From contig JAGAQY010000006.1 in assembly GCA_017622495.1 (NCBI GenBank), forward strand, positions 424 through 64,423: DNA of 64,000 nucleotides, written 5' to 3'. Under the pieces are notes generated by a model. It made no database searches. It was not told the DNA's origin and saw nothing but the letters and a program-made list of their open reading frames with translations. The DNA comes from Bacteroidaceae bacterium (GTDB taxonomy: Bacteria > Bacteroidota > Bacteroidia > Bacteroidales > Bacteroidaceae). This document shows, piece after piece, positions 1 to 64,000 of this stretch (its first letter is position 1; the number at the start of each line of letters is the position of its first letter). The position numbers and the translations under genes are program-made.

Positions 1-29
1 ATTTATGAACTTTTGCCAATAGGGGACAC
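1..29. repeat. third copy of the repeat arm found at 51898-51926
   Basis: ATTTATGAACTTTTGCCAATAGGGGA matches ATTTATGAACTTTCGCCAATAGGAGA at 24 of the first 26 positions. The window begins exactly at this repeat. Confidence 0.7.
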
Positions 30-75
30 TTAAAAAAGTATCAAGAGCAGGTTACGTATTGTTGAATACATGTAT

Positions 76-1353
76 TTATTCCTTTTCACCGAATATTACC
101 TCATAGAGGTCGGTGGGTAGTTTCTTGCGGATACGCTCTTTGCGCTTGCGAATGGTGGTGGGAGTGGTGTGGCCGATGTAGGCAATGACATTGTTGCTGT
201 AGCCCAGATAGGTGCAGAAGCAGCATACCAGCTCCTGATCATTCAGCTCAAGCCCCTCGTGCAGCGTGCTGCAAGCCTCCTTGAAGGAGTCGAAGAGCGT
301 GCTCTCCACATCACGAGTAGCCTCGTAAGCCATATCGTAGAGTTCCTTCTCCTTAATCTGCATGGCGTTAAGTTCCTCATAGCTGGTGGTATTCTCAAAG
401 GCACGGCGACCATCGGCAAGCGAGCGGCGCAGTATCAGTGTCTCGGGAAGGGAAAAGGTCTCCTTGTCCTCCTCTTCTGTAGTCATTGTCGTGGGGCTGG
501 GAAGTGGCGACTGCGGCTCCTCACGGACAAGGTGTCGGCGACGATAATGCTTGCGATAGTACCCTATGGCAAAGGGAGATAGGAGAATCAGCAACAGGAG
601 TATGCGATAGATACGCTGGTGCCGTTTCTGCGCCTTGAACTGAGGGTCGCGTTTCTGAGCCTCTGAAGCTCGCAGATTCTCCTTCACCTCAGGCTTGCCA
701 TTGGCAATGACATTATTCTTCAACTCATCTTTCAGCTCATCCATCGTCTGTTCCAAATAGAGTTTCCCATCACGTGCTTTAAAATGGAGTTGCTTGTAAT
801 GCTCGGCTGAGTCGCTCATACCTAACTTTTCATAGGTCTTCCACAATACATATCCGCTGGTATACTCAACGGATGATTGATGATGTGGCAGCCGCAAGGC
901 CAATTTAGCATAGTAAATGGCAGAGTCAAGCTCTTCGATATGCCAAAGTCCATCGGCCTTAAAAGAACAAAAGTGGGCATAAACAGGATCATCCTTAGGA
1001 GTAAGCCTCATACATTGCTCCAAATATTGTAAGGCAGCTCCATAGTTATGCCTTTGGCAAGATTCTATCCAATGCAGTTTATATAATGCCTCAGCACGTA
1101 AGGTGTCGTTCGCATCGTCACGCACTACGATATTCGCATAGTGATAGTAGGCTTGGTTGTATATTTCAATACTCTTTTCTTTTTGTCCTTCTGCCTCGGC
1201 TTTACGAGCTTGTCCGAAAGTATTAAAGGCTAGTCGCATCTCTTCAATTGCAGATAACGCTGAATTTTCGTTATTCATTGTCTGCCCTGACCGATTGCAC
1301 GACGTGAATGCGAGAGCAACGATAGTCAGCAGGGAATAGATGAATGTTTTCAT
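76..1353 (-). CDS. TPR-repeat lipoprotein-signal membrane protein with C-terminal helix-turn-helix (membrane-spanning one-component regulator candidate)
   Basis: The track ORF 76..1605 was trimmed to the internal ATG at 1353. That start gives MKTFIYSLLTIVALAFTSC, a lipoprotein-type signal. TPR-like Y/A-rich repeats follow, then one hydrophobic span (IYRILLLLILLSPFAIGYY). The C-terminus is HTH-like (LGYSNNVIAYIGHTTPTTIRKRKERIRKKL). A CAAAGATA box (reverse complement TATCTTTG) lies at 1404-1411. Confidence 0.55.
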   Translation of the reverse strand: MKTFIYSLLTIVALAFTSCNRSGQTMNNENSALSAIEEMRLAFNTFGQARKAEAEGQKEKSIEIYNQAYYHYANIVVRDDANDTLRAEALYKLHWIESCQRHNYGAALQYLEQCMRLTPKDDPVYAHFCSFKADGLWHIEELDSAIYYAKLALRLPHHQSSVEYTSGYVLWKTYEKLGMSDSAEHYKQLHFKARDGKLYLEQTMDELKDELKNNVIANGKPEVKENLRASEAQKRDPQFKAQKRHQRIYRILLLLILLSPFAIGYYRKHYRRRHLVREEPQSPLPSPTTMTTEEEDKETFSLPETLILRRSLADGRRAFENTTSYEELNAMQIKEKELYDMAYEATRDVESTLFDSFKEACSTLHEGLELNDQELVCCFCTYLGYSNNVIAYIGHTTPTTIRKRKERIRKKLPTDLYEVIFGEKE

Positions 1354-1555
1354 AGTGCAATGCATATATTCAGTGGTTACATATATAATGTGTTCGTCTG
1401 TTGCAAAGATAAGGCTTTTACAACAGACGAACACAAAAACGGGCGTGAAAAAAGCGTGACATGAGCGTGACAAATGCGTGACATTGGCCACACGTAGCGT
1501 GACATCGAAATCTTTTTTCCAAGGATTCCCCCGATGGAAAGGGCGTTTCTCTTTC

Positions 1556-2392
1556 TCAGCCCAGCATCTTCTCGGCCATAGCGAAGCCGTGGCGGTAGAG
1601 GGCATTCATCTTGTCCATGTTGGTCTCGATGCGGGCCACATCGACGGGATGGTCGGGGCGGACGACGGTGATGCGCCCCTCACGCTCGAGCTGCTCTACC
1701 CAGGTGAGCTGGGCATTGTATCGGACTCCACGGGTGCGCAGTGCCTCGCGCAGCTTGGGGTAGCGGCTATAGACGAACGGGGGGATGCGGGGCGGACGCT
1801 CTTCCTTGCGGTAGCCATGGTGGCGGGTGAGCACTACCACGGCATGCTCATAGCCCTGGGCGAAGGCGCGGGCGAGGGGGATGGAGTCGGCAATGCCGCC
1901 ATCGAGCATGGCACGGCCGTCGACATGGGCGATGGGGCAGGCAAAGGGCAGGGCCGAGGAAGCACGCACGATGTCGATGATGCGCTCGGGGTTCTCCTTC
2001 TCTTCCAGGTATACGGCTTCGCCCGTGAGGCAGTCGGTGGCTACGCTCTCTACGCGCATGGGGTTGGCGCGGTAGGCGGCGTAGTCGTAGGGCCAGAGGG
2101 TCTCGGGCAACTCGCGGTAGAGGAGCTCCATATCCATGATGCTGTGGTGGCGCAGGAGGTTGCGCACACCGAGGTAGTGGCGCTCGGCCTGCAGGTCGGC
2201 AAAGGTGTACTTGGCACGGCCACGCTGATGCGAGGCGAACGACAGGGCGTTGCTCGAGCCTGCCGACACGCCTACGAGGTAGGGAAAGGTGATGTGATGG
2301 TCGATCATCCAGTCGAGCACGCCGCTGGTGAATACACCGCGCATGCCGCCCCCTTCGAGCACAAGGGCTGTGTGTGTGAACCTGTCTGCCAT
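1556..2392 (-). CDS. patatin-like phospholipase
   Basis: Glycine-rich oxyanion motif LEGGGMRG, the GxSxG nucleophile motif GVSAG, and a later DGG motif. Confidence 0.85.
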   Translation of the reverse strand: MADRFTHTALVLEGGGMRGVFTSGVLDWMIDHHITFPYLVGVSAGSSNALSFASHQRGRAKYTFADLQAERHYLGVRNLLRHHSIMDMELLYRELPETLWPYDYAAYRANPMRVESVATDCLTGEAVYLEEKENPERIIDIVRASSALPFACPIAHVDGRAMLDGGIADSIPLARAFAQGYEHAVVVLTRHHGYRKEERPPRIPPFVYSRYPKLREALRTRGVRYNAQLTWVEQLEREGRITVVRPDHPVDVARIETNMDKMNALYRHGFAMAEKMLG

Positions 2393-2517
2393 GCTGTGCG
2401 TTTGTTTTTTTTACCAATTCTACGATTATTTCGCAAATATATAAAAATCATTTTGTAATTTCGCTCCGTGAAGTTGCTGCCGTAGCACGAATTTAGAAAA
2501 AATTAAGAATCCACTCT

Positions 2518-3297
2518 ATGTCTACCATTATCTATCCCTCTCCTATCTTTGGCCCTATAAGGAGCCGTCGCCTGGGCATATCGCTGGGTATCAATCTGCT
2601 GCCGGGTGACGGCAAGGTGTGTACCTTCGACTGTATCTATTGCGAGTGTGGCTTCAATGCCGAGCGCCGTCCCAAGCAGAAACTGCCCACACGCCATGAG
2701 GTAGCAGAAGCATTGGAAAAGAAATTGGTGCAGATGCAGGCCGAGGGCATGGCACCCGATGTACTGACATTCGCGGGAAACGGTGAGCCTACGGCGCACC
2801 CCGACTTTGCGGCTATCATAGATGATACGTTGCAGCTGCGCGACCGCTATTTCCCCCATGCCAAGGTGAGTGTGCTCACCAATGCCACGCGCATCAATAG
2901 GCCAGAGGTGTTTGAGGCGCTGAAGCGGGTAGACAACAATATCGTGAAGCTCGATACGGTGGACATGGCCTATATCGCCCGGGTAGACCGCCCCGTGGGC
3001 CACTATGACCTGGACGAACTCATCGAGTGCATGAGGGCCTTTGAGGGGCATTGTGTGGTGCAGACTATGTTTATGAGAGGCACCGATGCCGAAGGCGTGT
3101 CGGTAGACAATACCACGCCCCAGTATGTAGACCCGTGGCTCGATGCCGTGGAGAGCATAGCACCGCGTGAGGTGATGATATATACGATAGATCGTGAGAC
3201 GCCGTCGCACAATCTGCAGAAGGCCTTGCCTGAGCAGCTCGACGGTATCGTAGAGCGTCTCATATCTCGGGGTATCAAGGCCTCGGCTTCGTATTGA
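2518..3297 (+). CDS. radical SAM protein
   Basis: CxxxCxxC cluster motif CTFDCIYCEC near the N-terminus. Length is typical of a small radical SAM enzyme. Confidence 0.8.
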   Translation: MSTIIYPSPIFGPIRSRRLGISLGINLLPGDGKVCTFDCIYCECGFNAERRPKQKLPTRHEVAEALEKKLVQMQAEGMAPDVLTFAGNGEPTAHPDFAAIIDDTLQLRDRYFPHAKVSVLTNATRINRPEVFEALKRVDNNIVKLDTVDMAYIARVDRPVGHYDLDELIECMRAFEGHCVVQTMFMRGTDAEGVSVDNTTPQYVDPWLDAVESIAPREVMIYTIDRETPSHNLQKALPEQLDGIVERLISRGIKASASY

Positions 3298-3414
3298 TGT
3301 TTTGTTAGTCGCTGTGTGTGACTCTTATATATATATAATAGCATTGTCTTAAACCTTTCCTCGTCTCGGAGTGTTCTTATCGGGTAGAATATAACCCTAA
3401 AAAAAGACATCCGT

Positions 3415-3990
3415 ATGAAAAGTGTAAAAGGAACCTTGACCGAGAAGAACCTGTTGACCTCGTTTGCCGGCGAGTCGCAGGCCCGTATGCGCTATACCTA
3501 TTTTGCCGAGGAGGCCAGGCGCGAAGGCTACGAGCAGATAGCAGCCATCTTTCAGGAGACAGCCGAGCAGGAGAAGATGCATGCCGAGCGCATGTTCCGC
3601 TTCCTCGAAGGAGGCATGGTAGAGATACGTGCCGACTATCCTGCTGGAAAAATACAAACCACGATGGACAACCTGCGGGCTGCGGCGGCAGGGGAGCATG
3701 AAGAGTGGTATGAGATGTATCCCGTGTTTGCCGATGTAGCCGAAGATGAGGGCTTCAAGGAGATTGCCATCATGTATAGAGCCATCTGCGTGGCCGAGCA
3801 GCAACACGAAGAGCGCTACCTGAGGCTGTTGGAGAATATGGAGCGCGAGCACACCTTCCATCGTCCCGAACCCGTGACATGGCAATGCCGAAAGTGTGGA
3901 TATACATTCACCGGCAAGAAGGCGCCCGACCGCTGTCCAGCTTGCCTGCATCCCAAAGGATACTTCGAGGTGAAGGCCGACAACTACTGA
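3415..3990 (+). CDS. rbr: rubrerythrin
   Basis: Ferritin-like diiron ExxH motifs (EQEKMHAE, EHEEWYE). C-terminal rubredoxin-like CRKC...CPAC. Confidence 0.9.
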   Translation: MKSVKGTLTEKNLLTSFAGESQARMRYTYFAEEARREGYEQIAAIFQETAEQEKMHAERMFRFLEGGMVEIRADYPAGKIQTTMDNLRAAAAGEHEEWYEMYPVFADVAEDEGFKEIAIMYRAICVAEQQHEERYLRLLENMEREHTFHRPEPVTWQCRKCGYTFTGKKAPDRCPACLHPKGYFEVKADNY

Positions 3991-4047
3991 TAGGGTGCTG
4001 AGGCGAGGAATATGGTGCTGCATGAGCAGATTTCGTTCGCTATAGTA

Positions 4048-4078
4048 GGGTGGCGGGAGACTTCCGCTACCCTTTTTT
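4048..4078 (+). terminator. rho-independent terminator after rubrerythrin
   Basis: GGGTGGCGG / CCGCTACCC stem with one wobble, followed by TTTTTT. Confidence 0.6.
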
Positions 4079-4288
4079 GTGGGCTGACAGGGGGAGGGCG
4101 TGTGCTCTAAATTGACGTTTTTGCCACATAAAAGATGAGGAAATGGGGATTTTTGAGATTTTTTTTGCGCAAAAAAAGTTTTTCAGTGCATTTTTGTCAG
4201 AAATCCAAAAAAAATATTTGGAGCGAAAGAGAAAGTTTGTTTCCTTTGTAGCGCTTTAAGTTATTTATTCATTAAAAACATTACTATT

Positions 4289-4525
4289 ATGGCAGAAATT
4301 GAAGCAAGAGTAAAAGCTATTATCGTTGACAAGCTCGGTGTAGACGAGTCAGAAGTAACTCCTACCGCAAGCTTCACTAACGATCTCGGTGCAGATTCTT
4401 TGGATACAGTAGAGTTGATCATGGAGTTGGAGAAGGAATTCGGTATGTCAATTCCCGATGATCAGGCTGAGAAGATCGCTACCGTACAGGACGCTATCGA
4501 CTACATCGCTAACAACGCGAAGTAA
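4289..4525 (+). CDS. acpP: acyl carrier protein
   Basis: 78 aa with the canonical phosphopantetheine site [17 protein letters not shown]. Confidence 0.95.
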
Positions 4526-4549
4526 TCAGAGTACAGCGATAGTACTATA

Positions 4550-4595
4550 AAAAGTCGTATTAATTGGTCAAAATCCGATTATACGACTTTTTATT
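4550..4595 (+). terminator. long hairpin between acpP and rnc (terminator and/or RNase III processing site)
   Basis: AAAAGTCGTAT(T)AATTGG pairs with CCGATTATACGACTTTT. That is about 17 bp with one bulge and one G-U pair, with loop TCAAAAT. TTATTATT follows. The hairpin ends about 22 nt before the rnc ATG. Confidence 0.55.
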
Positions 4596-4613
4596 ATTAA
4601 ACCCCATTCCCCT

Positions 4614-5483
4614 ATGCATCGCCTGGCCGATTACATACACTACCTCTTCAGCAGCGACAAGGAGTTTCGTCGCAAGCTGCGCCGTATCTTGGGATTTTAT
4701 CCTCGCGAGGTCTCTGTCTATCGTGAGGCGCTCATGCACCGCTCGCTCAACTATCACCGTCAAGGTAATCAGAAGAAAGACAATGAGCGGCTCGAGTATC
4801 TGGGCGATGCCATCATAGAGGCTGTAGTGAGCGACATCCTCTACCACCAGTTTCCCGGCAAGAAGGAGGGCTTCCTCACCTCTGTGCGAAGCAAGATAGT
4901 ACAGCGCAGCAGTCTCAACCGTCTGGCCAAGGAGACGGGGCTGGTCGACCTCATACAGTCGACTCACATCAACCACACACACAACAGCTTCATCCCCGGC
5001 AACGCCTTTGAGGCACTAGTGGGAGCCATCTACCTCGACCGTGGTTATGCCTGGTGCTACCGCTTCTTCGAGCATCGCCTGATAGGAAAGCATATCGACC
5101 TCAAGCAGGTGGCCAAGGAGGACGACAACTTCAAGAGCAAGCTCATCGAGTGGAGCCAGAAGACACAGTTTGCCGTCATGTTCGAGCTTGTGGACGAGAA
5201 CACGGTAGGCACCAACAGCCCCACCTTCCGTAGCCGCGTATGCATAGAAGGTCTCGAGTTTGGTACCGGTTTCGGCTATTCCAAGAAAGAGAGTCAGCAG
5301 CTTGCCGCCAAAGAGGCCATGCGCCACATCCGCAAGAAAGATGACTTGTACAAAAATGCCGTTGGGCACTATGAAGCGCGTACAGCTCCCGCAGTAGCAC
5401 CCTCCAAGGAGGTGCAGGAGCATATCCTCGAGGCATCAGACGAACCGCATGCTGCACCTGCTGAAGGCAAAGCCACTGCATAA
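4614..5483 (+). CDS. rnc: ribonuclease III
   Basis: RNase III signature ERLEYLGDA. A C-terminal dsRBD-like region is present (GYSKKESQQLAAKEAM), followed by an Ala/Pro-rich tail. Confidence 0.9.
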   Translation: MHRLADYIHYLFSSDKEFRRKLRRILGFYPREVSVYREALMHRSLNYHRQGNQKKDNERLEYLGDAIIEAVVSDILYHQFPGKKEGFLTSVRSKIVQRSSLNRLAKETGLVDLIQSTHINHTHNSFIPGNAFEALVGAIYLDRGYAWCYRFFEHRLIGKHIDLKQVAKEDDNFKSKLIEWSQKTQFAVMFELVDENTVGTNSPTFRSRVCIEGLEFGTGFGYSKKESQQLAAKEAMRHIRKKDDLYKNAVGHYEARTAPAVAPSKEVQEHILEASDEPHAAPAEGKATA

Positions 5484-5579
5484 GTGCGAAGGGTGTGTGT
5501 TTTTTTATCGGGGATGTTACTATATGTTATAATTTATTATAAAATGGCGAGATAGTAGGTTGGTCTCAAATCTTTGCAC

Positions 5580-5587
5580 TACATTTG
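5580..5587 (+). promoter_or_regulatory. Bacteroidetes -7 promoter box (TACATTTG) for the GH3-family gene
   Basis: Matches TAnnTTTG, 24 nt upstream of the ATG at 5611. Confidence 0.45.
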
Positions 5588-5610
5588 TGCAATTTTTATA
5601 AACGAGGATA

Positions 5611-7122
5611 ATGCAAACCAAACTGATTGGTACTGCCTTAAAGTTCAGACAGCACAAGATTGACCGATACGATACCCAGGCCGAGGCGATACAGCGTCGC
5701 GTCCTCTCACGCCTTATCAGCAAGAGCCGCCACACCGAGTGGGGTGCTCTATATGGCTATGACAATATGCGCGACTACGAGCAGTTTGCTGCCCGTGTGC
5801 CCGTCTCCGACTACGAGGGACTGAAGGGCTACATCGACCGTATGCGCCACGGCGAGAGCGACATCCTGTGGCCCGGACGTGTGAAGTGGTACGCCAAGTC
5901 ATCGGGCACTACCAACGACAAGAGCAAGTTTATCCCTGTATCGCAGGACGGCCTCGACAACCTACACTACCGTGGAGGCACAGATTCAGTGGCCCTCTAC
6001 CTCCGCAGCAATCCGCAGAGCCGAATGTTCGGCGGCAAGGCGCTCATTCTTGGCGGTAGCCATGCTCCCAACTATAACCTGCCCCACAGCCTCGTGGGCG
6101 ACCTCAGCGCCATCCTCATCGAGAACATCAGCCCCTTCGTCAACCTCTTCCGTGTGCCTGGCAAGGAGATAGCCCTGCTGAGCGACTTCGAGGAGAAGAT
6201 GGAGCGCATAGCCCAATATATCAAGGATTGCAACATCACGAACCTCTCCGGTGTGCCCTCTTGGATGATGGCTGTGCTCAAGCGTACGCTCGAGGTTACA
6301 GGCAAGGACAACCTATGCCAGCTATGGCCTCACCTGGAGGTATTCTTCCATGGTGGCGTGGCTTTTACACCCTACCGTGAGCAGTACAAGCAGCTCATCC
6401 CCACCGACCGTATGCACTATATGGAGACCTACAACGCCAGTGAGGGCTTCTTTGGCCTACAGAGCGACCTCGCCGACCCTGCCATGCTGCTGATGCTTGA
6501 CTACGATGTGTTCTACGAGTTCATCCCCATGGACGAGTTTGGCAAGGAGAACCCCACCATCGTACCCCTCTGGGGCGTGGAGCCTGGACGCAACTACGCC
6601 ATGGTCATTAGCACATCGTGCGGCCTGTGGCGCTACATCATCGGCGACACGGTGAAATTTACTCAAAAGAATCCCTATAAGTTCATCATCACTGGGCGCA
6701 CCAAGCATTTCATCAACGCCTTTGGCGAGGAGCTTGTGGTGGATAATGCCGAGAAGGGCCTACGACAGGCTTGCGAGGCCACCGGCGCACAGGTCAAGGA
6801 GTACACTGCCGCCCCCGTCTTCATGGATGGTAATGCCAAGTGCCGCCACCAGTGGCTCATCGAGTTTGCCATACCCCCTGCCGACTTCAGCGCCTTCGCC
6901 ACACTACTCGATCAGGCTTTGCAGACCATCAACTCCGACTATGAGGCCAAGCGCTACAAGGATATCACCCTGCAGGAGCTTGAGATAGTGCCTGCACGCA
7001 AGGGTCTCTTCGATGCCTGGCTCAAGGAGAAAGGCAAGCTGGGCGGACAGCACAAGATACCCCGCCTGAGCAACTCACGCGACATCATAGAGGATATGAT
7101 GCGGTTCAATATGGTAGAGTAG
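5611..7122 (+). CDS. GH3 auxin-responsive-promoter family protein (acyl-adenylate-forming amido synthetase fold)
   Basis: About 500 aa with YAKSSGTTNDKSKFIPVS (adenylation P-loop-like) and a YNASEGFFG motif. Both are typical of bacterial GH3 homologues. Confidence 0.8.
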   Translation: MQTKLIGTALKFRQHKIDRYDTQAEAIQRRVLSRLISKSRHTEWGALYGYDNMRDYEQFAARVPVSDYEGLKGYIDRMRHGESDILWPGRVKWYAKSSGTTNDKSKFIPVSQDGLDNLHYRGGTDSVALYLRSNPQSRMFGGKALILGGSHAPNYNLPHSLVGDLSAILIENISPFVNLFRVPGKEIALLSDFEEKMERIAQYIKDCNITNLSGVPSWMMAVLKRTLEVTGKDNLCQLWPHLEVFFHGGVAFTPYREQYKQLIPTDRMHYMETYNASEGFFGLQSDLADPAMLLMLDYDVFYEFIPMDEFGKENPTIVPLWGVEPGRNYAMVISTSCGLWRYIIGDTVKFTQKNPYKFIITGRTKHFINAFGEELVVDNAEKGLRQACEATGAQVKEYTAAPVFMDGNAKCRHQWLIEFAIPPADFSAFATLLDQALQTINSDYEAKRYKDITLQELEIVPARKGLFDAWLKEKGKLGGQHKIPRLSNSRDIIEDMMRFNMVE

Positions 7123-7200
7123 CAGTAAAGCAACTGTATTAGAAATATCCCATACTAAAGATTTTTTAAGATTTGTATCTGATAATTCGTGAAAAGGTGG

Positions 7201-7208
7201 TAATTTTG
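7201..7208 (+). promoter_or_regulatory. -7 promoter box (TAATTTTG) for the SulP gene
   Basis: Matches TAnnTTTG, 56 nt upstream of the ATG at 7264. Confidence 0.45.
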
Positions 7209-7263
7209 CACCATCAATTGACTCGATTATAATAAGGTATCAGTTAAAAAGTCTTATTCACGT

Positions 7264-8967
7264 ATGAAACTATTTGAATTTCAGCCCAAGTTGTTCTCCT
7301 GCTTGAAGGGATACAACAAGGCGACCTTTATGTCCGACCTCATGGCCGGTATTATAGTAGGTATTGTGGCCCTTCCACTGGCCATTGCTTTTGGTATCGC
7401 ATCAGGTGTCACTCCCGAGAAGGGTATCATCACCGCCATCATAGCTGGTCTGCTCATCTCTGTTTTCGGAGGCAGCAAGGTGCAGATAGGTGGACCTACA
7501 GGCGCCTTCATCGTCATTGTCTTCGGTATCATTGCCGACTACGGTATCAACGGCCTCGTCATTGCCACCTTCATGGCGGGTATCTTCCTCATCCTGATGG
7601 GTGTTCTGCGTGTGGGCACTATAATCAAGTACATACCATACCCCATCATCGTGGGCTTTACGAGCGGTATTGCCCTCACCATCTTCACTACACAGATCAA
7701 GGACCTCTTTGGCATGCAGATTGCCGATGTCCCTGCTGACTTCGTGAGCAAGTGGGTGGTATACTTCCAGCATTTCGATACGATGAATATATGGCCCCTG
7801 CTTATAGGTATATGCAGCATCCTCATCATTGTATACACACCCAAGATAAGCAAGAAGCTCCCCGGTTCGCTTGTAGCCATTATTGTGATGACCATAGTGG
7901 CACTGCTGCTCAAGCACTTTGCCGGTGTTACCACTATCGAGACCATAGGCGACCGATTCACCATCAACCCCAACATGCCCACTCCCGAGGTACCCAAGAT
8001 TACCTGGGAGGTGTTTACCAAACTTATGTCGCCTGCTCTTGTCATTGCTATGCTGGGAGCAATAGAGTCGTTGCTCTCTGCTGCTGTGGCAGATGGTGTT
8101 ATAGGTGACAAGCATGACAGTAACCAGGAACTTGTGGGCCAGGGTATCGCCAATATGGTATGTTCGCTCTTTGGCGGTATCCCCGCTACAGGTGCCATCG
8201 CTCGTACCATGACCAATATCAATAATGGTGGCCGTACTCCCGTGGCAGGCATCATCCATGCCCTCGTGTTACTGCTCATCTATTTCTTCCTCATGCCGCT
8301 GGCCAAGTACATCCCCATGTCGTGCCTGGCAGGTATCCTTGTAGTAGTATCATATAATATGAGTGAGTGGCGCAGCTTCAAGGCCATTCTCAAGAATCCT
8401 AAGAGCGATATCACCGTATTGCTCGTCACCTTCTTCCTTACGGTCATCTTCGACCTCACGGTAGCCATCGAGGTGGGTATCCTCATCGCTTGCCTACTCT
8501 TCATGCGCCGTATGTCTGAGGTTACAAATGTGTCGGTGGAAACGGGCGAAATAGACCTTAGTGTAGATAGCGACCTGCCCGATAATGTAGAGCACCTCAT
8601 CATTCCTGATCGCGTAGAGGTATACGAGATTAATGGGCCCTATTTCTTCGGCATTGCCAATCGTTTCGAGGAGGTGATGAACGATATGGGCAGCATCCCT
8701 GCCGTGCGCATCATCCGTATGCGTAAGGTTCCGTTCATCGATTCCACGGGTGTACACAATCTCACCAACCTCTGCAAGAAATGCTTGAAGAAAGATGTGC
8801 ATATCGTGCTCTCGGGTGTCAATCCCAAGGTAATGGAGGTGCTCTCAAAAGCTGGTTTTGACGAACTCATCGGTAAGGATAATATCTGCAGCCATATCAC
8901 CATCGCTCTGGAGCGTTCACGTGTGCTTGCCGAGGAACTGAAGAATAACCGAGGCAGAGAGTTATGA
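7264..8967 (+). CDS. SulP-family anion (sulfate/bicarbonate) transporter with C-terminal STAS domain
   Basis: Multi-pass hydrophobic N-terminal region of about 400 aa. STAS-like C-terminus (IRMRKVPFIDSTGVHNL). Confidence 0.9.
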   Translation: MKLFEFQPKLFSCLKGYNKATFMSDLMAGIIVGIVALPLAIAFGIASGVTPEKGIITAIIAGLLISVFGGSKVQIGGPTGAFIVIVFGIIADYGINGLVIATFMAGIFLILMGVLRVGTIIKYIPYPIIVGFTSGIALTIFTTQIKDLFGMQIADVPADFVSKWVVYFQHFDTMNIWPLLIGICSILIIVYTPKISKKLPGSLVAIIVMTIVALLLKHFAGVTTIETIGDRFTINPNMPTPEVPKITWEVFTKLMSPALVIAMLGAIESLLSAAVADGVIGDKHDSNQELVGQGIANMVCSLFGGIPATGAIARTMTNINNGGRTPVAGIIHALVLLLIYFFLMPLAKYIPMSCLAGILVVVSYNMSEWRSFKAILKNPKSDITVLLVTFFLTVIFDLTVAIEVGILIACLLFMRRMSEVTNVSVETGEIDLSVDSDLPDNVEHLIIPDRVEVYEINGPYFFGIANRFEEVMNDMGSIPAVRIIRMRKVPFIDSTGVHNLTNLCKKCLKKDVHIVLSGVNPKVMEVLSKAGFDELIGKDNICSHITIALERSRVLAEELKNNRGREL

Positions 8968-8985
8968 TATAATAAATTAATATTT

Positions 8986-9768
8986 ATGCAGGAGAGACAT
9001 ACCGATTACGAGCGCTATTTCTGCGAGAGCGAGGAGTCATGCCAGAAGTACTATCTGCCCTATCTTGGTGAGCATACCTCCCTTACTTGGGCTGCCTCTA
9101 CCAAGGTCCTTGAGGTGGGTTGTGGCTTGGGCGGCAACCTTGCTCCCTTTGCCCGTATGGGGTGTCCGGTCAGTGGTGTTGATATAGACTCCCTATCCAT
9201 TGATTGGGCTAATAGGTTGTTCCCGCAAAAAGGATTGGATGGGGTGTTTACCTGTTGTGACATCCACGACTATCAGGATGCAGGCACCTATCAGCTCATC
9301 ATGCTGCACGATGCCATAGAGCATATTCAGGAGAAGGAACGCCTGATGCTCCGCCTACGCGAACTCCTTGCCGATGATGGCATCCTCTATATCGCCTTCC
9401 CTGCCTGGTGTATGCCCTTTGGGGGGCATCAGCAAGTGGCACGCACCAAGTTTGTGTCGCGCTGCCCCTTCATCCACCTGTTGCCTAATGGTGTGTACGA
9501 ATGGTTGATGCGTAAGTTGGGCGAGCCTGACTTTGTCATTAAAGACCTCCTTAGTGTAAAGAGTACGCGGATGCCCATACAGGCATTTCAGGAGCTTTGC
9601 TCTCATACGGGTCTCGAGATCGTAGACCGTAGGCTCTACTTCATCAATCCCCATTATGAAAAGAAATTCGGTCTGAAGCCGCGCAAGCTATGGAGGGCTA
9701 TCGCCTGTCTTCCCTATGTGCGTGATTTCTTCAGCACCTCATGTCATTACTTGATACGTAAGAAATAA
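8986..9768 (+). CDS. class I SAM-dependent methyltransferase
   Basis: Motif I VLEVGCGLGGN and a following acidic loop GVDID. Confidence 0.75.
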   Translation: MQERHTDYERYFCESEESCQKYYLPYLGEHTSLTWAASTKVLEVGCGLGGNLAPFARMGCPVSGVDIDSLSIDWANRLFPQKGLDGVFTCCDIHDYQDAGTYQLIMLHDAIEHIQEKERLMLRLRELLADDGILYIAFPAWCMPFGGHQQVARTKFVSRCPFIHLLPNGVYEWLMRKLGEPDFVIKDLLSVKSTRMPIQAFQELCSHTGLEIVDRRLYFINPHYEKKFGLKPRKLWRAIACLPYVRDFFSTSCHYLIRKK

Positions 9769-9811
9769 GAATCTGCTCTGCAGGTTCTTTTTTCTCCCCT
9801 CCCCCGATACC

Positions 9812-11890
9812 TCAGAAGGTGTATCTTGCCTGCAGCTGAACGTTTTCTCGGTGGCAAGTATCAATCAGGGTGGCTCCACTGCCTATGGAGCTGCGGTCGG
9901 CATAGCAGGTAGTGCCCAGTTTGGCTGTGAAGGCGAGGCGTGGTGTATCTTTGTGGCTATACTGCACGAGCACGTAGCCGCGCACCCCGCGCCCATGATA
10001 CATCTGATAGTTGTAGGCATAGAGGAGGCCGCGTTCATAGTTGTAGAGTCGGGCGGCATAGTCTGCGTCGAAGGCAGTGATACCTGCTGATAGGCGCAAT
10101 GTGTGACCCTGCCATACTGGTGTATAAGTAGCCTGTATGCTGCCCATATATCCAGTCGAGCGCTTTTCGGCTGTCACCAGAGTTCCCTCGAGGAGTGCCC
10201 TCAATGATAGGGTGGGCGATAGTGTACCGTCCCACTCGGCATGAAATCGGTGTGTCCACTCATTGAGTAGCCCTCCATGGGGCAGACGGTATCCTTCGGC
10301 GACATCGCGCTGCTTGAGCCTATACCGGTAGCGTAGCATGAGGCTGTGATTATTGCTGGTGCTGTAGCTGGCCATGAGCTGTCCGTCGGTACCATATGAA
10401 GGGGTCGACACGCGATAGCGCAGATAGGGAAAATGGTAAGCATCGGCATAGGCCGTGACCTGCAGCTTGCGGTGAGGCTGCCATTCGGCACCGAGGTATA
10501 CGCCCTGCTCACCCCGGATATCTGATGAGACGGAGAAGCTCTTTGCCTCCAGAGCCCAATAGTCGTGGGCATAGTGGCGCTGCAATAGGGTGAGATGCAA
10601 TCCGTCCACCGCTTTTACGCGCAGCATGTTGAGTGTAGCCACTGAGCCTTTGCCATCTATAGCGGTCTCGCCGATGATACTCAGCCGGTGGTGATGCCAA
10701 GCGTAGTCGGCCGAGAAATTGAGAAAACTATGCCCCTGTGGCGCATATTGCTTGTAGGGCTGTGTAGGCTGTGCAAAGTTACGGTTAAAGGACTGATACA
10801 TGGCTGTGGCGCCTACGTGAAAACCGTGTTCAGCATATCCCAGATGTAGACCGAAGAGGTTGCCACGCGTGTTTCCCCTTCGTGCCAATTCGGTAGGTGT
10901 GCGGTGATAGCCGTCGGTCTTCAGTGTGCTGATGGCTGCACCATTGAGCGTAGCGTCGAGCTGCCGGTATGAAGCGAATGTGGTAACTTGCCATGAGTGC
11001 CATGCCAGTGTAGCGGCAGCCCCCGTGTAGTAGTCTCCTTCACCAGTGCCTCGATGAGGCTTGATGGTGCCGTTTGGTCGCCCCAGTCCTTGCATCAGCA
11101 TCGCCTTGCCGAGGGCAAAGTCGGAGTTCATCACCAGTCCCTGCCCGAATCGCAGGCGGTAGTTGCCCACAACAAGATTCTTAACGATGCCCATATCGCC
11201 CAATTGTATGTATCCCGATAGGTAATCGGGTAGGGGAGAGGTGGAGGTAAAGATGGGCTCGCCTGCGTCTTTCTCTGTGCTGATACCCCACGAGAGGCGT
11301 GTACCGTAGCGGTAGCTGTAGCGTAGGTTATGATAGAGGGCATTGCCCATATAGTAGCGTGAGGGCGCTGCCTCGAGTTGGCTCTGTGTGCGGGGTGCAT
11401 AGCCGGCCTGGCGGTATAGCGGTATATCCATTCGTGTAGATAGTTCGGTGCGACCCCGTGTGAGCATACGGTGCCACGTCTCACGTGTATCCTCACGCTT
11501 CTCTTCGGGCTTACCGAAGGTGATGAAGTAGGATAGCAATTGGCGCGTGTGGTAGTCGAGCTCGGGGATGAGCATCAGTTCGCCTATGCTGTGTAGAGGT
11601 CCATACCTATATATGTAGTAATGTATGCCCTCTATCTGTATGTCGGTGAGGAATCCCAGTTGTTGCAACTCTGTGGTGTCGGCACGGTTGATGTTGATGG
11701 GGTGGGTATGCAGATAGACGTAGTCGTCGTAGAGGTTTTCGGCCAAATGCTCTATGTTATCTTCGCTGGCTTCGGCCTCAATAAGCAACTGCTCTACGAA
11801 GGTGTCCCATGAGGCAAACTGTGCGGCGATGGGCGACATTCTACATAGCAGTATGGAAGCTATGGCTATGAATTTTATCTTTTGGTGCAT
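9812..11890 (-). CDS. helix-hairpin-helix domain outer-membrane protein
   Basis: Track ORF trimmed to the ATG at 11890, which gives MHQKIKFIAIASILLCRMSPIAAQ, a signal peptide. ComEA-like HhH repeats are present (ININRADTTELQQLGF, IGELMLIPELD). The long C-terminal region has alternating aromatic residues and ends in YTF, which looks beta-barrel-like. Confidence 0.6.
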   Translation of the reverse strand: MHQKIKFIAIASILLCRMSPIAAQFASWDTFVEQLLIEAEASEDNIEHLAENLYDDYVYLHTHPININRADTTELQQLGFLTDIQIEGIHYYIYRYGPLHSIGELMLIPELDYHTRQLLSYFITFGKPEEKREDTRETWHRMLTRGRTELSTRMDIPLYRQAGYAPRTQSQLEAAPSRYYMGNALYHNLRYSYRYGTRLSWGISTEKDAGEPIFTSTSPLPDYLSGYIQLGDMGIVKNLVVGNYRLRFGQGLVMNSDFALGKAMLMQGLGRPNGTIKPHRGTGEGDYYTGAAATLAWHSWQVTTFASYRQLDATLNGAAISTLKTDGYHRTPTELARRGNTRGNLFGLHLGYAEHGFHVGATAMYQSFNRNFAQPTQPYKQYAPQGHSFLNFSADYAWHHHRLSIIGETAIDGKGSVATLNMLRVKAVDGLHLTLLQRHYAHDYWALEAKSFSVSSDIRGEQGVYLGAEWQPHRKLQVTAYADAYHFPYLRYRVSTPSYGTDGQLMASYSTSNNHSLMLRYRYRLKQRDVAEGYRLPHGGLLNEWTHRFHAEWDGTLSPTLSLRALLEGTLVTAEKRSTGYMGSIQATYTPVWQGHTLRLSAGITAFDADYAARLYNYERGLLYAYNYQMYHGRGVRGYVLVQYSHKDTPRLAFTAKLGTTCYADRSSIGSGATLIDTCHRENVQLQARYTF

Positions 11891-12039
11891 AATTCTGTTG
11901 GTAAAGATACGATTTCTATTCTTAAATGTTGTAAAATGTTGCCTAAAAAATCTGTTTTTATGCCATCGGGTGGGGGATGACGAGATGTGCAGAGTGTTAA
12001 AACATTGTTTTATTCGTCCGCTTTTCATACCTTTGCTGC

Positions 12040-12639
12040 ATGAAAAGGTCATACGGTATAGTGATATGTTTGCTCTTGGTACTGCAGGCATGTGCCGGTG
12101 CTTCGGCGCAGAGCTATCGCAACAAGCAGATACCTCTGCCTGTAGAGCTGTATGAGGGCGATACTATCCCGGTAATCCATATGCGCGATGTTTACATATA
12201 TCAGCGTCCCAAGTTCAAGAACCGTCGCCAGGAGCGCTACTATTGGCGCACTGTACGCGATGTGAAGAAGACCCTTCCCATTGCCCGTGAGGTGCGAGGC
12301 ATTATCATTGAGACCTACGAGTACCTGCTTACCATCCCCGACGAGAAGGTGCGCGAAGAGCATTTGGCTACCGTAGAGAAGGGCATGTTGGCACAGTACA
12401 CCCCGCAAATGAAGAAGCTCACCTTCTCGCAGGGCAAGATGCTCATCAAACTTGTCGATCGCGAGTGCGACCAGACGGGCTACGAACTCATACGCACCTT
12501 CATGGGCAGCTTCAAGGCGGGTTTCTATCAGGCTTTTGCTGCCCTCTTCGGTGCCAGCCTTAAGCGTGGCTACGACCCCGACGGCGATGATGCCGAGATT
12601 GAGGAGATCATCTATTGGGTCGATCAGGGAGTCTTGTAA
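12040..12639 (+). CDS. DUF4294-like secreted protein
   Basis: Signal peptide ending ASAQ. Recalled family pattern (VIHMRDVYIY, YYWRTVRDVKKTLPIA). Confidence 0.55.
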   Translation: MKRSYGIVICLLLVLQACAGASAQSYRNKQIPLPVELYEGDTIPVIHMRDVYIYQRPKFKNRRQERYYWRTVRDVKKTLPIAREVRGIIIETYEYLLTIPDEKVREEHLATVEKGMLAQYTPQMKKLTFSQGKMLIKLVDRECDQTGYELIRTFMGSFKAGFYQAFAALFGASLKRGYDPDGDDAEIEEIIYWVDQGVL

Positions 12640-12695
12640 TTCTTGCCTTCGTGTAGAAAAGCTACGCTTTTTGACCGATTATTGAAAATTTCTTG

Positions 12696-12703
12696 TAACT
12701 TTG
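12696..12703 (+). promoter_or_regulatory. -7 promoter box (TAACTTTG) for the kduI-kduD-DUF4861 operon
   Basis: Matches TAnnTTTG, 48 nt upstream of the ATG at 12752. Confidence 0.5.
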
Positions 12704-12751
12704 CAGAGATACAATAAAAACATTATTACCAATCATAACAAAAGTAAAGCT

Positions 12752-13594
12752 ATGAAGACAAACTATGAAGTGCGTTATGCAGCACATCCTGAGGATGCGA
12801 AAAGCTACGACACCAAGCGTATCCGTCGCGACTTCCTCATTGAAAAGGTGTTTGCAGCCGATGAGGTAAACATGGTGTACTCTATGTACGATCGTATGGT
12901 AGTGGGCGGTGCCATGCCCGTGAACGAGGCGCTCAAGCTCGAGGCCATCGATCCCCTGAAGGCACCCTTCTTCACCACTCGCCGCGAGATCGGTATGTTC
13001 AACGTAGGTGGCCCCGGCGTAGTGAAGGCTGGCGACGAGACCTTTGAACTCGACTATAAGGAGGCGCTTTACATAGGTTCGGGCGACCGCGATGTAATCT
13101 TCGAGAGCAAGGATCCCCAGAACCCCGCCAAGTTCTACTTCAACTCATGCACCGCTCACCGCAACTATCCCAACAAGAAGGTAACCAAGGCCGATGCCGT
13201 TGTTGCACACATGGGTTCGCTCGAAGGCTCTAACGACCGCAACATCAACAAGATGCTCGTCAATCAGGTGCTCCCCACCTGCCAGATTCAGATGGGTATG
13301 ACCGAGCTGGCTCCCGGTAGCGTATGGAACACCATGCCTGCTCACGTACACAGCCGTCGCATGGAGGCTTACTTCTATTTCGAAGTACCCGAAGAGCATG
13401 CTGTATGCCACTTCATGGGTGAGGTTGACGAGACTCGCCACATCTGGATGAAGGGCGACCAAGCCGTGCTCTCTCCCGAGTGGTCAATCCATAGCGCTGC
13501 CGCCACACACAACTACACCTTCATCTGGGGTATGGGTGGCGAGAATCTCGACTATGGCGATCAGGACTTCTCTCTGATTACTGACTTGAAATAA
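12752..13594 (+). CDS. kduI: 5-dehydro-4-deoxy-D-glucuronate isomerase
   Basis: MKTNYEVRYAAHPEDAKSYDT start and cupin His motifs (HVHSRRMEAYFYF). The track ORF begins at an upstream TTG. ATG 12752 is preferred. Confidence 0.9.
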   Translation: MKTNYEVRYAAHPEDAKSYDTKRIRRDFLIEKVFAADEVNMVYSMYDRMVVGGAMPVNEALKLEAIDPLKAPFFTTRREIGMFNVGGPGVVKAGDETFELDYKEALYIGSGDRDVIFESKDPQNPAKFYFNSCTAHRNYPNKKVTKADAVVAHMGSLEGSNDRNINKMLVNQVLPTCQIQMGMTELAPGSVWNTMPAHVHSRRMEAYFYFEVPEEHAVCHFMGEVDETRHIWMKGDQAVLSPEWSIHSAAATHNYTFIWGMGGENLDYGDQDFSLITDLK

Positions 13595-13615
13595 TTAATA
13601 TACAATAAATAGAAT

Positions 13616-14416
13616 ATGAAAAACTTGTTTTCATTAGAGGGTAAGAACGCCTGGATTACCGGCGCATCTTACGGTATCGGATTCAACATCGCCAAGGCAT
13701 TCGTGCAGGCAGGTATCAAGAACATCATCTTCAACGACATCAACGAAGCCGCTTTGGAGAAGGGCTTGGCCAACTATAAGGAGGCAGGCATCGAGAACGT
13801 ACATGGCTACGTATGCGACGTTACCGATGAAGTGGCTGTGAAGGAGCTCGTAGAGAAGATTCACGCCGAGGTAGGTCAGATCGACATCCTTGTAAACAAT
13901 GCCGGCATCATCAAGCGCATTCCTATGCACGAGATGAAGCGTTCAGAGTTCCAGCAGGTTATCGACATCGACCTCGTAGGTCCGTTCATCTGCTCTAGCG
14001 CCGTTATCCCCGAGATGATGGAGCGCCGCGAAGGTAAGATCATCAACATCTGCTCTATGATGTCAGAGCTCGGCCGCGAGACCGTATCAGCTTATGCAGC
14101 AGCCAAGGGCGGTTTGAAGATGCTCACCCGCAACATCTGCTCAGAGTATGGCGAGTACAACATCCAGTGCAACGGCATCGGCCCGGGCTACATCGCTACC
14201 CCGCAGACAGCTCCTTTGCGCGAGCGTCAGGCCGACGGCTCACGTCACCCCTTCGACTCGTTCATCTGTGCCAAGACTCCCGCAGGTCGCTGGCTCGATC
14301 CCGAAGAGTTGGGTGGTCCCGCAGTGTTCCTCGCTTCGAAGGCTTCTGATGCCGTAAACGGTCACGTGCTCTACGTTGACGGCGGTATCTTGGCTTATAT
14401 CGGCAAGCAGCCCTAA
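13616..14416 (+). CDS. kduD: SDR-family 2-dehydro-3-deoxy-D-gluconate 5-dehydrogenase / gluconate 5-dehydrogenase
   Basis: TGASYGIG cofactor motif, NNAG, and a catalytic YxxxK (YAAAKGG). It lies directly after kduI. Confidence 0.8.
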   Translation: MKNLFSLEGKNAWITGASYGIGFNIAKAFVQAGIKNIIFNDINEAALEKGLANYKEAGIENVHGYVCDVTDEVAVKELVEKIHAEVGQIDILVNNAGIIKRIPMHEMKRSEFQQVIDIDLVGPFICSSAVIPEMMERREGKIINICSMMSELGRETVSAYAAAKGGLKMLTRNICSEYGEYNIQCNGIGPGYIATPQTAPLRERQADGSRHPFDSFICAKTPAGRWLDPEELGGPAVFLASKASDAVNGHVLYVDGGILAYIGKQP

Positions 14417-14503
14417 GTTTTTTAGAAGGTACATAATTTAGGAGTTGCAGGAGTCGAAATCCTGCAACTCCTAAAACTATTCATCTATAAAAATCAGTAC
14501 AAT

Positions 14504-15739
14504 ATGAAAAAGTATTTTTCAACCCTCCCCCTCCTCGCCCTGCTCGCTGCATGTGGTCCCAAGCAGAGTACCGACTTCGCCGTTACGGTGACCAACGACC
14601 TCTCCTTTGACCGTGCCGAGATGGTTGAGGTACCCATCAGCGAGGTGGCCAAGAAGGTGCAGCTCATTGATGAGGAACAATACATCGTCCTCGATGCTGA
14701 GGGCAATCAGGTAGCCTACCAAATCACTTATGACGACAACCTCCTCTTCCCCGTCAATGTCAAGGCTGGCGACAAGGCCGTGTATACCGTAGCTGTGGGC
14801 GAGCCCATTGAGGCCGAACCCCTTGTGTATGGCCGCCATTACCCCGAACGTGTCGATGATATCGCTTGGGAGAACGACCGCACCGCCTACCGTGCCTACG
14901 GTCCTGCCCTGCAGGCAAAAGGCGAGCGCGCCTTTGGCTACGATGCTTGGGTGAAACGCGTGCCCGGACTCGTGGTGGAGCAGCGCTACGCCAATGAGCT
15001 CAACCCCGACACGCAGGCCGAGATTGCCCGCCTGCGCAAGGAACGTAAGTACGATGAGGCTAACGAACTTTATCACTCTGTGTCTTACCACGTAGACCAT
15101 GGCAACGGCCTCGATTGCTACAAGGTAGGTCCTACACTCGGATGCGGCACCGCAGCCCTCATGCAGGGCGATGCCATCCTCTACCCCTACTGCTGGAAGG
15201 AGTATGAGATTCTCGAGAACGGTCCCCTGCGCTTCACTGTGAAGCTCACCTACAATCCTCTCGTCGTAGGTAAGGATACCGTGATAGAGACCCGCACTAT
15301 CTCTCTTGCCCAAGGATCACAGCTCAACAAGACCGTCGTGTCATACGCAGGTCTCACTAAGGCTGCTCCCGTAGCTACCGGTCTCGTCATCCATCCCGAG
15401 AACCCCACAGCCTATGTCCTCGAGGGCGACAAGGGCTACATCGCTTATGCCGACCTTACCGACAATGTCAACAATGGCAACGGAGTCATCTACGTAGGTG
15501 CCGTGATGCCTGCCAAGGTGCAGGAGGCCAAGGCACAGATGTTTGCCGACAAGGAGGCCAAGGAGCGTGGTGCTTCGGGTCACGTGCTCGCTATCAGCAA
15601 CTACAAGCCCGAGACCGAGTACACCTACTACTGGGGCTCAGGCTGGAGCAAGTATGGCTTCGACTCCATGGAGGCATGGACCACCTACCTCGATCGCTAC
15701 GCACAGAGTGTGCGTAAGCCCCTCAAGGTGGAGTACTAA
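14504..15739 (+). CDS. DUF4861-like lipoprotein (pectin-degradation associated)
   Basis: Lipoprotein signal LLALLAACG. It is the third gene after kduI and kduD, an arrangement common in Bacteroidales. Confidence 0.65.
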   Translation: MKKYFSTLPLLALLAACGPKQSTDFAVTVTNDLSFDRAEMVEVPISEVAKKVQLIDEEQYIVLDAEGNQVAYQITYDDNLLFPVNVKAGDKAVYTVAVGEPIEAEPLVYGRHYPERVDDIAWENDRTAYRAYGPALQAKGERAFGYDAWVKRVPGLVVEQRYANELNPDTQAEIARLRKERKYDEANELYHSVSYHVDHGNGLDCYKVGPTLGCGTAALMQGDAILYPYCWKEYEILENGPLRFTVKLTYNPLVVGKDTVIETRTISLAQGSQLNKTVVSYAGLTKAAPVATGLVIHPENPTAYVLEGDKGYIAYADLTDNVNNGNGVIYVGAVMPAKVQEAKAQMFADKEAKERGASGHVLAISNYKPETEYTYYWGSGWSKYGFDSMEAWTTYLDRYAQSVRKPLKVEY

Positions 15740-15766
15740 GTCATCTTACTCTCCTATATCAAGCAA

Positions 15767-15805
15767 ACCGGCAGCGATCTCGCATCGCTGCCGGTTCTCG
15801 TTTTT
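15767..15805 (+). terminator. rho-independent terminator of the kdu operon
   Basis: Perfect 12-bp stem ACCGGCAGCGAT / ATCGCTGCCGGT, loop CTCGC, then TCTCGTTTTT. Confidence 0.8.
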
Positions 15806-15850
15806 GCATCAATCTGAAAAGTCTTGTTTTTAGCTCATTTCTTTTTTGTT

Positions 15851-15945
15851 AAGTTTAGTTTAGTTTGGTCAGTTTAGTCTATTTTTAAAGTTTGGTCTGG
15901 TTTAGGTTTTTCGTGGTAATAGATTTTTAGTTTAGTTGTCGTTGG
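15851..15945. repeat. G/T-rich low-complexity tract built from GTTTAG / GTTTGGTC units
   Basis: The tract reads AAGTTTAGTTTAGTTTGGTCAGTTTAGTC...AAGTTTGGTCTGGTTTAGG...TTTAGTTTAGTTG. It is non-coding and lies between convergent genes. Confidence 0.6.
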
Positions 15946-15956
15946 TCCAATAGGTG

Positions 15957-16391
15957 TTAGTCGATATCGATGAGCTGCATCTTTTTGTTGAAGGTCAGTT
16001 CCACGCGATTGCTCAGCTTCACATCTATCTCGCGTCGGTCACGCTCTATTTTGGTAGCTTTGGCGTCAGGATATTGCTCCTTGATTACCTTCTCTATGGT
16101 TGCGGGTACGATACCTGCAGGTAACGGCTGGGTCAGGCAGTCCACCTCGGTCCATTCGCCCTTGCGGTCAAACTCCACCTTGCTACCGTTTGTGAATATT
16201 ACGTCGTAGCTCAGTTCTGTCACGTCAAACTCTTTTCGAGCGAGCGATACCTTTGCTTCAGGGAAATAGGTGGTCAGGAATGTCTGTGCCTTCTCGGGCA
16301 GTTGGCTCACATTGATGGGACGATAGTTGTCGGCATTAGCATTGGTTACTACGGTAAACACACATGCAAGGATAAGCATCATTTTTTTCAT
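15957..16391 (-). CDS. PepSY-like (putative beta-lactamase-inhibitor-like) periplasmic protein
   Basis: Signal peptide MKKMMLILACVFTVVTNANA. Repeated pattern of the type ...V.F...G.W.EVDC. ATG 16391 is preferred because a TACCTTTG box (reverse complement of 16445-16452) lies too close to the longer start. Confidence 0.55.
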   Translation of the reverse strand: MKKMMLILACVFTVVTNANADNYRPINVSQLPEKAQTFLTTYFPEAKVSLARKEFDVTELSYDVIFTNGSKVEFDRKGEWTEVDCLTQPLPAGIVPATIEKVIKEQYPDAKATKIERDRREIDVKLSNRVELTFNKKMQLIDID

Positions 16392-16444
16392 AATGGTTCT
16401 TCTTTTTTTAGATTCAACGTTTTTGTTATTCATTATTTACACGA

Positions 16445-16452
16445 CAAAGGTA
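16445..16452 (-). promoter_or_regulatory. -7 promoter box (reverse complement TACCTTTG) for the PepSY-like gene
   Basis: The + strand reads CAAAGGTA, about 54 nt upstream of the ATG at 16391. Confidence 0.45.
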
Positions 16453-16542
16453 GAACCCGATTCTGAAAAGAATCTGAAAAAGATTTTTTTTTCTCATTTT
16501 TTTTCAGAGTCCCTTCAGTGTAGAGTCCTACCTATTGATAAC

Positions 16543-16568
16543 AGAGTTTAGTGTGTAGTGTTTAGAGT
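16543..16568. repeat. copy A of the GTGTAG/GTTTAGAG intergenic motif
   Basis: TAGTGTGTAGTGTTTAGAGT (16549-16568) is identical to 60719-60738. AGAGTTTAGTGTGTAG matches the reverse complement of 25315-25330. Confidence 0.7.
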
Positions 16569-16699
16569 GGCGACATTGTAGAAGGTAATTTATCTTTCGC
16601 CAAAAGCTGCTTCGCAGCATTTACTGGTGGGTGGTTGATGGTTACCCCGTAGTTTTGATTGCAAATTATTAATCATTAATTCAGCAAAGGTTATCGTTA

Positions 16700-17683
16700 T
16701 CAGTCTACTACCCACCCAGGATAATGGGGTTTGGTTTTCTGCGGGTCGTAGTGCAATGCTTCCACATCGGGTATCCGTATTTTATACGTGCGGCCCGACT
16801 TGTTGTTCATGGTGTATTCGCGTAGCCAGGGGTTTTCCTCCTTAAGCTGTGCCACTGTCACTCCATGTTTTTTGGCAAATGCCGTGAGGTCATCAATCTG
16901 CTGTGTGGTGGTGATGATTTCTTTGGGTGGTATGTAGGGGTACAGCTGTGATCGTTTCAGTACGAATCCGTAGGCCTTGGGGTTCTCCAGCACGAGTTTG
17001 GCAGTCAGTATGCGGAACATGTAGCGCGAGGTTTCCTCCACAAGCCATAGGTCAAGTGCCTTGTCGGCTCCCTGCTGTTCGAGACGGCGCGATATGCCGT
17101 TCTGTCCTCCATTGTAGCTGGCAGCTACCGTCATCCAGTCACCATACATCTCATACGACTCTTTCAGATAGGCGCAGGCTGCTCGTGTGGCTTTCTCTAT
17201 GTTGTAGCGTTCGTCAATGTTTACATTCACCTCCAGTCCGTACTGTCGTCCTGTAGCTTGCATAAACTGCCACAATCCGGCTGCTCCTGCGGCGCTTCGT
17301 GCTGTGGGGCTCAGGTTGCTCTCTATCACCATCAGGTACTTCAGGTCGTCGGGTACACCGCACTCTTTCAGTATAGGTTCCACGATGGGAAAATACCTGT
17401 TTGCCCGCTTTATCATCAGCAGTGTAAGCTGGTGTGAGTAGGTGAAAGCCGTGATTTCACGGTCCATGCGTTCTCTGAGGTCAGCTCTATTGAGCAGTAT
17501 CGTCTCATCGGCAAAGTGAACTTTTTCAGGTACTTCGGGTGATACGGCCAGTGCTGCTACCTTAGATTGTGGCAACTCCTTGTCGGTAAGTTGTTGGTGT
17601 CCCATAAGTAAGGGTATCGATGCTCCCAATCCCATGAGCAGGGCTGCGGTCAATGTGCGTTGTATGATATGTTTGCCTTTCAT
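16700..17683 (-). CDS. lytic murein transglycosylase (SLT domain, MltD-like, C-terminal LysM-like)
   Basis: SLT catalytic region LMVIESNLSP and AGAAGLWQFM. LysM-like C-terminus (HGVTVAQLKEENPWL). Confidence 0.8.
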   Translation of the reverse strand: MKGKHIIQRTLTAALLMGLGASIPLLMGHQQLTDKELPQSKVAALAVSPEVPEKVHFADETILLNRADLRERMDREITAFTYSHQLTLLMIKRANRYFPIVEPILKECGVPDDLKYLMVIESNLSPTARSAAGAAGLWQFMQATGRQYGLEVNVNIDERYNIEKATRAACAYLKESYEMYGDWMTVAASYNGGQNGISRRLEQQGADKALDLWLVEETSRYMFRILTAKLVLENPKAYGFVLKRSQLYPYIPPKEIITTTQQIDDLTAFAKKHGVTVAQLKEENPWLREYTMNNKSGRTYKIRIPDVEALHYDPQKTKPHYPGWVVD

Positions 17684-17703
17684 ATATTATTATAATATGT
17701 TGT

Positions 17704-19131
17704 CTATTCCATGATTGCTTTGCATATTTTGTCTTGCCATGCTCGTGCCTGGGATAGTTTCAGCACGTGCTGGTTTAGGATGACGAAAGCCAGTATGTGT
17801 CCGTTGCTGGCATGTGCATATCCTGCCAGGGTGCTCACACCGGTCATGCTCCCGGTCTTGGCCACTATGCGCCTTCTCATGGCTTGGGTGCCCATGCGTC
17901 CTTTCAGTGTGCCGTCGATGCCGCTATGGGGCAATGCCTCGGTGAGCATGTCGTATATCTCTTCCCGGGAGTAGGCGTAGCGCAGATAGTCGAGCAGCAG
18001 GTGTGCGGTAATCATGTTGTAGTTCGACAAGCCGCTGCCATCCACAATCTTGTGTGAATACATTTTCTTGTCTGCCTCCTGTGTCCTGTAGTTCTTGTGT
18101 ACGACGCTGAGCAGCGAGTCAATTCTCTTTACGGCATCGGTTGCCGAGGCGTATGGCTGCGTATCGGCTGCTGCCAGATGGTAAAACAGGGCCTCGGCAT
18201 TGAGATTGTCGCTCTCCTTCAGTGCCTCATTTACTACATCGGCAATGGGTCTATGTACTGATGCTATCGTTTGTGCCTGTGGCGGACAGATACCATATCC
18301 GAAGTGTGTAGCTCCTATGCCGTATCTTAGCATTCTCTCGGTGAAAAGGGCAAAAAAATGCTCGTCGGAGGTCTGAATGCTCAGTTTCTTCGTCTGTGGC
18401 CGCTTCACATTTCCCGATACCACAATGCGGTTGCTCCCTTCCTGCCAATCGCGTGTGATGTGCAGTGCACCTGCCGAGTCGTTGTAGCACACAGCACGAT
18501 TGTCCACCTCATACCACGATGATGCAGGCAGGCACACCACCGTGGGTATGCTGTCTTTTACAGTGGGTGTCACGCACACCTCTACACAGCCCTTGTCAAG
18601 CAGTAGGGGAGAGTAGTAGGGTTGGAATGAGGCAGGTGCATCGTCCCAGCACCATCCGCTGCCCCAGTAGGTAGAGTCGGTCATGCTCACATCGGCCATC
18701 ACCGTGCCGTTGATGCTGCGTATGCCTGCTGCGGGGATGGCTGCGATGAGGCTGTTGAGGTCGGCCGATGTAAACTCCGGATCAAATCCTCCCACCACAT
18801 AGAGGTCTCCATGCAGGATGCTGTCGGCTCCAAGTGTGCCGGTATATCGCAGCTCGGTGTGCATGGTATAGTCGGTGCCCAAGCGGTCCAGCGCAGTGAT
18901 GGTAGTGATGAGCTTCTGCACCGATGCTGGGCGGCACAGCTTGTTGGCACGATGCTCATAGAGCAGTTTGTCTGCCGTGAGATCATACACAGCTACAGAG
19001 GCGTCCGCATTGTTGAGTAGTGCATCGTCGAGCAGGGCATCCATACGTGTGCCGATGCTCTGAGTGCTACCCGTAAAGAGGCACAGAGAGGCTATGATAG
19101 TCGCGGTATATCGCTTATAGATTGGTTTCAT
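17704..19131 (-). CDS. dacB: D-alanyl-D-alanine carboxypeptidase/endopeptidase (PBP4 family)
   Basis: Three motifs are present: SxxK (ASVQKL), SxN (ESDNLN) and KTG (AKTGSMTG). Confidence 0.8.
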   Translation of the reverse strand: MKPIYKRYTATIIASLCLFTGSTQSIGTRMDALLDDALLNNADASVAVYDLTADKLLYEHRANKLCRPASVQKLITTITALDRLGTDYTMHTELRYTGTLGADSILHGDLYVVGGFDPEFTSADLNSLIAAIPAAGIRSINGTVMADVSMTDSTYWGSGWCWDDAPASFQPYYSPLLLDKGCVEVCVTPTVKDSIPTVVCLPASSWYEVDNRAVCYNDSAGALHITRDWQEGSNRIVVSGNVKRPQTKKLSIQTSDEHFFALFTERMLRYGIGATHFGYGICPPQAQTIASVHRPIADVVNEALKESDNLNAEALFYHLAAADTQPYASATDAVKRIDSLLSVVHKNYRTQEADKKMYSHKIVDGSGLSNYNMITAHLLLDYLRYAYSREEIYDMLTEALPHSGIDGTLKGRMGTQAMRRRIVAKTGSMTGVSTLAGYAHASNGHILAFVILNQHVLKLSQARAWQDKICKAIME

Positions 19132-19186
19132 GTCGCGAAATTAATCAAAAAAATGAGGGTATATTGCATATTTCTCGTAAAATTGT

Positions 19187-19194
19187 ATAACTTT
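19187..19194 (+). promoter_or_regulatory. -7 promoter box (TAACTTTG) for the 1121-aa surface protein
   Basis: Matches TAnnTTTG, 58 nt upstream of the ATG at 19253. Confidence 0.45.
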
Positions 19195-19252
19195 GTATTT
19201 GAGATTATCGTGGAACTATTAGAACAGCATAATTTTTAACATCAATCATCGT

Positions 19253-22200
19253 ATGAAAAGAATATCTTGTTTATTTACTAACACCATGAGAAAGAGATTT
19301 TTATCCCTTGCAACATGCTGCATGGCCCTGACGTGTGCCATGGCACAGCGCACCTACACCTTCAATGCCACCGCACTGAATGTGGACGGTCTCCCCGAGA
19401 AGATTTCATTTGTTACAGTCAACGAAGGTGCCCCTGGTGCCGAGGGAGCTACGTTGATGGGTAATGCCATCGCAAAGCAGAACTGGGACATCGTAGGCCT
19501 TTCTGAGGACTTCAACTATCACACCGAGCTCACTGCTCCCTTGGCCAACTTATACCACGTGGGTACTCACCGCGGTGGCGTGTCGGGCTTGAGCAATGAC
19601 ACCGACGGTCTTGGTCTGCTTGTGGCCAAGCGCGACGGCACAGGCTTCTCCGGCGAGAGCTGGACAGGTTGGAGTACCTACAACGGTTATACCGACAGCG
19701 GTGCCGACGGCCTCATCGAGAAGGGATTCCGCTACTATGCTGTGACCATTGCCAGCGGCATCGTCATCGACGTATATGTGCTCCACATGGATGCCGACAT
19801 CAATGCCGGCGACATCGAGGCCCGCGAGACCCAGCTTGCCCAACTTGCAGCCTATATCAAGGGCACCAGCAACAAGCGTCCCATCCTTATCATTGGCGAC
19901 ACCAACTGCCGCTACACCCGCGAGCACCTGCAGACCGGCTTCATCGATGTCATCAATGCCGACAGCCGCTTCACCATCAAGGATGCGTGGGTAGAGAAGG
20001 TGTGGAACGGTGTATACCCCACCTATGGCGCCGATGCCATGATGTGGTACAATGCTCCCTACAACAACAATACCGGTGAGGTAGTCGACAAGATCTTCTA
20101 CATCAACAACACCGAGTCATCGCTCACCATCGAGGCCAACAGCTATCTGCACAACACCTCGTTCGGCGTGTCTGACCACTATCCTGTCATCGTCAACTTC
20201 ACCATTACCGACCCCACGGCTACAGCGCTCACTGCAGCCGAGAAGGAGGCCGCCAATACCTTGGACGATATTCAGGCTGGTAGCACCACCGCTAAGCCCA
20301 CATGGCTGGGCGAGCAGGTAGTGAGCGGCAGCAGCTACTACGTGATGAACGTGGGTACAGGCCAGTACATCAAGGTGGGTGCCACCTGGCAGACTCAAGC
20401 CACATCGGGCTATGCCGGCACACCCATCACCGTTACAGCCCTCTCCGATGGCACCTATTCACTGGCCACTGTAGGCAATAGCCGCGGCAACAAGCTCACT
20501 GCTACCGAGTATCCCTACATGGACGGTACCGATAGCGAGGCTCACGCTTGGACTCTTACTCCGGTCAACGCATCGGGCACCACTTGTCAGTACTATATCG
20601 AGGGTGGCGCAGGTGTGCTCACCACCACTACCGAGACCGGCAACGTGCTCAAGACCGTAGCCAAGAGCAGCTCCGACGACAATCAGCGCTGGGTGTTCCT
20701 CACCGCCGATGCTATCCGTCGCGAGATGGCCAAGGCCAGCTCCGACTACCCCTTCAACTTCACTCCGCTGATCCCTGCTGCCGACTTTGACAAGATGGAG
20801 GCCGATGCTGGCTATGCTGCCAGCTGGACAGGCTTTACCTTCGGTGGTGTCGACAATGGCGCCACACCTGCCAACTACGCTTGGGCTGCCGTAGCCAACA
20901 CCACCAGTGCTGTCACCGCCTCTCACGCTCTGGGTACCCTCCCTGCAGGTAACTACAGTGTGTCTTTCGAGGGCTTCTACCGTTCGCGCTACAAGCCCAG
21001 CGGCTGGTTCAAGAAAGAGCAGGATGAGACCCGCAATGTAGTCGTTTCGTTCGGCTCTACCAACATCGCCGTACCCCAGAACACTGCCACCACCATAGGC
21101 ACCGACATGTCTATTGTGGCCGCCACCTTCCGCGATGGCGACACCTACCTCGCCTCGGCCAACGTCAACCTCGCCTCGGCAACAGATGTTACGCTGGCAC
21201 TCAACAAGCCCGCTACCTCCAGCTCTGCCAAGGGTGCATGGGTGTGTCTCGACGATTTCCGCCTCACATTCTACGGCACCGGTGCAGCTCCCTCTGACCC
21301 CACCATTGCCTACAAGCAGATGGTTGTCACCAAGGTCAACGACACTTATGCCAAGGTGCTCCAGCTCAATGCTGCTGGTCAGGCCGCCTACGACATCTCT
21401 ACCGTGATGTACCGCTACAACAACGGCATGGTTGCCTCTGAGGCCGATGCCAAGGCACTGTGCGCTATGGTCGATGAGGCCTACAACAATGCCTATGCCG
21501 CTCATCAGGCTGCTGCCAATGCTCCCGTTGAGCCCGAGGAGCCCGAGACTCCCGTAGAGCCCGAGGAGCCTGAGACTCCCGTAGAGCCCGAGGAGCCCGA
21601 GACTCCCGTAGAGCCTGAGGAACCCGAGACTCCCGTAGAGCCCGAGGAGCCCGAGACTCCCGTAGAGCCTGAGGAGCCCGAGACTCCCGTAGAGCCCGAG
21701 GAACCCGAGACTCCCATTGAGCCCGAGGAGCCCGAGGTAGAGGAGGAGCAGCTGCCTACCGGTAGCACCGCCGATGCCCCCATCAGTCTCACCGCTACGC
21801 TCGTGCCCGCCATTGCTGATAACGTGGCCAACTGGACCGTCACCGGCTCATGGACTACATGGACCTCTACTGCAGACGGCAGCGGACTCAGTGTCCCCTA
21901 CGTACGCATCGGCACCAGCGGCACCAACCGCATCGCCAAGACCCTCTACTACCTCCCCGAGGGTACCTATCAGCTGAGCGCTTCATGCATGTCATACTAC
22001 TATTACAGTGGTTTCTTCGGTATCGGTAAGGGCGAGAAAGACGTCTCTGGCGTCACCCTCTTTGCCAACGATGCCACCACCACCATCAACACCAAGAGCA
22101 ACAAGGCTGCCAAGACCCTTACGGTGACCACTACCCTCTCGGGCACCAATACCCTCGAGTTTGGTATCAATGCCAAGAGCACCAAGGCCACCATCCTGGC

Positions 22201-22618
22201 GATGGACAATGTCGAGCTCGTATACCAGGGCTCTACAGCCGACTACATCAGTGGCATCAACACCATCACCGAGCGTTACCTCACCGCAGCTGAGTCTGCC
22301 GGCCTCACCGATGCTGCCGAGAGCCTCCGCGCAGCCCGCAAGACCTACGTCATCAACCTTGCTGGCGGTGCAGCCACTGCAGCCGACGTAGCAGCCTGGA
22401 CAGCCGCTATCGAGACCATCGTGAGCGCCACCGGTGCAAGCCGCTCAGCTGTCGAGGATGCCGAGGGCACTACCGAGATCACCGAAGCCGAGGCTGCCGA
22501 AGCTACCGTAGTGGCAGTCTACAACCTTCAGGGTGCCCGCGTAGAGAGCCTGCAGCCTGGCCTCAACATCCTGCTCATGAGCGATGGCTCTACACGCAAG
22601 GTACTGATCAACGACTGA
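19253..22618 (+). CDS. T9SS-sorted multidomain surface protein: N-terminal endonuclease/exonuclease/phosphatase (EEP) domain, beta-trefoil lectin-like region, two CBM-like modules, acidic Pro/Glu repeat linker, C-terminal sorting domain
   Basis: Signal peptide ending CAMAQ. EEP motifs are WDIVGLSEDFNYH, ILIIGDTNCRY and VSDHYPVIV. A ricin-like QxW is present (DDNQRWVFL). PVEPEEPET occurs 7 times plus one variant copy. The T9SS-type C-terminus is VVAVYNLQGARVESLQPGLNILLMSDGSTRKVLIND. Confidence 0.7.
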   Translation: MKRISCLFTNTMRKRFLSLATCCMALTCAMAQRTYTFNATALNVDGLPEKISFVTVNEGAPGAEGATLMGNAIAKQNWDIVGLSEDFNYHTELTAPLANLYHVGTHRGGVSGLSNDTDGLGLLVAKRDGTGFSGESWTGWSTYNGYTDSGADGLIEKGFRYYAVTIASGIVIDVYVLHMDADINAGDIEARETQLAQLAAYIKGTSNKRPILIIGDTNCRYTREHLQTGFIDVINADSRFTIKDAWVEKVWNGVYPTYGADAMMWYNAPYNNNTGEVVDKIFYINNTESSLTIEANSYLHNTSFGVSDHYPVIVNFTITDPTATALTAAEKEAANTLDDIQAGSTTAKPTWLGEQVVSGSSYYVMNVGTGQYIKVGATWQTQATSGYAGTPITVTALSDGTYSLATVGNSRGNKLTATEYPYMDGTDSEAHAWTLTPVNASGTTCQYYIEGGAGVLTTTTETGNVLKTVAKSSSDDNQRWVFLTADAIRREMAKASSDYPFNFTPLIPAADFDKMEADAGYAASWTGFTFGGVDNGATPANYAWAAVANTTSAVTASHALGTLPAGNYSVSFEGFYRSRYKPSGWFKKEQDETRNVVVSFGSTNIAVPQNTATTIGTDMSIVAATFRDGDTYLASANVNLASATDVTLALNKPATSSSAKGAWVCLDDFRLTFYGTGAAPSDPTIAYKQMVVTKVNDTYAKVLQLNAAGQAAYDISTVMYRYNNGMVASEADAKALCAMVDEAYNNAYAAHQAAANAPVEPEEPETPVEPEEPETPVEPEEPETPVEPEEPETPVEPEEPETPVEPEEPETPVEPEEPETPIEPEEPEVEEEQLPTGSTADAPISLTATLVPAIADNVANWTVTGSWTTWTSTADGSGLSVPYVRIGTSGTNRIAKTLYYLPEGTYQLSASCMSYYYYSGFFGIGKGEKDVSGVTLFANDATTTINTKSNKAAKTLTVTTTLSGTNTLEFGINAKSTKATILAMDNVELVYQGSTADYISGINTITERYLTAAESAGLTDAAESLRAARKTYVINLAGGAATAADVAAWTAAIETIVSATGASRSAVEDAEGTTEITEAEAAEATVVAVYNLQGARVESLQPGLNILLMSDGSTRKVLIND
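21524..21739 (+). repeat. in-frame 27-bp tandem repeat, 8 copies (PVEPEEPET)
   Basis: The unit CCCGTAGAGCCCGAGGAGCCCGAGACT is repeated head-to-tail with only synonymous or near-synonymous differences. Confidence 0.9.
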
Positions 22619-22641
22619 TGCATACATAGCACAATATCTTC

Positions 22642-22675
22642 AATGCGGTGGGCACTGCCCACCGCATTTGTTATT
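22642..22675 (+). terminator. probable terminator after the surface-protein gene
   Basis: AATGCGGTGGGC / GCCCACCGCATT stem with a 3-nt loop, then TTGTTATT. Confidence 0.55.
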
Positions 22676-22740
22676 AGGCATTTTCTCTGCATTCGCTCGT
22701 TAAAAACTTGCATTGTCTTCGCTTAATCGAAATTTTGCAC

Positions 22741-22748
22741 TAATTTTG
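22741..22748 (+). promoter_or_regulatory. -7 promoter box (TAATTTTG) for cysS
   Basis: Matches TAnnTTTG, 25 nt upstream of the ATG at 22774. Confidence 0.5.
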
Positions 22749-22773
22749 TACCCATATATAAAAACATAGCATT

Positions 22774-24255
22774 ATGGAACATCAGTTATTCATTTACAAT
22801 ACGCTCACACGCCGCAAGGAGCTCTTCAAGCCCCTGCACGAGAATCATGTGGGCATGTATGTGTGCGGCCCCACCGTATATGGCGATGCCCACCTGGGCC
22901 ACGCTCGCCCCGCCATCACTTTCGATATCCTCTTCCGCTACCTGCAGCACTTGGGCTACAAGGTGCGCTACGTGCGCAACATTACCGATGTAGGTCACCT
23001 CGAGCACGATGCCGATGAGGGTGAGGACAAGGTAGCCAAGAAGGCACGCCTCGAGCAGCTCGAGCCCATGGAGGTGGTGCAGCACTACCTCAACCGCTAC
23101 CACAAGGCCATGGAGGCACTTAATGTGCTGCCCCCCAGCATCGAGCCCCATGCCTCAGGACATATCATCGAGCAGATAGCCCTCGTCAAGGAGATTCTCG
23201 ACAACGGCTACGCCTACGAGAGCGAAGGCTCGGTATACTTCGATGTAGAGAAGTACAACCGCGACCACCGCTACGGCAAGCTCTCGGGCCGCAACCTCGA
23301 CGACGTGCTCAACACCTCACGCGACAACCTCGACGGACAGAGCGAGAAGCGCAACCCCGTAGACTTCGCCCTGTGGAAGAAGGCACAGCCCGAGCACATC
23401 ATGCGCTGGCCCTCACCCTGGAGCGACGGCTTCCCCGGCTGGCACTGCGAGTGCACGGCCATGGGCAAGAAATATCTCGGTGCCCACTTCGACATCCACG
23501 GTGGCGGCATGGACCTCGTGTTCCCCCACCACGAGTGCGAGATAGCCCAGAGCGTAGCCAGCCAGGGCGACGATATGGTGCACTACTGGATGCACAACAA
23601 CATGATCACCATCAACGGACAGAAGATGGGCAAGTCATACAACAACTTCATCAACCTCAGCGAGTTCTTTGCCGGTTCGCACCCCTTGCTCGAGCAGCCC
23701 TACAGCCCCATGACCATCCGCTTCTTCATCCTGCAGGCACACTACCGCAGCACGGTGGACTTTGGCAACGAGGCGCTGCAAGCCTCTGAGAAGGGCCTCA
23801 GCCGCCTCCTCGAGGCATGGGACAACCTCGGCCGCATCGCACCCGCCGAGAGCTCATCGGTCGATGTTACCGGCTTGCGTGCCAAGTGCTACGAGGCCAT
23901 GAACGACGACCTCAACACACCCATCGTCATCAGCCACCTCTTCGATGCCGCCCGCATCATCAATCAGGCCATCGACAAGAAGGCCACCCTCAGTGCTGCC
24001 CACTTGGCCGAACTGAAAGAGGTGTTCGCCCTCTTCCTCTTCGATATCCTCGGCATCAAGGCCGAGCAGAGCGGCAACAACAGCGGTCGCGAGGAGGCCT
24101 TCGGCAAGGTTGTCGATATGCTCCTCGAGCAGCGTGCTATCGCCAAGGCCAACAAGGACTGGGCCACCAGTGACAAGATACGCAACGAGCTCGCTGCCCT
24201 CGGCTTCGAGATCAAGGATACCAAGGATGGCTGCACCTGGAAGTTGAACAAGTAA
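22774..24255 (+). CDS. cysS: cysteine--tRNA ligase
   Basis: HIGH-type motif (GDAHLGHA), the KMSKS variant KMGKS, and the Zn-binding region WHCECTAM. Confidence 0.95.
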
Positions 24256-24270
24256 ATTGAAAATTAAAAA

Positions 24271-25263
24271 TTGAAAATTAAAAATTATAACATCCCGTTC
24301 TTGCTTCTGCTGTTGAGTGTGACATTACTTGTTGCCTGCGGAAGCAAGCAACCCAAAACTTCCACGCAGCCCCAAGTCGCTGTCGTGGTGCCCACCTTCA
24401 ATGCCGACAGCGCCTACCACTACACCGCGCAGCAGGTAGCCTTCGGGCCGCGTGTGCCCAATAGTGAGGCCCACCGCCAGTGTGGCGACTGGCTGGCGCA
24501 GACGCTCGAGCGCTTCGGAGCCAAGGTGACCTCACAGCATGTCACCCTCCGCGCCTACGACGGCACCGTCCTTGCTGCCCGCAACATCATCGGCTCCTAC
24601 AAGCCCGAGACCCGCAAGCGCGTGCTCCTCTGTGCCCATTGGGACAGCCGCCCCTGGGCCGATGCCGACCCCGACCCCAAGAACCACCGCACACCCATCC
24701 TCGGAGCCAATGACGGCGCCAGCGGCGTGGGCGTGCTCCTCGAGATAGCCCGCCAGCTGCAGGCCCAGCCCACCGATATCGGTATCGACATTATCTTCTT
24801 CGATGCCGAGGACTATGGCACCCATGCCGAAGATAAGGAACCCACTGATGGCATCACCTGGTGTCTGGGCTCTCAGTACTGGGCCCGCGTGCCTCATGTA
24901 GAGGAATATATGGCCCGCTTCGGTATCCTGCTCGATATGGTGGGTGGCCGCGATGCCCGCTTCCATCGTGAGGGCTACTCTGATTATTATGCCAAGCATG
25001 TTGTTGACAAAGTGTGGGCAGCTGCTCATACCAGTGGTCACGGAGGGTGGTTCCCCTATGCCGATGGCGGAGTAATTACGGACGACCATCTGCCCATCAA
25101 TGAGATAGCCCGCATTCCTTGTATCGACATCATTGGGCACTATCCCGAGACGGGCTTTGCCCCCACCTGGCACACCATGGACGACACGATGGAAAACATC
25201 GACCCCGCTGTGCTCCGTGCTGCCGGACAAACCGTGATGCAGGTCATCTATAATGAGAAATAA
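24271..25263 (+). CDS. glutaminyl-peptide cyclotransferase (M28-fold lipoprotein)
   Basis: Lipoprotein signal LLVACGSK. M28/QC metal-site motifs are LLCAHWDSRPWAD, GANDGASGVGVLLE and FFDAEDYG. Only a TTG start is available, so the start is uncertain. Confidence 0.75.
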   Translation: MKIKNYNIPFLLLLLSVTLLVACGSKQPKTSTQPQVAVVVPTFNADSAYHYTAQQVAFGPRVPNSEAHRQCGDWLAQTLERFGAKVTSQHVTLRAYDGTVLAARNIIGSYKPETRKRVLLCAHWDSRPWADADPDPKNHRTPILGANDGASGVGVLLEIARQLQAQPTDIGIDIIFFDAEDYGTHAEDKEPTDGITWCLGSQYWARVPHVEEYMARFGILLDMVGGRDARFHREGYSDYYAKHVVDKVWAAAHTSGHGGWFPYADGGVITDDHLPINEIARIPCIDIIGHYPETGFAPTWHTMDDTMENIDPAVLRAAGQTVMQVIYNEK

Positions 25264-25314
25264 ATATTAGGAGTTAAACCAATAACACCCAGATGGCAGT
25301 CCGTTGACTGTTGA

Positions 25315-25355
25315 CTACACACTAAACTCTACACACTACACTCTAAACACTAAAC
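25315..25355. repeat. copy C (inverted orientation) of the GTGTAG/GTTTAGAG motif, directly upstream of sufE
   Basis: The + strand reads CTACACACTAAACTCTACACACTACACTCTAAACACTAAAC. It contains no G and ends 11 nt before the ATG at 25366. Confidence 0.7.
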
Positions 25356-25365
25356 AAAAAAAAAC

Positions 25366-25794
25366 ATGACCATCAACGAAATACAAGACCAGATTATCGA
25401 GGAGTTCAGCGAACTCGACGACTGGATGGACAAGTACCAGCTCCTCATCGACCTCGGCAGTGAGCAGGAGCCGCTGCCCGAGGAGTACAAGACCGACAGT
25501 AACCTCATCGAGGGCTGTCAGAGCCGCGTATGGCTACAGGCCGATGAGGTAGATGGCCGCCTCGTGTTCCAGGCCGAGAGCGATGCCCTCATCGTCAAGG
25601 GCATCGTCAGCCTTCTGGTGCAGGTTCTCTCCGGCCACACTGCCGAAGAGATTGTCGATGCCGACCTCTACTTCATCGAGGAGATAGGCCTCAAGGAGCA
25701 CCTCTCGCCCACCCGCAGCAATGGCCTCGTCGCCATGGTCAAGCAGATGCGCCTCTATGCACTGGCCTATAAGGCACGGCATGCGCAGGGGTAG
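25366..25794 (+). CDS. sufE: SufE-like cysteine desulfuration protein
   Basis: 142 aa with the SufE active-site context LIEGCQSRVWL. Confidence 0.85.
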   Translation: MTINEIQDQIIEEFSELDDWMDKYQLLIDLGSEQEPLPEEYKTDSNLIEGCQSRVWLQADEVDGRLVFQAESDALIVKGIVSLLVQVLSGHTAEEIVDADLYFIEEIGLKEHLSPTRSNGLVAMVKQMRLYALAYKARHAQG

Positions 25795-25798
25795 GGGG

Positions 25799-25984
25799 CT
25801 AATCGCCCCATAGGTTGCCCCATACACCGCGACTGTTGTCGCGCTTCCGGCCGAAGTCTGCTTCCTCACCACCCTGATGCTCCGAGTCCACACTTAACTC
25901 ATGGCTAATGGCCAATATGTGCATTAACACTATTTCTATCACCTCTATTTCAGGGCGTATATAAACCATTTTTTTCCTTTTCAT
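25799..25984 (-). CDS. hypothetical small protein (61 aa), possibly a secreted or processed peptide
   Basis: It starts 12 nt after the stop of the upstream T9SS gene, behind an A-rich leader. The N-terminus is basic (MKRKKMVYIRPEIEVIE), an internal QGG is present, and the tail is rich in Trp and Gly. There is no homology evidence, and the 3' half overlaps a short hairpin. Confidence 0.3.
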   Translation of the reverse strand: MKRKKMVYIRPEIEVIEIVLMHILAISHELSVDSEHQGGEEADFGRKRDNSRGVWGNLWGD

Positions 25985-25996
25985 CGGTGTTTTTTC

Positions 25997-27898
25997 TTAA
26001 AAGAAGACCTTCTTCCCATTGGTAATGTATATCCCTTTGCCTGCATGCTTGATGGGGCGGCCGAATAGGTCATAAATCTGCATCTCGCATCGAGGCATTG
26101 TTTCTATAGTTGGGTTAATATCAGTCTCGTCTACTCTTTTGATAGCATAAGAAATGGGTGCCTCGTTGGGATTTATGGAGAGGTATGCTTTTCCCGCCTT
26201 AGCTATGAATGCACTCTTAGGTGTGGGATTGTCCCCTATAGCCGTCTTGGGTACATAAAAGCCGACGATGCCATTAAGCGCATTAAGTGCATAGTGCGAT
26301 ACTCCATTGTTGACCTCAGTGTCTTCTGTGTATCCTATGAGATGGTTCCCACTAACATTTTCTGTAGTAGCGTTTGTGTATGATAATGTATAGGTCTTCG
26401 ATGATTGGGTTGTGGCAGCTTCGGACGAATAAAGTATAGCTGCAGTAGAGGAGGGTATGATACCGCTTATTGGGTGCAGTGTGGCAATTGTACTTTCCTC
26501 TATAGTGCAATAATAGGCATTGAGCCCCTCTGGGATATTCACGGGGACGGTGCTGTACCAAGTGGAGTATCCGTATTTGTTTGCTGTAACTTCGATATTC
26601 AAAGATGTGGTGTAATAGGTGTATGCAGAGGAGGTTTGATTGAGTTTATATAGTTGGATGGGGAGACTATTGGAATATAGATAATATCTAAATCTACTTC
26701 CACTTCCACTCTTATAATATCTGATAGCATAATTTTCTGCTTTACCTGTTCCCTTTATATATACACCATTATCCCCATTGTATGAAATGAAATTTACTTT
26801 TGGATTATCTGACGTAGATACTTGATTCTTCATTTCAGTGTTATAAAGGTATTTCCCACTTGTGGACTGTAGGGAATATCCATCTGTCGTTTTGCTGATA
26901 TAGAAAGCTGATGCATTTGTTTCTTCATTGCTTATGATATTATTATCTGAGATAATGACGCTTTTAAAATTTCCAGCAACATCTATATCGTTTAAACTAC
27001 CGTCGAAAGCTACACCTTCGCTTTCACAAACAATGAGGTAGGTGCCGCTCCAATCGCTCTGTTCATTCTCAATCTTTATGTAAGTAGGTTCTCTAACTTC
27101 TTCCTTCTTAGCATATACGGCATAGTACGTTATGGTGTCGTCAATGGTTACAGTCTCTCCTGGATTATTTAATTCTGGAGTCTTTGTTGTCCCGATAGGG
27201 AATGGAGTTGTACTCCAACCGACGAAGTCAAGTCCTGCGACTTCGGGAACTTCAGATGGTAAAGTATAGCTACTCCCTACCTTAAGTGTTTCTGTATTAT
27301 CTATGCTATCAACAGATAATGTTACAGTGCAATTCCTAATTAAATCTGAGTCTGTCAGTTTGTATAATACAATATCTTTTGGTTGTGTGCTTGTTTTATT
27401 GTAACATGAAAATAATGCGTATGTATTATTGTGTCGCATTTCATTGTTTGTGTTTGCTCCTTGAGCTACTATATTAGTTCTATCTTCAGTAATAGTGATT
27501 TCCCAACTGCTATTATTGGATAATGTGTTTTCTGTTCTTAACCAATTCTCTTTATCAGATGCTGCGTATAAATAGCCATCACCTGTATAGAAGGCGTACG
27601 TGTTATCTTTCTTCCCTTTTCTGAGGATGAGTTTTTGTATATCATAGGTGTTATTTGAGGCTGTTTCGACAGAACAAAATATGCCCTCTTTTCTAATGGC
27701 TATTTGGCCTCTGTTGTCGGCTTTCTGTTCTGTGCTCATTGCAAAGTTTGCATTATTGGCAACAATTATGACAGTGTCCCCTACTGACAATTCGGAAACA
27801 TCGGTTACCAATGTCCAAACAGATTCTGCATACGTAGAACTTATATAGCTAAATAAGAATGCGATAGCTATCAATAGCTTGTGGTGGCACTTATTCAT
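25997..27898 (-). CDS. T9SS-sorted surface protein with duplicated N-terminal modules and a Listeria-Bacteroides repeat
   Basis: Trimmed to the ATG at 27898, which gives MNKCHHKLLIAIAFLFSYISSTYA. Two similar modules each end in ..LYKL. A List-Bact repeat is present (FVGWSTTP...ITYYAVYA). The T9SS-like C-terminus is MQIYDLFGRPIKHAGKGIYITNGKKVFF. The gene is visibly AT-richer than its flanks. Confidence 0.65.
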   Translation of the reverse strand: MNKCHHKLLIAIAFLFSYISSTYAESVWTLVTDVSELSVGDTVIIVANNANFAMSTEQKADNRGQIAIRKEGIFCSVETASNNTYDIQKLILRKGKKDNTYAFYTGDGYLYAASDKENWLRTENTLSNNSSWEITITEDRTNIVAQGANTNNEMRHNNTYALFSCYNKTSTQPKDIVLYKLTDSDLIRNCTVTLSVDSIDNTETLKVGSSYTLPSEVPEVAGLDFVGWSTTPFPIGTTKTPELNNPGETVTIDDTITYYAVYAKKEEVREPTYIKIENEQSDWSGTYLIVCESEGVAFDGSLNDIDVAGNFKSVIISDNNIISNEETNASAFYISKTTDGYSLQSTSGKYLYNTEMKNQVSTSDNPKVNFISYNGDNGVYIKGTGKAENYAIRYYKSGSGSRFRYYLYSNSLPIQLYKLNQTSSAYTYYTTSLNIEVTANKYGYSTWYSTVPVNIPEGLNAYYCTIEESTIATLHPISGIIPSSTAAILYSSEAATTQSSKTYTLSYTNATTENVSGNHLIGYTEDTEVNNGVSHYALNALNGIVGFYVPKTAIGDNPTPKSAFIAKAGKAYLSINPNEAPISYAIKRVDETDINPTIETMPRCEMQIYDLFGRPIKHAGKGIYITNGKKVFF

Positions 27899-27924
27899 GA
27901 TATACTTGATTGTTAAATTTTCTG

Positions 27925-27932
27925 CAAATATA
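27925..27932 (-). promoter_or_regulatory. -7 promoter box (reverse complement TATATTTG) for the AT-rich T9SS gene
   Basis: The + strand reads CAAATATA, 27 nt upstream of the ATG at 27898. Confidence 0.45.
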
Positions 27933-28036
27933 CAACATCCCCCAATTATTTGAAAACAATGATTAAAAAACATTAGATGTTCTAAGGGGAATAGATAGAA
28001 AATATGTATCTTCGCAAAAGATTTTTATTCACCATT

Positions 28037-28585
28037 ATGGAAAGAACAGAGAATCACCCATTTGAATCGTTTCATTACTGCCCGCGGTGCGGGGCGCGGT
28101 TTGTGAGACACAACGAGAAGGCGTACCACTGCGAGGGGTGCGGATTCGTGTATTACTTCAACCCCTCGGCGGCGACGGTGGCGGTGATAGTGAACGAACG
28201 GAACGAGCTGCTGGTGTGCGTGAGGGCCAAGGAGCCGGCCAAGGGGACGCTGGACCTGCCGGGAGGGTTCTGCGACATGCACGAGAGCGCCGAGCAGGGC
28301 GTGGCACGAGAGGTGCTGGAGGAGACGGGCATGAGGGTGACGGAGACGAAGTATCTGTTTTCGCTGCCAAACACGTACCTGTACAGCGGATTCGTGGTGC
28401 ACACGATAGATGCGTTCTTCCTGTGCAGCGTGCCGCAAGGGGCTATGCCCGTACCACACGATGATGTGGCGGAGTGCCGCTGGGTGCCGATGGGCGAGGT
28501 GAAAGCCGATGACTTCGGGCTGGACTCGGTGAGGGAAGGGGTGAGGAGGATAATTGACAATTCGCAGTTGACAATTCGTGGTTGA
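28037..28585 (+). CDS. NUDIX hydrolase with N-terminal zinc ribbon (NADH-pyrophosphatase-like)
   Basis: Zinc ribbon CPRCG...CEGCG. Nudix box GGFCDMHESAEQGVAREVLEETG. The start may instead be 28004. Confidence 0.8.
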   Translation: MERTENHPFESFHYCPRCGARFVRHNEKAYHCEGCGFVYYFNPSAATVAVIVNERNELLVCVRAKEPAKGTLDLPGGFCDMHESAEQGVAREVLEETGMRVTETKYLFSLPNTYLYSGFVVHTIDAFFLCSVPQGAMPVPHDDVAECRWVPMGEVKADDFGLDSVREGVRRIIDNSQLTIRG

Positions 28586-28674
28586 GTTTTTAGGGCTTGC
28601 TGTGAAACCTTAATAAAATGGTGGAAATGAGAAGAAATATTAAAAAAAGTTTTGCCACCCGAATTTAAAGCAGT

Positions 28675-28682
28675 ACCTTTGC
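28675..28682 (+). promoter_or_regulatory. -7 box (TACCTTTG) with an upstream TTTTG (-33-like, 28650-28654) for the outer-membrane cluster
   Basis: TAnnTTTG lies 26 nt upstream of the ATG at 28708. The TTTG element sits about 20 nt further upstream. Confidence 0.55.
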
Positions 28683-28707
28683 GGTCTGAAAAAAATCAGC
28701 ACAAAAG

Positions 28708-29478
28708 ATGTTTTTAAGAAAAAGATTTGCAAAGGTGCAACTTACGTTGGTTGCTATCCTTGGTTTTTTGGGTGTAGGACAGGCAGTTGCGCAGGATGGG
28801 TTTCGTGTGCCCGCTGTGTCGACCAACTTGATTGACTGGGCACTGGTAACACCTAACGTGGGTGTTGACATACCGCTCACCAATCCGATATACATCAACG
28901 GCGCTTCGCTCTATGTGGAGGCCAAGATGAGCCTGAATGCCAACAAGGCGTATGCACCTGACATGAATTATGAGTATTTCTCGGGTAAGATCGAGTATCG
29001 CCGCCACTTCCGCTTCGGTGAGAACTCTAACGAGTGCTCGCTGATGACGAATGCATGGAACGGGCTGGCCCGCCTGTTTACCACCAAGAAGTACTGGAAC
29101 GAGCGTGTGAACGACCGCCTCAACGACAAGGGACGCAGCTATGCAGGTATATTCGCACAGTATGCGGACTTCTCGATGTGCCTGCCGCTGTATAACTACG
29201 AGCATGGACGCGTGGGACGCGCTGCCATTGCGGGCTTCTCGTATGGCTTCAACAAGCCTTTCTATAACTTCAGCAACAAGTATTGCCTGGAGTGGGAGTT
29301 CGGTACAAGCCTGGGCTGTGTGCTGAGCCAGTATGACTGCTACAACCGCGTGGAGAGCGAGGTGACTGGCAGCGGCAAGTGGTATTACCCAATCATCACT
29401 GACCTGCATGTGTCGCTGGTGCTGCGCAGACAGTCGATAAGTAAAATGTATAGGAAGACCCGCATGACGGACTATTAA
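28708..29478 (+). CDS. DUF3575-like small outer-membrane beta-barrel protein
   Basis: Signal peptide ending AVAQ. The family-typical start of the mature protein is VSTNLIDWALVTPNVGVDIPL. Confidence 0.7.
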   Translation: MFLRKRFAKVQLTLVAILGFLGVGQAVAQDGFRVPAVSTNLIDWALVTPNVGVDIPLTNPIYINGASLYVEAKMSLNANKAYAPDMNYEYFSGKIEYRRHFRFGENSNECSLMTNAWNGLARLFTTKKYWNERVNDRLNDKGRSYAGIFAQYADFSMCLPLYNYEHGRVGRAAIAGFSYGFNKPFYNFSNKYCLEWEFGTSLGCVLSQYDCYNRVESEVTGSGKWYYPIITDLHVSLVLRRQSISKMYRKTRMTDY

Positions 29479-29491
29479 TAATGATTGACGT

Positions 29492-30049
29492 ATGAAGAAG
29501 CATATAATGATAATGAAACGGAGCTTGTGGATAGCTGTAGCACTGATGGGGTTGTGCTCACAACCTGTGGTGGCACAGCATATCTCTGTGAAGACAAATG
29601 TTCTCTCCGACCTGGGACTGGTGCCCAACATCGGTACCGAACTGGTGATAGGCGAGAAGACGAGCCTGAACGTGGAACTGATGGGTACCGTAGCAAAACC
29701 CTGGGGACTCGACATGGAGATGGCTATGGGTAGCCTCCAGTACAGATACTGGATATCGAAGCGTTCGCTGACACAGCTCTTCGTAGGTGCAGGACTGAAG
29801 GCCGGCGCTTATACCTATAATAATAAGAACGGTCTGTACAGGGCCGATATGGCTGCCGCCGAGATCGTGGCCGGATATGCATGGCCGCTCTCGAAGCGCT
29901 GGAACCTGGAGGTGCAGTATGGATGGGGACTCCTCATGCGCTATGCCAATGACATGCCTGCTGCCGAGGGTGTCACAAGCCAACCGGGAATGAAGTATGA
30001 CATTGCTACAACGTCAATAGGTGTTAATTTCGTATATATCTTGAAATAA
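29492..30049 (+). CDS. DUF3575-like small outer-membrane beta-barrel protein
   Basis: Signal peptide ending VVAQ. Motifs VKTNVLSDLGLVPNIGTELVIG, LQYRYWIS and WNLEVQYGWG. Confidence 0.75.
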   Translation: MKKHIMIMKRSLWIAVALMGLCSQPVVAQHISVKTNVLSDLGLVPNIGTELVIGEKTSLNVELMGTVAKPWGLDMEMAMGSLQYRYWISKRSLTQLFVGAGLKAGAYTYNNKNGLYRADMAAAEIVAGYAWPLSKRWNLEVQYGWGLLMRYANDMPAAEGVTSQPGMKYDIATTSIGVNFVYILK

Positions 30050-32478
30050 TGAATAACTGGAAAAAGATCGTAGGGTTGCTGGCCATTGTCGTGATGATAG
30101 GCAGTGGCAACGCGTGGGCGCAGGACCACTATGTGCAGGGTAAGGTTGTCAACGTGACCGACGGGGACAAACCTTTTGCCGTAGGTACAGTAAACCTGTA
30201 TTTCGTGAAGAGCCAGAAAGAGGCTAAGGAGGTGGCGCGTAACCTGAGAAAGGACCACCACTACTATGATACCAAGGTGCAGGAGATGCTCATCATACAG
30301 CCTGACGAGAATGGTTACTACGCTTGTGAGGAGGCCTACTCGAATGGTTGCATCGTGGTGGACTATGGTATGGACAACTGTCCCATATTCCCCATCATGG
30401 ACAAGGGTGACCTGGATATCGAGGTTGCCGTGGAGGGTGAGAAGATTGACGAGGTAGAAATCGTGGCCAAGCTGCCCGATGCGGATGTGCTGGAGCCTAC
30501 GGCACCGACACTGATCGGTGACCAGATGTTTTTCACACCGAACTTTGCCGCCCAGGGACACAAGCACGACCGTATCATCTATCAGACGTACGTGACCACT
30601 TGCTTCAGCGAGACGGATACGATACTCGACTACTTTGACCCGGTAATCGTGGTGGGCGACCAGTTTGCCCTCACACAGGAGCGCCGCATGAGCTATGTGC
30701 CCCAGCGCGACACGCTGTATCCCTATACCGACACGACTATCGTGCTCGATGGAGAGTACAAGAAGTTTAGCCGCGACTACCAGTTTACCATGCCCGACCC
30801 CCACGCCTATTACCAGCTCAAGCTCACCAAGGTGACACAGCAGTATCCTGGTATCGTGGAGACTATCGACACGATAGCTTGTAAGTGCCAGCGCGAGGAC
30901 CCGCTGCAGTATTTCCAGTTGGGATTCGCATCGTTTGCCCTGGATCCTCTCAAGTATAGACCCAGCTCACAGCTGCGCGCAAGAAACGATGCCGACACCG
31001 TATCGCTCACCTTCCTCGTGGGTAGCACGCGCATAGACCCCAAGAACCCGAAGAACGAGACGGAGTGGAACAAGATCGTGGATAACCTGAAGGCTATCCT
31101 CGAGACTACAGGCTCGCGCATACAGTCATACGAAATCGTGGGTGTGGCCTCTCCTGAGGGTGGATATCAGTCGAACTTGAACCTCGCCGGACGCCGTGCC
31201 AACTATGCTATCGAGCAGCTCAGGGCGCAGGGATTGCTGAAGTCTACAACTCCTACCGAATGGCGTGGTGAGGTGGCCGGATGGGACCAGGTGGCCGACC
31301 TCATGCAGCAGCGCGACCCCGTGAAGGCTGCCGAGATTGCCGAGATCGTGGCCAACTACCCCACAATAGACGCGCAGTCGGCTCAGATGCGCCGCTTGCC
31401 CTACTACAGGGAGATCGCCGACAGTATATTGCCCAAGTTGCGTTGTGTGCGCACAAGCTGTAAGTATACCGTACGCCGTAACCTGAGCAGTGCCGAGGTG
31501 ATGGAGATATACAGAACGAATCCTGACTTCAAGTTTGAACCTCTCGAGTTCTGGATGCTCATACAGGGTATCAAGAATCCTGAGGAGAAGATTGCCATCT
31601 GCAAGCGCGCACTTGCCGAGATCACATACGACTCGCCCATACGCCCCTTCGCTGCCAATGCCATGGCTCAGCAGAAGATTGACTTGTCGATGATGGATAC
31701 CGTATTGCTGAAGGAGTTTATCTTCCCGCAATATCGTGTGAACCAGGATCTGAAGATTTCGGATACCTATACTAAGATATATAACCCCGGTGAAATCTTG
31801 GGTAACCAGGTATATATGTACCTGCTCAGCAGACGATTCTTCTCGGCTGCAAGCCTCGTACGCCGCCTGGAGAACATTCCCGAGTTTAGAGAACTGTCGA
31901 TGCTGGTTGCCTGCCTCAACGGTTACTACGCTCAGGATCCCGAGGTGCTGAACGCCAACCTTGGCAAGGATGTAATCAACGATATCGTACTGCACTTGGC
32001 AATGGGTGCCAAGCAGAACAAGGGTAAGGTGTCGCGCGAGATGCAGCGCTACCACAATGTGGAGGCCCTGAAGATGATTCGCCAGCTCAACGACCTGCCC
32101 GCTGAGAAACAGGCGCTGGGCTACTACCTCAAGGCTGTAATCTATAGCCGTCTCGACCTGGCTATCGCCGAGGCCAACGTGTTTACAGGATATCTCTATG
32201 AGAATAAGGCTGTAGACTGCCTGGTGAAGTGCTTCGAGCTGGATGAGTCGTTCATCCGCCGATGCCAGGGTGATGCCTATGTGAGAGATTCATACCAGGA
32301 TGGCGACGTACGTGAGAGAGACCTCTATGAGGAGGCTGTGGCCAGATACTACAGATGGAAAGATGGCGACGGGGATCTGGGATATACCGTGTTGGATGAC
32401 ATGTCGGTAGACGAGTTTGGATTTGGTGCCCCCGATCCTACTCCCGAGGATGTAGAAGACTGGGGCTTAACAAAGTAA
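30049..32478 (+). CDS. large secreted protein with central OmpA-like/DUF3868-like motif and helical-repeat C-terminal half
   Basis: Signal peptide ending AWAQ. The central motif IVGVASPEGGYQSNLNLAGRRANYAIEQL is an OmpA-type peptidoglycan-binding variant. It is seen next to DUF3575 genes in Bacteroidales type V pilus loci. The start overlaps the previous stop (TAATG). Confidence 0.55.
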   Translation: MNNWKKIVGLLAIVVMIGSGNAWAQDHYVQGKVVNVTDGDKPFAVGTVNLYFVKSQKEAKEVARNLRKDHHYYDTKVQEMLIIQPDENGYYACEEAYSNGCIVVDYGMDNCPIFPIMDKGDLDIEVAVEGEKIDEVEIVAKLPDADVLEPTAPTLIGDQMFFTPNFAAQGHKHDRIIYQTYVTTCFSETDTILDYFDPVIVVGDQFALTQERRMSYVPQRDTLYPYTDTTIVLDGEYKKFSRDYQFTMPDPHAYYQLKLTKVTQQYPGIVETIDTIACKCQREDPLQYFQLGFASFALDPLKYRPSSQLRARNDADTVSLTFLVGSTRIDPKNPKNETEWNKIVDNLKAILETTGSRIQSYEIVGVASPEGGYQSNLNLAGRRANYAIEQLRAQGLLKSTTPTEWRGEVAGWDQVADLMQQRDPVKAAEIAEIVANYPTIDAQSAQMRRLPYYREIADSILPKLRCVRTSCKYTVRRNLSSAEVMEIYRTNPDFKFEPLEFWMLIQGIKNPEEKIAICKRALAEITYDSPIRPFAANAMAQQKIDLSMMDTVLLKEFIFPQYRVNQDLKISDTYTKIYNPGEILGNQVYMYLLSRRFFSAASLVRRLENIPEFRELSMLVACLNGYYAQDPEVLNANLGKDVINDIVLHLAMGAKQNKGKVSREMQRYHNVEALKMIRQLNDLPAEKQALGYYLKAVIYSRLDLAIAEANVFTGYLYENKAVDCLVKCFELDESFIRRCQGDAYVRDSYQDGDVRERDLYEEAVARYYRWKDGDGDLGYTVLDDMSVDEFGFGAPDPTPEDVEDWGLTK

Positions 32479-32502
32479 TAATAGAAAGACGTATATAGGA
32501 AT

Positions 32503-35376
32503 ATGATGAGATATAAGTATCTACGCAGCTTTTTGATGGTGTTGGGGGTAGTTTTGCTCATGCCCCAGGGTATGCATGCCCAGAACATCGATGATTTTAA
32601 GAAGGATACGACCTCCTTTAACGCTCTGGACCACTTGATAACTCCGCGTTATCGCACGCCCGACAAGCATGTATTTGTACCCGGTTGGCTCAAGCACATC
32701 TCAATGGGTGTGTATACCGACCAGTCGATGCCGTTCATCGCACCGCACCGTAACGACTTCATCTCGAAGTATAACTTCCACTGGGGTGCTTTCGTGAACA
32801 AGTACTTCGACCAGCACAACGGTATACGCCTCAACTATGACTATGCCAACATGGCTCTTGCCGATGACAAGTATGCACTACGTCATCAGCTGGGACTCGA
32901 CTACATGTGGGATATGTCGAACTACTACTTCGGATACAACGAGGCTCGACCCTGGTCGCTGGCTTATGTTGTGGGTATGGACTTCGGACGCAGCTCTATC
33001 GCCGATGCAGGATATTATTATGGTGGCTTGCACACTGGTCTGCAGGTAAGGGCCAACCTCTCGCCCCGATCATACTTCTTCGTAGAGCCCCGCGTATCGG
33101 CATATACCAACAACCATACTCGTGACGACTGGCACAACATCGACGTGAAGAGCCACGTGCTCGTAGGTTGGGGTGCCCGCCTCACATCGCCCTACAAGCC
33201 CTTGCAGTGGACTGTAGACGAGGATACCGTGACCAAGACAGACAACTACTTCATACAGCTCAGCATGGGTGCATTCGACAGCTTTGCCGACATGCGCGCC
33301 GGTGCTCCCGAGATGGGTCCTTCGTTCCACTTCGCTGTGGGTCGCTGGTTTAACCCCAAACTCGGTGTGCGCACATCGCTCTATGCCGAGCAGCTGAACA
33401 GGATACACCGCAACAGACGTGCAGGTGCCATGGTAGAGGGTGTGATGAGTATCCCTCACTTCTTCGGATTCGATATGGGACGCTTCGGCCTTGAGGTGTC
33501 GGGCGGTATGCGCTACGACCGTGTGTGCTGGGCTCTGGGTCAGTGGGGTAGCTCATCGGCCATCCAGCTGAAATACTTCGTGAACAAGCAGTTTGCCCTG
33601 TTTGCCGACGCCAGATACTCATCTATGTATAATGGCGAGCACGACCGCTACGATGAGTATGGTAACTTCAACCTCGGTGTGGAGTTCTACAAGTCGAACT
33701 ACAACCGCTACTCTGCCAAGTACATGACCATGGGCGATGTAGAGTACCGCAGAGGGTTCTTCGCTTCGGTAGCTTATGGACGTCAGTACCCCTTCCTCAT
33801 GGGTGGCGACTGGCTGGCATCTCTGAATCCTAGCTACAACTTCACATTGGGTTATCGCTTCGACGACTACAGTGCCTTGCGCCTGAAGCTCGACAATACC
33901 GAGTATGAGGTAGAGGGCATCAAGTCGAAGACAAACTGGAGCACCTTCTCGCCCCAATACATGTTTAACGTGACCAACTGGTGGCTGGGCAACACCAATC
34001 ACCGCTTCGACCTGCGTCCGTACGCCGGTCCTGTAATCTCGCTCACTGATGCTGAGTATTTTGGTCACGGTATCGAGATCGGTATGCCGGTAGTATGGAA
34101 GGTGGCTCCTGCCATCGAGCTCTTCGTAGAGCCTTCGTACCGCTACATGTCGGGTTGGGCACTCAGACAGTGTCTGCTGTATGACAAGGGTATGTGGAAC
34201 ATGACCGCAGGTATCAGCTATGTGAACGGGCCTCTCTACTTCCGCCGATATATGGAGAAGTTCAACTGGGGTAAGGACTGGTTCGTATCTGTATTCGGCG
34301 GTCTGCAGAAAGACCATAACTCTAACGGATACGATGACGTGATGATGGAGCCCGGTGACATCACTGCCCTGCCTATCGGTAATGTTGCCGTAGGTCGATG
34401 GTTCGGCCCTGTAGGTGCTCGTGTATCAGCCTTCGGTTCGCTCAACCGTACTTACCAGGAGCCCTTCCTGCTCGCTATGGCTTATGCAGGTGGTCGTCTC
34501 GAGGGTATGCTGAACGTATCGTCGCTCTTTGCTCCTACAAAGGAACTCAGAAAGTTTGAGGTCGACATCCTCGGCGGTTATCATGGTAGTGTGCTGTATC
34601 GTCCGCTGCCGCAGTATGAAGACCACTGGGCGTATGCCAGCGGTCCGACTGTAGCTGCACAGCTCAAGTACTATGTACGCGACGGTATAGGTCTGTTCAT
34701 CGAGCCCCGCCATACATGGCTCGGCTATGAGCGTCAGTTCGTCGACGAATATGGTGGTACCATCCCCCACTTCGAGCAGCGCATCACCGATGTTAGCGTG
34801 GGTATGGAAATACGTCAGCGCAACCCCATCAAGGAGGAGCTCAAGAAGAGCTACGCTGGATTCACTCCGCGCACGTTCGTATCGGCCGACTTTGGTTTGT
34901 CTTATCCGATGAACTTCTTCCACGTGAAGCCCGTGAAGGATGTGTTGGGCATCTTCAGTCCGCACGTGGGGCTGGCCGTAGGTCGTGAGTTCAATGCACT
35001 GAGCTCTATCCGTTTCAGAGCTACATATAACAATCTCCAGTCTGACTTCACCGATGCTATTGAGCATGGCATGTCAGGTAGTGTAGAATATATGCTCAAT
35101 GTGACCAACGCAATGTTGGGCTACGACCCCTCGCGCATCATGGATGTAAAGGCTACCGTGGGTGTAGATGCATTGTACTCTACCTACAAGAACCGTACCA
35201 ACCTGGGTTGGCACCTGGGCGCTCAGTGGGGATTCCGTGCTTCGGACAACTGGAAGATCTTTGCCGAAGGTAACGTAGCTATATACCACAAGCCCGAAAT
35301 CGTTGAGGGTATGCGTATCGTACGTGACAATGGTCTTATGCCTCAGGCATCGATCGGTGCAGCCTACTACTTCTAA
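32503..35376 (+). CDS. 957-aa outer-membrane protein built from five tandem small-beta-barrel-like modules
   Basis: Signal peptide ending MHAQ. Five modules of roughly 170-190 aa share a strand pattern. Shared elements include AVGRWFNPKLGVRTS / AVGRWFGPVGARVS / AVGREFNALSSIRF, YMFNVTNWWLG / YMLNVTNAMLG / GMLNVSSLFA, and LFVEPSYRYM / LFIEPRHTWLGY / FFVEPRVSAY. The C-terminus is AAYYF, a beta-signal-like terminal Phe. Confidence 0.6.
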   Translation: MMRYKYLRSFLMVLGVVLLMPQGMHAQNIDDFKKDTTSFNALDHLITPRYRTPDKHVFVPGWLKHISMGVYTDQSMPFIAPHRNDFISKYNFHWGAFVNKYFDQHNGIRLNYDYANMALADDKYALRHQLGLDYMWDMSNYYFGYNEARPWSLAYVVGMDFGRSSIADAGYYYGGLHTGLQVRANLSPRSYFFVEPRVSAYTNNHTRDDWHNIDVKSHVLVGWGARLTSPYKPLQWTVDEDTVTKTDNYFIQLSMGAFDSFADMRAGAPEMGPSFHFAVGRWFNPKLGVRTSLYAEQLNRIHRNRRAGAMVEGVMSIPHFFGFDMGRFGLEVSGGMRYDRVCWALGQWGSSSAIQLKYFVNKQFALFADARYSSMYNGEHDRYDEYGNFNLGVEFYKSNYNRYSAKYMTMGDVEYRRGFFASVAYGRQYPFLMGGDWLASLNPSYNFTLGYRFDDYSALRLKLDNTEYEVEGIKSKTNWSTFSPQYMFNVTNWWLGNTNHRFDLRPYAGPVISLTDAEYFGHGIEIGMPVVWKVAPAIELFVEPSYRYMSGWALRQCLLYDKGMWNMTAGISYVNGPLYFRRYMEKFNWGKDWFVSVFGGLQKDHNSNGYDDVMMEPGDITALPIGNVAVGRWFGPVGARVSAFGSLNRTYQEPFLLAMAYAGGRLEGMLNVSSLFAPTKELRKFEVDILGGYHGSVLYRPLPQYEDHWAYASGPTVAAQLKYYVRDGIGLFIEPRHTWLGYERQFVDEYGGTIPHFEQRITDVSVGMEIRQRNPIKEELKKSYAGFTPRTFVSADFGLSYPMNFFHVKPVKDVLGIFSPHVGLAVGREFNALSSIRFRATYNNLQSDFTDAIEHGMSGSVEYMLNVTNAMLGYDPSRIMDVKATVGVDALYSTYKNRTNLGWHLGAQWGFRASDNWKIFAEGNVAIYHKPEIVEGMRIVRDNGLMPQASIGAAYYF

Positions 35377-35396
35377 GGATTGGCCAACAGATAGAA

Positions 35397-35437
35397 TGAA
35401 GAGGGAGAATCGTGAGATTCTCCCTCTTCATCTTTTG
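35397..35437. terminator. bidirectional terminator between convergent genes
   Basis: Perfect 15-bp stem TGAAGAGGGAGAATC / GATTCTCCCTCTTCA, loop GTGA, with T-rich sequence downstream. Confidence 0.8.
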
Positions 35438-35458
35438 TCTAATGCTTGATGACTAATG

Positions 35459-36445
35459 TCATTTGTGCTTGGCGAACACGACCTTGCTGCCTTTGACGCG
35501 TTTCTTGTATTCGGGGCGCTCCTCGATGAAAGAGAGGATGTGTCGCTTGCGCTTGTCTTCGTGCAGCTCGTTTACATGGATGAGTATGCCGGTCTCCTCT
35601 ACATTGCCAAACTCGTGGTTGATGGCGGTGCCGAACATCAGCATGGTGGGGGAGAGGTTCATGTAGGCGTTTACCAGGGGAGGTATGTTGCATCCTCGCT
35701 TGCGCACCTCTGCATTGAGTATGCGGTAGTCGAGCTTGAAGTCGTCTTCCACGAACAGCTCTCTGAACTGCTTGGGGTTGTGCTCCAGGAACAGAGGCTG
35801 GTAGGCACTCACCAGGTGGCGGCGGTCGCCAAAATGCTTGTCGAGGAAGTAGAGTATCATGTCGCGGGCAAGCCTGTCGTAGGAGGGGTACATGGTCATT
35901 TTGCCAAAGAAGTACTCGGCACCATCGAGCACTACGGTGAGTGAGGCAAGGCCGTCGAAGAGGTTGTCAAGTGCAAACAGACCCTTGGTGTCGGTACGTG
36001 ATGCCTGATACTCTATGGCTACGAATGAACGGCCCAGTTCAAGGGTGCGGGGCAGATAGTGCTGGATAAACTTCTCGGAGAAGTGGAACATGTGTGAGGT
36101 GGCGAGGATTGGCTGTCCCTTGTCGTCGAACTTGGCATCGGAGCCATGCAGGTAGCGGTATCCGCCTATAATCTCCTCTGCATCGGGGTTCCACACCACG
36201 AGTTGCTTGTAGGGTACCTCCATCGTATCGAACTCATCGATGTCGACACTCATGCCAGTGCCACCGCCACCTGCACGAAAAGCAATCTCGCGCAAGCGAC
36301 CTATCTCCTGCATCACGTTGGGGGCAGTGTGGGCATCGATTATGTATAGCTCATTGCCACCGCGATTGGTGTGTCGCAGGAGTCGTTCCTCGGTGAGTTC
36401 GGATTTCAGTAGTTCCTTACTGATGGGGGCGATAACATTTTCCAT
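35459..36445 (-). CDS. glsB: GNAT-fold N-acyl amino acid synthase (OlsB/GlsB, commendamide-synthase-like)
   Basis: Strong resemblance, from memory, to Bacteroides N-acyltransferases. Recalled segments are IGRLREIAFRAGGGGTG, DIDEFDTME, GRSFVAIEYQ, YFFGKMTMYPSY and IPPLVNAYMNLSPTM. Confidence 0.75.
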   Translation of the reverse strand: MENVIAPISKELLKSELTEERLLRHTNRGGNELYIIDAHTAPNVMQEIGRLREIAFRAGGGGTGMSVDIDEFDTMEVPYKQLVVWNPDAEEIIGGYRYLHGSDAKFDDKGQPILATSHMFHFSEKFIQHYLPRTLELGRSFVAIEYQASRTDTKGLFALDNLFDGLASLTVVLDGAEYFFGKMTMYPSYDRLARDMILYFLDKHFGDRRHLVSAYQPLFLEHNPKQFRELFVEDDFKLDYRILNAEVRKRGCNIPPLVNAYMNLSPTMLMFGTAINHEFGNVEETGILIHVNELHEDKRKRHILSFIEERPEYKKRVKGSKVVFAKHK

Positions 36446-36515
36446 TATGTCTTCGTTGTCTTGCTTTTAATAATCTTGTCATGAATCGCTTACTGTATGG
36501 TAAACGAATGTGCTA

Positions 36516-36523
36516 CAAAAGTA
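36516..36523 (-). promoter_or_regulatory. -7 promoter box (reverse complement TACTTTTG) for the N-acyltransferase gene
   Basis: The + strand reads CAAAAGTA, about 70 nt upstream of the ATG at 36445. Confidence 0.4.
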
Positions 36524-36568
36524 AGGACATTTTTTTATATTTACCTTATATGAGCGGTAAAATGGAGC

Positions 36569-36883
36569 CTATTCCATATAGAATACCTCGGGCAGAGGAA
36601 TCGATACAGGTGAGTTGTCGGGGTTTACCTCCATGATGTCGGCCATGTAGTCCCACCACTTCTGCACGATGGGGTTGTCACCCATGTCTTGCGAACCACC
36701 TTCGCCGCGTACCTTCTGGCAGGCAAAAAGTATGTTGGTGTCTTTGTCCCAATAGATGGAGTAGTCGTAGACTCCGTTATCGGACAGCATTTTCTTCAGC
36801 TCAGGCCATATGGCTGCATGGCGGCGTTCGTACTCTTCCTCGCAACCGGGCTTGAGGAACATCTTGAAAGCTTCTCTTTTCAT
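36569..36883 (-). CDS. rhaM: L-rhamnose mutarotase
   Basis: 104 aa starting MKREAFKMFLKPGCEEEYERRHAAIWPEL, a characteristic RhaM start. Confidence 0.85.
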   Translation of the reverse strand: MKREAFKMFLKPGCEEEYERRHAAIWPELKKMLSDNGVYDYSIYWDKDTNILFACQKVRGEGGSQDMGDNPIVQKWWDYMADIMEVNPDNSPVSIPLPEVFYME

Positions 36884-36912
36884 AATGTATATGGATTAGA
36901 TGTTAGTAGTTG

Positions 36913-38826
36913 TCATTTGATATATGTGCCGCGGAAGTGACCCTTCAGCTCGGGGCCGATGTAGAAGCCTGGCTGAGTGGGCTGGTTGTATGCTACATTC
37001 TGCGTAGCTACACTGATGCGGTATACGGGGTCGTGCATGAAGGTGTGGAAACGGTAGTGGGTAGGGATGGTAGAGATGTATAGCCGCAGTGCTTTGTTGT
37101 CTTGGGTACGCATCAGCACCTCTTCGCGCCAGTCGCCCAGGATATCGGCCTGCAGGCATGGGTTTGACTTGGTGCCGTTGTTTCTCGCACATCCCTCGAA
37201 AGAGGCTATGACTTGGCAACTGTCGGCTTCCCATATGTACTTGCTCACGCGTGTGCCGTCGAGCAGTTCGCGCAGCAGGTCTCCGTCCCACCATACGGCC
37301 ATGTTGGTGGAGAGACCTTTCACCTTAGCGGCAGTGACCTCGCCCTTGAGGTTGCGTATGCCTCCCGATGCCAGGCTCCACATCTCTACCCCCGGATGGC
37401 GTGGGTCTATGTCGGCAGCCATGCAGCGCCCCACATCCTCGTTGCTGGGGTATTGGTGTATGATGCGCCCGGTGCGGGCATCGCGCAAGGTGGAGCCGTC
37501 ACGCCTATTCTCGTGGCAAGCCCATACCTGCAGTGCTGCACTGTCGGGGTAGAAGGCGGTCATGTGGAGTGCATCGCCATGGCCGAGGCCGGTAGAGTAC
37601 AGCCCCTCGCCATTATGGTCTATCGTGCATGACCCGTATACAATCTCGTCGTATCCGTCACCATCGATGTCACCTACACGCAAGTTGTGGTTGCCCTGTC
37701 CCGAATAGTTCTTCCATTGCGGCTGGTATGAGTCGAATACCCACTGCTGGGTGAGTTGCTTGCCGTCCCATTGGAAAGCAGCCAACACCGTACGGGTATA
37801 GTATCCGCGGCACATGATGACCGAGGGGTGTATGCCGTCGAGGTAGGCTACGCAGGCCAGGAACCTGTCAGAACGGTTGGCCTTGCTGTCGCCCCAGTCT
37901 TGTACCTGACCGCGTTGGGGCACGTAGTCTATGGTGTGGAGCGCTTCTCCTGTGAGGCCTGAGAATACAGTAAGATACTCGGGACCGCTGATGATGCGGC
38001 CTTGCATGGGGGGAGTAGGACGCCAACGTCGGCGTGCGGAGTTGGGAGAGGGTGCAGGAGTGCGCATGGTGGTGTCGCCTACAAGGCGGTGGTCGGCAAA
38101 AGCATCACCGATGACGTGTCCTATGCCGTCAATGGTGCCATCGGCAGTGCGCATCACCACTTCGGCTCTGTTGTCGCCGTCAAGGTCATATACCATGAAC
38201 TGTGTATAGTGGGCTCCTGCACGGATGTTGGGGCCGAGATCTATGCGCCAAAGCTTTTCGCCGGTGAGCCGGTAGCAATCGAAGAGAACATTGCCCGTGT
38301 ATCCGTCGTGTGCGTTGTCGCGCGCATTCGAGGGATCCCACTTCAGTATGATTTCATATTCGCCGTCACCGTCTACATCGCCAATGCTTGCATCGCCGGC
38401 TGCATAGGTGTAGGGGCGCCCGTCGGGGGTAACGCCTACTGTAGGGTAGTCGAGAGGAATCTCTATGTAGCCGTGGCTGCTATGGGCTGGTACAGTGTAT
38501 TGCCCATGGGATATGGCGTCAGTGCTTGTCGTTGGGCGCACTTCGTACTGAACATCGGTATCCACGTCGTATGGGTCGATGTAGTATGTCTTGTCTTTCA
38601 CAGGCACCTTGTTAATCTTCTCCCCATTGCGGTAGATGTTGAATGCTACATTCTCGGGGTCGCTTGCCAGGTAACGCCAGGTGACGAACACCTTGTTGTC
38701 TTGACTCTTCACGGCGGCCACTCCACGGCCTAACTTCTCTAAGCGGATGGCGTCAGAATAGCGGGGCTGTGCTGCAAGCAATGTGCAGCAGGTAATGAAT
38801 ATGCCAAGGATAATGTCTCTTTTCAT
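36913..38826 (-). CDS. rhamnogalacturonan lyase (PL11-like, FG-GAP/beta-propeller)
   Basis: Signal peptide ending LAAQ. Repeated Ca-binding DxDGDG motifs (GDVDGDGEYEI, YDLDGDNRAEV, GDIDGDGYDEI) fit the YesW-type propeller pattern. Confidence 0.8.
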   Translation of the reverse strand: MKRDIILGIFITCCTLLAAQPRYSDAIRLEKLGRGVAAVKSQDNKVFVTWRYLASDPENVAFNIYRNGEKINKVPVKDKTYYIDPYDVDTDVQYEVRPTTSTDAISHGQYTVPAHSSHGYIEIPLDYPTVGVTPDGRPYTYAAGDASIGDVDGDGEYEIILKWDPSNARDNAHDGYTGNVLFDCYRLTGEKLWRIDLGPNIRAGAHYTQFMVYDLDGDNRAEVVMRTADGTIDGIGHVIGDAFADHRLVGDTTMRTPAPSPNSARRRWRPTPPMQGRIISGPEYLTVFSGLTGEALHTIDYVPQRGQVQDWGDSKANRSDRFLACVAYLDGIHPSVIMCRGYYTRTVLAAFQWDGKQLTQQWVFDSYQPQWKNYSGQGNHNLRVGDIDGDGYDEIVYGSCTIDHNGEGLYSTGLGHGDALHMTAFYPDSAALQVWACHENRRDGSTLRDARTGRIIHQYPSNEDVGRCMAADIDPRHPGVEMWSLASGGIRNLKGEVTAAKVKGLSTNMAVWWDGDLLRELLDGTRVSKYIWEADSCQVIASFEGCARNNGTKSNPCLQADILGDWREEVLMRTQDNKALRLYISTIPTHYRFHTFMHDPVYRISVATQNVAYNQPTQPGFYIGPELKGHFRGTYIK

Positions 38827-38858
38827 GGGCTTCTATGATATGGGTATTTAGTTTGCTC

Positions 38859-38866
38859 CAAAGATA
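38859..38866 (-). promoter_or_regulatory. -7 promoter box (reverse complement TATCTTTG) for the PL11-rhaM operon
   Basis: The + strand reads CAAAGATA, 33 nt upstream of the ATG at 38826. Confidence 0.5.
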
Positions 38867-38976
38867 GCTTAAAAAACGGAATTATCTGTATCATTGATAA
38901 GAAAAAATGAGTGTTATGGTATCTTTTTTTCTCCGAGCGGGAATGCATAAAAAAACAAAAAAGCATTTAATATGTC

Positions 38977-38984
38977 TATATTTG
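38977..38984 (+). promoter_or_regulatory. -7 promoter box (TATATTTG) for the rhomboid operon
   Basis: Matches TAnnTTTG, 55 nt upstream of the ATG at 39039. Confidence 0.45.
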
Positions 38985-39038
38985 GCGGTTATATAGAAGA
39001 AAATGCGTACTTTTACATGTTTTTTGGAAAATTGAATT

Positions 39039-39764
39039 ATGATGGACAATACACCACCTGTAACCAAGAATCTCATAATCATCAATATACTATGCTTCTT
39101 TGCCGCTATTGTGGCAGAGAAATATGGTGTAGACCTTAATGATGTGTTGGGACTCCATTACTTTGAGTCTGATAAGTTCAGGCTCTATCAACTCTTCACC
39201 TACATGTTCATGCACTCGGGCTTCGAGCATATTTTCTTCAATATGTTTGCCGTATGGATGTTTGGACGCATACTGGAGACTGTATGGGGGTCGCAGCGGT
39301 TTCTCTTCTACTATGTGCTGTGCGGCATGGGCGCCGGACTGGTGCAGGAGGTGACGCAATACATTGAGTTTATACCCTATATGGCCGACATGGCGCAACT
39401 CTCGACCTATGCTCCTGAGGCCGTCATACCCATCAATGGCACCACGCATACGGCTGCACAGTGGCTTACTATGTATGAACGTGTAATCAGCGTGCCCACC
39501 GTGGGAGCTTCGGGTGCAGTATATGCTATTCTGATGGCTTTTGGCATGCTCTTCCCCAACCAGGAGATATTTATCTTCCCATTACCTATGCCCATCAAGG
39601 CCAAGTGGCTCATCATTGGATATTTTGTGATAGAGTTGGGCATGGGCATCATGAGCAATGATGGCATCGCCCACTTCGCTCACCTGGGCGGAATGATATT
39701 CGGCTTCTTACTGATTATGTATTGGCGCAAGAAAGGGACTCAGCATGGCAGGTATTTTAGATGA
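39039..39764 (+). CDS. rhomboid-family intramembrane serine protease
   Basis: FMHSGFEHIFFNM (the HxxxN region) and the catalytic GASGAVYAI. A later His is present in HLGG. Confidence 0.85.
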   Translation: MMDNTPPVTKNLIIINILCFFAAIVAEKYGVDLNDVLGLHYFESDKFRLYQLFTYMFMHSGFEHIFFNMFAVWMFGRILETVWGSQRFLFYYVLCGMGAGLVQEVTQYIEFIPYMADMAQLSTYAPEAVIPINGTTHTAAQWLTMYERVISVPTVGASGAVYAILMAFGMLFPNQEIFIFPLPMPIKAKWLIIGYFVIELGMGIMSNDGIAHFAHLGGMIFGFLLIMYWRKKGTQHGRYFR

Positions 39765-40650
39765 TCTGAAGCGTACTTTCCGGCAAGGGAACATTGTTGT
39801 CCGCCTCATCTACATCAATGTGGCGGCATATATCGTCAGCATGCTGCTGGGAGTGGTGCTTGGGCTGTTCAATATAGGCATCTCAGAGTGGCTGTACAGA
39901 CTTTATCTCCCGGCCGATCTGCTGCAGCTGTTGCGCCGTCCGTGGACATTGGTTACCTATATGTTCATGCATGCCGGTCTCTGGCATTTGCTGGGCAATA
40001 TGCTGTGGCTCTATTGGTTTGGCCGTCTATTTCTCTATTTCTTCTCCGCCAAGCATCTGCGTGGACTTTATGTCGTAGGTGGGTTGTCGGGTGCACTTCT
40101 CTATATACTGGCTTATAATGTCTTTCCCATGTTCGGGCCACAGCTTTATGGAGCCACGCTGGTAGGGGCTTCGGCTTCGGTGTTGGCCATAGCCATTGCC
40201 ACGGCGATACGCGAGCCCGATTATCAAATCAATCTCCTATTTGTCGGCCCGGTGAAACTGAAGTATTTTGCCCTATTCATCGTACTTTTTGATATACTGT
40301 ATGTGAGTTCGAACAATGCAGGCGGACATATCGCTCACTTGGGCGGAGCCTTGGCTGGATGGTGGTTTGCACGAGGAATCGCTAAGGGGTACGACATCAC
40401 TCATTGGGTGAATGTGTGTATGGATGCTCTCGGCAGCCTCTTCCGTAAGCGCGAGCGCAAACCTCGTAGACCCAGGATGAAGGTGCATGTCAACAATGCC
40501 TCGGGACGTAAGGCCGACTACGAATATAATGCCCGCAAGAAGGAACAATCCGATGAGGTGGACCGTATATTGGAAAAACTGAAAAAGTCGGGCTATAGCA
40601 GTCTCACCGATAATGAGAAACGCCGATTATTTGATGCTAGTAAGAACTGA
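39745..40650 (+). CDS. rhomboid-family intramembrane protease paralogue with basic C-terminal tail
   Basis: FMHAGLWHLLGNM, GASASVLAI and AHLGGAL. It overlaps the upstream rhomboid gene by 20 nt. Confidence 0.8.
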   Translation: MAGILDDLKRTFRQGNIVVRLIYINVAAYIVSMLLGVVLGLFNIGISEWLYRLYLPADLLQLLRRPWTLVTYMFMHAGLWHLLGNMLWLYWFGRLFLYFFSAKHLRGLYVVGGLSGALLYILAYNVFPMFGPQLYGATLVGASASVLAIAIATAIREPDYQINLLFVGPVKLKYFALFIVLFDILYVSSNNAGGHIAHLGGALAGWWFARGIAKGYDITHWVNVCMDALGSLFRKRERKPRRPRMKVHVNNASGRKADYEYNARKKEQSDEVDRILEKLKKSGYSSLTDNEKRRLFDASKN

Positions 40651-40683
40651 CCATGGCGTTTTTTGAACGAGTAGGAGCCGAAG

Positions 40684-41775
40684 ATGAAGTGGTTGCGCAA
40701 AATATTGTTATTCCCTTTACTGCTCATTAATGTAGTGATGGCAGTGGCACTCATAGCTTGTGCCTATAGTCAGCTACTCCCTCCTGAGCATATACGGCTG
40801 CTCTCATTGGGCGGCCTCGCCTTCCCCTTTGTGCTGGCAGCTAATGTAGCCTTTCTGCTCGTGTGGCTGGTATTCTACCCTCGCTATATGTTGGCATCGC
40901 TTGTCGCATGCCTGATGTGCATAGCGCAAATCCGCACCTTCTTACCGGTCAATTTCTCCCGTCAGGAACCTCCGGAGGGTAGCATCAAGGTGGTATCGTA
41001 CAACCTGCTTAGCTGGACACTCAATATACCCTCCCCGCTCAAGGAAAACCCCACCGTGCAGTACCTTGACTCTATCGATGCCGATATTGTATGCTTACAG
41101 GAGTTCGCATTTGCCAATCTCAAGGAGAACGGCAGGCACTCCGATATTTTGGCCAAGTATCCCTACCGCTCGTTCGACCTGTCTGGTAGTGGCGAGTGGA
41201 CTTCCCGCTATCTTGGCTGTCTGTCCAAATATCCTATTCTAAGCGTAGAGCAGATAGATCTCTATACTACGGCAAATGGCTGCCAGAAATACCGTATCCT
41301 ACATGAGGAAGACACCATAGTGGTGTATAACTGCCATTTGCAGTCAAACAATCTCAATACCGAGGATAAGAGCAATTACGAACAGATACTGTCTGACCCC
41401 AAGGGAAAGCTCCGGGCACAGGGCACATGGACTATACTGGATAAGCTGACCGATGCAGCCGTGAAACGTGCCGTACATGCGCGCATCCTTATGGACGATA
41501 TGGAGCGTGAGGATGCTCCCTATGTCATCCTATGCGGAGACTTCAATGATTCTCCCATATCGTATACTCATCACCTCTTTTCCAGTCGTCTGACCGATGC
41601 CTTTGTAGCCAGTGGGAATGGTCCCGGCATAAGCTATAACCGGAACAAACTCTACTATCGTATTGACCACATGATGCACTCGCCCTCTTTAGATGCATAC
41701 GCATGTCGTGTAGACCGCACCTTTGGTCGCTCAGACCATTATCCAGTTTCTTGCTATTTAAAAAAGTCAAAATAG
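40684..41775 (+). CDS. membrane-anchored endonuclease/exonuclease/phosphatase family protein
   Basis: Three N-terminal hydrophobic spans. EEP motifs are VVSYNLLSW, VCLQEF, ILCGDFND and RSDHYPV. Confidence 0.75.
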   Translation: MKWLRKILLFPLLLINVVMAVALIACAYSQLLPPEHIRLLSLGGLAFPFVLAANVAFLLVWLVFYPRYMLASLVACLMCIAQIRTFLPVNFSRQEPPEGSIKVVSYNLLSWTLNIPSPLKENPTVQYLDSIDADIVCLQEFAFANLKENGRHSDILAKYPYRSFDLSGSGEWTSRYLGCLSKYPILSVEQIDLYTTANGCQKYRILHEEDTIVVYNCHLQSNNLNTEDKSNYEQILSDPKGKLRAQGTWTILDKLTDAAVKRAVHARILMDDMEREDAPYVILCGDFNDSPISYTHHLFSSRLTDAFVASGNGPGISYNRNKLYYRIDHMMHSPSLDAYACRVDRTFGRSDHYPVSCYLKKSK

Positions 41776-41871
41776 CTTCTATCAAGCCTGTAAAACATCC
41801 TTTTGCCACATAAAATAGGAGCAAAAGAGTAAATATTTGGGCAATAAATCGTCTGTTGAGAAAAAAAGCCC

Positions 41872-41879
41872 TATATTTG
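41872..41879 (+). promoter_or_regulatory. -7 promoter box (TATATTTG) for secDF
   Basis: Matches TAnnTTTG, about 94 nt upstream of the ATG at 41973. Confidence 0.45.
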
Positions 41880-41972
41880 CACTCTTGTTAGAAACTGTTT
41901 TTGATTTTTTGGGTCATTGTGCAGTGTCTTGACAGAGTGAAAAACAAATAACAAAATAAAATAACTAACAAA

Positions 41973-44957
41973 ATGCAAAACAAAGGATTTGTAAAAACGA
42001 TTGCGGTATTGCTCACTGTAGTGTGCGCATTTTACCTTTCCTTCACGTTTGTGACAAGCCATCATGAGAAGAAGGCGAAACAATACGCTGGAGGCGAATC
42101 GGTGTATATCGATTCAATCATGAACAAGAAGGTATACCTCGGTATGTATACCTTCAAGCAAGCTCGTGAGATGGGTATCGGTCTCGGTCTTGACCTTAAG
42201 GGCGGTATGAACGTTATTCTCGAGGTTTCTGTACCCGATGTAGTGAAGGCACTTGCCGACCACAAGACCGATGAGGCATTTACTACTGCCATAGCCAACG
42301 CTACCAAGCAGGCTGCAAGCAGCAACAGCGATTTCATTACCTTATTTATTAAGGAGTATAAAAACCAAAAGCCCGACGGAACACTGGCCGAGCTCTTCGC
42401 TACTCAACAGTTGAAGGACAAGGTAAATACCAAGAGCACTGATGCTGAGGTAGAGACCGTGTTGCGTGCTGAGGTAGAAGCTGCTATCGATAACTCATTC
42501 AACGTGCTCCGTACACGTATCGACCGCTTCGGTGTAGCTCAGCCCAATATTCAGGAACTTGAGGGTAGCATGGGACGCATCATGATTGAGCTCCCTGGTA
42601 TCAAGGAGCCTGAGCGTGTAAGAAAACTCCTCCAGGGATCGGCTAACCTCGAGTTCTGGGAGACCTACACTTCTGCAGAAGTAGCACCGTTCCTCATGGC
42701 TGCCGATGCCAAGTTGCGCGATATCATTGCCTTGGAGAACCCCGAGGCTGCAGAAACTCCTGCCCAGGAGGCTGCTGCTGAGGCAACTGAAGCTGCCGAA
42801 GAGGACGTAGACCTCTCTGCACTTACCGGTGACAATACCGAAAGTGCTGTAGATGCAGCTACTCTTGCAAAGGCCAAGAAGGAAAATCCCTTGCTCTCTA
42901 TCCTCCAGCCCGTGCAGAATCAGGGTTGTGTGGTGGGCTATGCTCACAGCCGTGACTTGAAGCAGATCGACGAGTATCTTGCTCGTGAAGAGGTGAAGGC
43001 ACTCCTCCCCCGCGACCTCAAGCTCATGTGGGGTGTGAAGGCCATTGACACCGATGGCAAAATCTATGAACTCTATGCTATCAAGTCTACGCAACGTAAC
43101 GGACGCGCTCCGCTCGAGGGTGACGTTATCGTATCTGCTACCGACGACTATGACAACAACGGTCGTCCCAGCGTATCAATGACCATGAACTCTGACGGTG
43201 CACGCCGTTGGGCACAACTGACCAAGATGAACGTTGGCAAGCCCATCGCAATTGCACTTGACGGTTATATCTACAGTGCTCCTAACGTAATCAATGAGAT
43301 TACTGGCGGACAGTCACAGATTACCGGTCAGTTCACACAGGAAGATACCAAGGACTTGGCCAACGTGCTCAAGTCAGGTAAGATGCCTGCTCCTGCCAAG
43401 ATTGTGCAGGAAGATATCGTTGGTCCTTCACTCGGTCAGAAGTCAATCCAGCAGGGTATCCTCTCATTTGTAGTGGCTTTCATCGCCTTGATGATTTACA
43501 TGTGTGCCGTTTACGGCCTTATCCCCGGTATGGTGGCCAACTGCGCGCTTATCCTCAATTTCTTCTTCACACTAGGTATCTTGGCTTCGTTCCAGGCCGC
43601 TCTTACCATGTCTGGTATCGCCGGTATGGTGCTTACTCTCGGTATGGCTGTGGATGCCAACGTGCTTATCTACGAACGTACCAAGGAAGAACTTCGTGCG
43701 GGCAAGACTGTGAAGCAAGCACTCGCAGATGGTTACAAGAATGCTTTCTCGGCCATCTTTGACTCTAACATTACCTCTATCATTACTGGTATCATCCTCT
43801 TCAACTTCGGTACAGGTCCTATCCGTGGCTTTGCCACCACATTGATCATCGGTATCGTTTGCTCATTCTTCACCGCTGTGTTCGTGACACGTCTCGTTTA
43901 CGAGTGGCGTCTTGGCAAGGAGAAGTGGACAGACCTCGCTTTCGTAACTCCTCTCTCTGCCAAGTGGATGCGTGCTCCGAAGTTCAACTTCATGGGTGCA
44001 TACAAGACCTCATTCATTGTGTTTGGTGCTGCTATCCTCATCAGCCTCGTGTCACTCGGTATCCGCGGTTTGAGCTCAAGTATCGACTTTACTGGTGGCC
44101 GTAACTTCACCGTTAAGTTTGAGCAGCAAGTTGAGCCCGAGCAGATCCGTGAGGTATTGGCTGAGAAGGTAGGCGAGGATGCTTCAGTATCTGTAATCGC
44201 ACTTGGTAGCGATGGCCAGACCGTACGTATCAGTACCAACTACCGTATCAACGACGATGCACAGGATATCGATGCAGAGATAGAGCAGTTCCTCTTCGAT
44301 GCTTTCATGGATGCCAAGTTGCTCAGTAGCAATCTCACCTACGATGTGTTCATTGACCGCGACAACCACTATGGTGGCTCTATCATCAGTTCACAGAAGG
44401 TGGGTCCGAGCATGGCTTCTGATATCCTCCGTGGTGCAATCTGGTCAGTGGTGCTCGCATGGGCTGCTATCTTCATCTACATCTTGATTCGTTTCCGCAA
44501 CGTAGCATATAGTGTGGGTTCAGTTATCGCCCTTGCAGTTGACGTAGTGCTCATCATGGGTACCTACTCACTGCTCCACGGCTTCCTGCCCTTCTCTATG
44601 GACGTTGACCAGACCTTTATCGGTGCTATCTTGACCGCTATCGGTTACTCAATCAATGACAAGGTGGTTATCTTCGACCGTATCCGTGAGTTCTTCGGAC
44701 TCTATCCTAAGCGCGACAAGAAGCAGCTCTTCAATGACTCGCTCAACACCACACTGGCTCGTACCATCAACACCTCACTGACAACCTTGCTCGTATTGTT
44801 CTTCATCTTCTTCCTCGGTGGTGATAGCATCCGTAGCTTCGCCTTTGCCATGATTCTCGGTGTTATCTATGGTACCTGCTCATCACTCTTCTTCGCCGCT
44901 CCCATGGCATACCTCGTGATGGGTAAGAAGGATAAGAAAGCAGTAGAAAAGAAATAA
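41973..44957 (+). CDS. secDF: protein translocase subunit SecDF (fused)
   Basis: 994 aa with two 6-TM bundles and a large periplasmic domain. Conserved segments include GLDLKGG, GPSLG and the DANVLIYER type. Confidence 0.95.
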   Translation: MQNKGFVKTIAVLLTVVCAFYLSFTFVTSHHEKKAKQYAGGESVYIDSIMNKKVYLGMYTFKQAREMGIGLGLDLKGGMNVILEVSVPDVVKALADHKTDEAFTTAIANATKQAASSNSDFITLFIKEYKNQKPDGTLAELFATQQLKDKVNTKSTDAEVETVLRAEVEAAIDNSFNVLRTRIDRFGVAQPNIQELEGSMGRIMIELPGIKEPERVRKLLQGSANLEFWETYTSAEVAPFLMAADAKLRDIIALENPEAAETPAQEAAAEATEAAEEDVDLSALTGDNTESAVDAATLAKAKKENPLLSILQPVQNQGCVVGYAHSRDLKQIDEYLAREEVKALLPRDLKLMWGVKAIDTDGKIYELYAIKSTQRNGRAPLEGDVIVSATDDYDNNGRPSVSMTMNSDGARRWAQLTKMNVGKPIAIALDGYIYSAPNVINEITGGQSQITGQFTQEDTKDLANVLKSGKMPAPAKIVQEDIVGPSLGQKSIQQGILSFVVAFIALMIYMCAVYGLIPGMVANCALILNFFFTLGILASFQAALTMSGIAGMVLTLGMAVDANVLIYERTKEELRAGKTVKQALADGYKNAFSAIFDSNITSIITGIILFNFGTGPIRGFATTLIIGIVCSFFTAVFVTRLVYEWRLGKEKWTDLAFVTPLSAKWMRAPKFNFMGAYKTSFIVFGAAILISLVSLGIRGLSSSIDFTGGRNFTVKFEQQVEPEQIREVLAEKVGEDASVSVIALGSDGQTVRISTNYRINDDAQDIDAEIEQFLFDAFMDAKLLSSNLTYDVFIDRDNHYGGSIISSQKVGPSMASDILRGAIWSVVLAWAAIFIYILIRFRNVAYSVGSVIALAVDVVLIMGTYSLLHGFLPFSMDVDQTFIGAILTAIGYSINDKVVIFDRIREFFGLYPKRDKKQLFNDSLNTTLARTINTSLTTLLVLFFIFFLGGDSIRSFAFAMILGVIYGTCSSLFFAAPMAYLVMGKKDKKAVEKK

Positions 44958-44993
44958 GAGCTTGATTAGTGGAACAATCAAAACTCTAATTGT

Positions 44994-45032
44994 GAGGGGG
45001 AGATGCCGTGAGGCAATCTCCCTCTCTTTTTT
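44994..45032 (+). terminator. rho-independent terminator after secDF
   Basis: GAGGGGGAGAT / ATCTCCCTCTC stem with one wobble, an 11-nt loop, then TTTTTT. Confidence 0.7.
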
Positions 45033-45213
45033 ATTCAACCAATACTCCATATTGACCCAGTACTGAAAAAAAAGAGCATTATAGGCGGTGTATTACAAAT
45101 AATTTATGTACTTTTACGCCATAAGCCTGACTGCGCTCTCTTGTCAAGAGTGTTGGGTTAGTCCCACTTGCAAAAGGGTAATAATATAGATTAAACTCAA
45201 AAACAAAGCGATA

Positions 45214-46467
45214 ATGAAAATCAATTATTTAGCCGCACTGTTCTGTGCTATGGCATTGGTGACCTCATGCGGGGAAGAGGATGAAAGAGTCATTTCTCAG
45301 GAAGCAATAGTGGATGATGGTGGATATACCATTACACGTACATTTGCCGAGCCGGATGAATCTGTCGATTTGAGTACAATGAGCTCTACCAACAAGCGAC
45401 TACGCGATTTGCTGGACAAGGCCGGATCAGGAATCATACAGTCATTGGGTGCAATAAACATTACAAGCGAACAGTATGATGAGATAGCCGAGTTTACTGT
45501 AGACCTGACTAAAAAGGACACTACACAGATGATGAAGTACAAGACCATCTTCAACTGGATAACAAATAATATCAAGTATGAGTACAACGATAACGATCCC
45601 TATGCTGTGTTCAAGAATCGCAAAGCCATATGTCAAGGTTATTCAAACCTGCTTACCGTGATGTGCTACTCGCAAGGCATACCTGCCATGGTGGTCAACG
45701 GTTTCCTCATAGACCCATATTATGGTGAAATGGGGCATGCGTGGGCCTATACTTGTCCTGACAGTACATGGACGGTAAGTGACCCTACTAACAAGGGCAC
45801 TTTCACGATGAAAAAATATGGCAACTACGGCCATCTCTCACCCGTAACAGCCGATGTGAATATATTCAGTGATGACATAGCCATATATAACTATTCTGAC
45901 CGCCTGCTCAATATAAAAGAAGTACGCACAAATAGTGCTGCTTTTATAGTGCCCTATAGTGTCAATGGATTTGTTGTGAACTCGCTGAATCCAGTGGTTG
46001 AGCTGCCTGAAGATATTGCTGAGATATATGTCGGACAGAACATCATAACCCTGGGTAATGCTGATGATAACAATGTAGGTCTTAGCCGATTTGGGCAAAA
46101 TCTGCAGGCCGTTTACGTTGATGAGAAGAATGAGAGCTTGATGGATCATAAGGGTATCGTATATCAGCGTAATGGAGGTAATCCACTGCTTTATTATATC
46201 CCAGGAGGCATGACATTTGTTGAACTTCTCCCTATGGAAGTAGTGGGAAAGAACACAATATACAGCCATCTTAGCGTTGAGGAAATCTATTTCCCGGAGG
46301 GAACAAAGCGTATCGAGAGTTTTGCTATAGAGAATTGTCCGAAATTGAAGCGTATCTATATCCCCATTGATGCAGAGATAGCAAAGGATGCGCTATACAA
46401 GATGTCTAATCAGGTGGAAATTGTACGCGGTGCACCAAGCGGCATTACCAATATCACTATGGATTAG
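45214..46467 (+). CDS. lipoprotein with transglutaminase-like core and BspA-type leucine-rich repeats
   Basis: Lipoprotein signal LVTSCG. Transglutaminase Cys/His context (AICQGYSNLL ... GHAWAY). C-terminal LRR_5-like repeats (IYFPEGTKRIESFAIENCPKLKRIYIP). Confidence 0.7.
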   Translation: MKINYLAALFCAMALVTSCGEEDERVISQEAIVDDGGYTITRTFAEPDESVDLSTMSSTNKRLRDLLDKAGSGIIQSLGAINITSEQYDEIAEFTVDLTKKDTTQMMKYKTIFNWITNNIKYEYNDNDPYAVFKNRKAICQGYSNLLTVMCYSQGIPAMVVNGFLIDPYYGEMGHAWAYTCPDSTWTVSDPTNKGTFTMKKYGNYGHLSPVTADVNIFSDDIAIYNYSDRLLNIKEVRTNSAAFIVPYSVNGFVVNSLNPVVELPEDIAEIYVGQNIITLGNADDNNVGLSRFGQNLQAVYVDEKNESLMDHKGIVYQRNGGNPLLYYIPGGMTFVELLPMEVVGKNTIYSHLSVEEIYFPEGTKRIESFAIENCPKLKRIYIPIDAEIAKDALYKMSNQVEIVRGAPSGITNITMD

Positions 46468-46497
46468 GCCTGAGATAATCCCAACAGAATATAAGAA

Positions 46498-46530
46498 TAG
46501 GGAATGGATGCTTCCATTCCCTACTTTTTA
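46498..46530. terminator. terminator between convergent genes
   Basis: TAGGGAATGGA / TCCATTCCCTA stem, loop TGCT, then CTTTTTA. Confidence 0.7.
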
Positions 46531-46598
46531 TGGGTCTACCCTTGATTTAATCAGTTTATTCTCTCCTTTGTATGACTTAAATAAGGAGCAGAATGTAG

Positions 46599-47627
46599 TC
46601 AGTTTGCGATTCGCTTTATCAAGCGGTCTATTTTCCAGAGGATGCCTTTACGGCGGTGTTTCCAGAAGTATTTCATGTATAGTCGTTCGGCAATGCCCCT
46701 TATGCTGTTATGGTAGGCCTTGGCTTGTTGCCTCATGCGTTTCACATAGCGGCGTCCCCAGTATACACGATTGTAGCGTAGTGCATTCTCCTGTGGCTGG
46801 TCTATGATATGGCATATAAACTCTGTCAGCTGTTTGAGTTTAGCTTCTATGCTGTCCTCGTCAGGATGCTTCAGTGCTGGTGTAGCCAGCATGCGGTTAT
46901 ATAGCTCTGGATTACTGTCAATATGTTTGACGGTCTCCAGCACTTCGTCCCATGAGGTGTACTTGTTGCAGTTGATGAATGCATCCTCATTGAATGTTTC
47001 AGCTACTGCAGGGTCGCCCCAGTAGATGGGGACAGTCTGTGCAGCAAACGATTGCACCAGCTTTTCGGTACAGTAGCCGGGGTAGCTGCTGTTTTCGAAA
47101 GAGAAGCTGAACTTGTGCCCCTGTTCAAAGGCGAGTTTGTCTGCTACGGGGCCTCCGATATTGTTTCTATAACGTCCACCTGATGAGACGGGCTTATACT
47201 CCGACAACTGTTCGAAAAAGCGCTCACGTACCTCTGAGGCGCGGTCGTTGGAGTAGACGAAACTGCAGAAACCGCTCTTTTCGGGAACTGGTTTTTTGTG
47301 TTTCTCCTGCATCAGCCGAAAGTCTTTCTGGTATCTGTTGAGATAGTATATAGGTAATCTGAAGTATCTGTCGCCAAACTCCATGCGGTCAAACCCTATG
47401 GCATAGTCATAGAGGTTGAAGTCGGCACACTGGTTCTCGCCCGTGTAGAATATCTTCACACAGTCGTAGCGCAGATGCTCATCGCCAAAAACGGAGCAGA
47501 AGAGGTATTCTGGATTGTCAGAGAGTTCCACGTCGTAGTATTCGCTCAGGAGCTGGTAGAAGAGATTGTTCTCGGGCACGAAATCGTCCCAGAAGTCAAC
47601 AAACTTGATGCGGATATGCTTCTTCAT
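46599..47627 (-). CDS. GT10-family alpha-1,3/4-fucosyltransferase
   Basis: IKFVDFWDDF start, YTGEN, and the family motif FSFSFENSSYPGYCTEKL. An ATGA overlap links it to the upstream gene. Confidence 0.8.
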   Translation of the reverse strand: MKKHIRIKFVDFWDDFVPENNLFYQLLSEYYDVELSDNPEYLFCSVFGDEHLRYDCVKIFYTGENQCADFNLYDYAIGFDRMEFGDRYFRLPIYYLNRYQKDFRLMQEKHKKPVPEKSGFCSFVYSNDRASEVRERFFEQLSEYKPVSSGGRYRNNIGGPVADKLAFEQGHKFSFSFENSSYPGYCTEKLVQSFAAQTVPIYWGDPAVAETFNEDAFINCNKYTSWDEVLETVKHIDSNPELYNRMLATPALKHPDEDSIEAKLKQLTEFICHIIDQPQENALRYNRVYWGRRYVKRMRQQAKAYHNSIRGIAERLYMKYFWKHRRKGILWKIDRLIKRIAN

Positions 47628-48637
47628 AACTTCATTTTTGTTTTGTGTATATAGTAGGGCAGCACCTTGAATGCCAATCGTGGGTATTGGCGGACGAATG
47701 TATGCAGCAGGCGCAGCTTAAGGTCGGCATGGTAGTAAGCGTTTGCCTTGTAGTAAGGCACGTAGCTGAGCAGATGATTGTATATCTTGCATAGTGTGAG
47801 CTGCTGCGGTTGCTGCTCATTATAGATATAGGTGAGTATTCCCAGCAGATAGCCTTTCTTTAGGTATATATAGTCCAGTTCTGCTTGGTTGGCCTCGTAT
47901 AATCCATTTTCGCGGGCAAACTGCATGAGTAGGTCGAATGACTTGATTTTGTCTCGATAGCGGCTGGGATTGCGTGTTTCAGAGAGTGATTCCTCATGCA
48001 TGAGATAGTGGTACAGAGGCTTGTCGACACAAGCTATTTGGCGTGCTGCCAAGAGTGTGCAGGTGAGGAAATAGCTGTCTTCGGCACTGCGTGTGGCAGG
48101 GAAGGAGATGGCATATTCGTTAAGCAACGAGCGGCGATAGAGGAAGGAGACGAAGAGCGTGGTGTAATGGGTGAGGAAGAAGCAACGTTTCTCTCCACTA
48201 AATGCGCCACTTTCAATCACGGGATTATTCATCGGTTGAGTCTCAGCTCCCTTTACCAACTGTGCTTGGCAATAGGCAAGGTCGGCATCATACTGCCTGG
48301 CGGCAGTGTAGAGCTGCTCGCAGAAGTCGCGCTCTACCACGTCGTCACTATCAATAAATGCGATGTATTCTCCTTGGGCAGCTTCGATGCCTATATTGCG
48401 TGCTGGGCCAGGACCCATATTGTGCGGTGTGGCAAGGAAGCGGAATGTCTTATTGCCCGGGTGAGTGTCGACAAACCTCTGGGCACGCTCCATACTATCA
48501 TCGCGCCCATGATCATCGACAAGCAACACTTCAATATTGTCCAAGGTCTGCGCTACAATCGATGCCAGGCAGGCCTCGATATAGGGACCTGCATTGTAGA
48601 TGGGGATAATGATAGATATCTTGGGCATAGTCAGCAT
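47624..48637 (-). CDS. GT2-family glycosyltransferase
   Basis: ISIIIPIYNAGPYIEACL..., LLVDDHGRDDS, and a DSDD DxD motif. The start may instead be 48628. Confidence 0.85.
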   Translation of the reverse strand: MLTMPKISIIIPIYNAGPYIEACLASIVAQTLDNIEVLLVDDHGRDDSMERAQRFVDTHPGNKTFRFLATPHNMGPGPARNIGIEAAQGEYIAFIDSDDVVERDFCEQLYTAARQYDADLAYCQAQLVKGAETQPMNNPVIESGAFSGEKRCFFLTHYTTLFVSFLYRRSLLNEYAISFPATRSAEDSYFLTCTLLAARQIACVDKPLYHYLMHEESLSETRNPSRYRDKIKSFDLLMQFARENGLYEANQAELDYIYLKKGYLLGILTYIYNEQQPQQLTLCKIYNHLLSYVPYYKANAYYHADLKLRLLHTFVRQYPRLAFKVLPYYIHKTKMKL

Positions 48638-49590
48638 ACCATTCTATATATTTTGAGGCCGAGTGTCAGATTTGTATACATCAGCAATCCGCCTATCTGT
48701 AATTTTATGTTCTTTGCACTGCACATGCACTTGAGTAGGTGCCGGTTGTCGCGTATCATCTGTGTCAGTGTGGCAGCTTCCTCTTCGTTCACCGACTCGA
48801 TTGTGCGGAGTACGGTTCTCATGGCAAAACCTATCTGTGCATAGAAGCTGCGGCGGTATACCCCCGTCACATGGTGTTCATCCACAAAGGCATACAGCTT
48901 GTTCATTACGGTAAAGAGGTCAACTCCGTTCTTCAGCTTCAGTACGGCAGTGATGCTGCCGGAGTTTCCTTTGAAATAGTTGTAAGCCACCTTGTCGTAT
49001 GATGCACAATCCTTAGAGAGGTATAATACCTTCGGCTTGAACTCACTGTCTTCGTGGTATATTCCGGGGTGAAAAAACAGATGACGTTGCAGTAGTAAGG
49101 TGCGACGATATATCATGAAAGGTACGGCAGCGTGGTATTTGTTTCGTACGAACAACTCTCTGCAGGGCATGATACCATTGATGATGGCAAAGTGCTCGTC
49201 GCTTGGTGTACCGTCGGCATACACGTTTCTGTATTGCAATTGCAGTATATCTACATTGGTCTGTGCCAGACGCTCCAGAATCTCACTTATGCAGCCCTCC
49301 TCTATCCAGTCATCAGAGTCAACAAACCACACATACTCTCCCTTTGCCGCTTTCAGCCCGGCATTGCGTGCCATGCTCAAGCCCTGATTATCCTGATTGA
49401 TGACAGTGATATTTGTACATCCTTGTGTCATCTCCTCTACCACTTGCATGCTGTTGTCCTTGGTGCCGTCATTGACGATCACCAACTCATAGTCATCTGC
49501 TGTGACATTGGCTTGGGATAAGCAGCTCTGCAGGCAACGACCGATGTATTGCTCTACATTGTATACGGGGATGATGATGGAGAGTTTCAT
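48631..49590 (-). CDS. GT2-family glycosyltransferase
   Basis: MKLSIIIPVYNVEQYIGRCL, VIVNDGTKDNS and VDSDD. ATG 49590 forms an ATGA overlap with the LicD stop. The track ORF extends to 49608. Confidence 0.85.
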   Translation of the reverse strand: MKLSIIIPVYNVEQYIGRCLQSCLSQANVTADDYELVIVNDGTKDNSMQVVEEMTQGCTNITVINQDNQGLSMARNAGLKAAKGEYVWFVDSDDWIEEGCISEILERLAQTNVDILQLQYRNVYADGTPSDEHFAIINGIMPCRELFVRNKYHAAVPFMIYRRTLLLQRHLFFHPGIYHEDSEFKPKVLYLSKDCASYDKVAYNYFKGNSGSITAVLKLKNGVDLFTVMNKLYAFVDEHHVTGVYRRSFYAQIGFAMRTVLRTIESVNEEEAATLTQMIRDNRHLLKCMCSAKNIKLQIGGLLMYTNLTLGLKIYRMVC

Positions 49591-50378
49591 AGCGGTGTGT
49601 CGATCCATTTAATATTACCATGCACGGCTATCTCCTTGGGTAGTTGCATGTAGTCTCCAAACATCCTTGATAGATAGCTATGTGCACTCTTGGGAGCATA
49701 GAAGATGCTATCCTCGAAGGGTATCTCCACCAAGGGGAATATATCAGCTACACACCTCTCGGCCTTGTATATCATCCCGAAGGTATGATGATAGTTGCTT
49801 CCCTTATGGAATAGGGAAACATATCCTCTGAAAAGGGGGAATACGACACGCGTAAGGACTGCGTAGTTGAAGTTGTATAGCCAACGATGCTTGTACACCT
49901 TGTGGTGGCACAGGTTGACGTATAGTCTGTTGGCAATGCGATATAGCGCATACGGCGAGCGCTCCAGAGGGAATATGTCGATGAAGCATCCTTTGTGCTT
50001 CATCTCAAACGCAAAGCTCTCTTCGATGCATGAGTGCTTGTCGCGCACCTTGGCGTAGAGATGGGGATAGTCCTTATCGGTGCTTCTGTCTTGAAGCATG
50101 TACTGTTCGGGGAGTTCCTCGCGCAGTAGGGGCAACAGACGTAGATAGTCATCGCGCAGCATTTCGATGTCAAGGTCATCGTCCCAAGGAATGAATCCCC
50201 CATGGCGTACGGCCCCCAGCAGTGTGCCCGAGCTGAGCCAGTAGGGTATGTCGTGGGCACGGCAGATCTTATCCACCGCTTTCAGTATGTCGAGCATCCG
50301 TAGCTGCCCTCTACGCAGTAGCGAGCCGTCGGGACTGTATTTCTCGCGCAGTTCTTGCTGCACTTTTCGGTCTATCAT
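49587..50378 (-). CDS. licD: LicD-family phospho-substituent (phosphocholine-type) transferase
   Basis: LicD motif IPYWLSSGTLLGAVRHGGFIPWDDDLDIEM. ATG 50378 forms an ATGA overlap with the upstream stop. The track ORF extends to 50408. Confidence 0.8.
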   Translation of the reverse strand: MIDRKVQQELREKYSPDGSLLRRGQLRMLDILKAVDKICRAHDIPYWLSSGTLLGAVRHGGFIPWDDDLDIEMLRDDYLRLLPLLREELPEQYMLQDRSTDKDYPHLYAKVRDKHSCIEESFAFEMKHKGCFIDIFPLERSPYALYRIANRLYVNLCHHKVYKHRWLYNFNYAVLTRVVFPLFRGYVSLFHKGSNYHHTFGMIYKAERCVADIFPLVEIPFEDSIFYAPKSAHSYLSRMFGDYMQLPKEIAVHGNIKWIDTPL

Positions 50379-51340
50379 ATCCACCTCCTTTTCATCCTCT
50401 TCAGCCATTGCGTCATGGCTCTAATTCCTAAATATAGTCTGCTGAACATGGGATTGGCAAACCGCAGTGCAAAGCATTCCCACCATTGCCCCTTGTAGCC
50501 GTAATTGCGGATGTCCTCTATCACCTGCAGGTGTAGCTGAGTCTTTTCTCTGGTCTTGTGGTAATAATAGTGCCCTACAATCACGTGGTTCATCATCAGT
50601 ACATTGGCAATGCAGTAGGGCATGCACCTCTCGCGATAAGGCTCGGGAATCACACTTTTCTTGAAGTGATACGACCTGCCGAGATAGTCGAGCGTATAGT
50701 TGAACGTGTTCATGATACCCTCAGTGTTGTCGTTGTAGTGATATACCATTGTATGTGCTATGCGTATCTTCCTATCGCATGCAAAGGCCAGTCGGAGGTT
50801 CATGATGAAGTCCTCGCCCATTACAAAGTCGCGTGGGAGGTCGAATGTCTCTTCGTCGAACAACTCTCTTCTGAACAATTTGGCATAGGGCGATGAGGCT
50901 ATGCTATAGGCATATATCCGCTTGACGAGTTCCAACTTGTCCATCTCGCCATCGGCGTATTGCTTGGGATTACGGTCATAGTTCCCGATGATGATGTCAT
51001 ATTCCTCACCGGCCAAGGCATACAGGTCGTGTAGCGCTGTGGACGGCAGCGAGTCATCAGAGTCTACGAAGGTGATATATTCGCTTCCTGCCGATTCGCT
51101 TACGCCTAATGCTCGCGCCTTGTTGGCTCCGCCATTGGGGATATGGAATACACGCACGCGATGGTCATTTTCGGCGTATTCATCGCATATTTTCCCCGAA
51201 CTGTCGGGACTGCCATCATCGATGAGCAGCAGTTCGAAATCCTCGAATGTCTGTGCCAGAATACTGTCTACACAGCCATGCAAGAATCTCTCCGCCTTGT
51301 ATACGGGAACCACTACGGATATTTTCGGCGACTGCTTCAT
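50375..51340 (-). CDS. GT2-family glycosyltransferase
   Basis: ISVVVPVYKAERFLHGCV, LLIDDGSPDSS and VDSDD. Confidence 0.85.
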   Translation of the reverse strand: MKQSPKISVVVPVYKAERFLHGCVDSILAQTFEDFELLLIDDGSPDSSGKICDEYAENDHRVRVFHIPNGGANKARALGVSESAGSEYITFVDSDDSLPSTALHDLYALAGEEYDIIIGNYDRNPKQYADGEMDKLELVKRIYAYSIASSPYAKLFRRELFDEETFDLPRDFVMGEDFIMNLRLAFACDRKIRIAHTMVYHYNDNTEGIMNTFNYTLDYLGRSYHFKKSVIPEPYRERCMPYCIANVLMMNHVIVGHYYYHKTREKTQLHLQVIEDIRNYGYKGQWWECFALRFANPMFSRLYLGIRAMTQWLKRMKRRWI

Positions 51341-51463
51341 ACCTCTGTCTTCTATCTGTTGCCATGACTGTTCGTCTTGCGAAGATACAATATCCCCTCC
51401 AAGACTGCAAATTTTTCTTCGGAAAGTTTATACACGCTCTATGATTGCCATCAGTACCTGAGG

Positions 51464-51502
51464 ATCTCTATGGCGAAAGTTCATAAATCGGTTGGCAATG
51501 GC
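51464..51502. repeat. left arm of a roughly 40-bp imperfect inverted repeat
   Basis: ATCTCTATGGCGAAAGTTCATAAATCGGTTGGCAATGGC is the reverse complement of 51884-51924. There are 2 mismatches and 2 single-nt indels, and the 18-bp core is perfect. Confidence 0.85.
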
Positions 51503-51679
51503 TTGCTTTATATTGGCACAGCACAGCGAGGCAATGATAAGCTTCATGGACTGACCAAGTGCCTGGGCAGGTCTTAACCATCACCGAGCGAGAAGTCATC
51601 TTAAAGTGTTTTTTTATTGGAGGGAGCACAGATTCTTTTAACCCTCTGATTGTCTATACGGGACAAAGGGAAAAACTAC

Positions 51680-51761
51680 CGCCACCGCGGTGGCGTGATA
51701 GCGTCACCGCGGTGACAGAAAAGTGCCACCGCGGTGAAAACAAAACGCCACCGCGGTGGCG
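51680..51761. promoter_or_regulatory. array of four CACCGCGGTG palindromes phased at exactly 22 bp (candidate protein-binding array)
   Basis: CGCCACCGCGGTGGCG (51680-51695), GTCACCGCGGTGAC (51703-51716), CACCGCGGTG (51727-51736) and CGCCACCGCGGTGGCG (51746-51761). Dyad centres fall at 51687.5, 51709.5, 51731.5 and 51753.5. Confidence 0.6.
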
Positions 51762-51883
51762 GTGCAGTGAATGGCGGTTCGTCAGCAAACAGCGATGTGG
51801 AGAAACGAGCATAGAGGTGTATCTGTGGATAAAAAGGCGGCAAGAGTGAGGTTCCCGATACCTCGCTTATTTATGATGGCCTT

Positions 51884-51924
51884 GCCAATGCCAACCTATT
51901 TATGAACTTTCGCCAATAGGAGAT
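51884..51924. repeat. right arm of the inverted repeat
   Basis: GCCAATGCCAACCTATTTATGAACTTTCGCCAATAGGAGAT. A degenerate tandem half-copy (TATTTATGATGGCCTTGCCAAT) lies just inside it. Confidence 0.85.
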
Positions 51925-51966
51925 GCATTATGGATGCTGCGGCTCGGTGAGAACGGATAGATAGTA

Positions 51967-53100
51967 TTAATGCAGTGACTCCTGTAGGAATCGGAGGGCA
52001 TCTGTACGCCTTTCTTCAAGGATGCGGTATACCGGCTCGTAATCTATCGGGCAGAGTAGGGCCTTTTTATTTTGTTTGTAGTCTTCGTACGAGGTGACCA
52101 GCCGTCCCTCCAAGCCGAATACCTGCAACAGAGATTCAAAACGTGTCATTCCACGGCTTTTGTTGCCAATGACTACGAATGGTTTTCTATACAATATAGA
52201 GAATATACAAGCATGATAACTATCGGTAACCACGAACTCTGCATCACGGAATCCTTTCAACCATTGTTCAACAGGTGGCTGTATGCGCTCTTCCAATGTT
52301 GCTTTATGATCCTCGGTGCGCGAGTTCGTATGAAAAGGTTGTAATCCTTTCTCGCAGGCAATGTCATTGACCAATGCATCTTTTTCTTCACTCCTGTCGA
52401 GTACATAGCACATCATATTGCCTGGACTCGGCGGAGTATCTTCCCCAATCAGTCGAGTATAATCCTCTGCATTCAAGAGCAATGTAGGATCTATCATGCA
52501 CATGGCCTCTACGCCTAAGTACTTTTGACAAAGCCCGACACCAGACACCTCACGTACACTTATGGCATCGAACATACGAGCCATAGCAGCGACATTTGCC
52601 GTCTCTGCTTTATTGTATTCCCATTCGTCAGTGCCGAATGATGCCGCATATGCAAGGCGCTTGACATTCCAGCCTTCTGTAAATTTCAAGAAGGAGTTTT
52701 CGACCCCAGGAAATGGTCTGGCATAACGTGCACGCCATATCTGATCGCTTCCGACAACGAATGCGTCAAAATCCTGTACGCCAATCTCTGTCATGTTGCG
52801 TACCATCTTCCTGCTGATGTGCCGGCTGACGAACCTATTGGTGTGCATCGTACGTGCAGCCCATAGCTTCCTATAATAGGTGGGCGAATAGATGATGGCG
52901 TTCTTCCCCATCAAGCATCTTTTTATGGTACCTTTGACAAACATCTCTATCCGCCGCTTCAGCGAATATTCAAATTGCTTGTCCTCATCGATGACATATA
53001 CCTCATGCCCCATATCGTGCAATGTGTGCAGCAAGGCATACGACTGCAATATGCCACCATAGTTGGTTCCTAACGGAAGCGATAAGATGCCTATTCTCAT
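51967..53100 (-). CDS. polysaccharide pyruvyl transferase family protein
   Basis: The start MRIGILSLPLGTNYGGILQSYAL is typical of the family. VVTDSYHACIF motif present. Confidence 0.8.
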   Translation of the reverse strand: MRIGILSLPLGTNYGGILQSYALLHTLHDMGHEVYVIDEDKQFEYSLKRRIEMFVKGTIKRCLMGKNAIIYSPTYYRKLWAARTMHTNRFVSRHISRKMVRNMTEIGVQDFDAFVVGSDQIWRARYARPFPGVENSFLKFTEGWNVKRLAYAASFGTDEWEYNKAETANVAAMARMFDAISVREVSGVGLCQKYLGVEAMCMIDPTLLLNAEDYTRLIGEDTPPSPGNMMCYVLDRSEEKDALVNDIACEKGLQPFHTNSRTEDHKATLEERIQPPVEQWLKGFRDAEFVVTDSYHACIFSILYRKPFVVIGNKSRGMTRFESLLQVFGLEGRLVTSYEDYKQNKKALLCPIDYEPVYRILEERRTDALRFLQESLH

Positions 53101-53104
53101 ACCC

Positions 53105-54253
53105 TTACTTTCTTTTAAAAATGTCCAACAATGCCCATTTAACCTTCAGGTAAAGTATCAATAGCCTCGGCGGCCCAGCCTTCCGGCATATGGGCTCTAT
53201 GCATGCAATGCCTTTCAGGGGAAACTGTTGCCAAAACAGCTGCGAATATTCGCTTTCAGGAGGGTCCTGTACTATGCTCGGATTCTCGCATAGCGCATTT
53301 TCGAGTTTAGCCTCGGTATGCTCCTTTTCTATGGAATCGTACAAGGCCTGCCCTTTGTCACTATGGATGAGGACAAGACTTGTGCCCTTGTCGTCATCAA
53401 TCTGAGGATAATGTTTCTGTATACCCCAAAAGTCGCCTAATGTGATATCGCTACAACTCTTTCCTGAACGGGCAGGGCAAGCATGACATGAGGGACGCAA
53501 ATAAAGATCCTTAAGGAAGCCTTTCATGAAGACGTTGCCTGACGAAGGAGTATCGGTAGAGCCGGCATAGCGAATATGGAATCTATACTTCTTCCATCCG
53601 TATGTCTTGTCGCGAAACGAGATCCCAGCTATAGGGGATGTCTGCTTACGGCATATCTCAGAGAGATAGGTGTCCCACACCAGAGGACTGGAAACGCCAT
53701 GGCACACAATATCAACGGTCAACAAGTTGGCATACTCCTTGCGCAGATAACGCTTTAGCCCCGCGATTTGGCAGGGTGTACCAACAAAGAGCACCTTCTT
53801 CTCTTGGAGCAATAACTCTTTCGCCTCCTTGTACGTATCGCCTATTATGCTCTGAACATATTTTGACCCACGTAACATCGATAGTTCCTCCATGTTATTG
53901 ACGTGGGCATGCACTACATGCCAATGCTTGTCAAACCGTGCCCCAAATACGACACCGCCATCCTTTATCACAGCTTCAGCCAGGTGGGTAAATATCCCGC
54001 CCGACGAGCTCTGCATACGCACCTCTTCGTTTTTGCTCTTAGCAGCATATACACTCTGAGGTTGGCGACGGGCACCCTGATGTATTACTGGGCATACTCT
54101 CTCGCATAGTCCGCACTGCGTACAGGCTTCCTTATCTACAATCGGGTATAGAAATCCCTGCTCATCGGCCTTCATCGTGATGCAATGAACCGGGCATGCC
54201 GTAGCACACGCATGGCATCCACAACAATGCTTTTTGTCAATAATCTCAATCAT
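53105..54253 (-). CDS. coenzyme F420 hydrogenase/dehydrogenase beta-subunit-like Fe-S protein
   Basis: Two 4Fe-4S motifs (CCGCHACATACP, CTQCGLCERVCP). It is typically paired with a pyruvyl transferase in glycan loci. Confidence 0.8.
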   Translation of the reverse strand: MIEIIDKKHCCGCHACATACPVHCITMKADEQGFLYPIVDKEACTQCGLCERVCPVIHQGARRQPQSVYAAKSKNEEVRMQSSSGGIFTHLAEAVIKDGGVVFGARFDKHWHVVHAHVNNMEELSMLRGSKYVQSIIGDTYKEAKELLLQEKKVLFVGTPCQIAGLKRYLRKEYANLLTVDIVCHGVSSPLVWDTYLSEICRKQTSPIAGISFRDKTYGWKKYRFHIRYAGSTDTPSSGNVFMKGFLKDLYLRPSCHACPARSGKSCSDITLGDFWGIQKHYPQIDDDKGTSLVLIHSDKGQALYDSIEKEHTEAKLENALCENPSIVQDPPESEYSQLFWQQFPLKGIACIEPICRKAGPPRLLILYLKVKWALLDIFKRK

Positions 54254-55782
54254 CGCTTGCGGAGTTTTGAGATTACATTCACTATAGTGTTGCGCACCAA
54301 GGTGCGCTCTTCACACGTGCAGCCTACAAAATAGATTGCCGCAATGGAGGCACACACCGAAAGTGTACCCAGAATAATGACACGCAGGTATCCAGGGGGC
54401 ATCATGACATAGCAGATGGCAGGTACAATCAGTGACAGTATGGTGACTCCGATGACATTAAAGTATACTCTGATAATGAATTGTCTCACTGGGAAGTCAA
54501 TCATCTTTCTAAGAAACCATAGACGCGCAGCAAGGCACAACTGCGAAACGACAATGGCAACAACGACCGTCACTTCGGGGAATACTCCCCAGCGGAGCAA
54601 AAGATAGGAGATGGGAAGGTTTAGTAGAAGGATGCCACCTACTACTATTTGGTAGTCTCTAATCTTGCCAGTAGCATTTTGAGCCGTAATCAATGTATAT
54701 GAAACAATCTCGGCAAGGCTGAGCACCAATACTAAGCGCGTAAATAGCACTGAGTGTTCAGGAACCTCGCCTAACCACAAGGTAAGAAAGGCCTTCACCT
54801 CAAAGATGAGAGGTATGGAGAGTACCATGAATATGTAGTACGAGAGTTTAGTTCCTTGGAACATCAGTTTGTGCATGCGTTGTAGCTGCCCCGCAGCGTA
54901 ATCCTTGATGATTTGGGGGTTGAGTGCCATCGTGAAATTGCTGATAAACTGCATCACCATGCCGTTGACTTGCATGGCAATACCACGTGCTGCGTTGATG
55001 GCTGTATTGGTGAAAATATTGATGACCACATTTACCCCCTCGTTCTTCATCAGACCAGCGGTGTTGCCTATAAAGCTCCAGCCAGCAAAGCTGAAAATCT
55101 CCTTGAAGAGTTTCGTGTCGGTCACCCACTCATACGAGCATTCCTTGAAGTTGCGCTTACAGTAGCGCCAATAAATTATTTGTGATATGATCGCCGGCGT
55201 GATATTAAGAACCGATAACAATATCAACTTATCTCCACCATAGAAATAGACAGCACAGACAATAAGCAGTTTGGCCGTAGCATCAAATATCGTGAGGTAG
55301 GCAAAGGCCGACATACGCTCATGTGCGATTATCGCGGCCCTATATGGTACAGAGAGCAGATTGATAGCGAACGTCACGGTCGAGCACTGTAATACCCAAT
55401 TGGCAGCTACAAGGCGGTCGGCATCTATGTTCATCCTATTGTTGAGAAACCATACCCCTATTACTTCGATAGCCAATACTACAACTATAGCCAGCAAAAT
55501 ATGTATATTGATAGAGGTAGAGAAAATTACCCGTAGTCGCTTCATGTCCCCCTTACCCAGACCGAAAGTGAAGAAACGGCTTACGGCACCCGACAAGGAT
55601 GCCGACAACATGGAGAACATGGATACCAACCCTCCCACCACATTGTTGATGCCATAGTTGTTTACCCCTAATGCTTTCAGCATTACACGAGCTGTGATGA
55701 AGCCTATTGCCATCATCACCAGCATTCTCATGTAGAGGAAACCAGTATTCTTTACTATACGTTTGGTGTCAGAGTCGGGCAT
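54250..55782 (-). CDS. wzx: Wzx-type oligosaccharide flippase (MOP superfamily)
   Basis: 510 aa with 12 or more hydrophobic spans. The start (KNTGFLYMRMLVMMAIGFITARV) is typical of polysaccharide biosynthesis proteins. Confidence 0.85.
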   Translation of the reverse strand: MPDSDTKRIVKNTGFLYMRMLVMMAIGFITARVMLKALGVNNYGINNVVGGLVSMFSMLSASLSGAVSRFFTFGLGKGDMKRLRVIFSTSINIHILLAIVVVLAIEVIGVWFLNNRMNIDADRLVAANWVLQCSTVTFAINLLSVPYRAAIIAHERMSAFAYLTIFDATAKLLIVCAVYFYGGDKLILLSVLNITPAIISQIIYWRYCKRNFKECSYEWVTDTKLFKEIFSFAGWSFIGNTAGLMKNEGVNVVINIFTNTAINAARGIAMQVNGMVMQFISNFTMALNPQIIKDYAAGQLQRMHKLMFQGTKLSYYIFMVLSIPLIFEVKAFLTLWLGEVPEHSVLFTRLVLVLSLAEIVSYTLITAQNATGKIRDYQIVVGGILLLNLPISYLLLRWGVFPEVTVVVAIVVSQLCLAARLWFLRKMIDFPVRQFIIRVYFNVIGVTILSLIVPAICYVMMPPGYLRVIILGTLSVCASIAAIYFVGCTCEERTLVRNTIVNVISKLRKR

Positions 55783-55794
55783 ATGATATTGAGG

Positions 55795-56811
55795 TTATCT
55801 GTATGTTGTAATATTTACACCCCAATCGTACACCATATCTATCATAGGAATTGCCACTCCTTGTCGGTGAGCCTCCTGATAGATGTAGCGCAAGCCATAC
55901 ATGAAGTCTTCTTGAAAATAACGGCTATCAAGGTCAGGCTGCCATCCTTTGTCAGAGTGTATCATGGGGGTGGCTATTCCCTTAAAGCTATTGATAGAGC
56001 GTATCTTATGGGTCAGACTTACCGCATCTATACTTTCATAATAAGGCAATATGGGTGTCAGGAAGTCAGGAGCTACAGGTAACTTACCTAAGAGTGAAAA
56101 TAGTTCTCCATCCAGCGCAATCAATAATTTAGAAGCTTCATCAGTCCAATCTTCATAGAACAGGAATTGATGGTCATAATAAACTTCTTTATTCCAGTCC
56201 TTGAATAGAGTATACAGTCTCGATGGATGCAGTATAGGATTGCTATTGGTGAAACTCGCCTCGTAATAATTATTCAATAGACGTACGGGAGCATCAAAGA
56301 GTTCCTCTATAATGGTCCGAAAACCTTCCTTGTCTTCGCAACGCTCTATTGCTATGTTGTGACTATTCTTGTAACCCAGCAAATGGGCACTCTCTCCATA
56401 TACATTGGTGCGAGCAATAAAAGGCACCCGTTGGAACCCCCATAAGGGGACATCCCCTTCGAACAACTCCATAGCCTCAAAAAAGAAACCCGTAGAAGAG
56501 AATACCGAGCCTACGAAGGTGTGGCTATTCACGTAAGGCTTTATCTTGATGAGTTCGTTTTTGATGGCATAACCCGGCAGGCAAAGCAGTACAATATCAG
56601 TTCCACGCAAAGCCTCTTCGGGATTATTACTGATAATATGCAATTTCCCGTGTAGAGTGTCATCTTCCGGGGTGGATATATGAAGTTTTTGCTTCCACAG
56701 CTGCGGACGTTGGGTAAGGATGTTTACTTCAACCTCCTTCTTTGCACTCAGATAGCCAGCAATCACATGCCCCAGTGAGCCTCCTCCACAGATGCAGATT
56801 CTCTTCATCAC
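55795..56811 (-). CDS. NAD(P)-dependent opine (octopine/nopaline) dehydrogenase-like / glycerol-3-phosphate-dehydrogenase-like oxidoreductase
   Basis: N-terminal Rossmann motif ICICGGGSLGHVIAG. Overall length and C-terminal helical domain fit the family. Substrate is unknown. Confidence 0.6.
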   Translation of the reverse strand: MMKRICICGGGSLGHVIAGYLSAKKEVEVNILTQRPQLWKQKLHISTPEDDTLHGKLHIISNNPEEALRGTDIVLLCLPGYAIKNELIKIKPYVNSHTFVGSVFSSTGFFFEAMELFEGDVPLWGFQRVPFIARTNVYGESAHLLGYKNSHNIAIERCEDKEGFRTIIEELFDAPVRLLNNYYEASFTNSNPILHPSRLYTLFKDWNKEVYYDHQFLFYEDWTDEASKLLIALDGELFSLLGKLPVAPDFLTPILPYYESIDAVSLTHKIRSINSFKGIATPMIHSDKGWQPDLDSRYFQEDFMYGLRYIYQEAHRQGVAIPMIDMVYDWGVNITTYR

Positions 56812-58625
56812 GCCAATGCTTTTAGTGCTTCTACGAAATAGGCATTGTCGGCCCGGTCACGGATGGCGATGCGTATGTATTGCTTACCTGCAAAGGCTGA
56901 CTTGGTGCCGCAGTCCTTGATGAGGATGTTGCATCGCTTCAGCAGCAGTTGGGTCAGTTCGGTGGCAGTATATCTATCGGTCACCTCACAGAGAAAATAG
57001 TTGGCCTGTGAGGGTATTACACGTAAGTAGGGTACGGCTTGCAGTTCCTCGAAGAAGATGTTGCGCTCCTTGATGAACTTATGGCAGGCAACGGTGTAGT
57101 CTTTCTCATACTTACCGAAGATCTGCATATAAAATTCGGCAAATGAGTTGATGTTCCATATCGCCACCTCCTTCTTCATGCAGGCGATTAAGGTCTTGTC
57201 ACCTGAGGCCAATACGCCCAAGCGAAGGCCGGGTACACCGTATGACTTGCTGATGGACTTCACCACTACCAAGTTACTATGTGCTTCCAGTATATGATTA
57301 TGGAGTAGCGAGTTGTTGGCAAAGTCGTCTGTAAAGTCCACGAAGCTCTCATCTACTATCATCGTGATGCCTCGCTCGCGTGCCCACTCAATCAGCGGCA
57401 GCAGGTCGGCCATGGTGATGAAGTTGCCCGATGGGTTGTCGGGGTTGATAAGGAGCAGGGTAGAGATGGCCTTGTCGGCAAAGTAGGTCTTGATGTCCTG
57501 TGCTGTATAGGCAAAGTCGGCATTGCCGGGCATGTATCTGACAATACGCTCCGCGATGGCGCGGTTGGGGTATTCCTCGAAAGTGGGGAAGATGATGCCA
57601 ATATTTCCCTCCACGTGGTTCACCACATAACTCTTGATGAGTTCGGCAGCACCATTGCCCACGACCACATAATCCTGATTGATGCCAAAATACTTGCCTG
57701 CCAACAGGGAATTGACATACATGCCTGAGGGGTATTCGGTGAGCAGCACGTCGAAGTTGGCGCGAAGCTCATCCTTCATCCTTGGGCTGGGATAGTAGGG
57801 ATTTACCAAATAGCAGTAATCCTTCAGCTGTGGGAAACGCCAGTACCCACCATAACGGCGGTAATATTTACGTAACAGATGCTCATCCTCGGCAAACATT
57901 GCTTCGGCAATGTCAAGATCCTGCACATCATCTATCTCGTACCACTTCTCCGTGGTGATGGGCAGTGCCTTCAGATCAGAACGATCAAGAGCGGTGAGCA
58001 CACGCAGCACTTGCTCGTAGTACTCATTGTTGCCCATAGCCTTGCTGTAGGCCTCCAGGAAGGGTACGTATTGGGTACATGAGAACTCACGGCTAAACTT
58101 ATAGATGTTACACGTCTTGTAGTAGTGCTCTATATCGGCATACTTGAAAGCCTTCTTCGGGATAAAGCTCATGATGTCGTTATCCTCAGAGATGCGCACC
58201 ATAGTACCATCCATCCAGGTCTCGTACTTGGCCACAAGGGCTAGGTTGGGATAGGGGTTGTGTATGATGAGATCGAGCATGCTGTCGTCAAAAATGAGGT
58301 CCGACTCCAGCAGCAGCGTATCCTCCTCGAGCATATACTCCTTGGCCAGGGCCAGGGAGTATATGTTGTTGGTCTTGTCGTAGATGTCGTTGTGTACGTA
58401 CTCTATCTTGATACGGTCGTCATATCGGTTGCCGATATGGGCAATGAGCTCTTCCTTCTTGTATCCTACTACGATGACCACACGTGAAAGTTCCCGTGCA
58501 GCCAATTGTGTCAGCATACGATCGATGAGGCGTACTCCATTGACTGATACCATGCATTTGGTGTTCTCCTTGGTGAGTTCACCAAGACGCTTTCCCATAC
58601 CTGCGGCCAATATGATTGCTTGCAT
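56808..58625 (-). CDS. bifunctional fusion: LicC-like sugar/phospho-amine nucleotidyltransferase (N-terminal) plus class I/II PLP aminotransferase or decarboxylase (C-terminal)
   Basis: The N-terminus AIILAAGMGKRLGELTKENTKCMV is the NTP-transferase signature. The C-terminus has the PLP-lysine context VVKSISKSYGVPGLRLG, plus NPDNPSG. Confidence 0.75.
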   Translation of the reverse strand: MQAIILAAGMGKRLGELTKENTKCMVSVNGVRLIDRMLTQLAARELSRVVIVVGYKKEELIAHIGNRYDDRIKIEYVHNDIYDKTNNIYSLALAKEYMLEEDTLLLESDLIFDDSMLDLIIHNPYPNLALVAKYETWMDGTMVRISEDNDIMSFIPKKAFKYADIEHYYKTCNIYKFSREFSCTQYVPFLEAYSKAMGNNEYYEQVLRVLTALDRSDLKALPITTEKWYEIDDVQDLDIAEAMFAEDEHLLRKYYRRYGGYWRFPQLKDYCYLVNPYYPSPRMKDELRANFDVLLTEYPSGMYVNSLLAGKYFGINQDYVVVGNGAAELIKSYVVNHVEGNIGIIFPTFEEYPNRAIAERIVRYMPGNADFAYTAQDIKTYFADKAISTLLLINPDNPSGNFITMADLLPLIEWARERGITMIVDESFVDFTDDFANNSLLHNHILEAHSNLVVVKSISKSYGVPGLRLGVLASGDKTLIACMKKEVAIWNINSFAEFYMQIFGKYEKDYTVACHKFIKERNIFFEELQAVPYLRVIPSQANYFLCEVTDRYTATELTQLLLKRCNILIKDCGTKSAFAGKQYIRIAIRDRADNAYFVEALKALA

Positions 58626-58649
58626 AGTTTATGCCATTATAATACACTT

Positions 58650-60710
58650 TTACTTCACCTCGCTTCCGGGCTTCACCTCACGCAGGAGCGATGTCACTGC
58701 CAGCGAGCCGTCGTAGTTCTCGGCGCTGAGGATCATGCCCTCGCTCACGAGGCCGTTCTTGAACTGGCGGGGAGCGAAGTTGGCGATGAAGAGCACCTGC
58801 TTGCCTACGAGCTCCTCGGGAGCGTAGTGCTCGGCGATGCCGCTTACGATGGTGCGGTCGGCGAGTCCGTCGGCAATCTTGAACTTGAGCAGCTTCTTCA
58901 TCTTGGGCACGCGCTCACACTCGAGCACGGTGCCTACGCGGATGTCGAGCTTCTCCCAGTCCTCGAACGATACGGTGGGCTTCACGGGATTGGCCTTGTA
59001 GTTGGCCGCCTCGTTGGCCTTTTTGATATCCTCGAGGCGCTGCATCTGCGCGTCGATGGCGCTGTCTTCAATCTTCTCGAACAGGAGTTCGGCCTTGCCG
59101 AGCTGATGGCCTGCAGCGAGCAGGTCGGTGCTGCCGAGCTGGTTCCACTCAAACGTCTCCATGCCGAGCATGCCGCGCAGCTTCTCGCTGCTGAAGGGCA
59201 GGAAGGGCTCGAAGGCGATGGCGAGGTTGGCAGCGAGCTGCAACGACAGGTTGAGGATGGTGCCTACGCGCTCCATATCGGTCTTGGCCAGTTTCCAGGG
59301 CTCGGTGTCGGCCAAGTACTTATTGCCAATGCGGGCGAGGTTCATGGCCTCCTTCTGTGCCTCGCGGAACTTGAAGGTGTCGAGCAGCTTCTCCACCTCG
59401 GCCTTCACGTCCATAAATTCGGCAACGGTAGCCTTGTCATAGTCGGTGAGCGCGCCACATGCGGGCACCTTACCGTCGAAGTATTTGTGTGTGAGCACGA
59501 GGGCGCGGTTCACGAAGTTACCATATACGGCCACCAGCTCATTGTTGTTGCGTGCCTGGAAGTCGCGCCAGGTGAAGTTGTTGTCCTTGGTCTCGGGCGC
59601 ATTGGCCGTGAGCACATAGCGCAGTACGTCCTGCTTGCCGGGAAAGTCCACGAGATACTCGTGGAGCCAAACGGCCCAGTTGCGCGAGGTAGATATCTTG
59701 TCGTCTTCGAGGTTGAGGAACTCGTTGCTCGGCACGTTGTCGGGCATAACATAGCCGCCGTGTGCCTTCATCATGGTGGGGAAGATGATGCAGTGGAACA
59801 CGATGTTGTCCTTGCCGATGAAGTGCAGCAGGCGTGTGCCCTCATCTTGCCACCACTTCTCCCATGTGCCCCACTTCTCAGGCTCGTTGTCGCACAGCTC
59901 CTTGGTGTTGCTGATGTAGCCGATGGGCGCATCGAACCATACGTAGAGCACCTTGCCGTCGGCTCCCTCTACGGGCACGGGGATACCCCAGTCGAGGTCG
60001 CGCGTCATGGCACGGGGCTGCAGGTCCATGTCGAGCCAGCTCTTGCACTGGCCGTACACGTTGGGGCGCCACTCCTTGTGACCCTCCAGTATCCACTCCT
60101 TCAGCCACTGCTGGTATTCGTTGAGTGGAAGGTACCAGTTTTTGGTTTCCTTGAGCACAGGAGTCTCGCCCGTCTCCTTGGAGCGGGGGTTGATGAGCTC
60201 TGTGGGCTCGAGTGCACGTCCGCAGCCCTCCTCGCATTGGTTGCCGTAAGCCTGCTTGTGGCAGTAGGGGCACTCACCCACCACATCGCGGTCGGTGAGG
60301 AATTTCCCTGTTTTCTCATCGTAGAACTGCATTGTTGACTGCTCTACCAGTTTGCCCTCATCGTAGAGCTTTCGGAAGAAGTCCGATGCAAACTTATGAT
60401 GTACGTCCGATGTTGTACGGCTGTATACGTCGAACGAGATTCCGAACTCCTTGAAGCTCTCCTTGATGATATTGTGATAGCGGTCCACTACATCTTGCGG
60501 CGTGATGCCCTCCTTGCGGGCACGCTGGGTCACGGGCACTCCATGCTCGTCGGATCCTCCTACGAAGAGCACCTCCTCGCCTTTGAGGCGGAGGTAACGC
60601 ACGTAGATGTCGGCAGGCACGTATACGCCAGCCAAGTGACCGATATGTACAGGACCGTTGGCATAAGGAAGCGCCGAAGTGACGGTCGTTCTCTTGAATT
60701 TCTTTTCCAT
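58650..60710 (-). CDS. metG: methionine--tRNA ligase with C-terminal tRNA-binding (EMAP-like) domain
   Basis: [15 protein letters not shown] (HIGH), Zn knuckles CPYCH...CEEC, and a KISTS variant of KMSKS. The C-terminal OB-fold tail is [23 protein letters not shown]. Confidence 0.95.
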
Positions 60711-60718
60711 TATAGTTG

Positions 60719-60738
60719 TAGTGTGTAGTGTTTAGAGT
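60719..60738. repeat. copy B of the GTGTAG/GTTTAGAG motif, 9 nt upstream of the metG start
   Basis: TAGTGTGTAGTGTTTAGAGT is identical to 16549-16568. On the metG coding strand it reads ACTCTAAACACTACACACTA, which contains no G. Confidence 0.7.
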
Positions 60739-60805
60739 TGATGGATGATGGTTGATAGAACCATCCTGATGGGATTTTTTCAGTTTTCAATTGTAATTGT
60801 GACAA

Positions 60806-62821
60806 TTACTTGCGCTTATCTTCTAATGAGAGGCTCTCGTTGCGGATGAATGTCATGGGCACAATCTCGAAGTAGTCGTGCATAAACTGTGCTTTACCGT
60901 CATCACCCTCGAACACGCTCTTGAAACGTATCCAATGCTCACCCTCCGAGAGATACTTGGTTGTTATCACCTTGCGTATGGTCGATGCCTCCTCGCGCAC
61001 GATGACCGAACCATTATACTTATATGTGGTGGGTGCCTTCATGTAACCACGGTTCTTCATCTCCTTGTCGTTGGCCACGCCATTGTCGTCAGTTTCAGAA
61101 TCTTTTACCCATCCTATCGAGGGGTGGCTTGCCGCAATTCTAAGGTCTACGGGTATGCCTGTCACTTCACCGTCTACATAGAACTGGATAATGTGTCGAA
61201 CCGTCTCAGACTGATATCCCATGCGTATCTCATAGGTGCCGGCTGGTACGGGCGGCAGTTTATATGCAAAGTCCAACGCACCCAGTGTCATCATCTCGTC
61301 GCCTTGGTAGTTGTGCCAGTTGGTATAAGGACACAGGTAGAAGTGCATGGTCTCCTCTGAGTATACCTCCATGTTGGTGCAGTAGTTGTTGGGGATATAT
61401 ATTTCTCCGGCATTCTTTCCCGCCTTGTCGCGGCTTCTCCAGCGGATGTCGTTATTGGTGAGCTCAGGGCACAATGTAGAAGCATCAAATCGGATGATAC
61501 AGTTCAGGATATTTCCTGCCATCTCATCTTCGTTATAAATGAGCACCTTATCGATGACGTTGATAGAGCCATTCAGTGCTTCAGGAGCAAAGTCCGTATA
61601 CAATGTATCCAGTGTGCGGAATTCGGCTGGGTCATATACCTTTACGTTCACGTGCTCGGCCATTTCGGGCAGGTTAGCTCCGTCGCGTGTGTAGTTGATG
61701 AGGTATGTAGACTGATACTTGGGGTTGCTGCGCGGCACGGTCACCTTCATCAGTCGATTGTTCATGGTCTCGTAAAACTCGTTTCGGTCAGAGTAGTTCA
61801 CGAGATTCTTCTCCGAATCGAAGTTGTTGAGTGCTATCTTGTAGCATGTGAGTCGCGAGTATGGCACTTTTTTGTTGATGAGGTGATATCCCACAAATTG
61901 GTTTAGTGGATTGTCCTTGCTTGTATAGGGGGCCGATGGGTCTGCATTGGGGTACCACTCGGCACTCTTGTCAATGAGGTCTTCGAGGGTGAATACACCA
62001 TATTTGTTAAACACTTGGTCACTCTCCACGAACGCCGTGAATCCGTAATATCTGTCGGCAGGATAGGGACAATATCCTTGCAACTTGATGTCGAGGTGCT
62101 GCTTGTCGCCATCGGTATATGTCTCGTCCTTGTAGAGCTGCATCATCTCATCATATCCAGTGAGCTCAAGAGCCTCACTGAAGATGCGGAAATATTCATG
62201 CTCCTTAACCTGTGTGGGTACCATGTTGGTCGAGGGGTTCAGTACACTGGCCAGGGTGTGTACTACACCGTTCTCCACCTCTTCGTCCTTTGCGATAATC
62301 TGCGCCGTTCCGTTGATGAGCAGCACGGCCATGTTGTTCTCGTCCACGTCGTATCCCAAGCTCAGGTAGCGGTCGTTCATATTCATCGTAGGTATAATGT
62401 CACCCTCCATGTCGGTGGTGAGGTATTGGTCGGCGAGGATATGCGTTTGCGATATAACCTTACACATCGAGTCTGACAGTTCACTCAACTCAGGCGATGT
62501 GATTCCCGTCCATATAGGGTCACCAGCAGCCAGCGTAGTCCAGTAGATGGAGTCCTGTTCATACAGGTAGCGTTCAATTGCATCGTTGGTGGGTGCAAAG
62601 CAGGTGTACTCGCCATATGCTTTCATCAGGCTCAGGCATTCGCCTCTGCGGAGTATCTCTATAAAACTGCTATAGATTTCCTCGTTAGACTCCAAGAATG
62701 AAGCTATCGTGTGTCCTACGAACGTGTAGCGTGCCTCTTCCTCAATACGCTCCTTACAACCGCAGAGTACCATCACGAGGAGCGCGAGCATGGCAATAGA
62801 TTTCGAGTTTAACTGTTTCAT
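60806..62821 (-). CDS. fasciclin (FAS1)-domain lipoprotein
   Basis: Trimmed to the ATG at 62821, which gives MKQLNSKSIAMLALLVMVLCGC, a lipobox. The FAS1 motif YTCFAPTNDAIERYL is present. A TAATTTTG box (reverse complement of 62881-62888) lies upstream. Confidence 0.6.
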   Translation of the reverse strand: MKQLNSKSIAMLALLVMVLCGCKERIEEEARYTFVGHTIASFLESNEEIYSSFIEILRRGECLSLMKAYGEYTCFAPTNDAIERYLYEQDSIYWTTLAAGDPIWTGITSPELSELSDSMCKVISQTHILADQYLTTDMEGDIIPTMNMNDRYLSLGYDVDENNMAVLLINGTAQIIAKDEEVENGVVHTLASVLNPSTNMVPTQVKEHEYFRIFSEALELTGYDEMMQLYKDETYTDGDKQHLDIKLQGYCPYPADRYYGFTAFVESDQVFNKYGVFTLEDLIDKSAEWYPNADPSAPYTSKDNPLNQFVGYHLINKKVPYSRLTCYKIALNNFDSEKNLVNYSDRNEFYETMNNRLMKVTVPRSNPKYQSTYLINYTRDGANLPEMAEHVNVKVYDPAEFRTLDTLYTDFAPEALNGSINVIDKVLIYNEDEMAGNILNCIIRFDASTLCPELTNNDIRWRSRDKAGKNAGEIYIPNNYCTNMEVYSEETMHFYLCPYTNWHNYQGDEMMTLGALDFAYKLPPVPAGTYEIRMGYQSETVRHIIQFYVDGEVTGIPVDLRIAASHPSIGWVKDSETDDNGVANDKEMKNRGYMKAPTTYKYNGSVIVREEASTIRKVITTKYLSEGEHWIRFKSVFEGDDGKAQFMHDYFEIVPMTFIRNESLSLEDKRK

Positions 62822-62934
62822 AGTGTTTTTTATTGATATAAATAGTTTCTTCTGAAAGGGTATAATTGCATATAATGCCACAAAATTACAAATAATTCTC
62901 ATACGATGGATTTTTTTCTCCGACAAACTTTATA

Positions 62935-62942
62935 TAATTTTG
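62935..62942 (+). promoter_or_regulatory. -7 promoter box (TAATTTTG) for the PNPOx-like gene
   Basis: Matches TAnnTTTG, 60 nt upstream of the ATG at 63003. Confidence 0.45.
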
Positions 62943-63002
62943 CGCTCTGTATCTTCGTGTCGTTAGTGAAACGGAGAAAAAATCTTCAATCCCCTAAAAG
63001 TT

Positions 63003-63395
63003 ATGAAGCGAGTTTACGATTTTCTCAAAGAGGCTAAGGTGTATTACTTGGCTACGTTTGATGGCGTTCAAGCCCGTGTGCGTCCCTTTGGCACCATCCA
63101 CCTTTACGATGGGCGCTTGTACATCATGACCAAGAGCGGCAAGCATGTGTCTGATCAGATGAAGCAATACCCACAGGTCGAGCTAACCGCCATGCGTGGC
63201 GACGACTGGATACGCGTCACCTGCTGTGTTACCCTCGATCCACGGCGCGAGGCCGTAGCAAGCATGGTCAATGCCCACCCGCACCTGGCTCAGTTCTATC
63301 GTGCCGATGATCCTGCTACTGAGGTCTTCTATCTTAGTCATGCTACGGCCATCATTTATAGCGATACTCCCACGCCGCTCACTATCACTTTCTGA
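63003..63395 (+). CDS. pyridoxamine 5'-phosphate oxidase-family (flavin-binding split-barrel) protein
   Basis: 130 aa with YYLATFDGVQARVRPFG and LYIMTKSGKHV, a pattern typical of small PNPOx-like proteins. Confidence 0.7.
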   Translation: MKRVYDFLKEAKVYYLATFDGVQARVRPFGTIHLYDGRLYIMTKSGKHVSDQMKQYPQVELTAMRGDDWIRVTCCVTLDPRREAVASMVNAHPHLAQFYRADDPATEVFYLSHATAIIYSDTPTPLTITF

Positions 63396-63416
63396 TTTTG
63401 ATGTGTCTATTTTTTA

Positions 63417-63449
63417 CGCCCTTTTCTACCGATGGAAAGGGCGTTTTTT
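63417..63449 (+). terminator. rho-independent terminator
   Basis: CGCCCTTT / AAAGGGCG stem, an 11-nt loop, then TTTTTT. Confidence 0.7.
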
Positions 63450-63674
63450 GCGTACATTACCACTCTTCTCTCACCTCTTTCCTTTCACTGCTCACAGCTT
63501 AAATGAGGTATAAATATCGGTCAAATGTGTGGTAATAATAATCCTATTTTCATTTTGCGTGCTCTACCTATTGGATTAATGACTATTTTTGGCATCAGCA
63601 AAGCCGAGTGCCGAGAACAATCATCTTGGTGCCATGTGATTACCGATATATTATTATATTGAAATGTAATAACC

Positions 63675-64000
63675 AATGAAGAGAATTATGAGAAAACTAC
63701 TTACCCCCGCAATGGCGGCCCTGTGCCTGCTGATGGCAAGCATGCCGCTTCGTGCCTTCGATGAGGTATCACCCCAGAGTGGTGTCATCACCTTTGCCGA
63801 TGCCGATGGCGCGGCATTGTCAGCATCTAAGGCAATAGTACCCGATAAGATGATCATTAAGGGTACTGGTACAGAGATGACCCTAAAGGTCAATACCATG
63901 GGGCTATTACAAGATGTCAGTTTAAAGGTCACTAGTGGATTTGCTGTGAGACCAGAAGTGATTCCTGCAGGAATAGATGAAGAGGTTACAGTCACCGTTA
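63675..64000 (+). CDS. secreted protein, 5' partial (runs off the window)
   Basis: My own translation gives MKRIMRKLLTPAMAALCLLMASMPLRAFDEVSPQSG... A clear signal peptide is present and the frame stays open to position 64000. This is preferred over the antisense track ORF 63654..63995. Confidence 0.5.

What the first reader, a model, noticed from the sequence alone, without database searches (positions are those of the whole stretch)
51680..51761. Four CACCGCGGTG palindromes phased at exactly 22 bp inside the IR-flanked segment
The four dyads are:
- CGCCACCGCGGTGGCG, 51680-51695.
- GTCACCGCGGTGAC, 51703-51716.
- CACCGCGGTG, 51727-51736.
- CGCCACCGCGGTGGCG, 51746-51761.

Their centres are spaced 22, 22 and 22 bp apart. 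That is about two helical turns, so all four dyads face the same side of the helix.

This looks like a cooperative binding array for a dimeric DNA-binding protein rather than a terminator. The stems have no loop and no T-tract. The GC-rich dyads stand out in an otherwise AT-rich intergenic region. They also create the spurious track ORF 51559..51849.

I do not recognise this operator. Each dyad contains CCGCGG, so it could alternatively be a methylation or restriction-related target cluster.
Basis: seen in the sequence. Interest (0 to 1): 0.65.

Follow-up and report, generated by a model that had tools for sequence, protein, structure and literature searches.

The report
Orphan HU-HIG operator-type palindrome array
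The four evenly spaced palindromes are a stray copy of a site array that normally sits just behind the promoter of a Bacteroidota DNA-binding protein gene (HU-HIG with a winged helix); here a small repeat element carries it between two parts of a surface-sugar gene cluster, where it most likely still docks that protein.

Summary
CACCGCGGTG occurs four times at exactly 22-bp steps, against 0.04 copies expected per window.

It is not a local invention. The 32-nt inverted repeats around it belong to a dispersed, MITE-like family in ruminant-gut Bacteroidaceae. Only about one element in ten carries the array.

The array is an independent module with these properties:
- Low-GC metagenome arrays keep exactly 22 bp in 139 of 150 intervals.
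- Most arrays have four copies.
- Every homologue examined of one ~207-aa HU-HIG protein with a DeoR-like winged helix has such an array. That covers 7 protein clusters plus 5 loci found through the array.
- In 10 of 11 of these arrays, dyad 1 starts exactly 24 nt after a Bacteroidetes -7 box, and the array ends 46-108 nt before the ATG.
- The core changes with the protein clade, from CACCGCGGTG to CTCCGCGGAG and CTCCGCGAAG, and is often asymmetric.

The window copy keeps four perfect cores and about 40 nt of the native upstream arm. It has lost the -7 box and has no HU-HIG gene beside it. A roughly 90%-identical HU-HIG locus is present in the same metagenomes at matching depth.

Best reading (0.5): a helically phased docking array for that dimeric protein. 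RNA contigs show no strong termination. Binding is untested.

The parts
51680..51695 (.). Dyad 1, CGCCACCGCGGTGGCG (core 51683-51692)
51703..51716 (.). Dyad 2, GTCACCGCGGTGAC (core 51705-51714)
51727..51736 (.). Dyad 3, core CACCGCGGTG only
51746..51761 (.). Dyad 4, CGCCACCGCGGTGGCG (core 51749-51758)
51641..51681 (+). Upstream arm homologous to the promoter-proximal region of HU-HIG genes. It holds the CAAAGGGAAAAA box (51664-51675) and a decayed -7 box, TGTCTATA, at 51651-51658, exactly 24 nt before dyad 1.
   Evidence: nhmmer with a profile of five HU-HIG loci hits here with E=0.013, adjacent to the array. The register was compared with the 24-nt rule.
51471..51502 (+). Left arm of the 32-nt inverted repeat of the dispersed IR (MITE-like) family. 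The imperfect extension starts at about 51464.
   Evidence: The word depth of this arm is about 1400 against about 38 for the genome. The family is seen in at least 10 Bacteroidaceae MAGs.
51884..51915 (-). Right arm of the inverted repeat (extension to about 51924)
51737..51745 (-). T-run TTTTGTTTT directly after dyad 4 on the minus strand (terminator-like)
51671..51675 (-). T-run after dyad 1 on the minus strand. It also follows the nested long hairpin predicted for the whole array.
51380..51411 (-). Putative separate promoter of the downstream GT2-LicD-GT2-GT2-FucT genes: -33 TTTG (51411-51408), a 20-nt spacer, then -7 TATCTTCG (51387-51380). It lies outside the IR element.
   Evidence: Sequence. 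It matches the Bacteroides TTTG/TAnnTTTG consensus (established knowledge) with one mismatch. This is an inference, consistent with RNA depth downstream being at least as high as upstream.
51967..53100 (-). Upstream gene, polysaccharide pyruvyl transferase
50375..51340 (-). Downstream gene, family-2 glycosyltransferase

Best explanation
The four dyads are an orphan copy of a conserved cis-element of Bacteroidota.

**Native context (shown).** A four-unit array with a 22-bp period and a core of C[A/T][C/T]CGCGG[A/T]G begins exactly 24 nt after the -7 promoter box. That places it at roughly +19 to +95, counting from an inferred transcription start that was not mapped. It ends 46-108 nt before the start codon of a ~207-aa HU-HIG protein. 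That protein has an HU-type dimerisation and DNA-binding fold followed by a C-terminal DeoR-like winged helix.

**Mechanism (inferred).** Dimers of this protein dock on the palindromes. The two-turn spacing puts them on one face of the helix, so they bind cooperatively and form a promoter-proximal nucleoprotein block that autoregulates the gene.

**In the window (shown).** A copy of the array with about 40 nt of its native upstream arm lies inside a dispersed, MITE-like element bounded by inverted repeats. The element lies between the pyruvyl-transferase gene and the GT2 gene of a glycan locus. Its native sense direction is antisense to those genes. Its -7 box is destroyed, but all four cores are intact.

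**Local effect (inferred).** It most likely still binds the HU-HIG/wHTH protein, whose gene is present in the same metagenomes at the same depth. It would then act as an extra docking or titration site and a mild barrier or insulator between two transcription units. It is not a promoter or a strong terminator.
For: - **Regularity:** chance is excluded. In low-GC arrays 139 of 150 intervals are exactly 22 bp, and 32 of 48 arrays have 4 copies.
- **Forward link:** 7 of about 48 low-GC array loci have an HU-HIG gene beside the array. No HU-HIG gene was found in the other roughly 150 loci or in the window.
- **Reverse test, unbiased for arrays:** homologues at 54-76% identity were fetched by protein (P0015, P0042, P0048, P0060, P0088, P0093, P0079). 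All carry a four-dyad 22-bp array upstream.
- **Fixed geometry:** the -7 box TAnnTTTG ends 24 nt before dyad 1 in 10 of 11 loci.
- **Core tracks protein clade:** CACCGCGGTG occurs at 66% identity or more to the query. CTCCGCGGAG, CATCGCGGAG and CTCCGCGAAG occur at 54-60%. In the second clade 15 of 20 dyads are asymmetric. That fits half-site recognition and not an obligatory hairpin.
- **Protein type:** PF18291 plus a C-terminal HTH_DeoR above the gathering score in P0040.
- **The array goes with HU-HIG, not with the neighbouring VapE-like gene:** L204, L211 and L212 lack that gene but keep the array.
- **The window copy is homologous beyond the dyads:** the upstream-arm profile hits 51641-51681 with E=0.013. 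L042, another IR element, carries a near-identical copy of the array region of the HU-HIG locus L082 from the same MAG; the two arrays differ at one base.
- **Cognate gene co-occurs:** a 3019-bp contig about 90% identical to the L082 HU-HIG locus has depths 36.5/33/16.3/35.2 in X1-X4. The window contig has 38.3/34.7/22.6/37.2.
- **No strong termination:** in four metatranscriptomes, RNA contig depth downstream of the element is at least as high as upstream.
Against: - No binding, footprint or expression test exists. The link to the protein rests on adjacency and co-variation only.
- The published analysis of HU-HIG proteins argued that they are unlikely to be sequence-specific factors (PMC5499826).
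- Flanking positions of the dyads, and the arms outside the whole array, are complementary more often than shuffles allow (0 of 500). Several pair types are involved. That is what selection for a hairpin or cruciform would give. Template-switch correction of quasi-palindromes could mimic it.
- An RNA contig runs contiguously from upstream of the array, through it, into the HU-HIG ORF, so an RNA-level role of the array is possible. The contig starts well upstream of the predicted -7 box. The transcription start assumed in the 24-nt geometry is therefore not confirmed; DNA carry-over or the divergent transcript could also explain the contig.
- A 10-bp palindrome is short for two winged helices on one face.
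- Many arrays (after gyrB, between convergent genes, in high-GC soil contigs) have no HU-HIG gene within the few kb held.
- The window copy may simply be inert.
Confidence: 0.5

Rival explanations
1. RNA-level (or single-strand or cruciform) structure element. The array is transcribed and folds into a very stable nested hairpin or four small hairpins. These would act as a leader structure, a processing or stability site, or a partial intrinsic terminator or insulator between the two glycan transcription units.
For: - Either strand folds at about -75 kcal/mol, with z = -10.8 and -7.1.
- On the operon sense strand, T-runs follow two of the four dyads (4 and 1), and the pattern scan scores both as terminator-like.
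- Dyad extensions and the outer arms co-vary above shuffled and slid controls.
- RNA contig depth is lowest over the array in all four metatranscriptomes: 3.8/27/0/29, against 15.6/58/17.5/65 upstream.
- An RNA contig runs from the upstream arm through the array into the HU-HIG ORF.
- G-U-compatible mismatches lean weakly to one strand (p about 0.013).
Against: - The strict 22-nt register is kept whatever the stem length. The 10-nt core, including its would-be loop, is about 97% invariant, and the inner stem never co-varies.
- In the CTCCGCGGAG clade 15 of 20 cores are asymmetric, so the small hairpins are broken.
- High-GC arrays share the core and period without any dyad extension.
- T-runs are not conserved among arrays.
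- The window copy is inverted relative to its native sense direction.
- RNA depth recovers just downstream of the array and is higher still in the GT2 gene. The dip may be a sequencing bias against a strong hairpin.
- There is no Rfam match.
Confidence: 0.17
2. Inert passenger. The array was captured by the IR element from an HU-HIG locus and does nothing at this site. The perfect cores reflect a recent copy or gene conversion with the master array.
For: - The -7 box is decayed (TGTCTATA), and the downstream arm is not detectably homologous.
- Only about 1 in 10 IR elements carries an array.
- Some IR-borne arrays have decaying cores (L005, L088).
- All 12+ assemblies of the locus are identical, so they give no sign of selection either way.
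Against: - The cores are 40 of 40 intact, while the adjoining arm has diverged enough to be found only at E=0.013.
- Independent IR-borne copies also keep 4-5 perfect cores and the exact register (L042, L054, L096, L127, L153, L180).
- If the protein binds such sites at all, it will bind here.
Confidence: 0.2
3. Iteron-type replication origin (or transfer origin) for the VapE-like or DUF3987 primase-helicase-type gene that lies divergently next to most HU-HIG loci. The window copy would be a stray origin fragment.
For: - Four repeats at 22 bp is the classic iteron geometry (established knowledge of plasmids such as pPS10 and R6K).
- VapE-like or DUF3987 genes flank the array in L082, L120, L122, L149, L174, L205-L210, L214 and L215.
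Against: - The array persists with HU-HIG where no such gene is adjacent (L204, L211, L212).
- Its distance is fixed relative to the HU-HIG promoter, not to the other gene.
- The units are dyads with variable spacers, not direct repeats.
- There are no hits in 2.9 million viral contigs.
- Arrays also occur after housekeeping genes.
Confidence: 0.05
4. Part of an invertible switch. The IR-bounded segment flips, and the array is a cis-acting site for the inversion, or a terminator that works in only one orientation (as in the cwpV switch of Clostridioides difficile).
For: - The segment has 32-nt IRs inside a surface-glycan locus.
- Short 128-bp family members contain a -7 box, TAAATTTG.
- The T-runs are strand-asymmetric.
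Against: - Every assembly and contig that spans the junctions has the same orientation. That includes 12+ metagenome assemblies of this strain and relatives in X6-X8.
- Orthologous methyltransferase-upstream sites in six species keep one orientation.
- Flanking genes of family members are mostly housekeeping genes.
- Most arrays lie outside IR elements.
- Only contigs, not raw reads, could be examined.
Confidence: 0.05
5. Cluster of restriction or methylation targets (CCGCGG).
For: Each dyad in the window contains CCGCGG.
Against: - CCGCGG elsewhere in the window is at the expected frequency (10 seen, 13.6 expected).
- Homologous arrays use cores without CCGCGG, such as CTCCGCGAAG and CACCGCAGAG.
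- A target cluster would not explain the 22-bp register or the fixed promoter distance.
Confidence: 0.02

Closest known systems
77-bp inverted-repeat element of the Porphyromonas gingivalis K-antigen capsule locus, with HU PG0121 and the antisense RNA asSuGR (PMC3969353, PMC8757827)
   Same: It is a non-coding, inverted-repeat-bounded element in Bacteroidota, placed inside a surface-glycan gene cluster and co-transcribed with it. It is linked to an HU-family protein that prefers this DNA over a control 77-mer. It can form a large stem-loop or cruciform and influences glycan expression.
   Different: - Its arms are 77 bp around a loop of more than 1 kb, against 32-40 bp around 381 bp here.
- Its protein is a classical ~10-kDa HU, not an HU-HIG/wHTH.
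- No phased 22-bp dyad array is described for it.
- Its sequence could not be fetched for comparison.
- The resemblance is functional and architectural. Homology is not shown.
Promoter-proximal operator arrays of autoregulated dimeric repressors and nucleoid proteins. Examples are the E. coli hupA promoter overlapping a cruciform-prone inverted repeat (cited in PMC3969353), and NrdR-box or ARG-box tandem palindromes.
   Same: Palindromic sites are set at whole helical turns next to the regulator's own promoter. Cooperative, same-face binding is expected.
   Different: The array has four sites with a 22-bp period placed downstream of the -7 box. The protein class (HU-HIG fused to a winged helix) has no described operator. 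Orphan copies are spread by a repeat element.
HU-HIG clade of the HU/IHF superfamily (Burroughs et al. 2017, PMC5499826; Pfam PF18291)
   Same: The genes next to the native arrays are members of the wHTH-fused subclade.
   Different: That study found no conserved gene linkages and judged sequence-specific regulation unlikely. Here a conserved non-coding array at a fixed distance from the promoter accompanies every member of one subfamily that was examined.
MITEs and mosaic intergenic repeats (Correia elements of Neisseria, ERIC, pneumococcal BOX elements)
   Same: The IR family is short, non-coding, intergenic and multi-copy. It has terminal inverted repeats, size classes (128 bp and 260-1080 bp) and mosaic interiors, and some copies carry promoters.
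   Different: No target-site duplication, empty site or transposase was identified. Orthologous sites are occupied in six species with different interiors.
REP/BIME elements with RAYT transposases
   Same: Both are extragenic palindromes in tandem, often at 3' ends of genes, with an HU connection in E. coli.
   Different: These arrays are low-copy, with about three per genome in the window's metagenomes. The register is strict, the core is shared across genera, and no RAYT gene was seen.

Membership tests
   nhmmer E=0.013 at 51641-51681. CAAAGGGAAAAA lies at 51664-51675.
   The window has TGTCTATA at 51651-51658. The box is present in 10 of 11 native loci.
   There is no HU-HIG hit in the window, so this is an orphan copy. 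A candidate cognate gene lies on another contig of the same metagenomes.
MITE | Terminal inverted repeats, small size, no coding capacity | tested here: met
MITE | Many dispersed copies in one genome | tested here: met
   The IR word depth is about 35 times the genome depth. At least 18 loci were found in one MAG. The window itself starts inside another copy.
MITE | Target-site duplication and empty sites in relatives | tested here: inconclusive
   The flanks continue the inverted repeat (CCCTA(TA)), so no direct repeat can be read. No empty site was found in the relatives seen.
MITE | Cognate transposase in the genome | not testable with these tools
Inverton (invertible promoter or terminator) | Both orientations present in a population | tested here: not met
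   All assemblies and contigs show one orientation. Raw reads were not available.
Inverton (invertible promoter or terminator) | Functional promoter inside the segment | tested here: not met
   There is no TAnnTTTG on either strand of the window element.
Intrinsic terminator | GC-rich hairpin followed by a T-run on the transcribed strand | tested here: met
   Minus-strand hits at 51761-51746 and 51695-51680.
Intrinsic terminator | Loss of transcript downstream | tested here: inconclusive
   RNA contig depth dips over the array but recovers, and it is higher downstream. Contig depth is a poor measure and carries no strand information.
REP/BIME | Tens to hundreds of copies per genome | tested here: not met
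   About three arrays occur at genome-level depth in X1-X4, and a few per metagenome in X5-X8.
Iteron origin | Linked initiator gene whose presence tracks the repeats | tested here: not met
   The arrays persist without VapE-like or DUF3987 genes. None lies near the window copy.
Restriction/methylation target cluster | The enzyme's target word is the conserved feature | tested here: not met
   Homologous arrays lack CCGCGG in many units.
P. gingivalis 77bpIR-type element | Sequence homology, or binding by an HU-family protein | not testable with these tools
   The sequence is not held. Only the architecture can be compared.

The most novel reading that the evidence does not exclude
HU-HIG proteins with a winged helix would be sequence-specific regulators. 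Their four-site, two-turn operator arrays are copied out of their own promoters by a MITE-like element and seeded into other loci, including surface-glycan clusters. That would create a trans-acting network that ties glycan expression, and possibly the neighbouring VapE-type mobile module, to the level of one nucleoid-type protein. It would be a mechanistic counterpart of the HU/77-bp-IR control of the P. gingivalis capsule, and it would give a first function to the large, enigmatic HU-HIG expansion of Bacteroidota.
Probability: 0.15. Interest if true: 0.8.

Novelty: new variant of a known kind. Interest (0 to 1): 0.58.

Why it matters
HU-HIG proteins form a large, fast-evolving, Bacteroidota-specific expansion of the HU family with no known function or DNA target. 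The only survey of them (PMC5499826) saw no conserved linkage.

A conserved site array at a fixed distance from the promoter of every examined member of one subfamily gives a concrete, cheaply testable target. A single EMSA or DAP-seq with an 82-bp probe would test it.

If the protein binds, three things follow:
- Orphan arrays such as this one mark extra regulatory targets.
- A repeat element would be shown to rewire regulation by moving operator arrays.
- Surface-glycan loci of gut and rumen Bacteroidaceae would gain a new control layer.

If it does not bind, the array remains a widespread conserved non-coding element that needs another explanation.

Tried and rejected
- **Whole-genome tools:** Copy number in the window's own genome, the transposase and the HU-HIG gene could only be approached through metagenome contigs.
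- **Rfam:** only chance matches to microRNA hairpins.
- **Viral contigs:** no array in IMG/VR.
- **Literature:** searches for the motif found only cloning sites. MITE and DUF4248 searches gave nothing relevant. The two key P. gingivalis papers with the 77-bp IR sequence are not held.
- **Earlier scan notes:** only phased palindromes of unrelated sequence in other phyla.
- **Invertible switch:** rejected for lack of any flipped junction.
- **REP/RAYT idea:** dropped because of low copy number.
- **Downstream arm:** the profile of the leader plus the start of the HU-HIG ORF gave no hit in the window. My by-eye impression of a remnant HU-HIG start codon region is therefore not supported and is not claimed.
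- **Wobble-strand test:** weak and confounded by strand composition.
- **Neighbour clustering:** no other gene was shared across array loci.
- **P0015-type HU-HIG allele:** the allele represented by L122 is absent from the window's metagenomes. The L082-type allele is present.
Full report
**1. Observation**

The sequence shows CACCGCGGTG at 51683, 51705, 51727 and 51749, which gives steps of exactly 22 bp. The longer palindromes lie at 51680-51695, 51703-51716 and 51746-51761. Dinucleotide-preserving shuffles give 0.04 copies of the 10-mer per window. The only other copy (19568) is in coding sequence.

A 32-nt inverted repeat (51471-51502 / 51884-51915, 94% complementary) bounds the segment.

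On the minus strand TTTTGTTTT follows dyad 4 directly, and TTTTT lies 4 nt after dyad 1.

**2. Setting**

The segment lies in a 626-bp gap inside a minus-strand glycan locus. Transcribed in order, the locus reads:
- metG
- a nucleotidyltransferase/aminotransferase fusion
- an octopine-dehydrogenase-like gene
- a 510-aa protein without a Pfam match
- an FrhB-like gene
- the pyruvyl transferase (51967-53100)
- the gap
- GT2 (50375-51340), LicD, GT2, GT2 and a fucosyltransferase

Just outside the element, on the minus strand, there is a good Bacteroides-type promoter. It has TTTG at 51411-51408, a 20-nt spacer, and TATCTTCG at 51387-51380 (consensus from established knowledge). The gap therefore probably separates two transcription units. 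This is an inference.

**3. The inverted repeat is a dispersed family**

- In the metagenomes that hold this strain, the IR arms have a word depth of about 1400 against about 38 for the genome. Contigs break there.
- An exact 17-mer of the arm finds more than 100 places. Most are in ruminant-gut Bacteroidaceae MAGs, with at least 18 in one MAG.
- Fifty complete elements of 127-1080 bp were delimited.
- The short 128-bp form carries a -7 box, TAAATTTG.
- Interiors are mosaics of shared modules.
- The repeat continues outward (CCCTA(TA)). In many copies it reaches a shared CGATGAAATCGGCGATTTTT motif.
- Neighbouring genes are diverse and mostly housekeeping genes.
- The window itself begins inside another copy.

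I found no flipped copy. Twelve or more assemblies of this locus are identical in orientation. Relatives in other samples keep it. Orthologous sites upstream of a methyltransferase gene keep one orientation in six species.

I therefore call the family MITE-like.

Only about 5 of the 50 complete elements carry the dyad array. With partial or diverged elements there are about ten independent cases.

**4. The array is an independent, widespread module**

A metagenome scan for two cores 12 nt apart returned 91 loci with GC from 38% to 78%. None was found in 2.9 million viral contigs.

In low-GC (Bacteroidota-like) contigs:
- 139 of 150 intervals are exactly 22 bp.
- 32 of 48 arrays have four units.
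- The core is about 97% invariant, while the spacers are unrelated between loci.
- Most of these arrays lie outside IR elements.
- They are intergenic, for example after gyrB or between convergent genes.

High-GC arrays are plain 22-bp direct repeats with the same core. They may be a separate phenomenon.

**5. Native context**

Five array loci showed the same arrangement. On one side lies a divergent VapE-like/DUF3874 gene. On the other side the array is followed by a ~207-aa HU-HIG protein (PF18291). Two further array loci have other HU-HIG genes nearby.

I then reversed the test. I searched for homologues of the protein and fetched contigs for seven clusters at 54-76% identity, without reference to the array. 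All of them have four dyads at 22 bp upstream of the gene.

The geometry is fixed:
- In 10 of 11 loci a TAnnTTTG -7 box ends exactly 24 nt before dyad 1.
- The last dyad ends 46-108 nt before the ATG, or further where a repeat has been inserted.

The array stays with HU-HIG when the VapE-like or DUF3987 neighbour is absent (L204, L211, L212).

The C-terminus of the protein is a DeoR-like winged helix. P0040 scores 27.1 bits against a cut-off of 21.

The core follows the protein clade:
- Proteins at 66% identity or more to the query (L149:3360-3983) have CACCGCGGTG.
- Proteins at 54-60% identity have CTCCGCGGAG, CATCGCGGAG or CTCCGCGAAG.
- In the second clade 15 of 20 cores are not self-complementary.

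**6. The window copy**

- A profile of the native upstream arm hits the window at 51641-51681 (+), abutting dyad 1, with E=0.013 for the whole window.
- In the native register, the -7 box position (51651-51658) reads TGTCTATA, which is a destroyed box. The CAAAGRGAAAA box is kept at 51664-51675.
- The downstream arm is not detectably homologous.
- No HU-HIG gene lies in the window.
- The native sense direction is the plus strand, which is antisense to the glycan genes.
- Another IR element (L042) carries an array that differs at one base from the array of the HU-HIG locus L082 in the same MAG, and it keeps an intact -7 box. Capture of this module by IR elements is therefore recurrent.

In the window's own metagenomes, a 3019-bp contig about 90% identical to the L082 HU-HIG locus has depths of 36.5/33/16.3/35.2. 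The window contig has 38.3/34.7/22.6/37.2. The cognate gene is therefore probably in the same genome. A third array contig is also present.

**7. DNA site or folded strand?**

For a folded strand:
- Dyad flanks pair more often than their base composition predicts (118 against 63, 90 against 55 and 113 against 59).
- On an alignment of 25 arrays, dyad extensions pair in 59.6% of cells against 46.5% in shuffles (0 of 500 shuffles reach it).
- The arms outside dyads 1 and 4 pair in 62% against 45% (0 of 500). Slid controls are lower in both cases.
- Spacer-centred and global pairings are weaker.
- Either strand folds at about -75 kcal/mol.

For a double-stranded protein site:
- The register is strict whatever the stem length.
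- The core is invariant, including its would-be loop.
- The distance to the promoter is fixed.
- The cores of the second clade are asymmetric.
- The adjacent gene encodes a dimeric DNA-binding protein.

Template-switch correction of quasi-palindromes, a known mutational bias, could create the extra symmetry without selection. A cruciform recognised by an HU-type fold would reconcile both sets of facts. I weight the protein-docking reading at 0.5 and a purely RNA or structural reading at 0.17.

**8. Transcription**

In four metatranscriptomes, contigs cover the whole region.

| Region | Contig depth in the four runs |
|---|---|
| Upstream gene | 15.6 / 58 / 17.5 / 65 |
| Over the array | 3.8 / 27 / 0 / 29 |
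| 51473-51673 | recovers |
| Downstream GT2 gene | 16-33 / 93 / 18.5 / 113-156 |

This argues against efficient polar termination and fits a separate downstream promoter. Contig depth is a weak measure and carries no strand information.

For the L082-like HU-HIG locus, one RNA contig runs from the upstream arm through the array into the ORF. This is consistent with the array lying in the transcribed leader. The contig starts well upstream of the predicted -7 box. The transcription start is therefore unconfirmed. DNA carry-over or the divergent transcript could also explain it.

**9. Alternatives rejected**

- **Restriction or methylation target:** CCGCGG is at the expected frequency elsewhere. 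It is dispensable in homologous arrays.
- **Iteron origin:** the array tracks HU-HIG, not the helicase-type gene.
- **REP/BIME:** there are only about three arrays per genome.
- **Known RNA family:** none.

**10. Comparison with what is known**

I found no description of this array.

The HU-HIG clade was defined in 2017. That study reported no conserved linkages and judged sequence-specific regulation unlikely (PMC5499826).

The closest biological parallel is the 77-bp inverted-repeat element inside the P. gingivalis K-antigen locus. [quoted passage not shown] That parallel is architectural only. The sequence could not be compared.

**11. Verdict**

The array is an orphan copy of a conserved promoter-proximal site array of HU-HIG/wHTH genes, carried by a MITE-like element into a glycan locus. 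The identity claim is strong, at about 0.85. The mechanism is inferred at 0.5: docking of that protein, with at most a mild local barrier or titration effect.

This is a new variant of a known kind of system, an autoregulatory operator array. It offers a cheap decisive experiment and would give a first handle on a large protein family of unknown function.

Noticed in passing
window 1-22: The window begins inside the right arm of another copy of the IR family (ATTTATGAACTTTTGCCAATAGGGG). The homologous loci L048 and L003 have a full element there. The contig was probably broken at this repeat.
   Followed up: partly
window 51380-51411 (minus strand): A likely separate promoter for the GT2-to-FucT genes: TTTG, 20 nt, then TATCTTCG. 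Its -7 region, TATCTTCGcaagaCGAAC, resembles the HU-HIG promoter TATCTTTGcaagaCAAAGAG.
   Followed up: partly
L010, L021, L029, L036, L041, L058, L062, L074, L093: These 128-bp members of the IR family are near-identical across MAGs and hold a Bacteroidetes -7 box (TAAATTTG). Several lie 300-900 bp upstream of surface-protein genes (BspA-type LRR, TonB-dependent receptor, DUF5686). They could be mobile or switchable promoters.
   Followed up: partly
Flanks of many IR elements (e.g. L069 4230-4300, L089, L032): A conserved motif, CGATGAAAT(C/G)GGCGATTTTT, lies 15-45 nt outside the 32-nt IR at both ends, facing inward. It is hairpin-plus-T-run-like and its role is unknown.
   Followed up: no
L117, L124, L136, L139, L141, L145, L164, L171, L184, L192, L202 (72-78% GC metagenome contigs): Perfect 22-bp direct repeats (GACTCACCGCGGTGRAACGTAC), up to 11 copies, share the CACCGCGGTG core and the period. 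They lack dyad extension, and no Pfam family was found on the two neighbouring ORFs tested.
   Followed up: partly
L128 4866-4941, L130, L113, L116, L126, L150, L200: A variant array alternates GCACCGCGGTGC and AGACCGCGGTCT or GACCACGGTC dyads at 22 bp. In L128 and L130 it lies 138 nt after gyrB and before an 1144-aa protein without a Pfam match.
   Followed up: partly
L204 2140-2490, L206, L122 1430-1700: A repetitive insert (GATAAAGGGAGATAAAGGAAG units) separates the array from the HU-HIG start codon in some loci. Pieces of it are multi-copy in the window's metagenomes, at depth 90-146 against about 38.
   Followed up: no
L207 / L208 3420-5636: Here the HU-HIG gene with its array heads a glycan locus (Stealth_CR2, GT1, LicD) on the same strand. 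This suggests a recurrent association of this module with polysaccharide clusters.
   Followed up: no
L096 4170-4330: A five-dyad array is enclosed by a perfect 25-nt outer inverted repeat (GGACGGATTGTGATTTGCGCCACTC). It is the clearest case of the whole array being one large palindrome.
   Followed up: partly
L082 4275-5078 (minus strand): By eye this ORF looks like a KilA-N-type DNA-binding protein; Pfam was not run on it. It lies about 280 bp beyond the end of the HU-HIG gene, which hints that the HU-HIG/VapE module sits in a mobile-element context.
   Followed up: no

What the first reader, a model, noticed from the sequence alone, without database searches (positions are those of the whole stretch)
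55795..58625. Nucleotidyltransferase-PLP enzyme fusion plus opine-DH-like gene plus distal LicD: possible new phospho-amine or phosphonate glycan decoration
The first gene of the locus fuses two domains:
- A LicC-like NTP-transferase (AIILAAGMGKRLG).
- A class I/II PLP enzyme (KSISKSYGVPGLRLG), which is like histidinol-phosphate aminotransferase or threonine-phosphate decarboxylase.

It overlaps by 4 nt an oxidoreductase of the opine-dehydrogenase or G3P-dehydrogenase type (ICICGGGSLGHVIAG). A LicD-family transferase lies further down at 49587-50378. No choline kinase or transporter (LicA/LicB) and no PEP mutase is in the window.

A plausible inferred route has four steps:
1. The dehydrogenase makes a keto-phosphate.
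2. The PLP domain makes an amino-alcohol phosphate, or aminoethylphosphonate if Ppm/Ppd lie elsewhere.
3. The nucleotidyltransferase domain makes the CMP/CDP-activated form.
4. LicD transfers it to the glycan.

From memory, LicC-like/aminotransferase fusions have been linked to CMP-aminoethylphosphonate formation in Treponema. PLP enzymes making serinol phosphate or ethanolamine phosphate occur in Campylobacter capsule loci. I could not verify either point here. An opine-type reductive condensation, such as an N-carboxyethyl amino acid substituent, is another possibility.
Basis: inference. Interest (0 to 1): 0.6.

Follow-up and report, generated by a model that had tools for sequence, protein, structure and literature searches.

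The report
Kinase-free phospho-opine head-group cassette
A gut Bacteroidaceae surface-sugar locus carries a widespread but biochemically untested gene set that most likely turns phosphoserine into CDP-ethanolamine, adds a carboxyalkyl ("opine") group to its nitrogen and hangs the product on a surface glycan; phosphonate chemistry is not involved.

Summary
Window 56808-58625 (-) encodes a 605-aa LicC-like nucleotidyltransferase fused to a class I/II PLP domain. It is translationally coupled to an Octopine_DH-family gene (55795-56811), with LicD further down the same locus.

- The PLP half is neither HisC nor the Treponema AEP transaminase. It belongs to one clade of fused enzymes that also holds an FrbH-type cytidylyltransferase/decarboxylase.
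- FrbH's substrate is the C-P isostere of phosphoserine, so I predict Ser-P -> CDP-serine -> CDP-ethanolamine.
- The dehydrogenase keeps the opine-dehydrogenase His/Arg/Asp set.

Evidence from 83 related loci:
- The gene directly behind the fusion is Octopine_DH in 41 and the unrelated OCD/mu-crystallin family in about 21. The latter family also contains opine dehydrogenases.
- A same-genus relative has metG and the fusion 93% identical in DNA, yet carries OCD in place of this ODH.
- Natural fusions exist: fusion+ODH, ODH+LicD and fusion+methyltransferase.
- LicD or a TagF-like transferase lies within the flanks of 68 of 83 loci.

The own genome (87% complete) has no PEP mutase and no choline kinase above the family's score cut-off.

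No biochemistry exists for this cassette, and I found no paper describing it. This scan has noted the same cassette on other genomes.

The parts
56808..58625 (-). Bifunctional enzyme: LicC-like cytidylyltransferase domain (about residues 1-250) fused to a CobD/FrbH-like PLP decarboxylase-type domain (about residues 265-605, Schiff-base Lys460).
   Evidence: Pfam and NCBIfam. PDB matches: 6oux at 130 bits for the C-terminal half, 1jyk and 6pd1 for the N-terminal half only. Full-length 34% identity to the FrbH-like P0260. K460 is conserved in at least 90% of 48 diverse fusions.
55795..56811 (-). Opine-dehydrogenase-family NAD(P)H reductase, translationally coupled to the fusion. Predicted to N-carboxyalkylate the ethanolamine nitrogen.
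   Evidence: Pfam Octopine_DH 92.8 bits. Pecten octopine dehydrogenase 3c7a matches at E 5e-25 over residues 4-331, with H195, R297 and D302 aligned to its His212, Arg324 and Asp329. Replaced in situ by an OCD_Mu_crystall gene in L004.
54250..55782 (-). 510-aa multi-pass membrane protein. Wzx-like flippase by size, position and relatives.
   Evidence: No Pfam hit. Homologous genes occupy the same place in relatives. The flippase gene at the corresponding locus position in L003 carries Polysacc_synt, though it was not tested for homology to this protein.
53105..54253 (-). FrhB/FdhB-like Fe-S protein, partner of the pyruvyl transferase.
   Evidence: Pfam FrhB_FdhB_C/N plus Fer4.
51967..53100 (-). 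Polysaccharide pyruvyl transferase.
   Evidence: Pfam PS_pyruv_trans, E 2.4e-31.
50375..51340 (-). GT2 glycosyltransferase.
   Evidence: Pfam Glycos_transf_2.
49587..50408 (-). LicD-family phosphotransferase (likely start 50378, ATGA overlap with the GT2 gene). Predicted to move the phospho-head-group from the CDP donor to the glycan.
   Evidence: Pfam LicD, E 1.7e-42. The DDDLD motif is in the translation. The same GT2-LicD-GT2-GT2 block is 86% identical in L004, where no insertion separates it from the upstream genes.
46599..49608 (-). Two GT2 genes and a GT10 fucosyltransferase that complete the glycan locus.
   Evidence: Pfam.
58650..60710 (-). metG. It is the upstream boundary of the locus, and only 24 nt separate its stop from the fusion's ATG.
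   Evidence: Translation, sequence, and tRNA-synt_1g at the same place in L003.

Best explanation
The locus builds a Wzx-type surface glycan whose decoration is made by a four-activity cassette.

1. The N-terminal LicC-like domain of the fusion cytidylylates O-phospho-L-serine with CTP.
2. The C-terminal PLP domain decarboxylates the product, giving CDP-ethanolamine. This is FrbH logic, with phosphate in place of phosphonate. The order of steps 1 and 2 is inferred from FrbH and could be reversed.
3. The coupled opine-dehydrogenase-family enzyme condenses the primary amine with a 2-oxo acid (pyruvate is the default guess) and reduces the imine with NAD(P)H. The result is an N-(1-carboxyalkyl)ethanolamine head group. 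Whether it acts on the CDP conjugate or on free phosphoethanolamine is open.
4. LicD transfers the phospho-head-group to a sugar hydroxyl and releases CMP.

No kinase, transporter or C-P chemistry is needed, because phosphoserine is a central metabolite.

Shown here: domain identities, clade membership, gene coupling, partner exchange and natural fusions. Inferred: every substrate and product.
For: Domains and family membership:
- The fusion architecture is a large family, with more than 100 full-length clusters down to 31% identity.
- One member, P0260, sits in an FR-900098-type cluster: HMGL-like, aconitase, PEP mutase, DXR and Iso_dh. That cluster logic is described in PMC8942020. P0260 aligns with P0001 end to end at 34% identity, E 1e-111.
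- FrbH is a proven N-terminal cytidylyltransferase plus C-terminal decarboxylase that cytidylylates 2-amino-4-phosphonobutyrate and then decarboxylates it (PMC8976061 and PMC6697681).
- That substrate is the CH2-for-O isostere of phosphoserine (chemistry, established knowledge).
- In a tree of PLP domains, all 48 fused domains, the FrbH-like one included, form one clade (SH-aLRT 98). HisC is separate (99).
- The best solved relative is 6oux. From memory, this is the phosphoserine decarboxylase SMUL_1544.

The reductase partner:
- Across 83 loci the gene immediately downstream is Octopine_DH in 41 and OCD_Mu_crystall in about 21. ODH is fused in frame in 2.
- In the own genus all 11 full-length fusions have such a partner: 9 ODH and 2 OCD. 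Thirteen of the 14 ODH or OCD hits lie directly behind a fusion or a stand-alone PLP gene; the fourteenth is at a contig edge.
- L004 is 93% identical in DNA through metG and the fusion. Homology stops at the fusion's stop codon, an OCD gene replaces the ODH gene, and homology then resumes.
- The partner type changes at least 26 times on the fusion tree.
- The OCD/CRYM superfamily contains tauropine and strombine dehydrogenases and enzymes that alkylaminate 2-oxo acids (PMC4141209 and PMC8446579).
- P0002 keeps residues aligned to the OcDH His/Arg/Asp set.

Link to the transferase:
- ODH+LicD fusions occur in L029, L039 and L034.
- LicD or a TagF-like gene lies within the flanks of 68 of 83 loci.

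Other evidence that the product carries a modifiable amine:
- Other family members carry a C-terminal SAM methyltransferase. They sit beside Glyphos_transf or CDP-OH_P_transf genes.

Chemical precedent:
- Opine-type substituents are known in Providencia O-antigens (PMC10609480).
- 2-[(R)-1-carboxyethylamino]ethyl phosphate occurs in Proteus mirabilis O14 (from memory, not checked here).
Against: - No enzyme of this clade outside FrbH has been assayed.
- P0260 is called FrbH-like from its gene context, not from identity to the published protein, which I could not fetch.
- The PLP domain scores below the curated cut-off for CobD (163 bits against 290.55). The CobD-like sister grouping is weak (SH-aLRT 57).
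- Nothing distinguishes phosphoserine from phosphothreonine, or a decarboxylase from an unusual aminotransferase, at residue level.
- 18 of 83 loci have no reductase partner, so the reductase is optional tailoring.
- The 2-oxo acid and the stereochemistry are unknown.
- In this window, LicD lies 5.4 kb downstream of the ODH gene and behind an inserted repeat element.
- No glycan structure from any carrier is known to me.
Confidence: 0.5

Rival explanations
1. Same cassette logic, but the amino acid is O-phospho-L-threonine, the classical CobD substrate. The head group is then (R)-1-amino-2-propanol phosphate or its N-carboxyalkyl derivative.
For: The best NCBIfam model is threonine-phosphate decarboxylase CobD. 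1lc5 and 3fkd are among the PDB hits.
Against: No threonine kinase is in the locus. Phosphoserine is a central metabolite, and the FrbH substrate is unbranched. The top PDB hit is 6oux rather than Salmonella CobD. Methyltransferase-fused relatives suggest an ethanolamine-to-choline type series.
Confidence: 0.15
2. The dehydrogenase oxidises a polyol phosphate to a keto-phosphate. The PLP domain transaminates it to an amino-alcohol phosphate such as serinol phosphate. That product is then cytidylylated and transferred by LicD.
For: HisC scores nearly as well as CobD (141 against 163 bits). The N-terminal Rossmann part of P0002 weakly resembles G3P dehydrogenase and ketopantoate reductase. From memory, Campylobacter Cj1437 makes serinol phosphate from DHAP.
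Against: The PLP domain is separate from HisC and groups with an FrbH-type decarboxylase. DHAP needs no dedicated dehydrogenase. The partner is an Octopine_DH member above the Pfam cut-off and has the opine catalytic residues. It is freely exchanged for OCD/mu-crystallin enzymes, which are C-N oxidoreductases, not alcohol dehydrogenases. 18 loci work without any such partner.
Confidence: 0.1
3. The reductase is not part of head-group synthesis. It makes or modifies another component, for example an opine-type amino acid that is amide-linked to a uronic acid. It merely travels with the fusion.
For: Opine amino acids amide-linked to sugars are known in Providencia O-antigens (PMC10609480). No direct evidence links the enzyme to ethanolamine.
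Against: The genes are translationally coupled. In-frame fusions exist both to the PLP enzyme and to LicD. Adjacency holds in both directions within the genus. No amide ligase is present in the locus.
Confidence: 0.1
4. A phosphonate decoration (AEP or 3-aminopropylphosphonate), with Ppm and Ppd encoded elsewhere.
For: FrbH and PntC enzymes act on phosphonates.
Against: No PF13714 match exists in the own genome, while the same search hits 11 of 14 control genomes. The genome is only 87% complete, so absence is not absolute. The Bacteroidales loci examined show no Ppm next to the fusion.
Confidence: 0.03

Closest known systems
FrbH of FR-900098 biosynthesis (Streptomyces rubellomurinus)
   Same: Same two-domain order: an N-terminal PF12804-type cytidylyltransferase and a C-terminal PLP decarboxylase. 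A context-assigned FrbH-like protein aligns over the full length at 34% identity and nests inside the same PLP clade. The amine of the product is tailored afterwards.
   Different: FrbH acts on a phosphonate in an antibiotic pathway with PEP mutase. Here there is no Ppm, and the setting is a glycan locus with LicD. The predicted substrate is the phosphate ester, and the tailoring enzyme is an opine-type reductase rather than an N-hydroxylase or N-acetyltransferase.
Lic phosphocholine pathway (LicA, LicB, LicC, LicD) of Streptococcus pneumoniae and Haemophilus
   Same: A LicC-like activation domain (1jyk hit) and a LicD transferase. A CDP-activated phospho-amino-alcohol is placed on a glycan.
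   Different: There is no kinase and no transporter. The head group is made de novo by decarboxylation and is further N-modified.
CobD and SMUL_1544 (6oux), the threonine- or serine-phosphate decarboxylases of cobamide synthesis
   Same: They are the closest solved structures and the best NCBIfam model for the PLP half. Their substrates are phospho-amino acids.
   Different: They are stand-alone enzymes in cobamide pathways. P0001 scores below the CobD cut-off and is fused to a cytidylyltransferase.
Opine dehydrogenases: the Octopine_DH family (Pecten OcDH 3c7a; mollusc tauropine and alanopine dehydrogenases) and the sponge tauropine and strombine dehydrogenases of the OCD/CRYM family
   Same: P0002 has the family domain and the aligned His/Arg/Asp residues. 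Two unrelated families with the same opine-forming chemistry alternate at this position. Taurine, the tauropine substrate, resembles phosphoethanolamine.
   Different: The known enzymes serve anaerobic redox balance, crown-gall opines or metallophores. None is known to tailor a glycan head group. P0002 is shorter (338 aa against 404 aa).
Tde1415 (PntC-AEPT fusion, 6pd1) of Treponema denticola
   Same: A LicC-like cytidylyltransferase fused to a PLP enzyme, next to LicD-like genes.
   Different: Its PLP half is a class V AEP transaminase. Only the N-terminal 150 residues match P0001. It also needs Ppm and Ppd.
2-[(R)-1-carboxyethylamino]ethyl phosphate of the Proteus mirabilis O14 antigen (chemical precedent, from memory)
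   Same: It is exactly the kind of head group predicted here.
   Different: I know of no genes assigned to it, and the Proteus gene-cluster paper does not mention it. It comes from a different phylum. The link is untested.

Membership tests
FrbH-type bifunctional cytidylyltransferase / PLP decarboxylase | N-terminal MobA/LicC-like NTP-transferase domain with a GxGxR loop | tested here: met
   PF00483 and PF12804 over their cut-offs at residues 3-134. G9, G11, R13 and K23 are nearly invariant in 48 fusions.
FrbH-type bifunctional cytidylyltransferase / PLP decarboxylase | C-terminal class I/II PLP domain with a Schiff-base lysine, in the same clade as an FrbH orthologue | tested here: met
   PF00155, E 3.5e-30. 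K460 is conserved. The fused clade has SH-aLRT 98 and contains the FrbH-like P0260. Caveat: P0260 is assigned from its gene context.
FrbH-type bifunctional cytidylyltransferase / PLP decarboxylase | Phosphonate pathway context (PEP mutase) | tested here: not met
   No PF13714 match in the own genome. It works like FrbH but is not a phosphonate-pathway member.
FrbH-type bifunctional cytidylyltransferase / PLP decarboxylase | Cytidylylation followed by decarboxylation of the CMP conjugate | not testable with these tools
   Needs an enzyme assay.
CobD (TIGR01140, threonine-phosphate decarboxylase equivalog) | Score above the curated cut-off | tested here: not met
   162.9 bits against a cut-off of 290.55.
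HisC (TIGR01141) | Score above the curated cut-off, and clustering with genuine HisC | tested here: not met
   141.4 bits against a cut-off of 276.55. The own genome's true HisC scores 323 bits. HisC forms a separate clade with support 99.
PntC-AEPT fusion (Tde1415 type) | C-terminal class V AEP transaminase | tested here: not met
   6pd1 matches only residues 2-149 of P0001.
Lic phosphocholine system | LicC-like cytidylyltransferase and LicD transferase | tested here: met
Lic phosphocholine system | LicA choline kinase and LicB transporter | tested here: not met
   None in the window. The genome's best PF01633 match scores 18.7 bits, below the cut-off.
Opine dehydrogenase (PF02317) | Octopine_DH helical domain above the gathering score | tested here: met
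   92.8 bits against a cut-off of 30.
Opine dehydrogenase (PF02317) | Catalytic His-Asp pair and the carboxylate-binding Arg of OcDH | tested here: met
   H195, R297 and D302 align with residues 212, 324 and 329 of 3c7a. The roles of those residues are recalled from the OcDH literature.
Opine dehydrogenase (PF02317) | NAD(P)H-dependent reductive condensation of an amine with a 2-oxo acid | not testable with these tools
   Needs an enzyme assay.

The most novel reading that the evidence does not exclude
The fusion family is the missing kinase-free bacterial route from phosphoserine to CDP-ethanolamine. Swappable N-tailoring modules then turn that one donor into a palette of surface head groups:
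- Octopine_DH and OCD/mu-crystallin enzymes giving carboxyalkyl (opine) groups, possibly with opposite stereochemistry.
- SAM methyltransferases giving de novo phosphocholine.

On this reading, replacing a single gene between conserved flanks, as between this window and L004, re-types the glycan epitope and its charge in gut Bacteroidales.
Probability: 0.3. Interest if true: 0.75.

Novelty: new variant of a known kind. Interest (0 to 1): 0.62.

Why it matters
Charged small head groups on capsules and other surface glycans govern immune recognition, phage adsorption and colonisation by gut Bacteroidales. If the prediction holds, three things follow:
- Hundreds of gut and rumen species carry a so far unrecognised phospho-opine decoration.
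- Bacteria have a kinase-independent way to make CDP-ethanolamine, and with methyltransferase fusions perhaps CDP-choline, from a central metabolite.
- Opine dehydrogenases gain a new physiological role.

It would also supply candidate genes for the chemically known carboxyethyl-aminoethyl phosphate of Proteus O-antigen.

The cassette occurs in cultured strains, so it is directly testable: Hoylesella timonensis DSM 22865, Xylanibacter ruminicola KHT3 and Bacteroides sp. 224.

Tried and rejected
- Phosphonate reading: rejected, because PEP mutase is absent from the genome.
- Treponema PntC-AEPT parallel: rejected, because only the N-terminal half matches.
- Literature searches found nothing on this cassette. 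The queries were opine dehydrogenase with capsule and cytidylyltransferase; serine- or threonine-phosphate decarboxylase with LicD; phosphoethanolamine methyltransferase with LicD; and carboxyethylamino head groups.
- The Proteus O-antigen gene-cluster paper says nothing about the O14 head group.
- The original FrbH paper is not held. FrbH properties are therefore cited second-hand, and the FrbH sequence itself was not compared.
- Cluster look-up of high-GC relatives gave only generic names.
- An order-wide sample (one genome per family) was too sparse to be informative. Only 5 of 151 genomes have an ODH homologue. The two closer ones sit next to a fusion; the two at 29% identity do not.
- I could not separate decarboxylase from aminotransferase, or Ser-P from Thr-P, at residue level.
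- No structure prediction or complex prediction was run. Neither would settle substrate identity.
Full report
**What is there**

On the minus strand, directly behind metG (58650-60710), lies a co-directional glycan locus:
- the 605-aa fusion P0001 (56808-58625)
- an Octopine_DH-family protein P0002 (55795-56811)
- a 510-aa multi-pass membrane protein (54250-55782, no Pfam hit)
- an FrhB-like Fe-S protein (53105-54253)
- a pyruvyl transferase (51967-53100)
- then GT2, LicD (49587-50408), GT2, GT2 and a GT10 fucosyltransferase (down to 46599)

The quoted motifs are all present. The fusion-ODH junction reads GCG TGA TGA AG, which gives a 4-nt (GTG start) or 1-nt (ATG start) overlap. Only 24 nt separate the metG stop from the fusion's ATG.

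**The fusion**

- Pfam finds NTP_transferase/NTP_transf_3 at residues 3-134 and Aminotran_1_2 at residues 311-601.
- NCBIfam ranks CobD (163 bits) ahead of HisC (141 bits). Both are below their cut-offs.
- Against the PDB, the C-terminal half matches 6oux best (131 bits), then 3ftb, Salmonella CobD 1lc5 and a plant HisC. The N-terminal half matches LicC 1jyk and Tde1415 6pd1.
- Tde1415's PLP half is an AEP transaminase of another class and does not match.

**A characterised relative of the whole architecture**

- Rice et al. and Chu et al. describe FrbH as an N-terminal cytidylyltransferase plus a C-terminal decarboxylase. It first cytidylylates 2-amino-4-phosphonobutyrate and then decarboxylates the conjugate.
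- An exhaustive representative search shows the architecture is a large family. The best 150 hits are mostly proteins of about 600 aa aligned end to end, down to 31% identity.
- One of them, P0260, lies between aconitase, HMGL-like and flavoprotein genes on one side and PEP mutase, DXP reductoisomerase and isocitrate-dehydrogenase-like genes on the other. This is the FR-900098 cluster logic described in PMC8942020.
- P0260 aligns with P0001 over residues 2-604 at 34% identity, E 1e-111.
- I built a tree of PLP domains with HisC, CobD-like and outgroup aminotransferases taken from related genomes. All 48 fused domains, P0260 included, form one clade (SH-aLRT 98). HisC is separate (99). Two CobD-like stand-alone proteins are the weakly supported sister group (57).
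- 2-Amino-4-phosphonobutyrate is O-phosphoserine with CH2 in place of the bridging oxygen. Its decarboxylation product is likewise the isostere of phosphoethanolamine. The direct translation of FrbH chemistry to a genome without PEP mutase is therefore Ser-P -> CDP-serine -> CDP-ethanolamine.

**The reductase**

- P0002 is an Octopine_DH-family member: 92.8 bits against a cut-off of 30, while the G3P-dehydrogenase N-terminal model stays below its cut-off.
- It aligns over its full length with Pecten octopine dehydrogenase. H195, R297 and D302 sit at the positions of His212, Arg324 and Asp329. The roles of those residues are from memory.
- A PLP enzyme needs a free alpha-amine, so N-alkylation can only follow the PLP step.

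**Comparative evidence**

I fetched 80 species-level loci and 3 metagenome loci and scored their ORFs with reference proteins.

| Gene immediately downstream of the fusion | Loci |
|---|---|
| Octopine_DH | 41 |
| OCD_Mu_crystall | about 21 |
| ODH fused in frame to the fusion (L035, L043; 946 aa) | 2 |
| ODH elsewhere in the locus | 1 |
| No reductase | 18 |

- Several of the 18 loci without a reductase have a divergent LicD directly flanking the fusion.
- LicD or a TagF-like transferase lies within the flanks of 68 of 83 loci, and within 3 kb in 64.
- ODH+LicD single proteins exist in L029, L039 and L034.
- In the window's own genus, 11 of 31 species genomes carry a full-length fusion. All 11 have a partner directly downstream: 9 ODH and 2 OCD. 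Thirteen of the 14 ODH or OCD hits sit behind a fusion or a stand-alone PLP homologue, and the fourteenth lies at a contig edge.
- The sharpest case is L004, which is genome G003 of the same genus.
  - Its DNA is 93% identical to the window from metG through the fusion.
  - Homology ends at the fusion's stop codon, and a 315-aa OCD_Mu_crystall gene stands where the ODH gene is.
  - Homology then resumes at the membrane protein (72%), the pyruvyl transferase (67%) and the GT2-LicD-GT2-GT2 block (86%).
- On a tree of the fusions the partner label changes at least 26 times. OCD is as scattered as in random shuffles.
- The OCD/CRYM superfamily includes the sponge tauropine and strombine dehydrogenases and enzymes that alkylaminate 2-oxo acids. 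The two interchangeable families therefore share exactly opine-forming chemistry.

**Further support that the product carries a modifiable amine on a CDP-alcohol**

- Some relatives carry a third, C-terminal SAM-methyltransferase domain (P0135, P0136, P0241, P0282).
- One relative has a Glyphos_transf domain fused to the PLP domain (P0247).
- The methyltransferase-fused genes sit beside Glyphos_transf, a second methyltransferase or a CDP-OH_P_transf gene.

**Mechanism and its limits**

Best reading, about 0.5 for the whole chain:
1. The fusion makes CDP-ethanolamine from phosphoserine.
2. The ODH adds a 1-carboxyalkyl group to the nitrogen.
3. LicD transfers the phospho-head-group to the glycan.

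Open points:
- Ser-P versus Thr-P.
- The order of the cytidylylation and decarboxylation steps.
- Whether the reductase acts on the CDP conjugate.
- Which 2-oxo acid is used, and the stereochemistry of the product.

Opine-type substituents are chemically known in Providencia O-antigens. From memory, 2-[(R)-1-carboxyethylamino]ethyl phosphate occurs in Proteus mirabilis O14. I found no genes assigned to either.

**Novelty**

- My literature searches found no description of this cassette. NCBI names the protein only as a class I/II aminotransferase-fold enzyme.
- This scan has already noted the same cassette on other genomes with the same reading. I arrived at FrbH before reading those notes.
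  - the in-situ ODH-to-OCD replacement
  - the genus-level two-way coupling
  - the switch count on the fusion tree
  - the nesting of a context-assigned FrbH-like protein inside the fused PLP clade
- I class it as a new variant of known kinds: Lic-type head-group decoration, FrbH-type activation and opine dehydrogenases.

Noticed in passing
window 58626-58649: Only 24 nt separate the metG stop from the fusion's start codon. The glycan locus therefore has no room for its own promoter between them and may be read through from metG or from a promoter inside it. The same metG-fusion junction is kept in L003 and L004.
   Followed up: partly
window 51341-51966, compared with L004:12911-13036: The window has a 627-nt gap between the pyruvyl-transferase gene and the GT2 gene. 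Earlier notes place an inverted-repeat element there. The gap is about 125 nt in the otherwise collinear L004. The two halves of the locus were therefore contiguous, and the insertion is recent.
   Followed up: partly
window 51967-54253: An FrhB/FdhB-like Fe-S protein is paired with a polysaccharide pyruvyl transferase. The role of the Fe-S protein in pyruvylation is not explained.
   Followed up: no
L095 (soil metagenome contig, about 4700-21800): An FR-900098-like phosphonate cluster. It contains HMGL-like, aconitase large and small subunits, a flavoprotein, an FrbH-like fusion, PEP mutase, a DXP reductoisomerase copy, YgbB, a carrier protein, an adenylating enzyme, a class III aminotransferase and an Iso_dh. 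The additions suggest a modified product.
   Followed up: no
G170:C38:41350-42432, G175:C11:7925-9010, G005:C140:18384-19475: Three species of the same genus carry a stand-alone PLP homologue (368-401 aa ORFs, 52-53% identical to residues about 240-605 of the fusion). Two of them have an OCD gene directly downstream. I did not look for the cytidylyltransferase half.
   Followed up: no
L070:10001-15500: One locus seems to carry both an OCD and an ODH gene behind the fusion, followed by LicD.
   Followed up: no
L013:8412-9941 and L015, same position: An IspD-like cytidylyltransferase fused to LicD lies directly upstream of the fusion in loci that lack a reductase. This suggests a second CDP-alcohol head group in the same locus.
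   Followed up: no
L006:4811-5428: A GNAT acetyltransferase lies directly upstream of a fusion that has no reductase partner. It could be an N-acetyl tailoring variant, by analogy with FrbF.
   Followed up: no
G000:C50:14781-15410: A second LicD gene lies elsewhere in the own genome. I did not look for its donor pathway.
   Followed up: no
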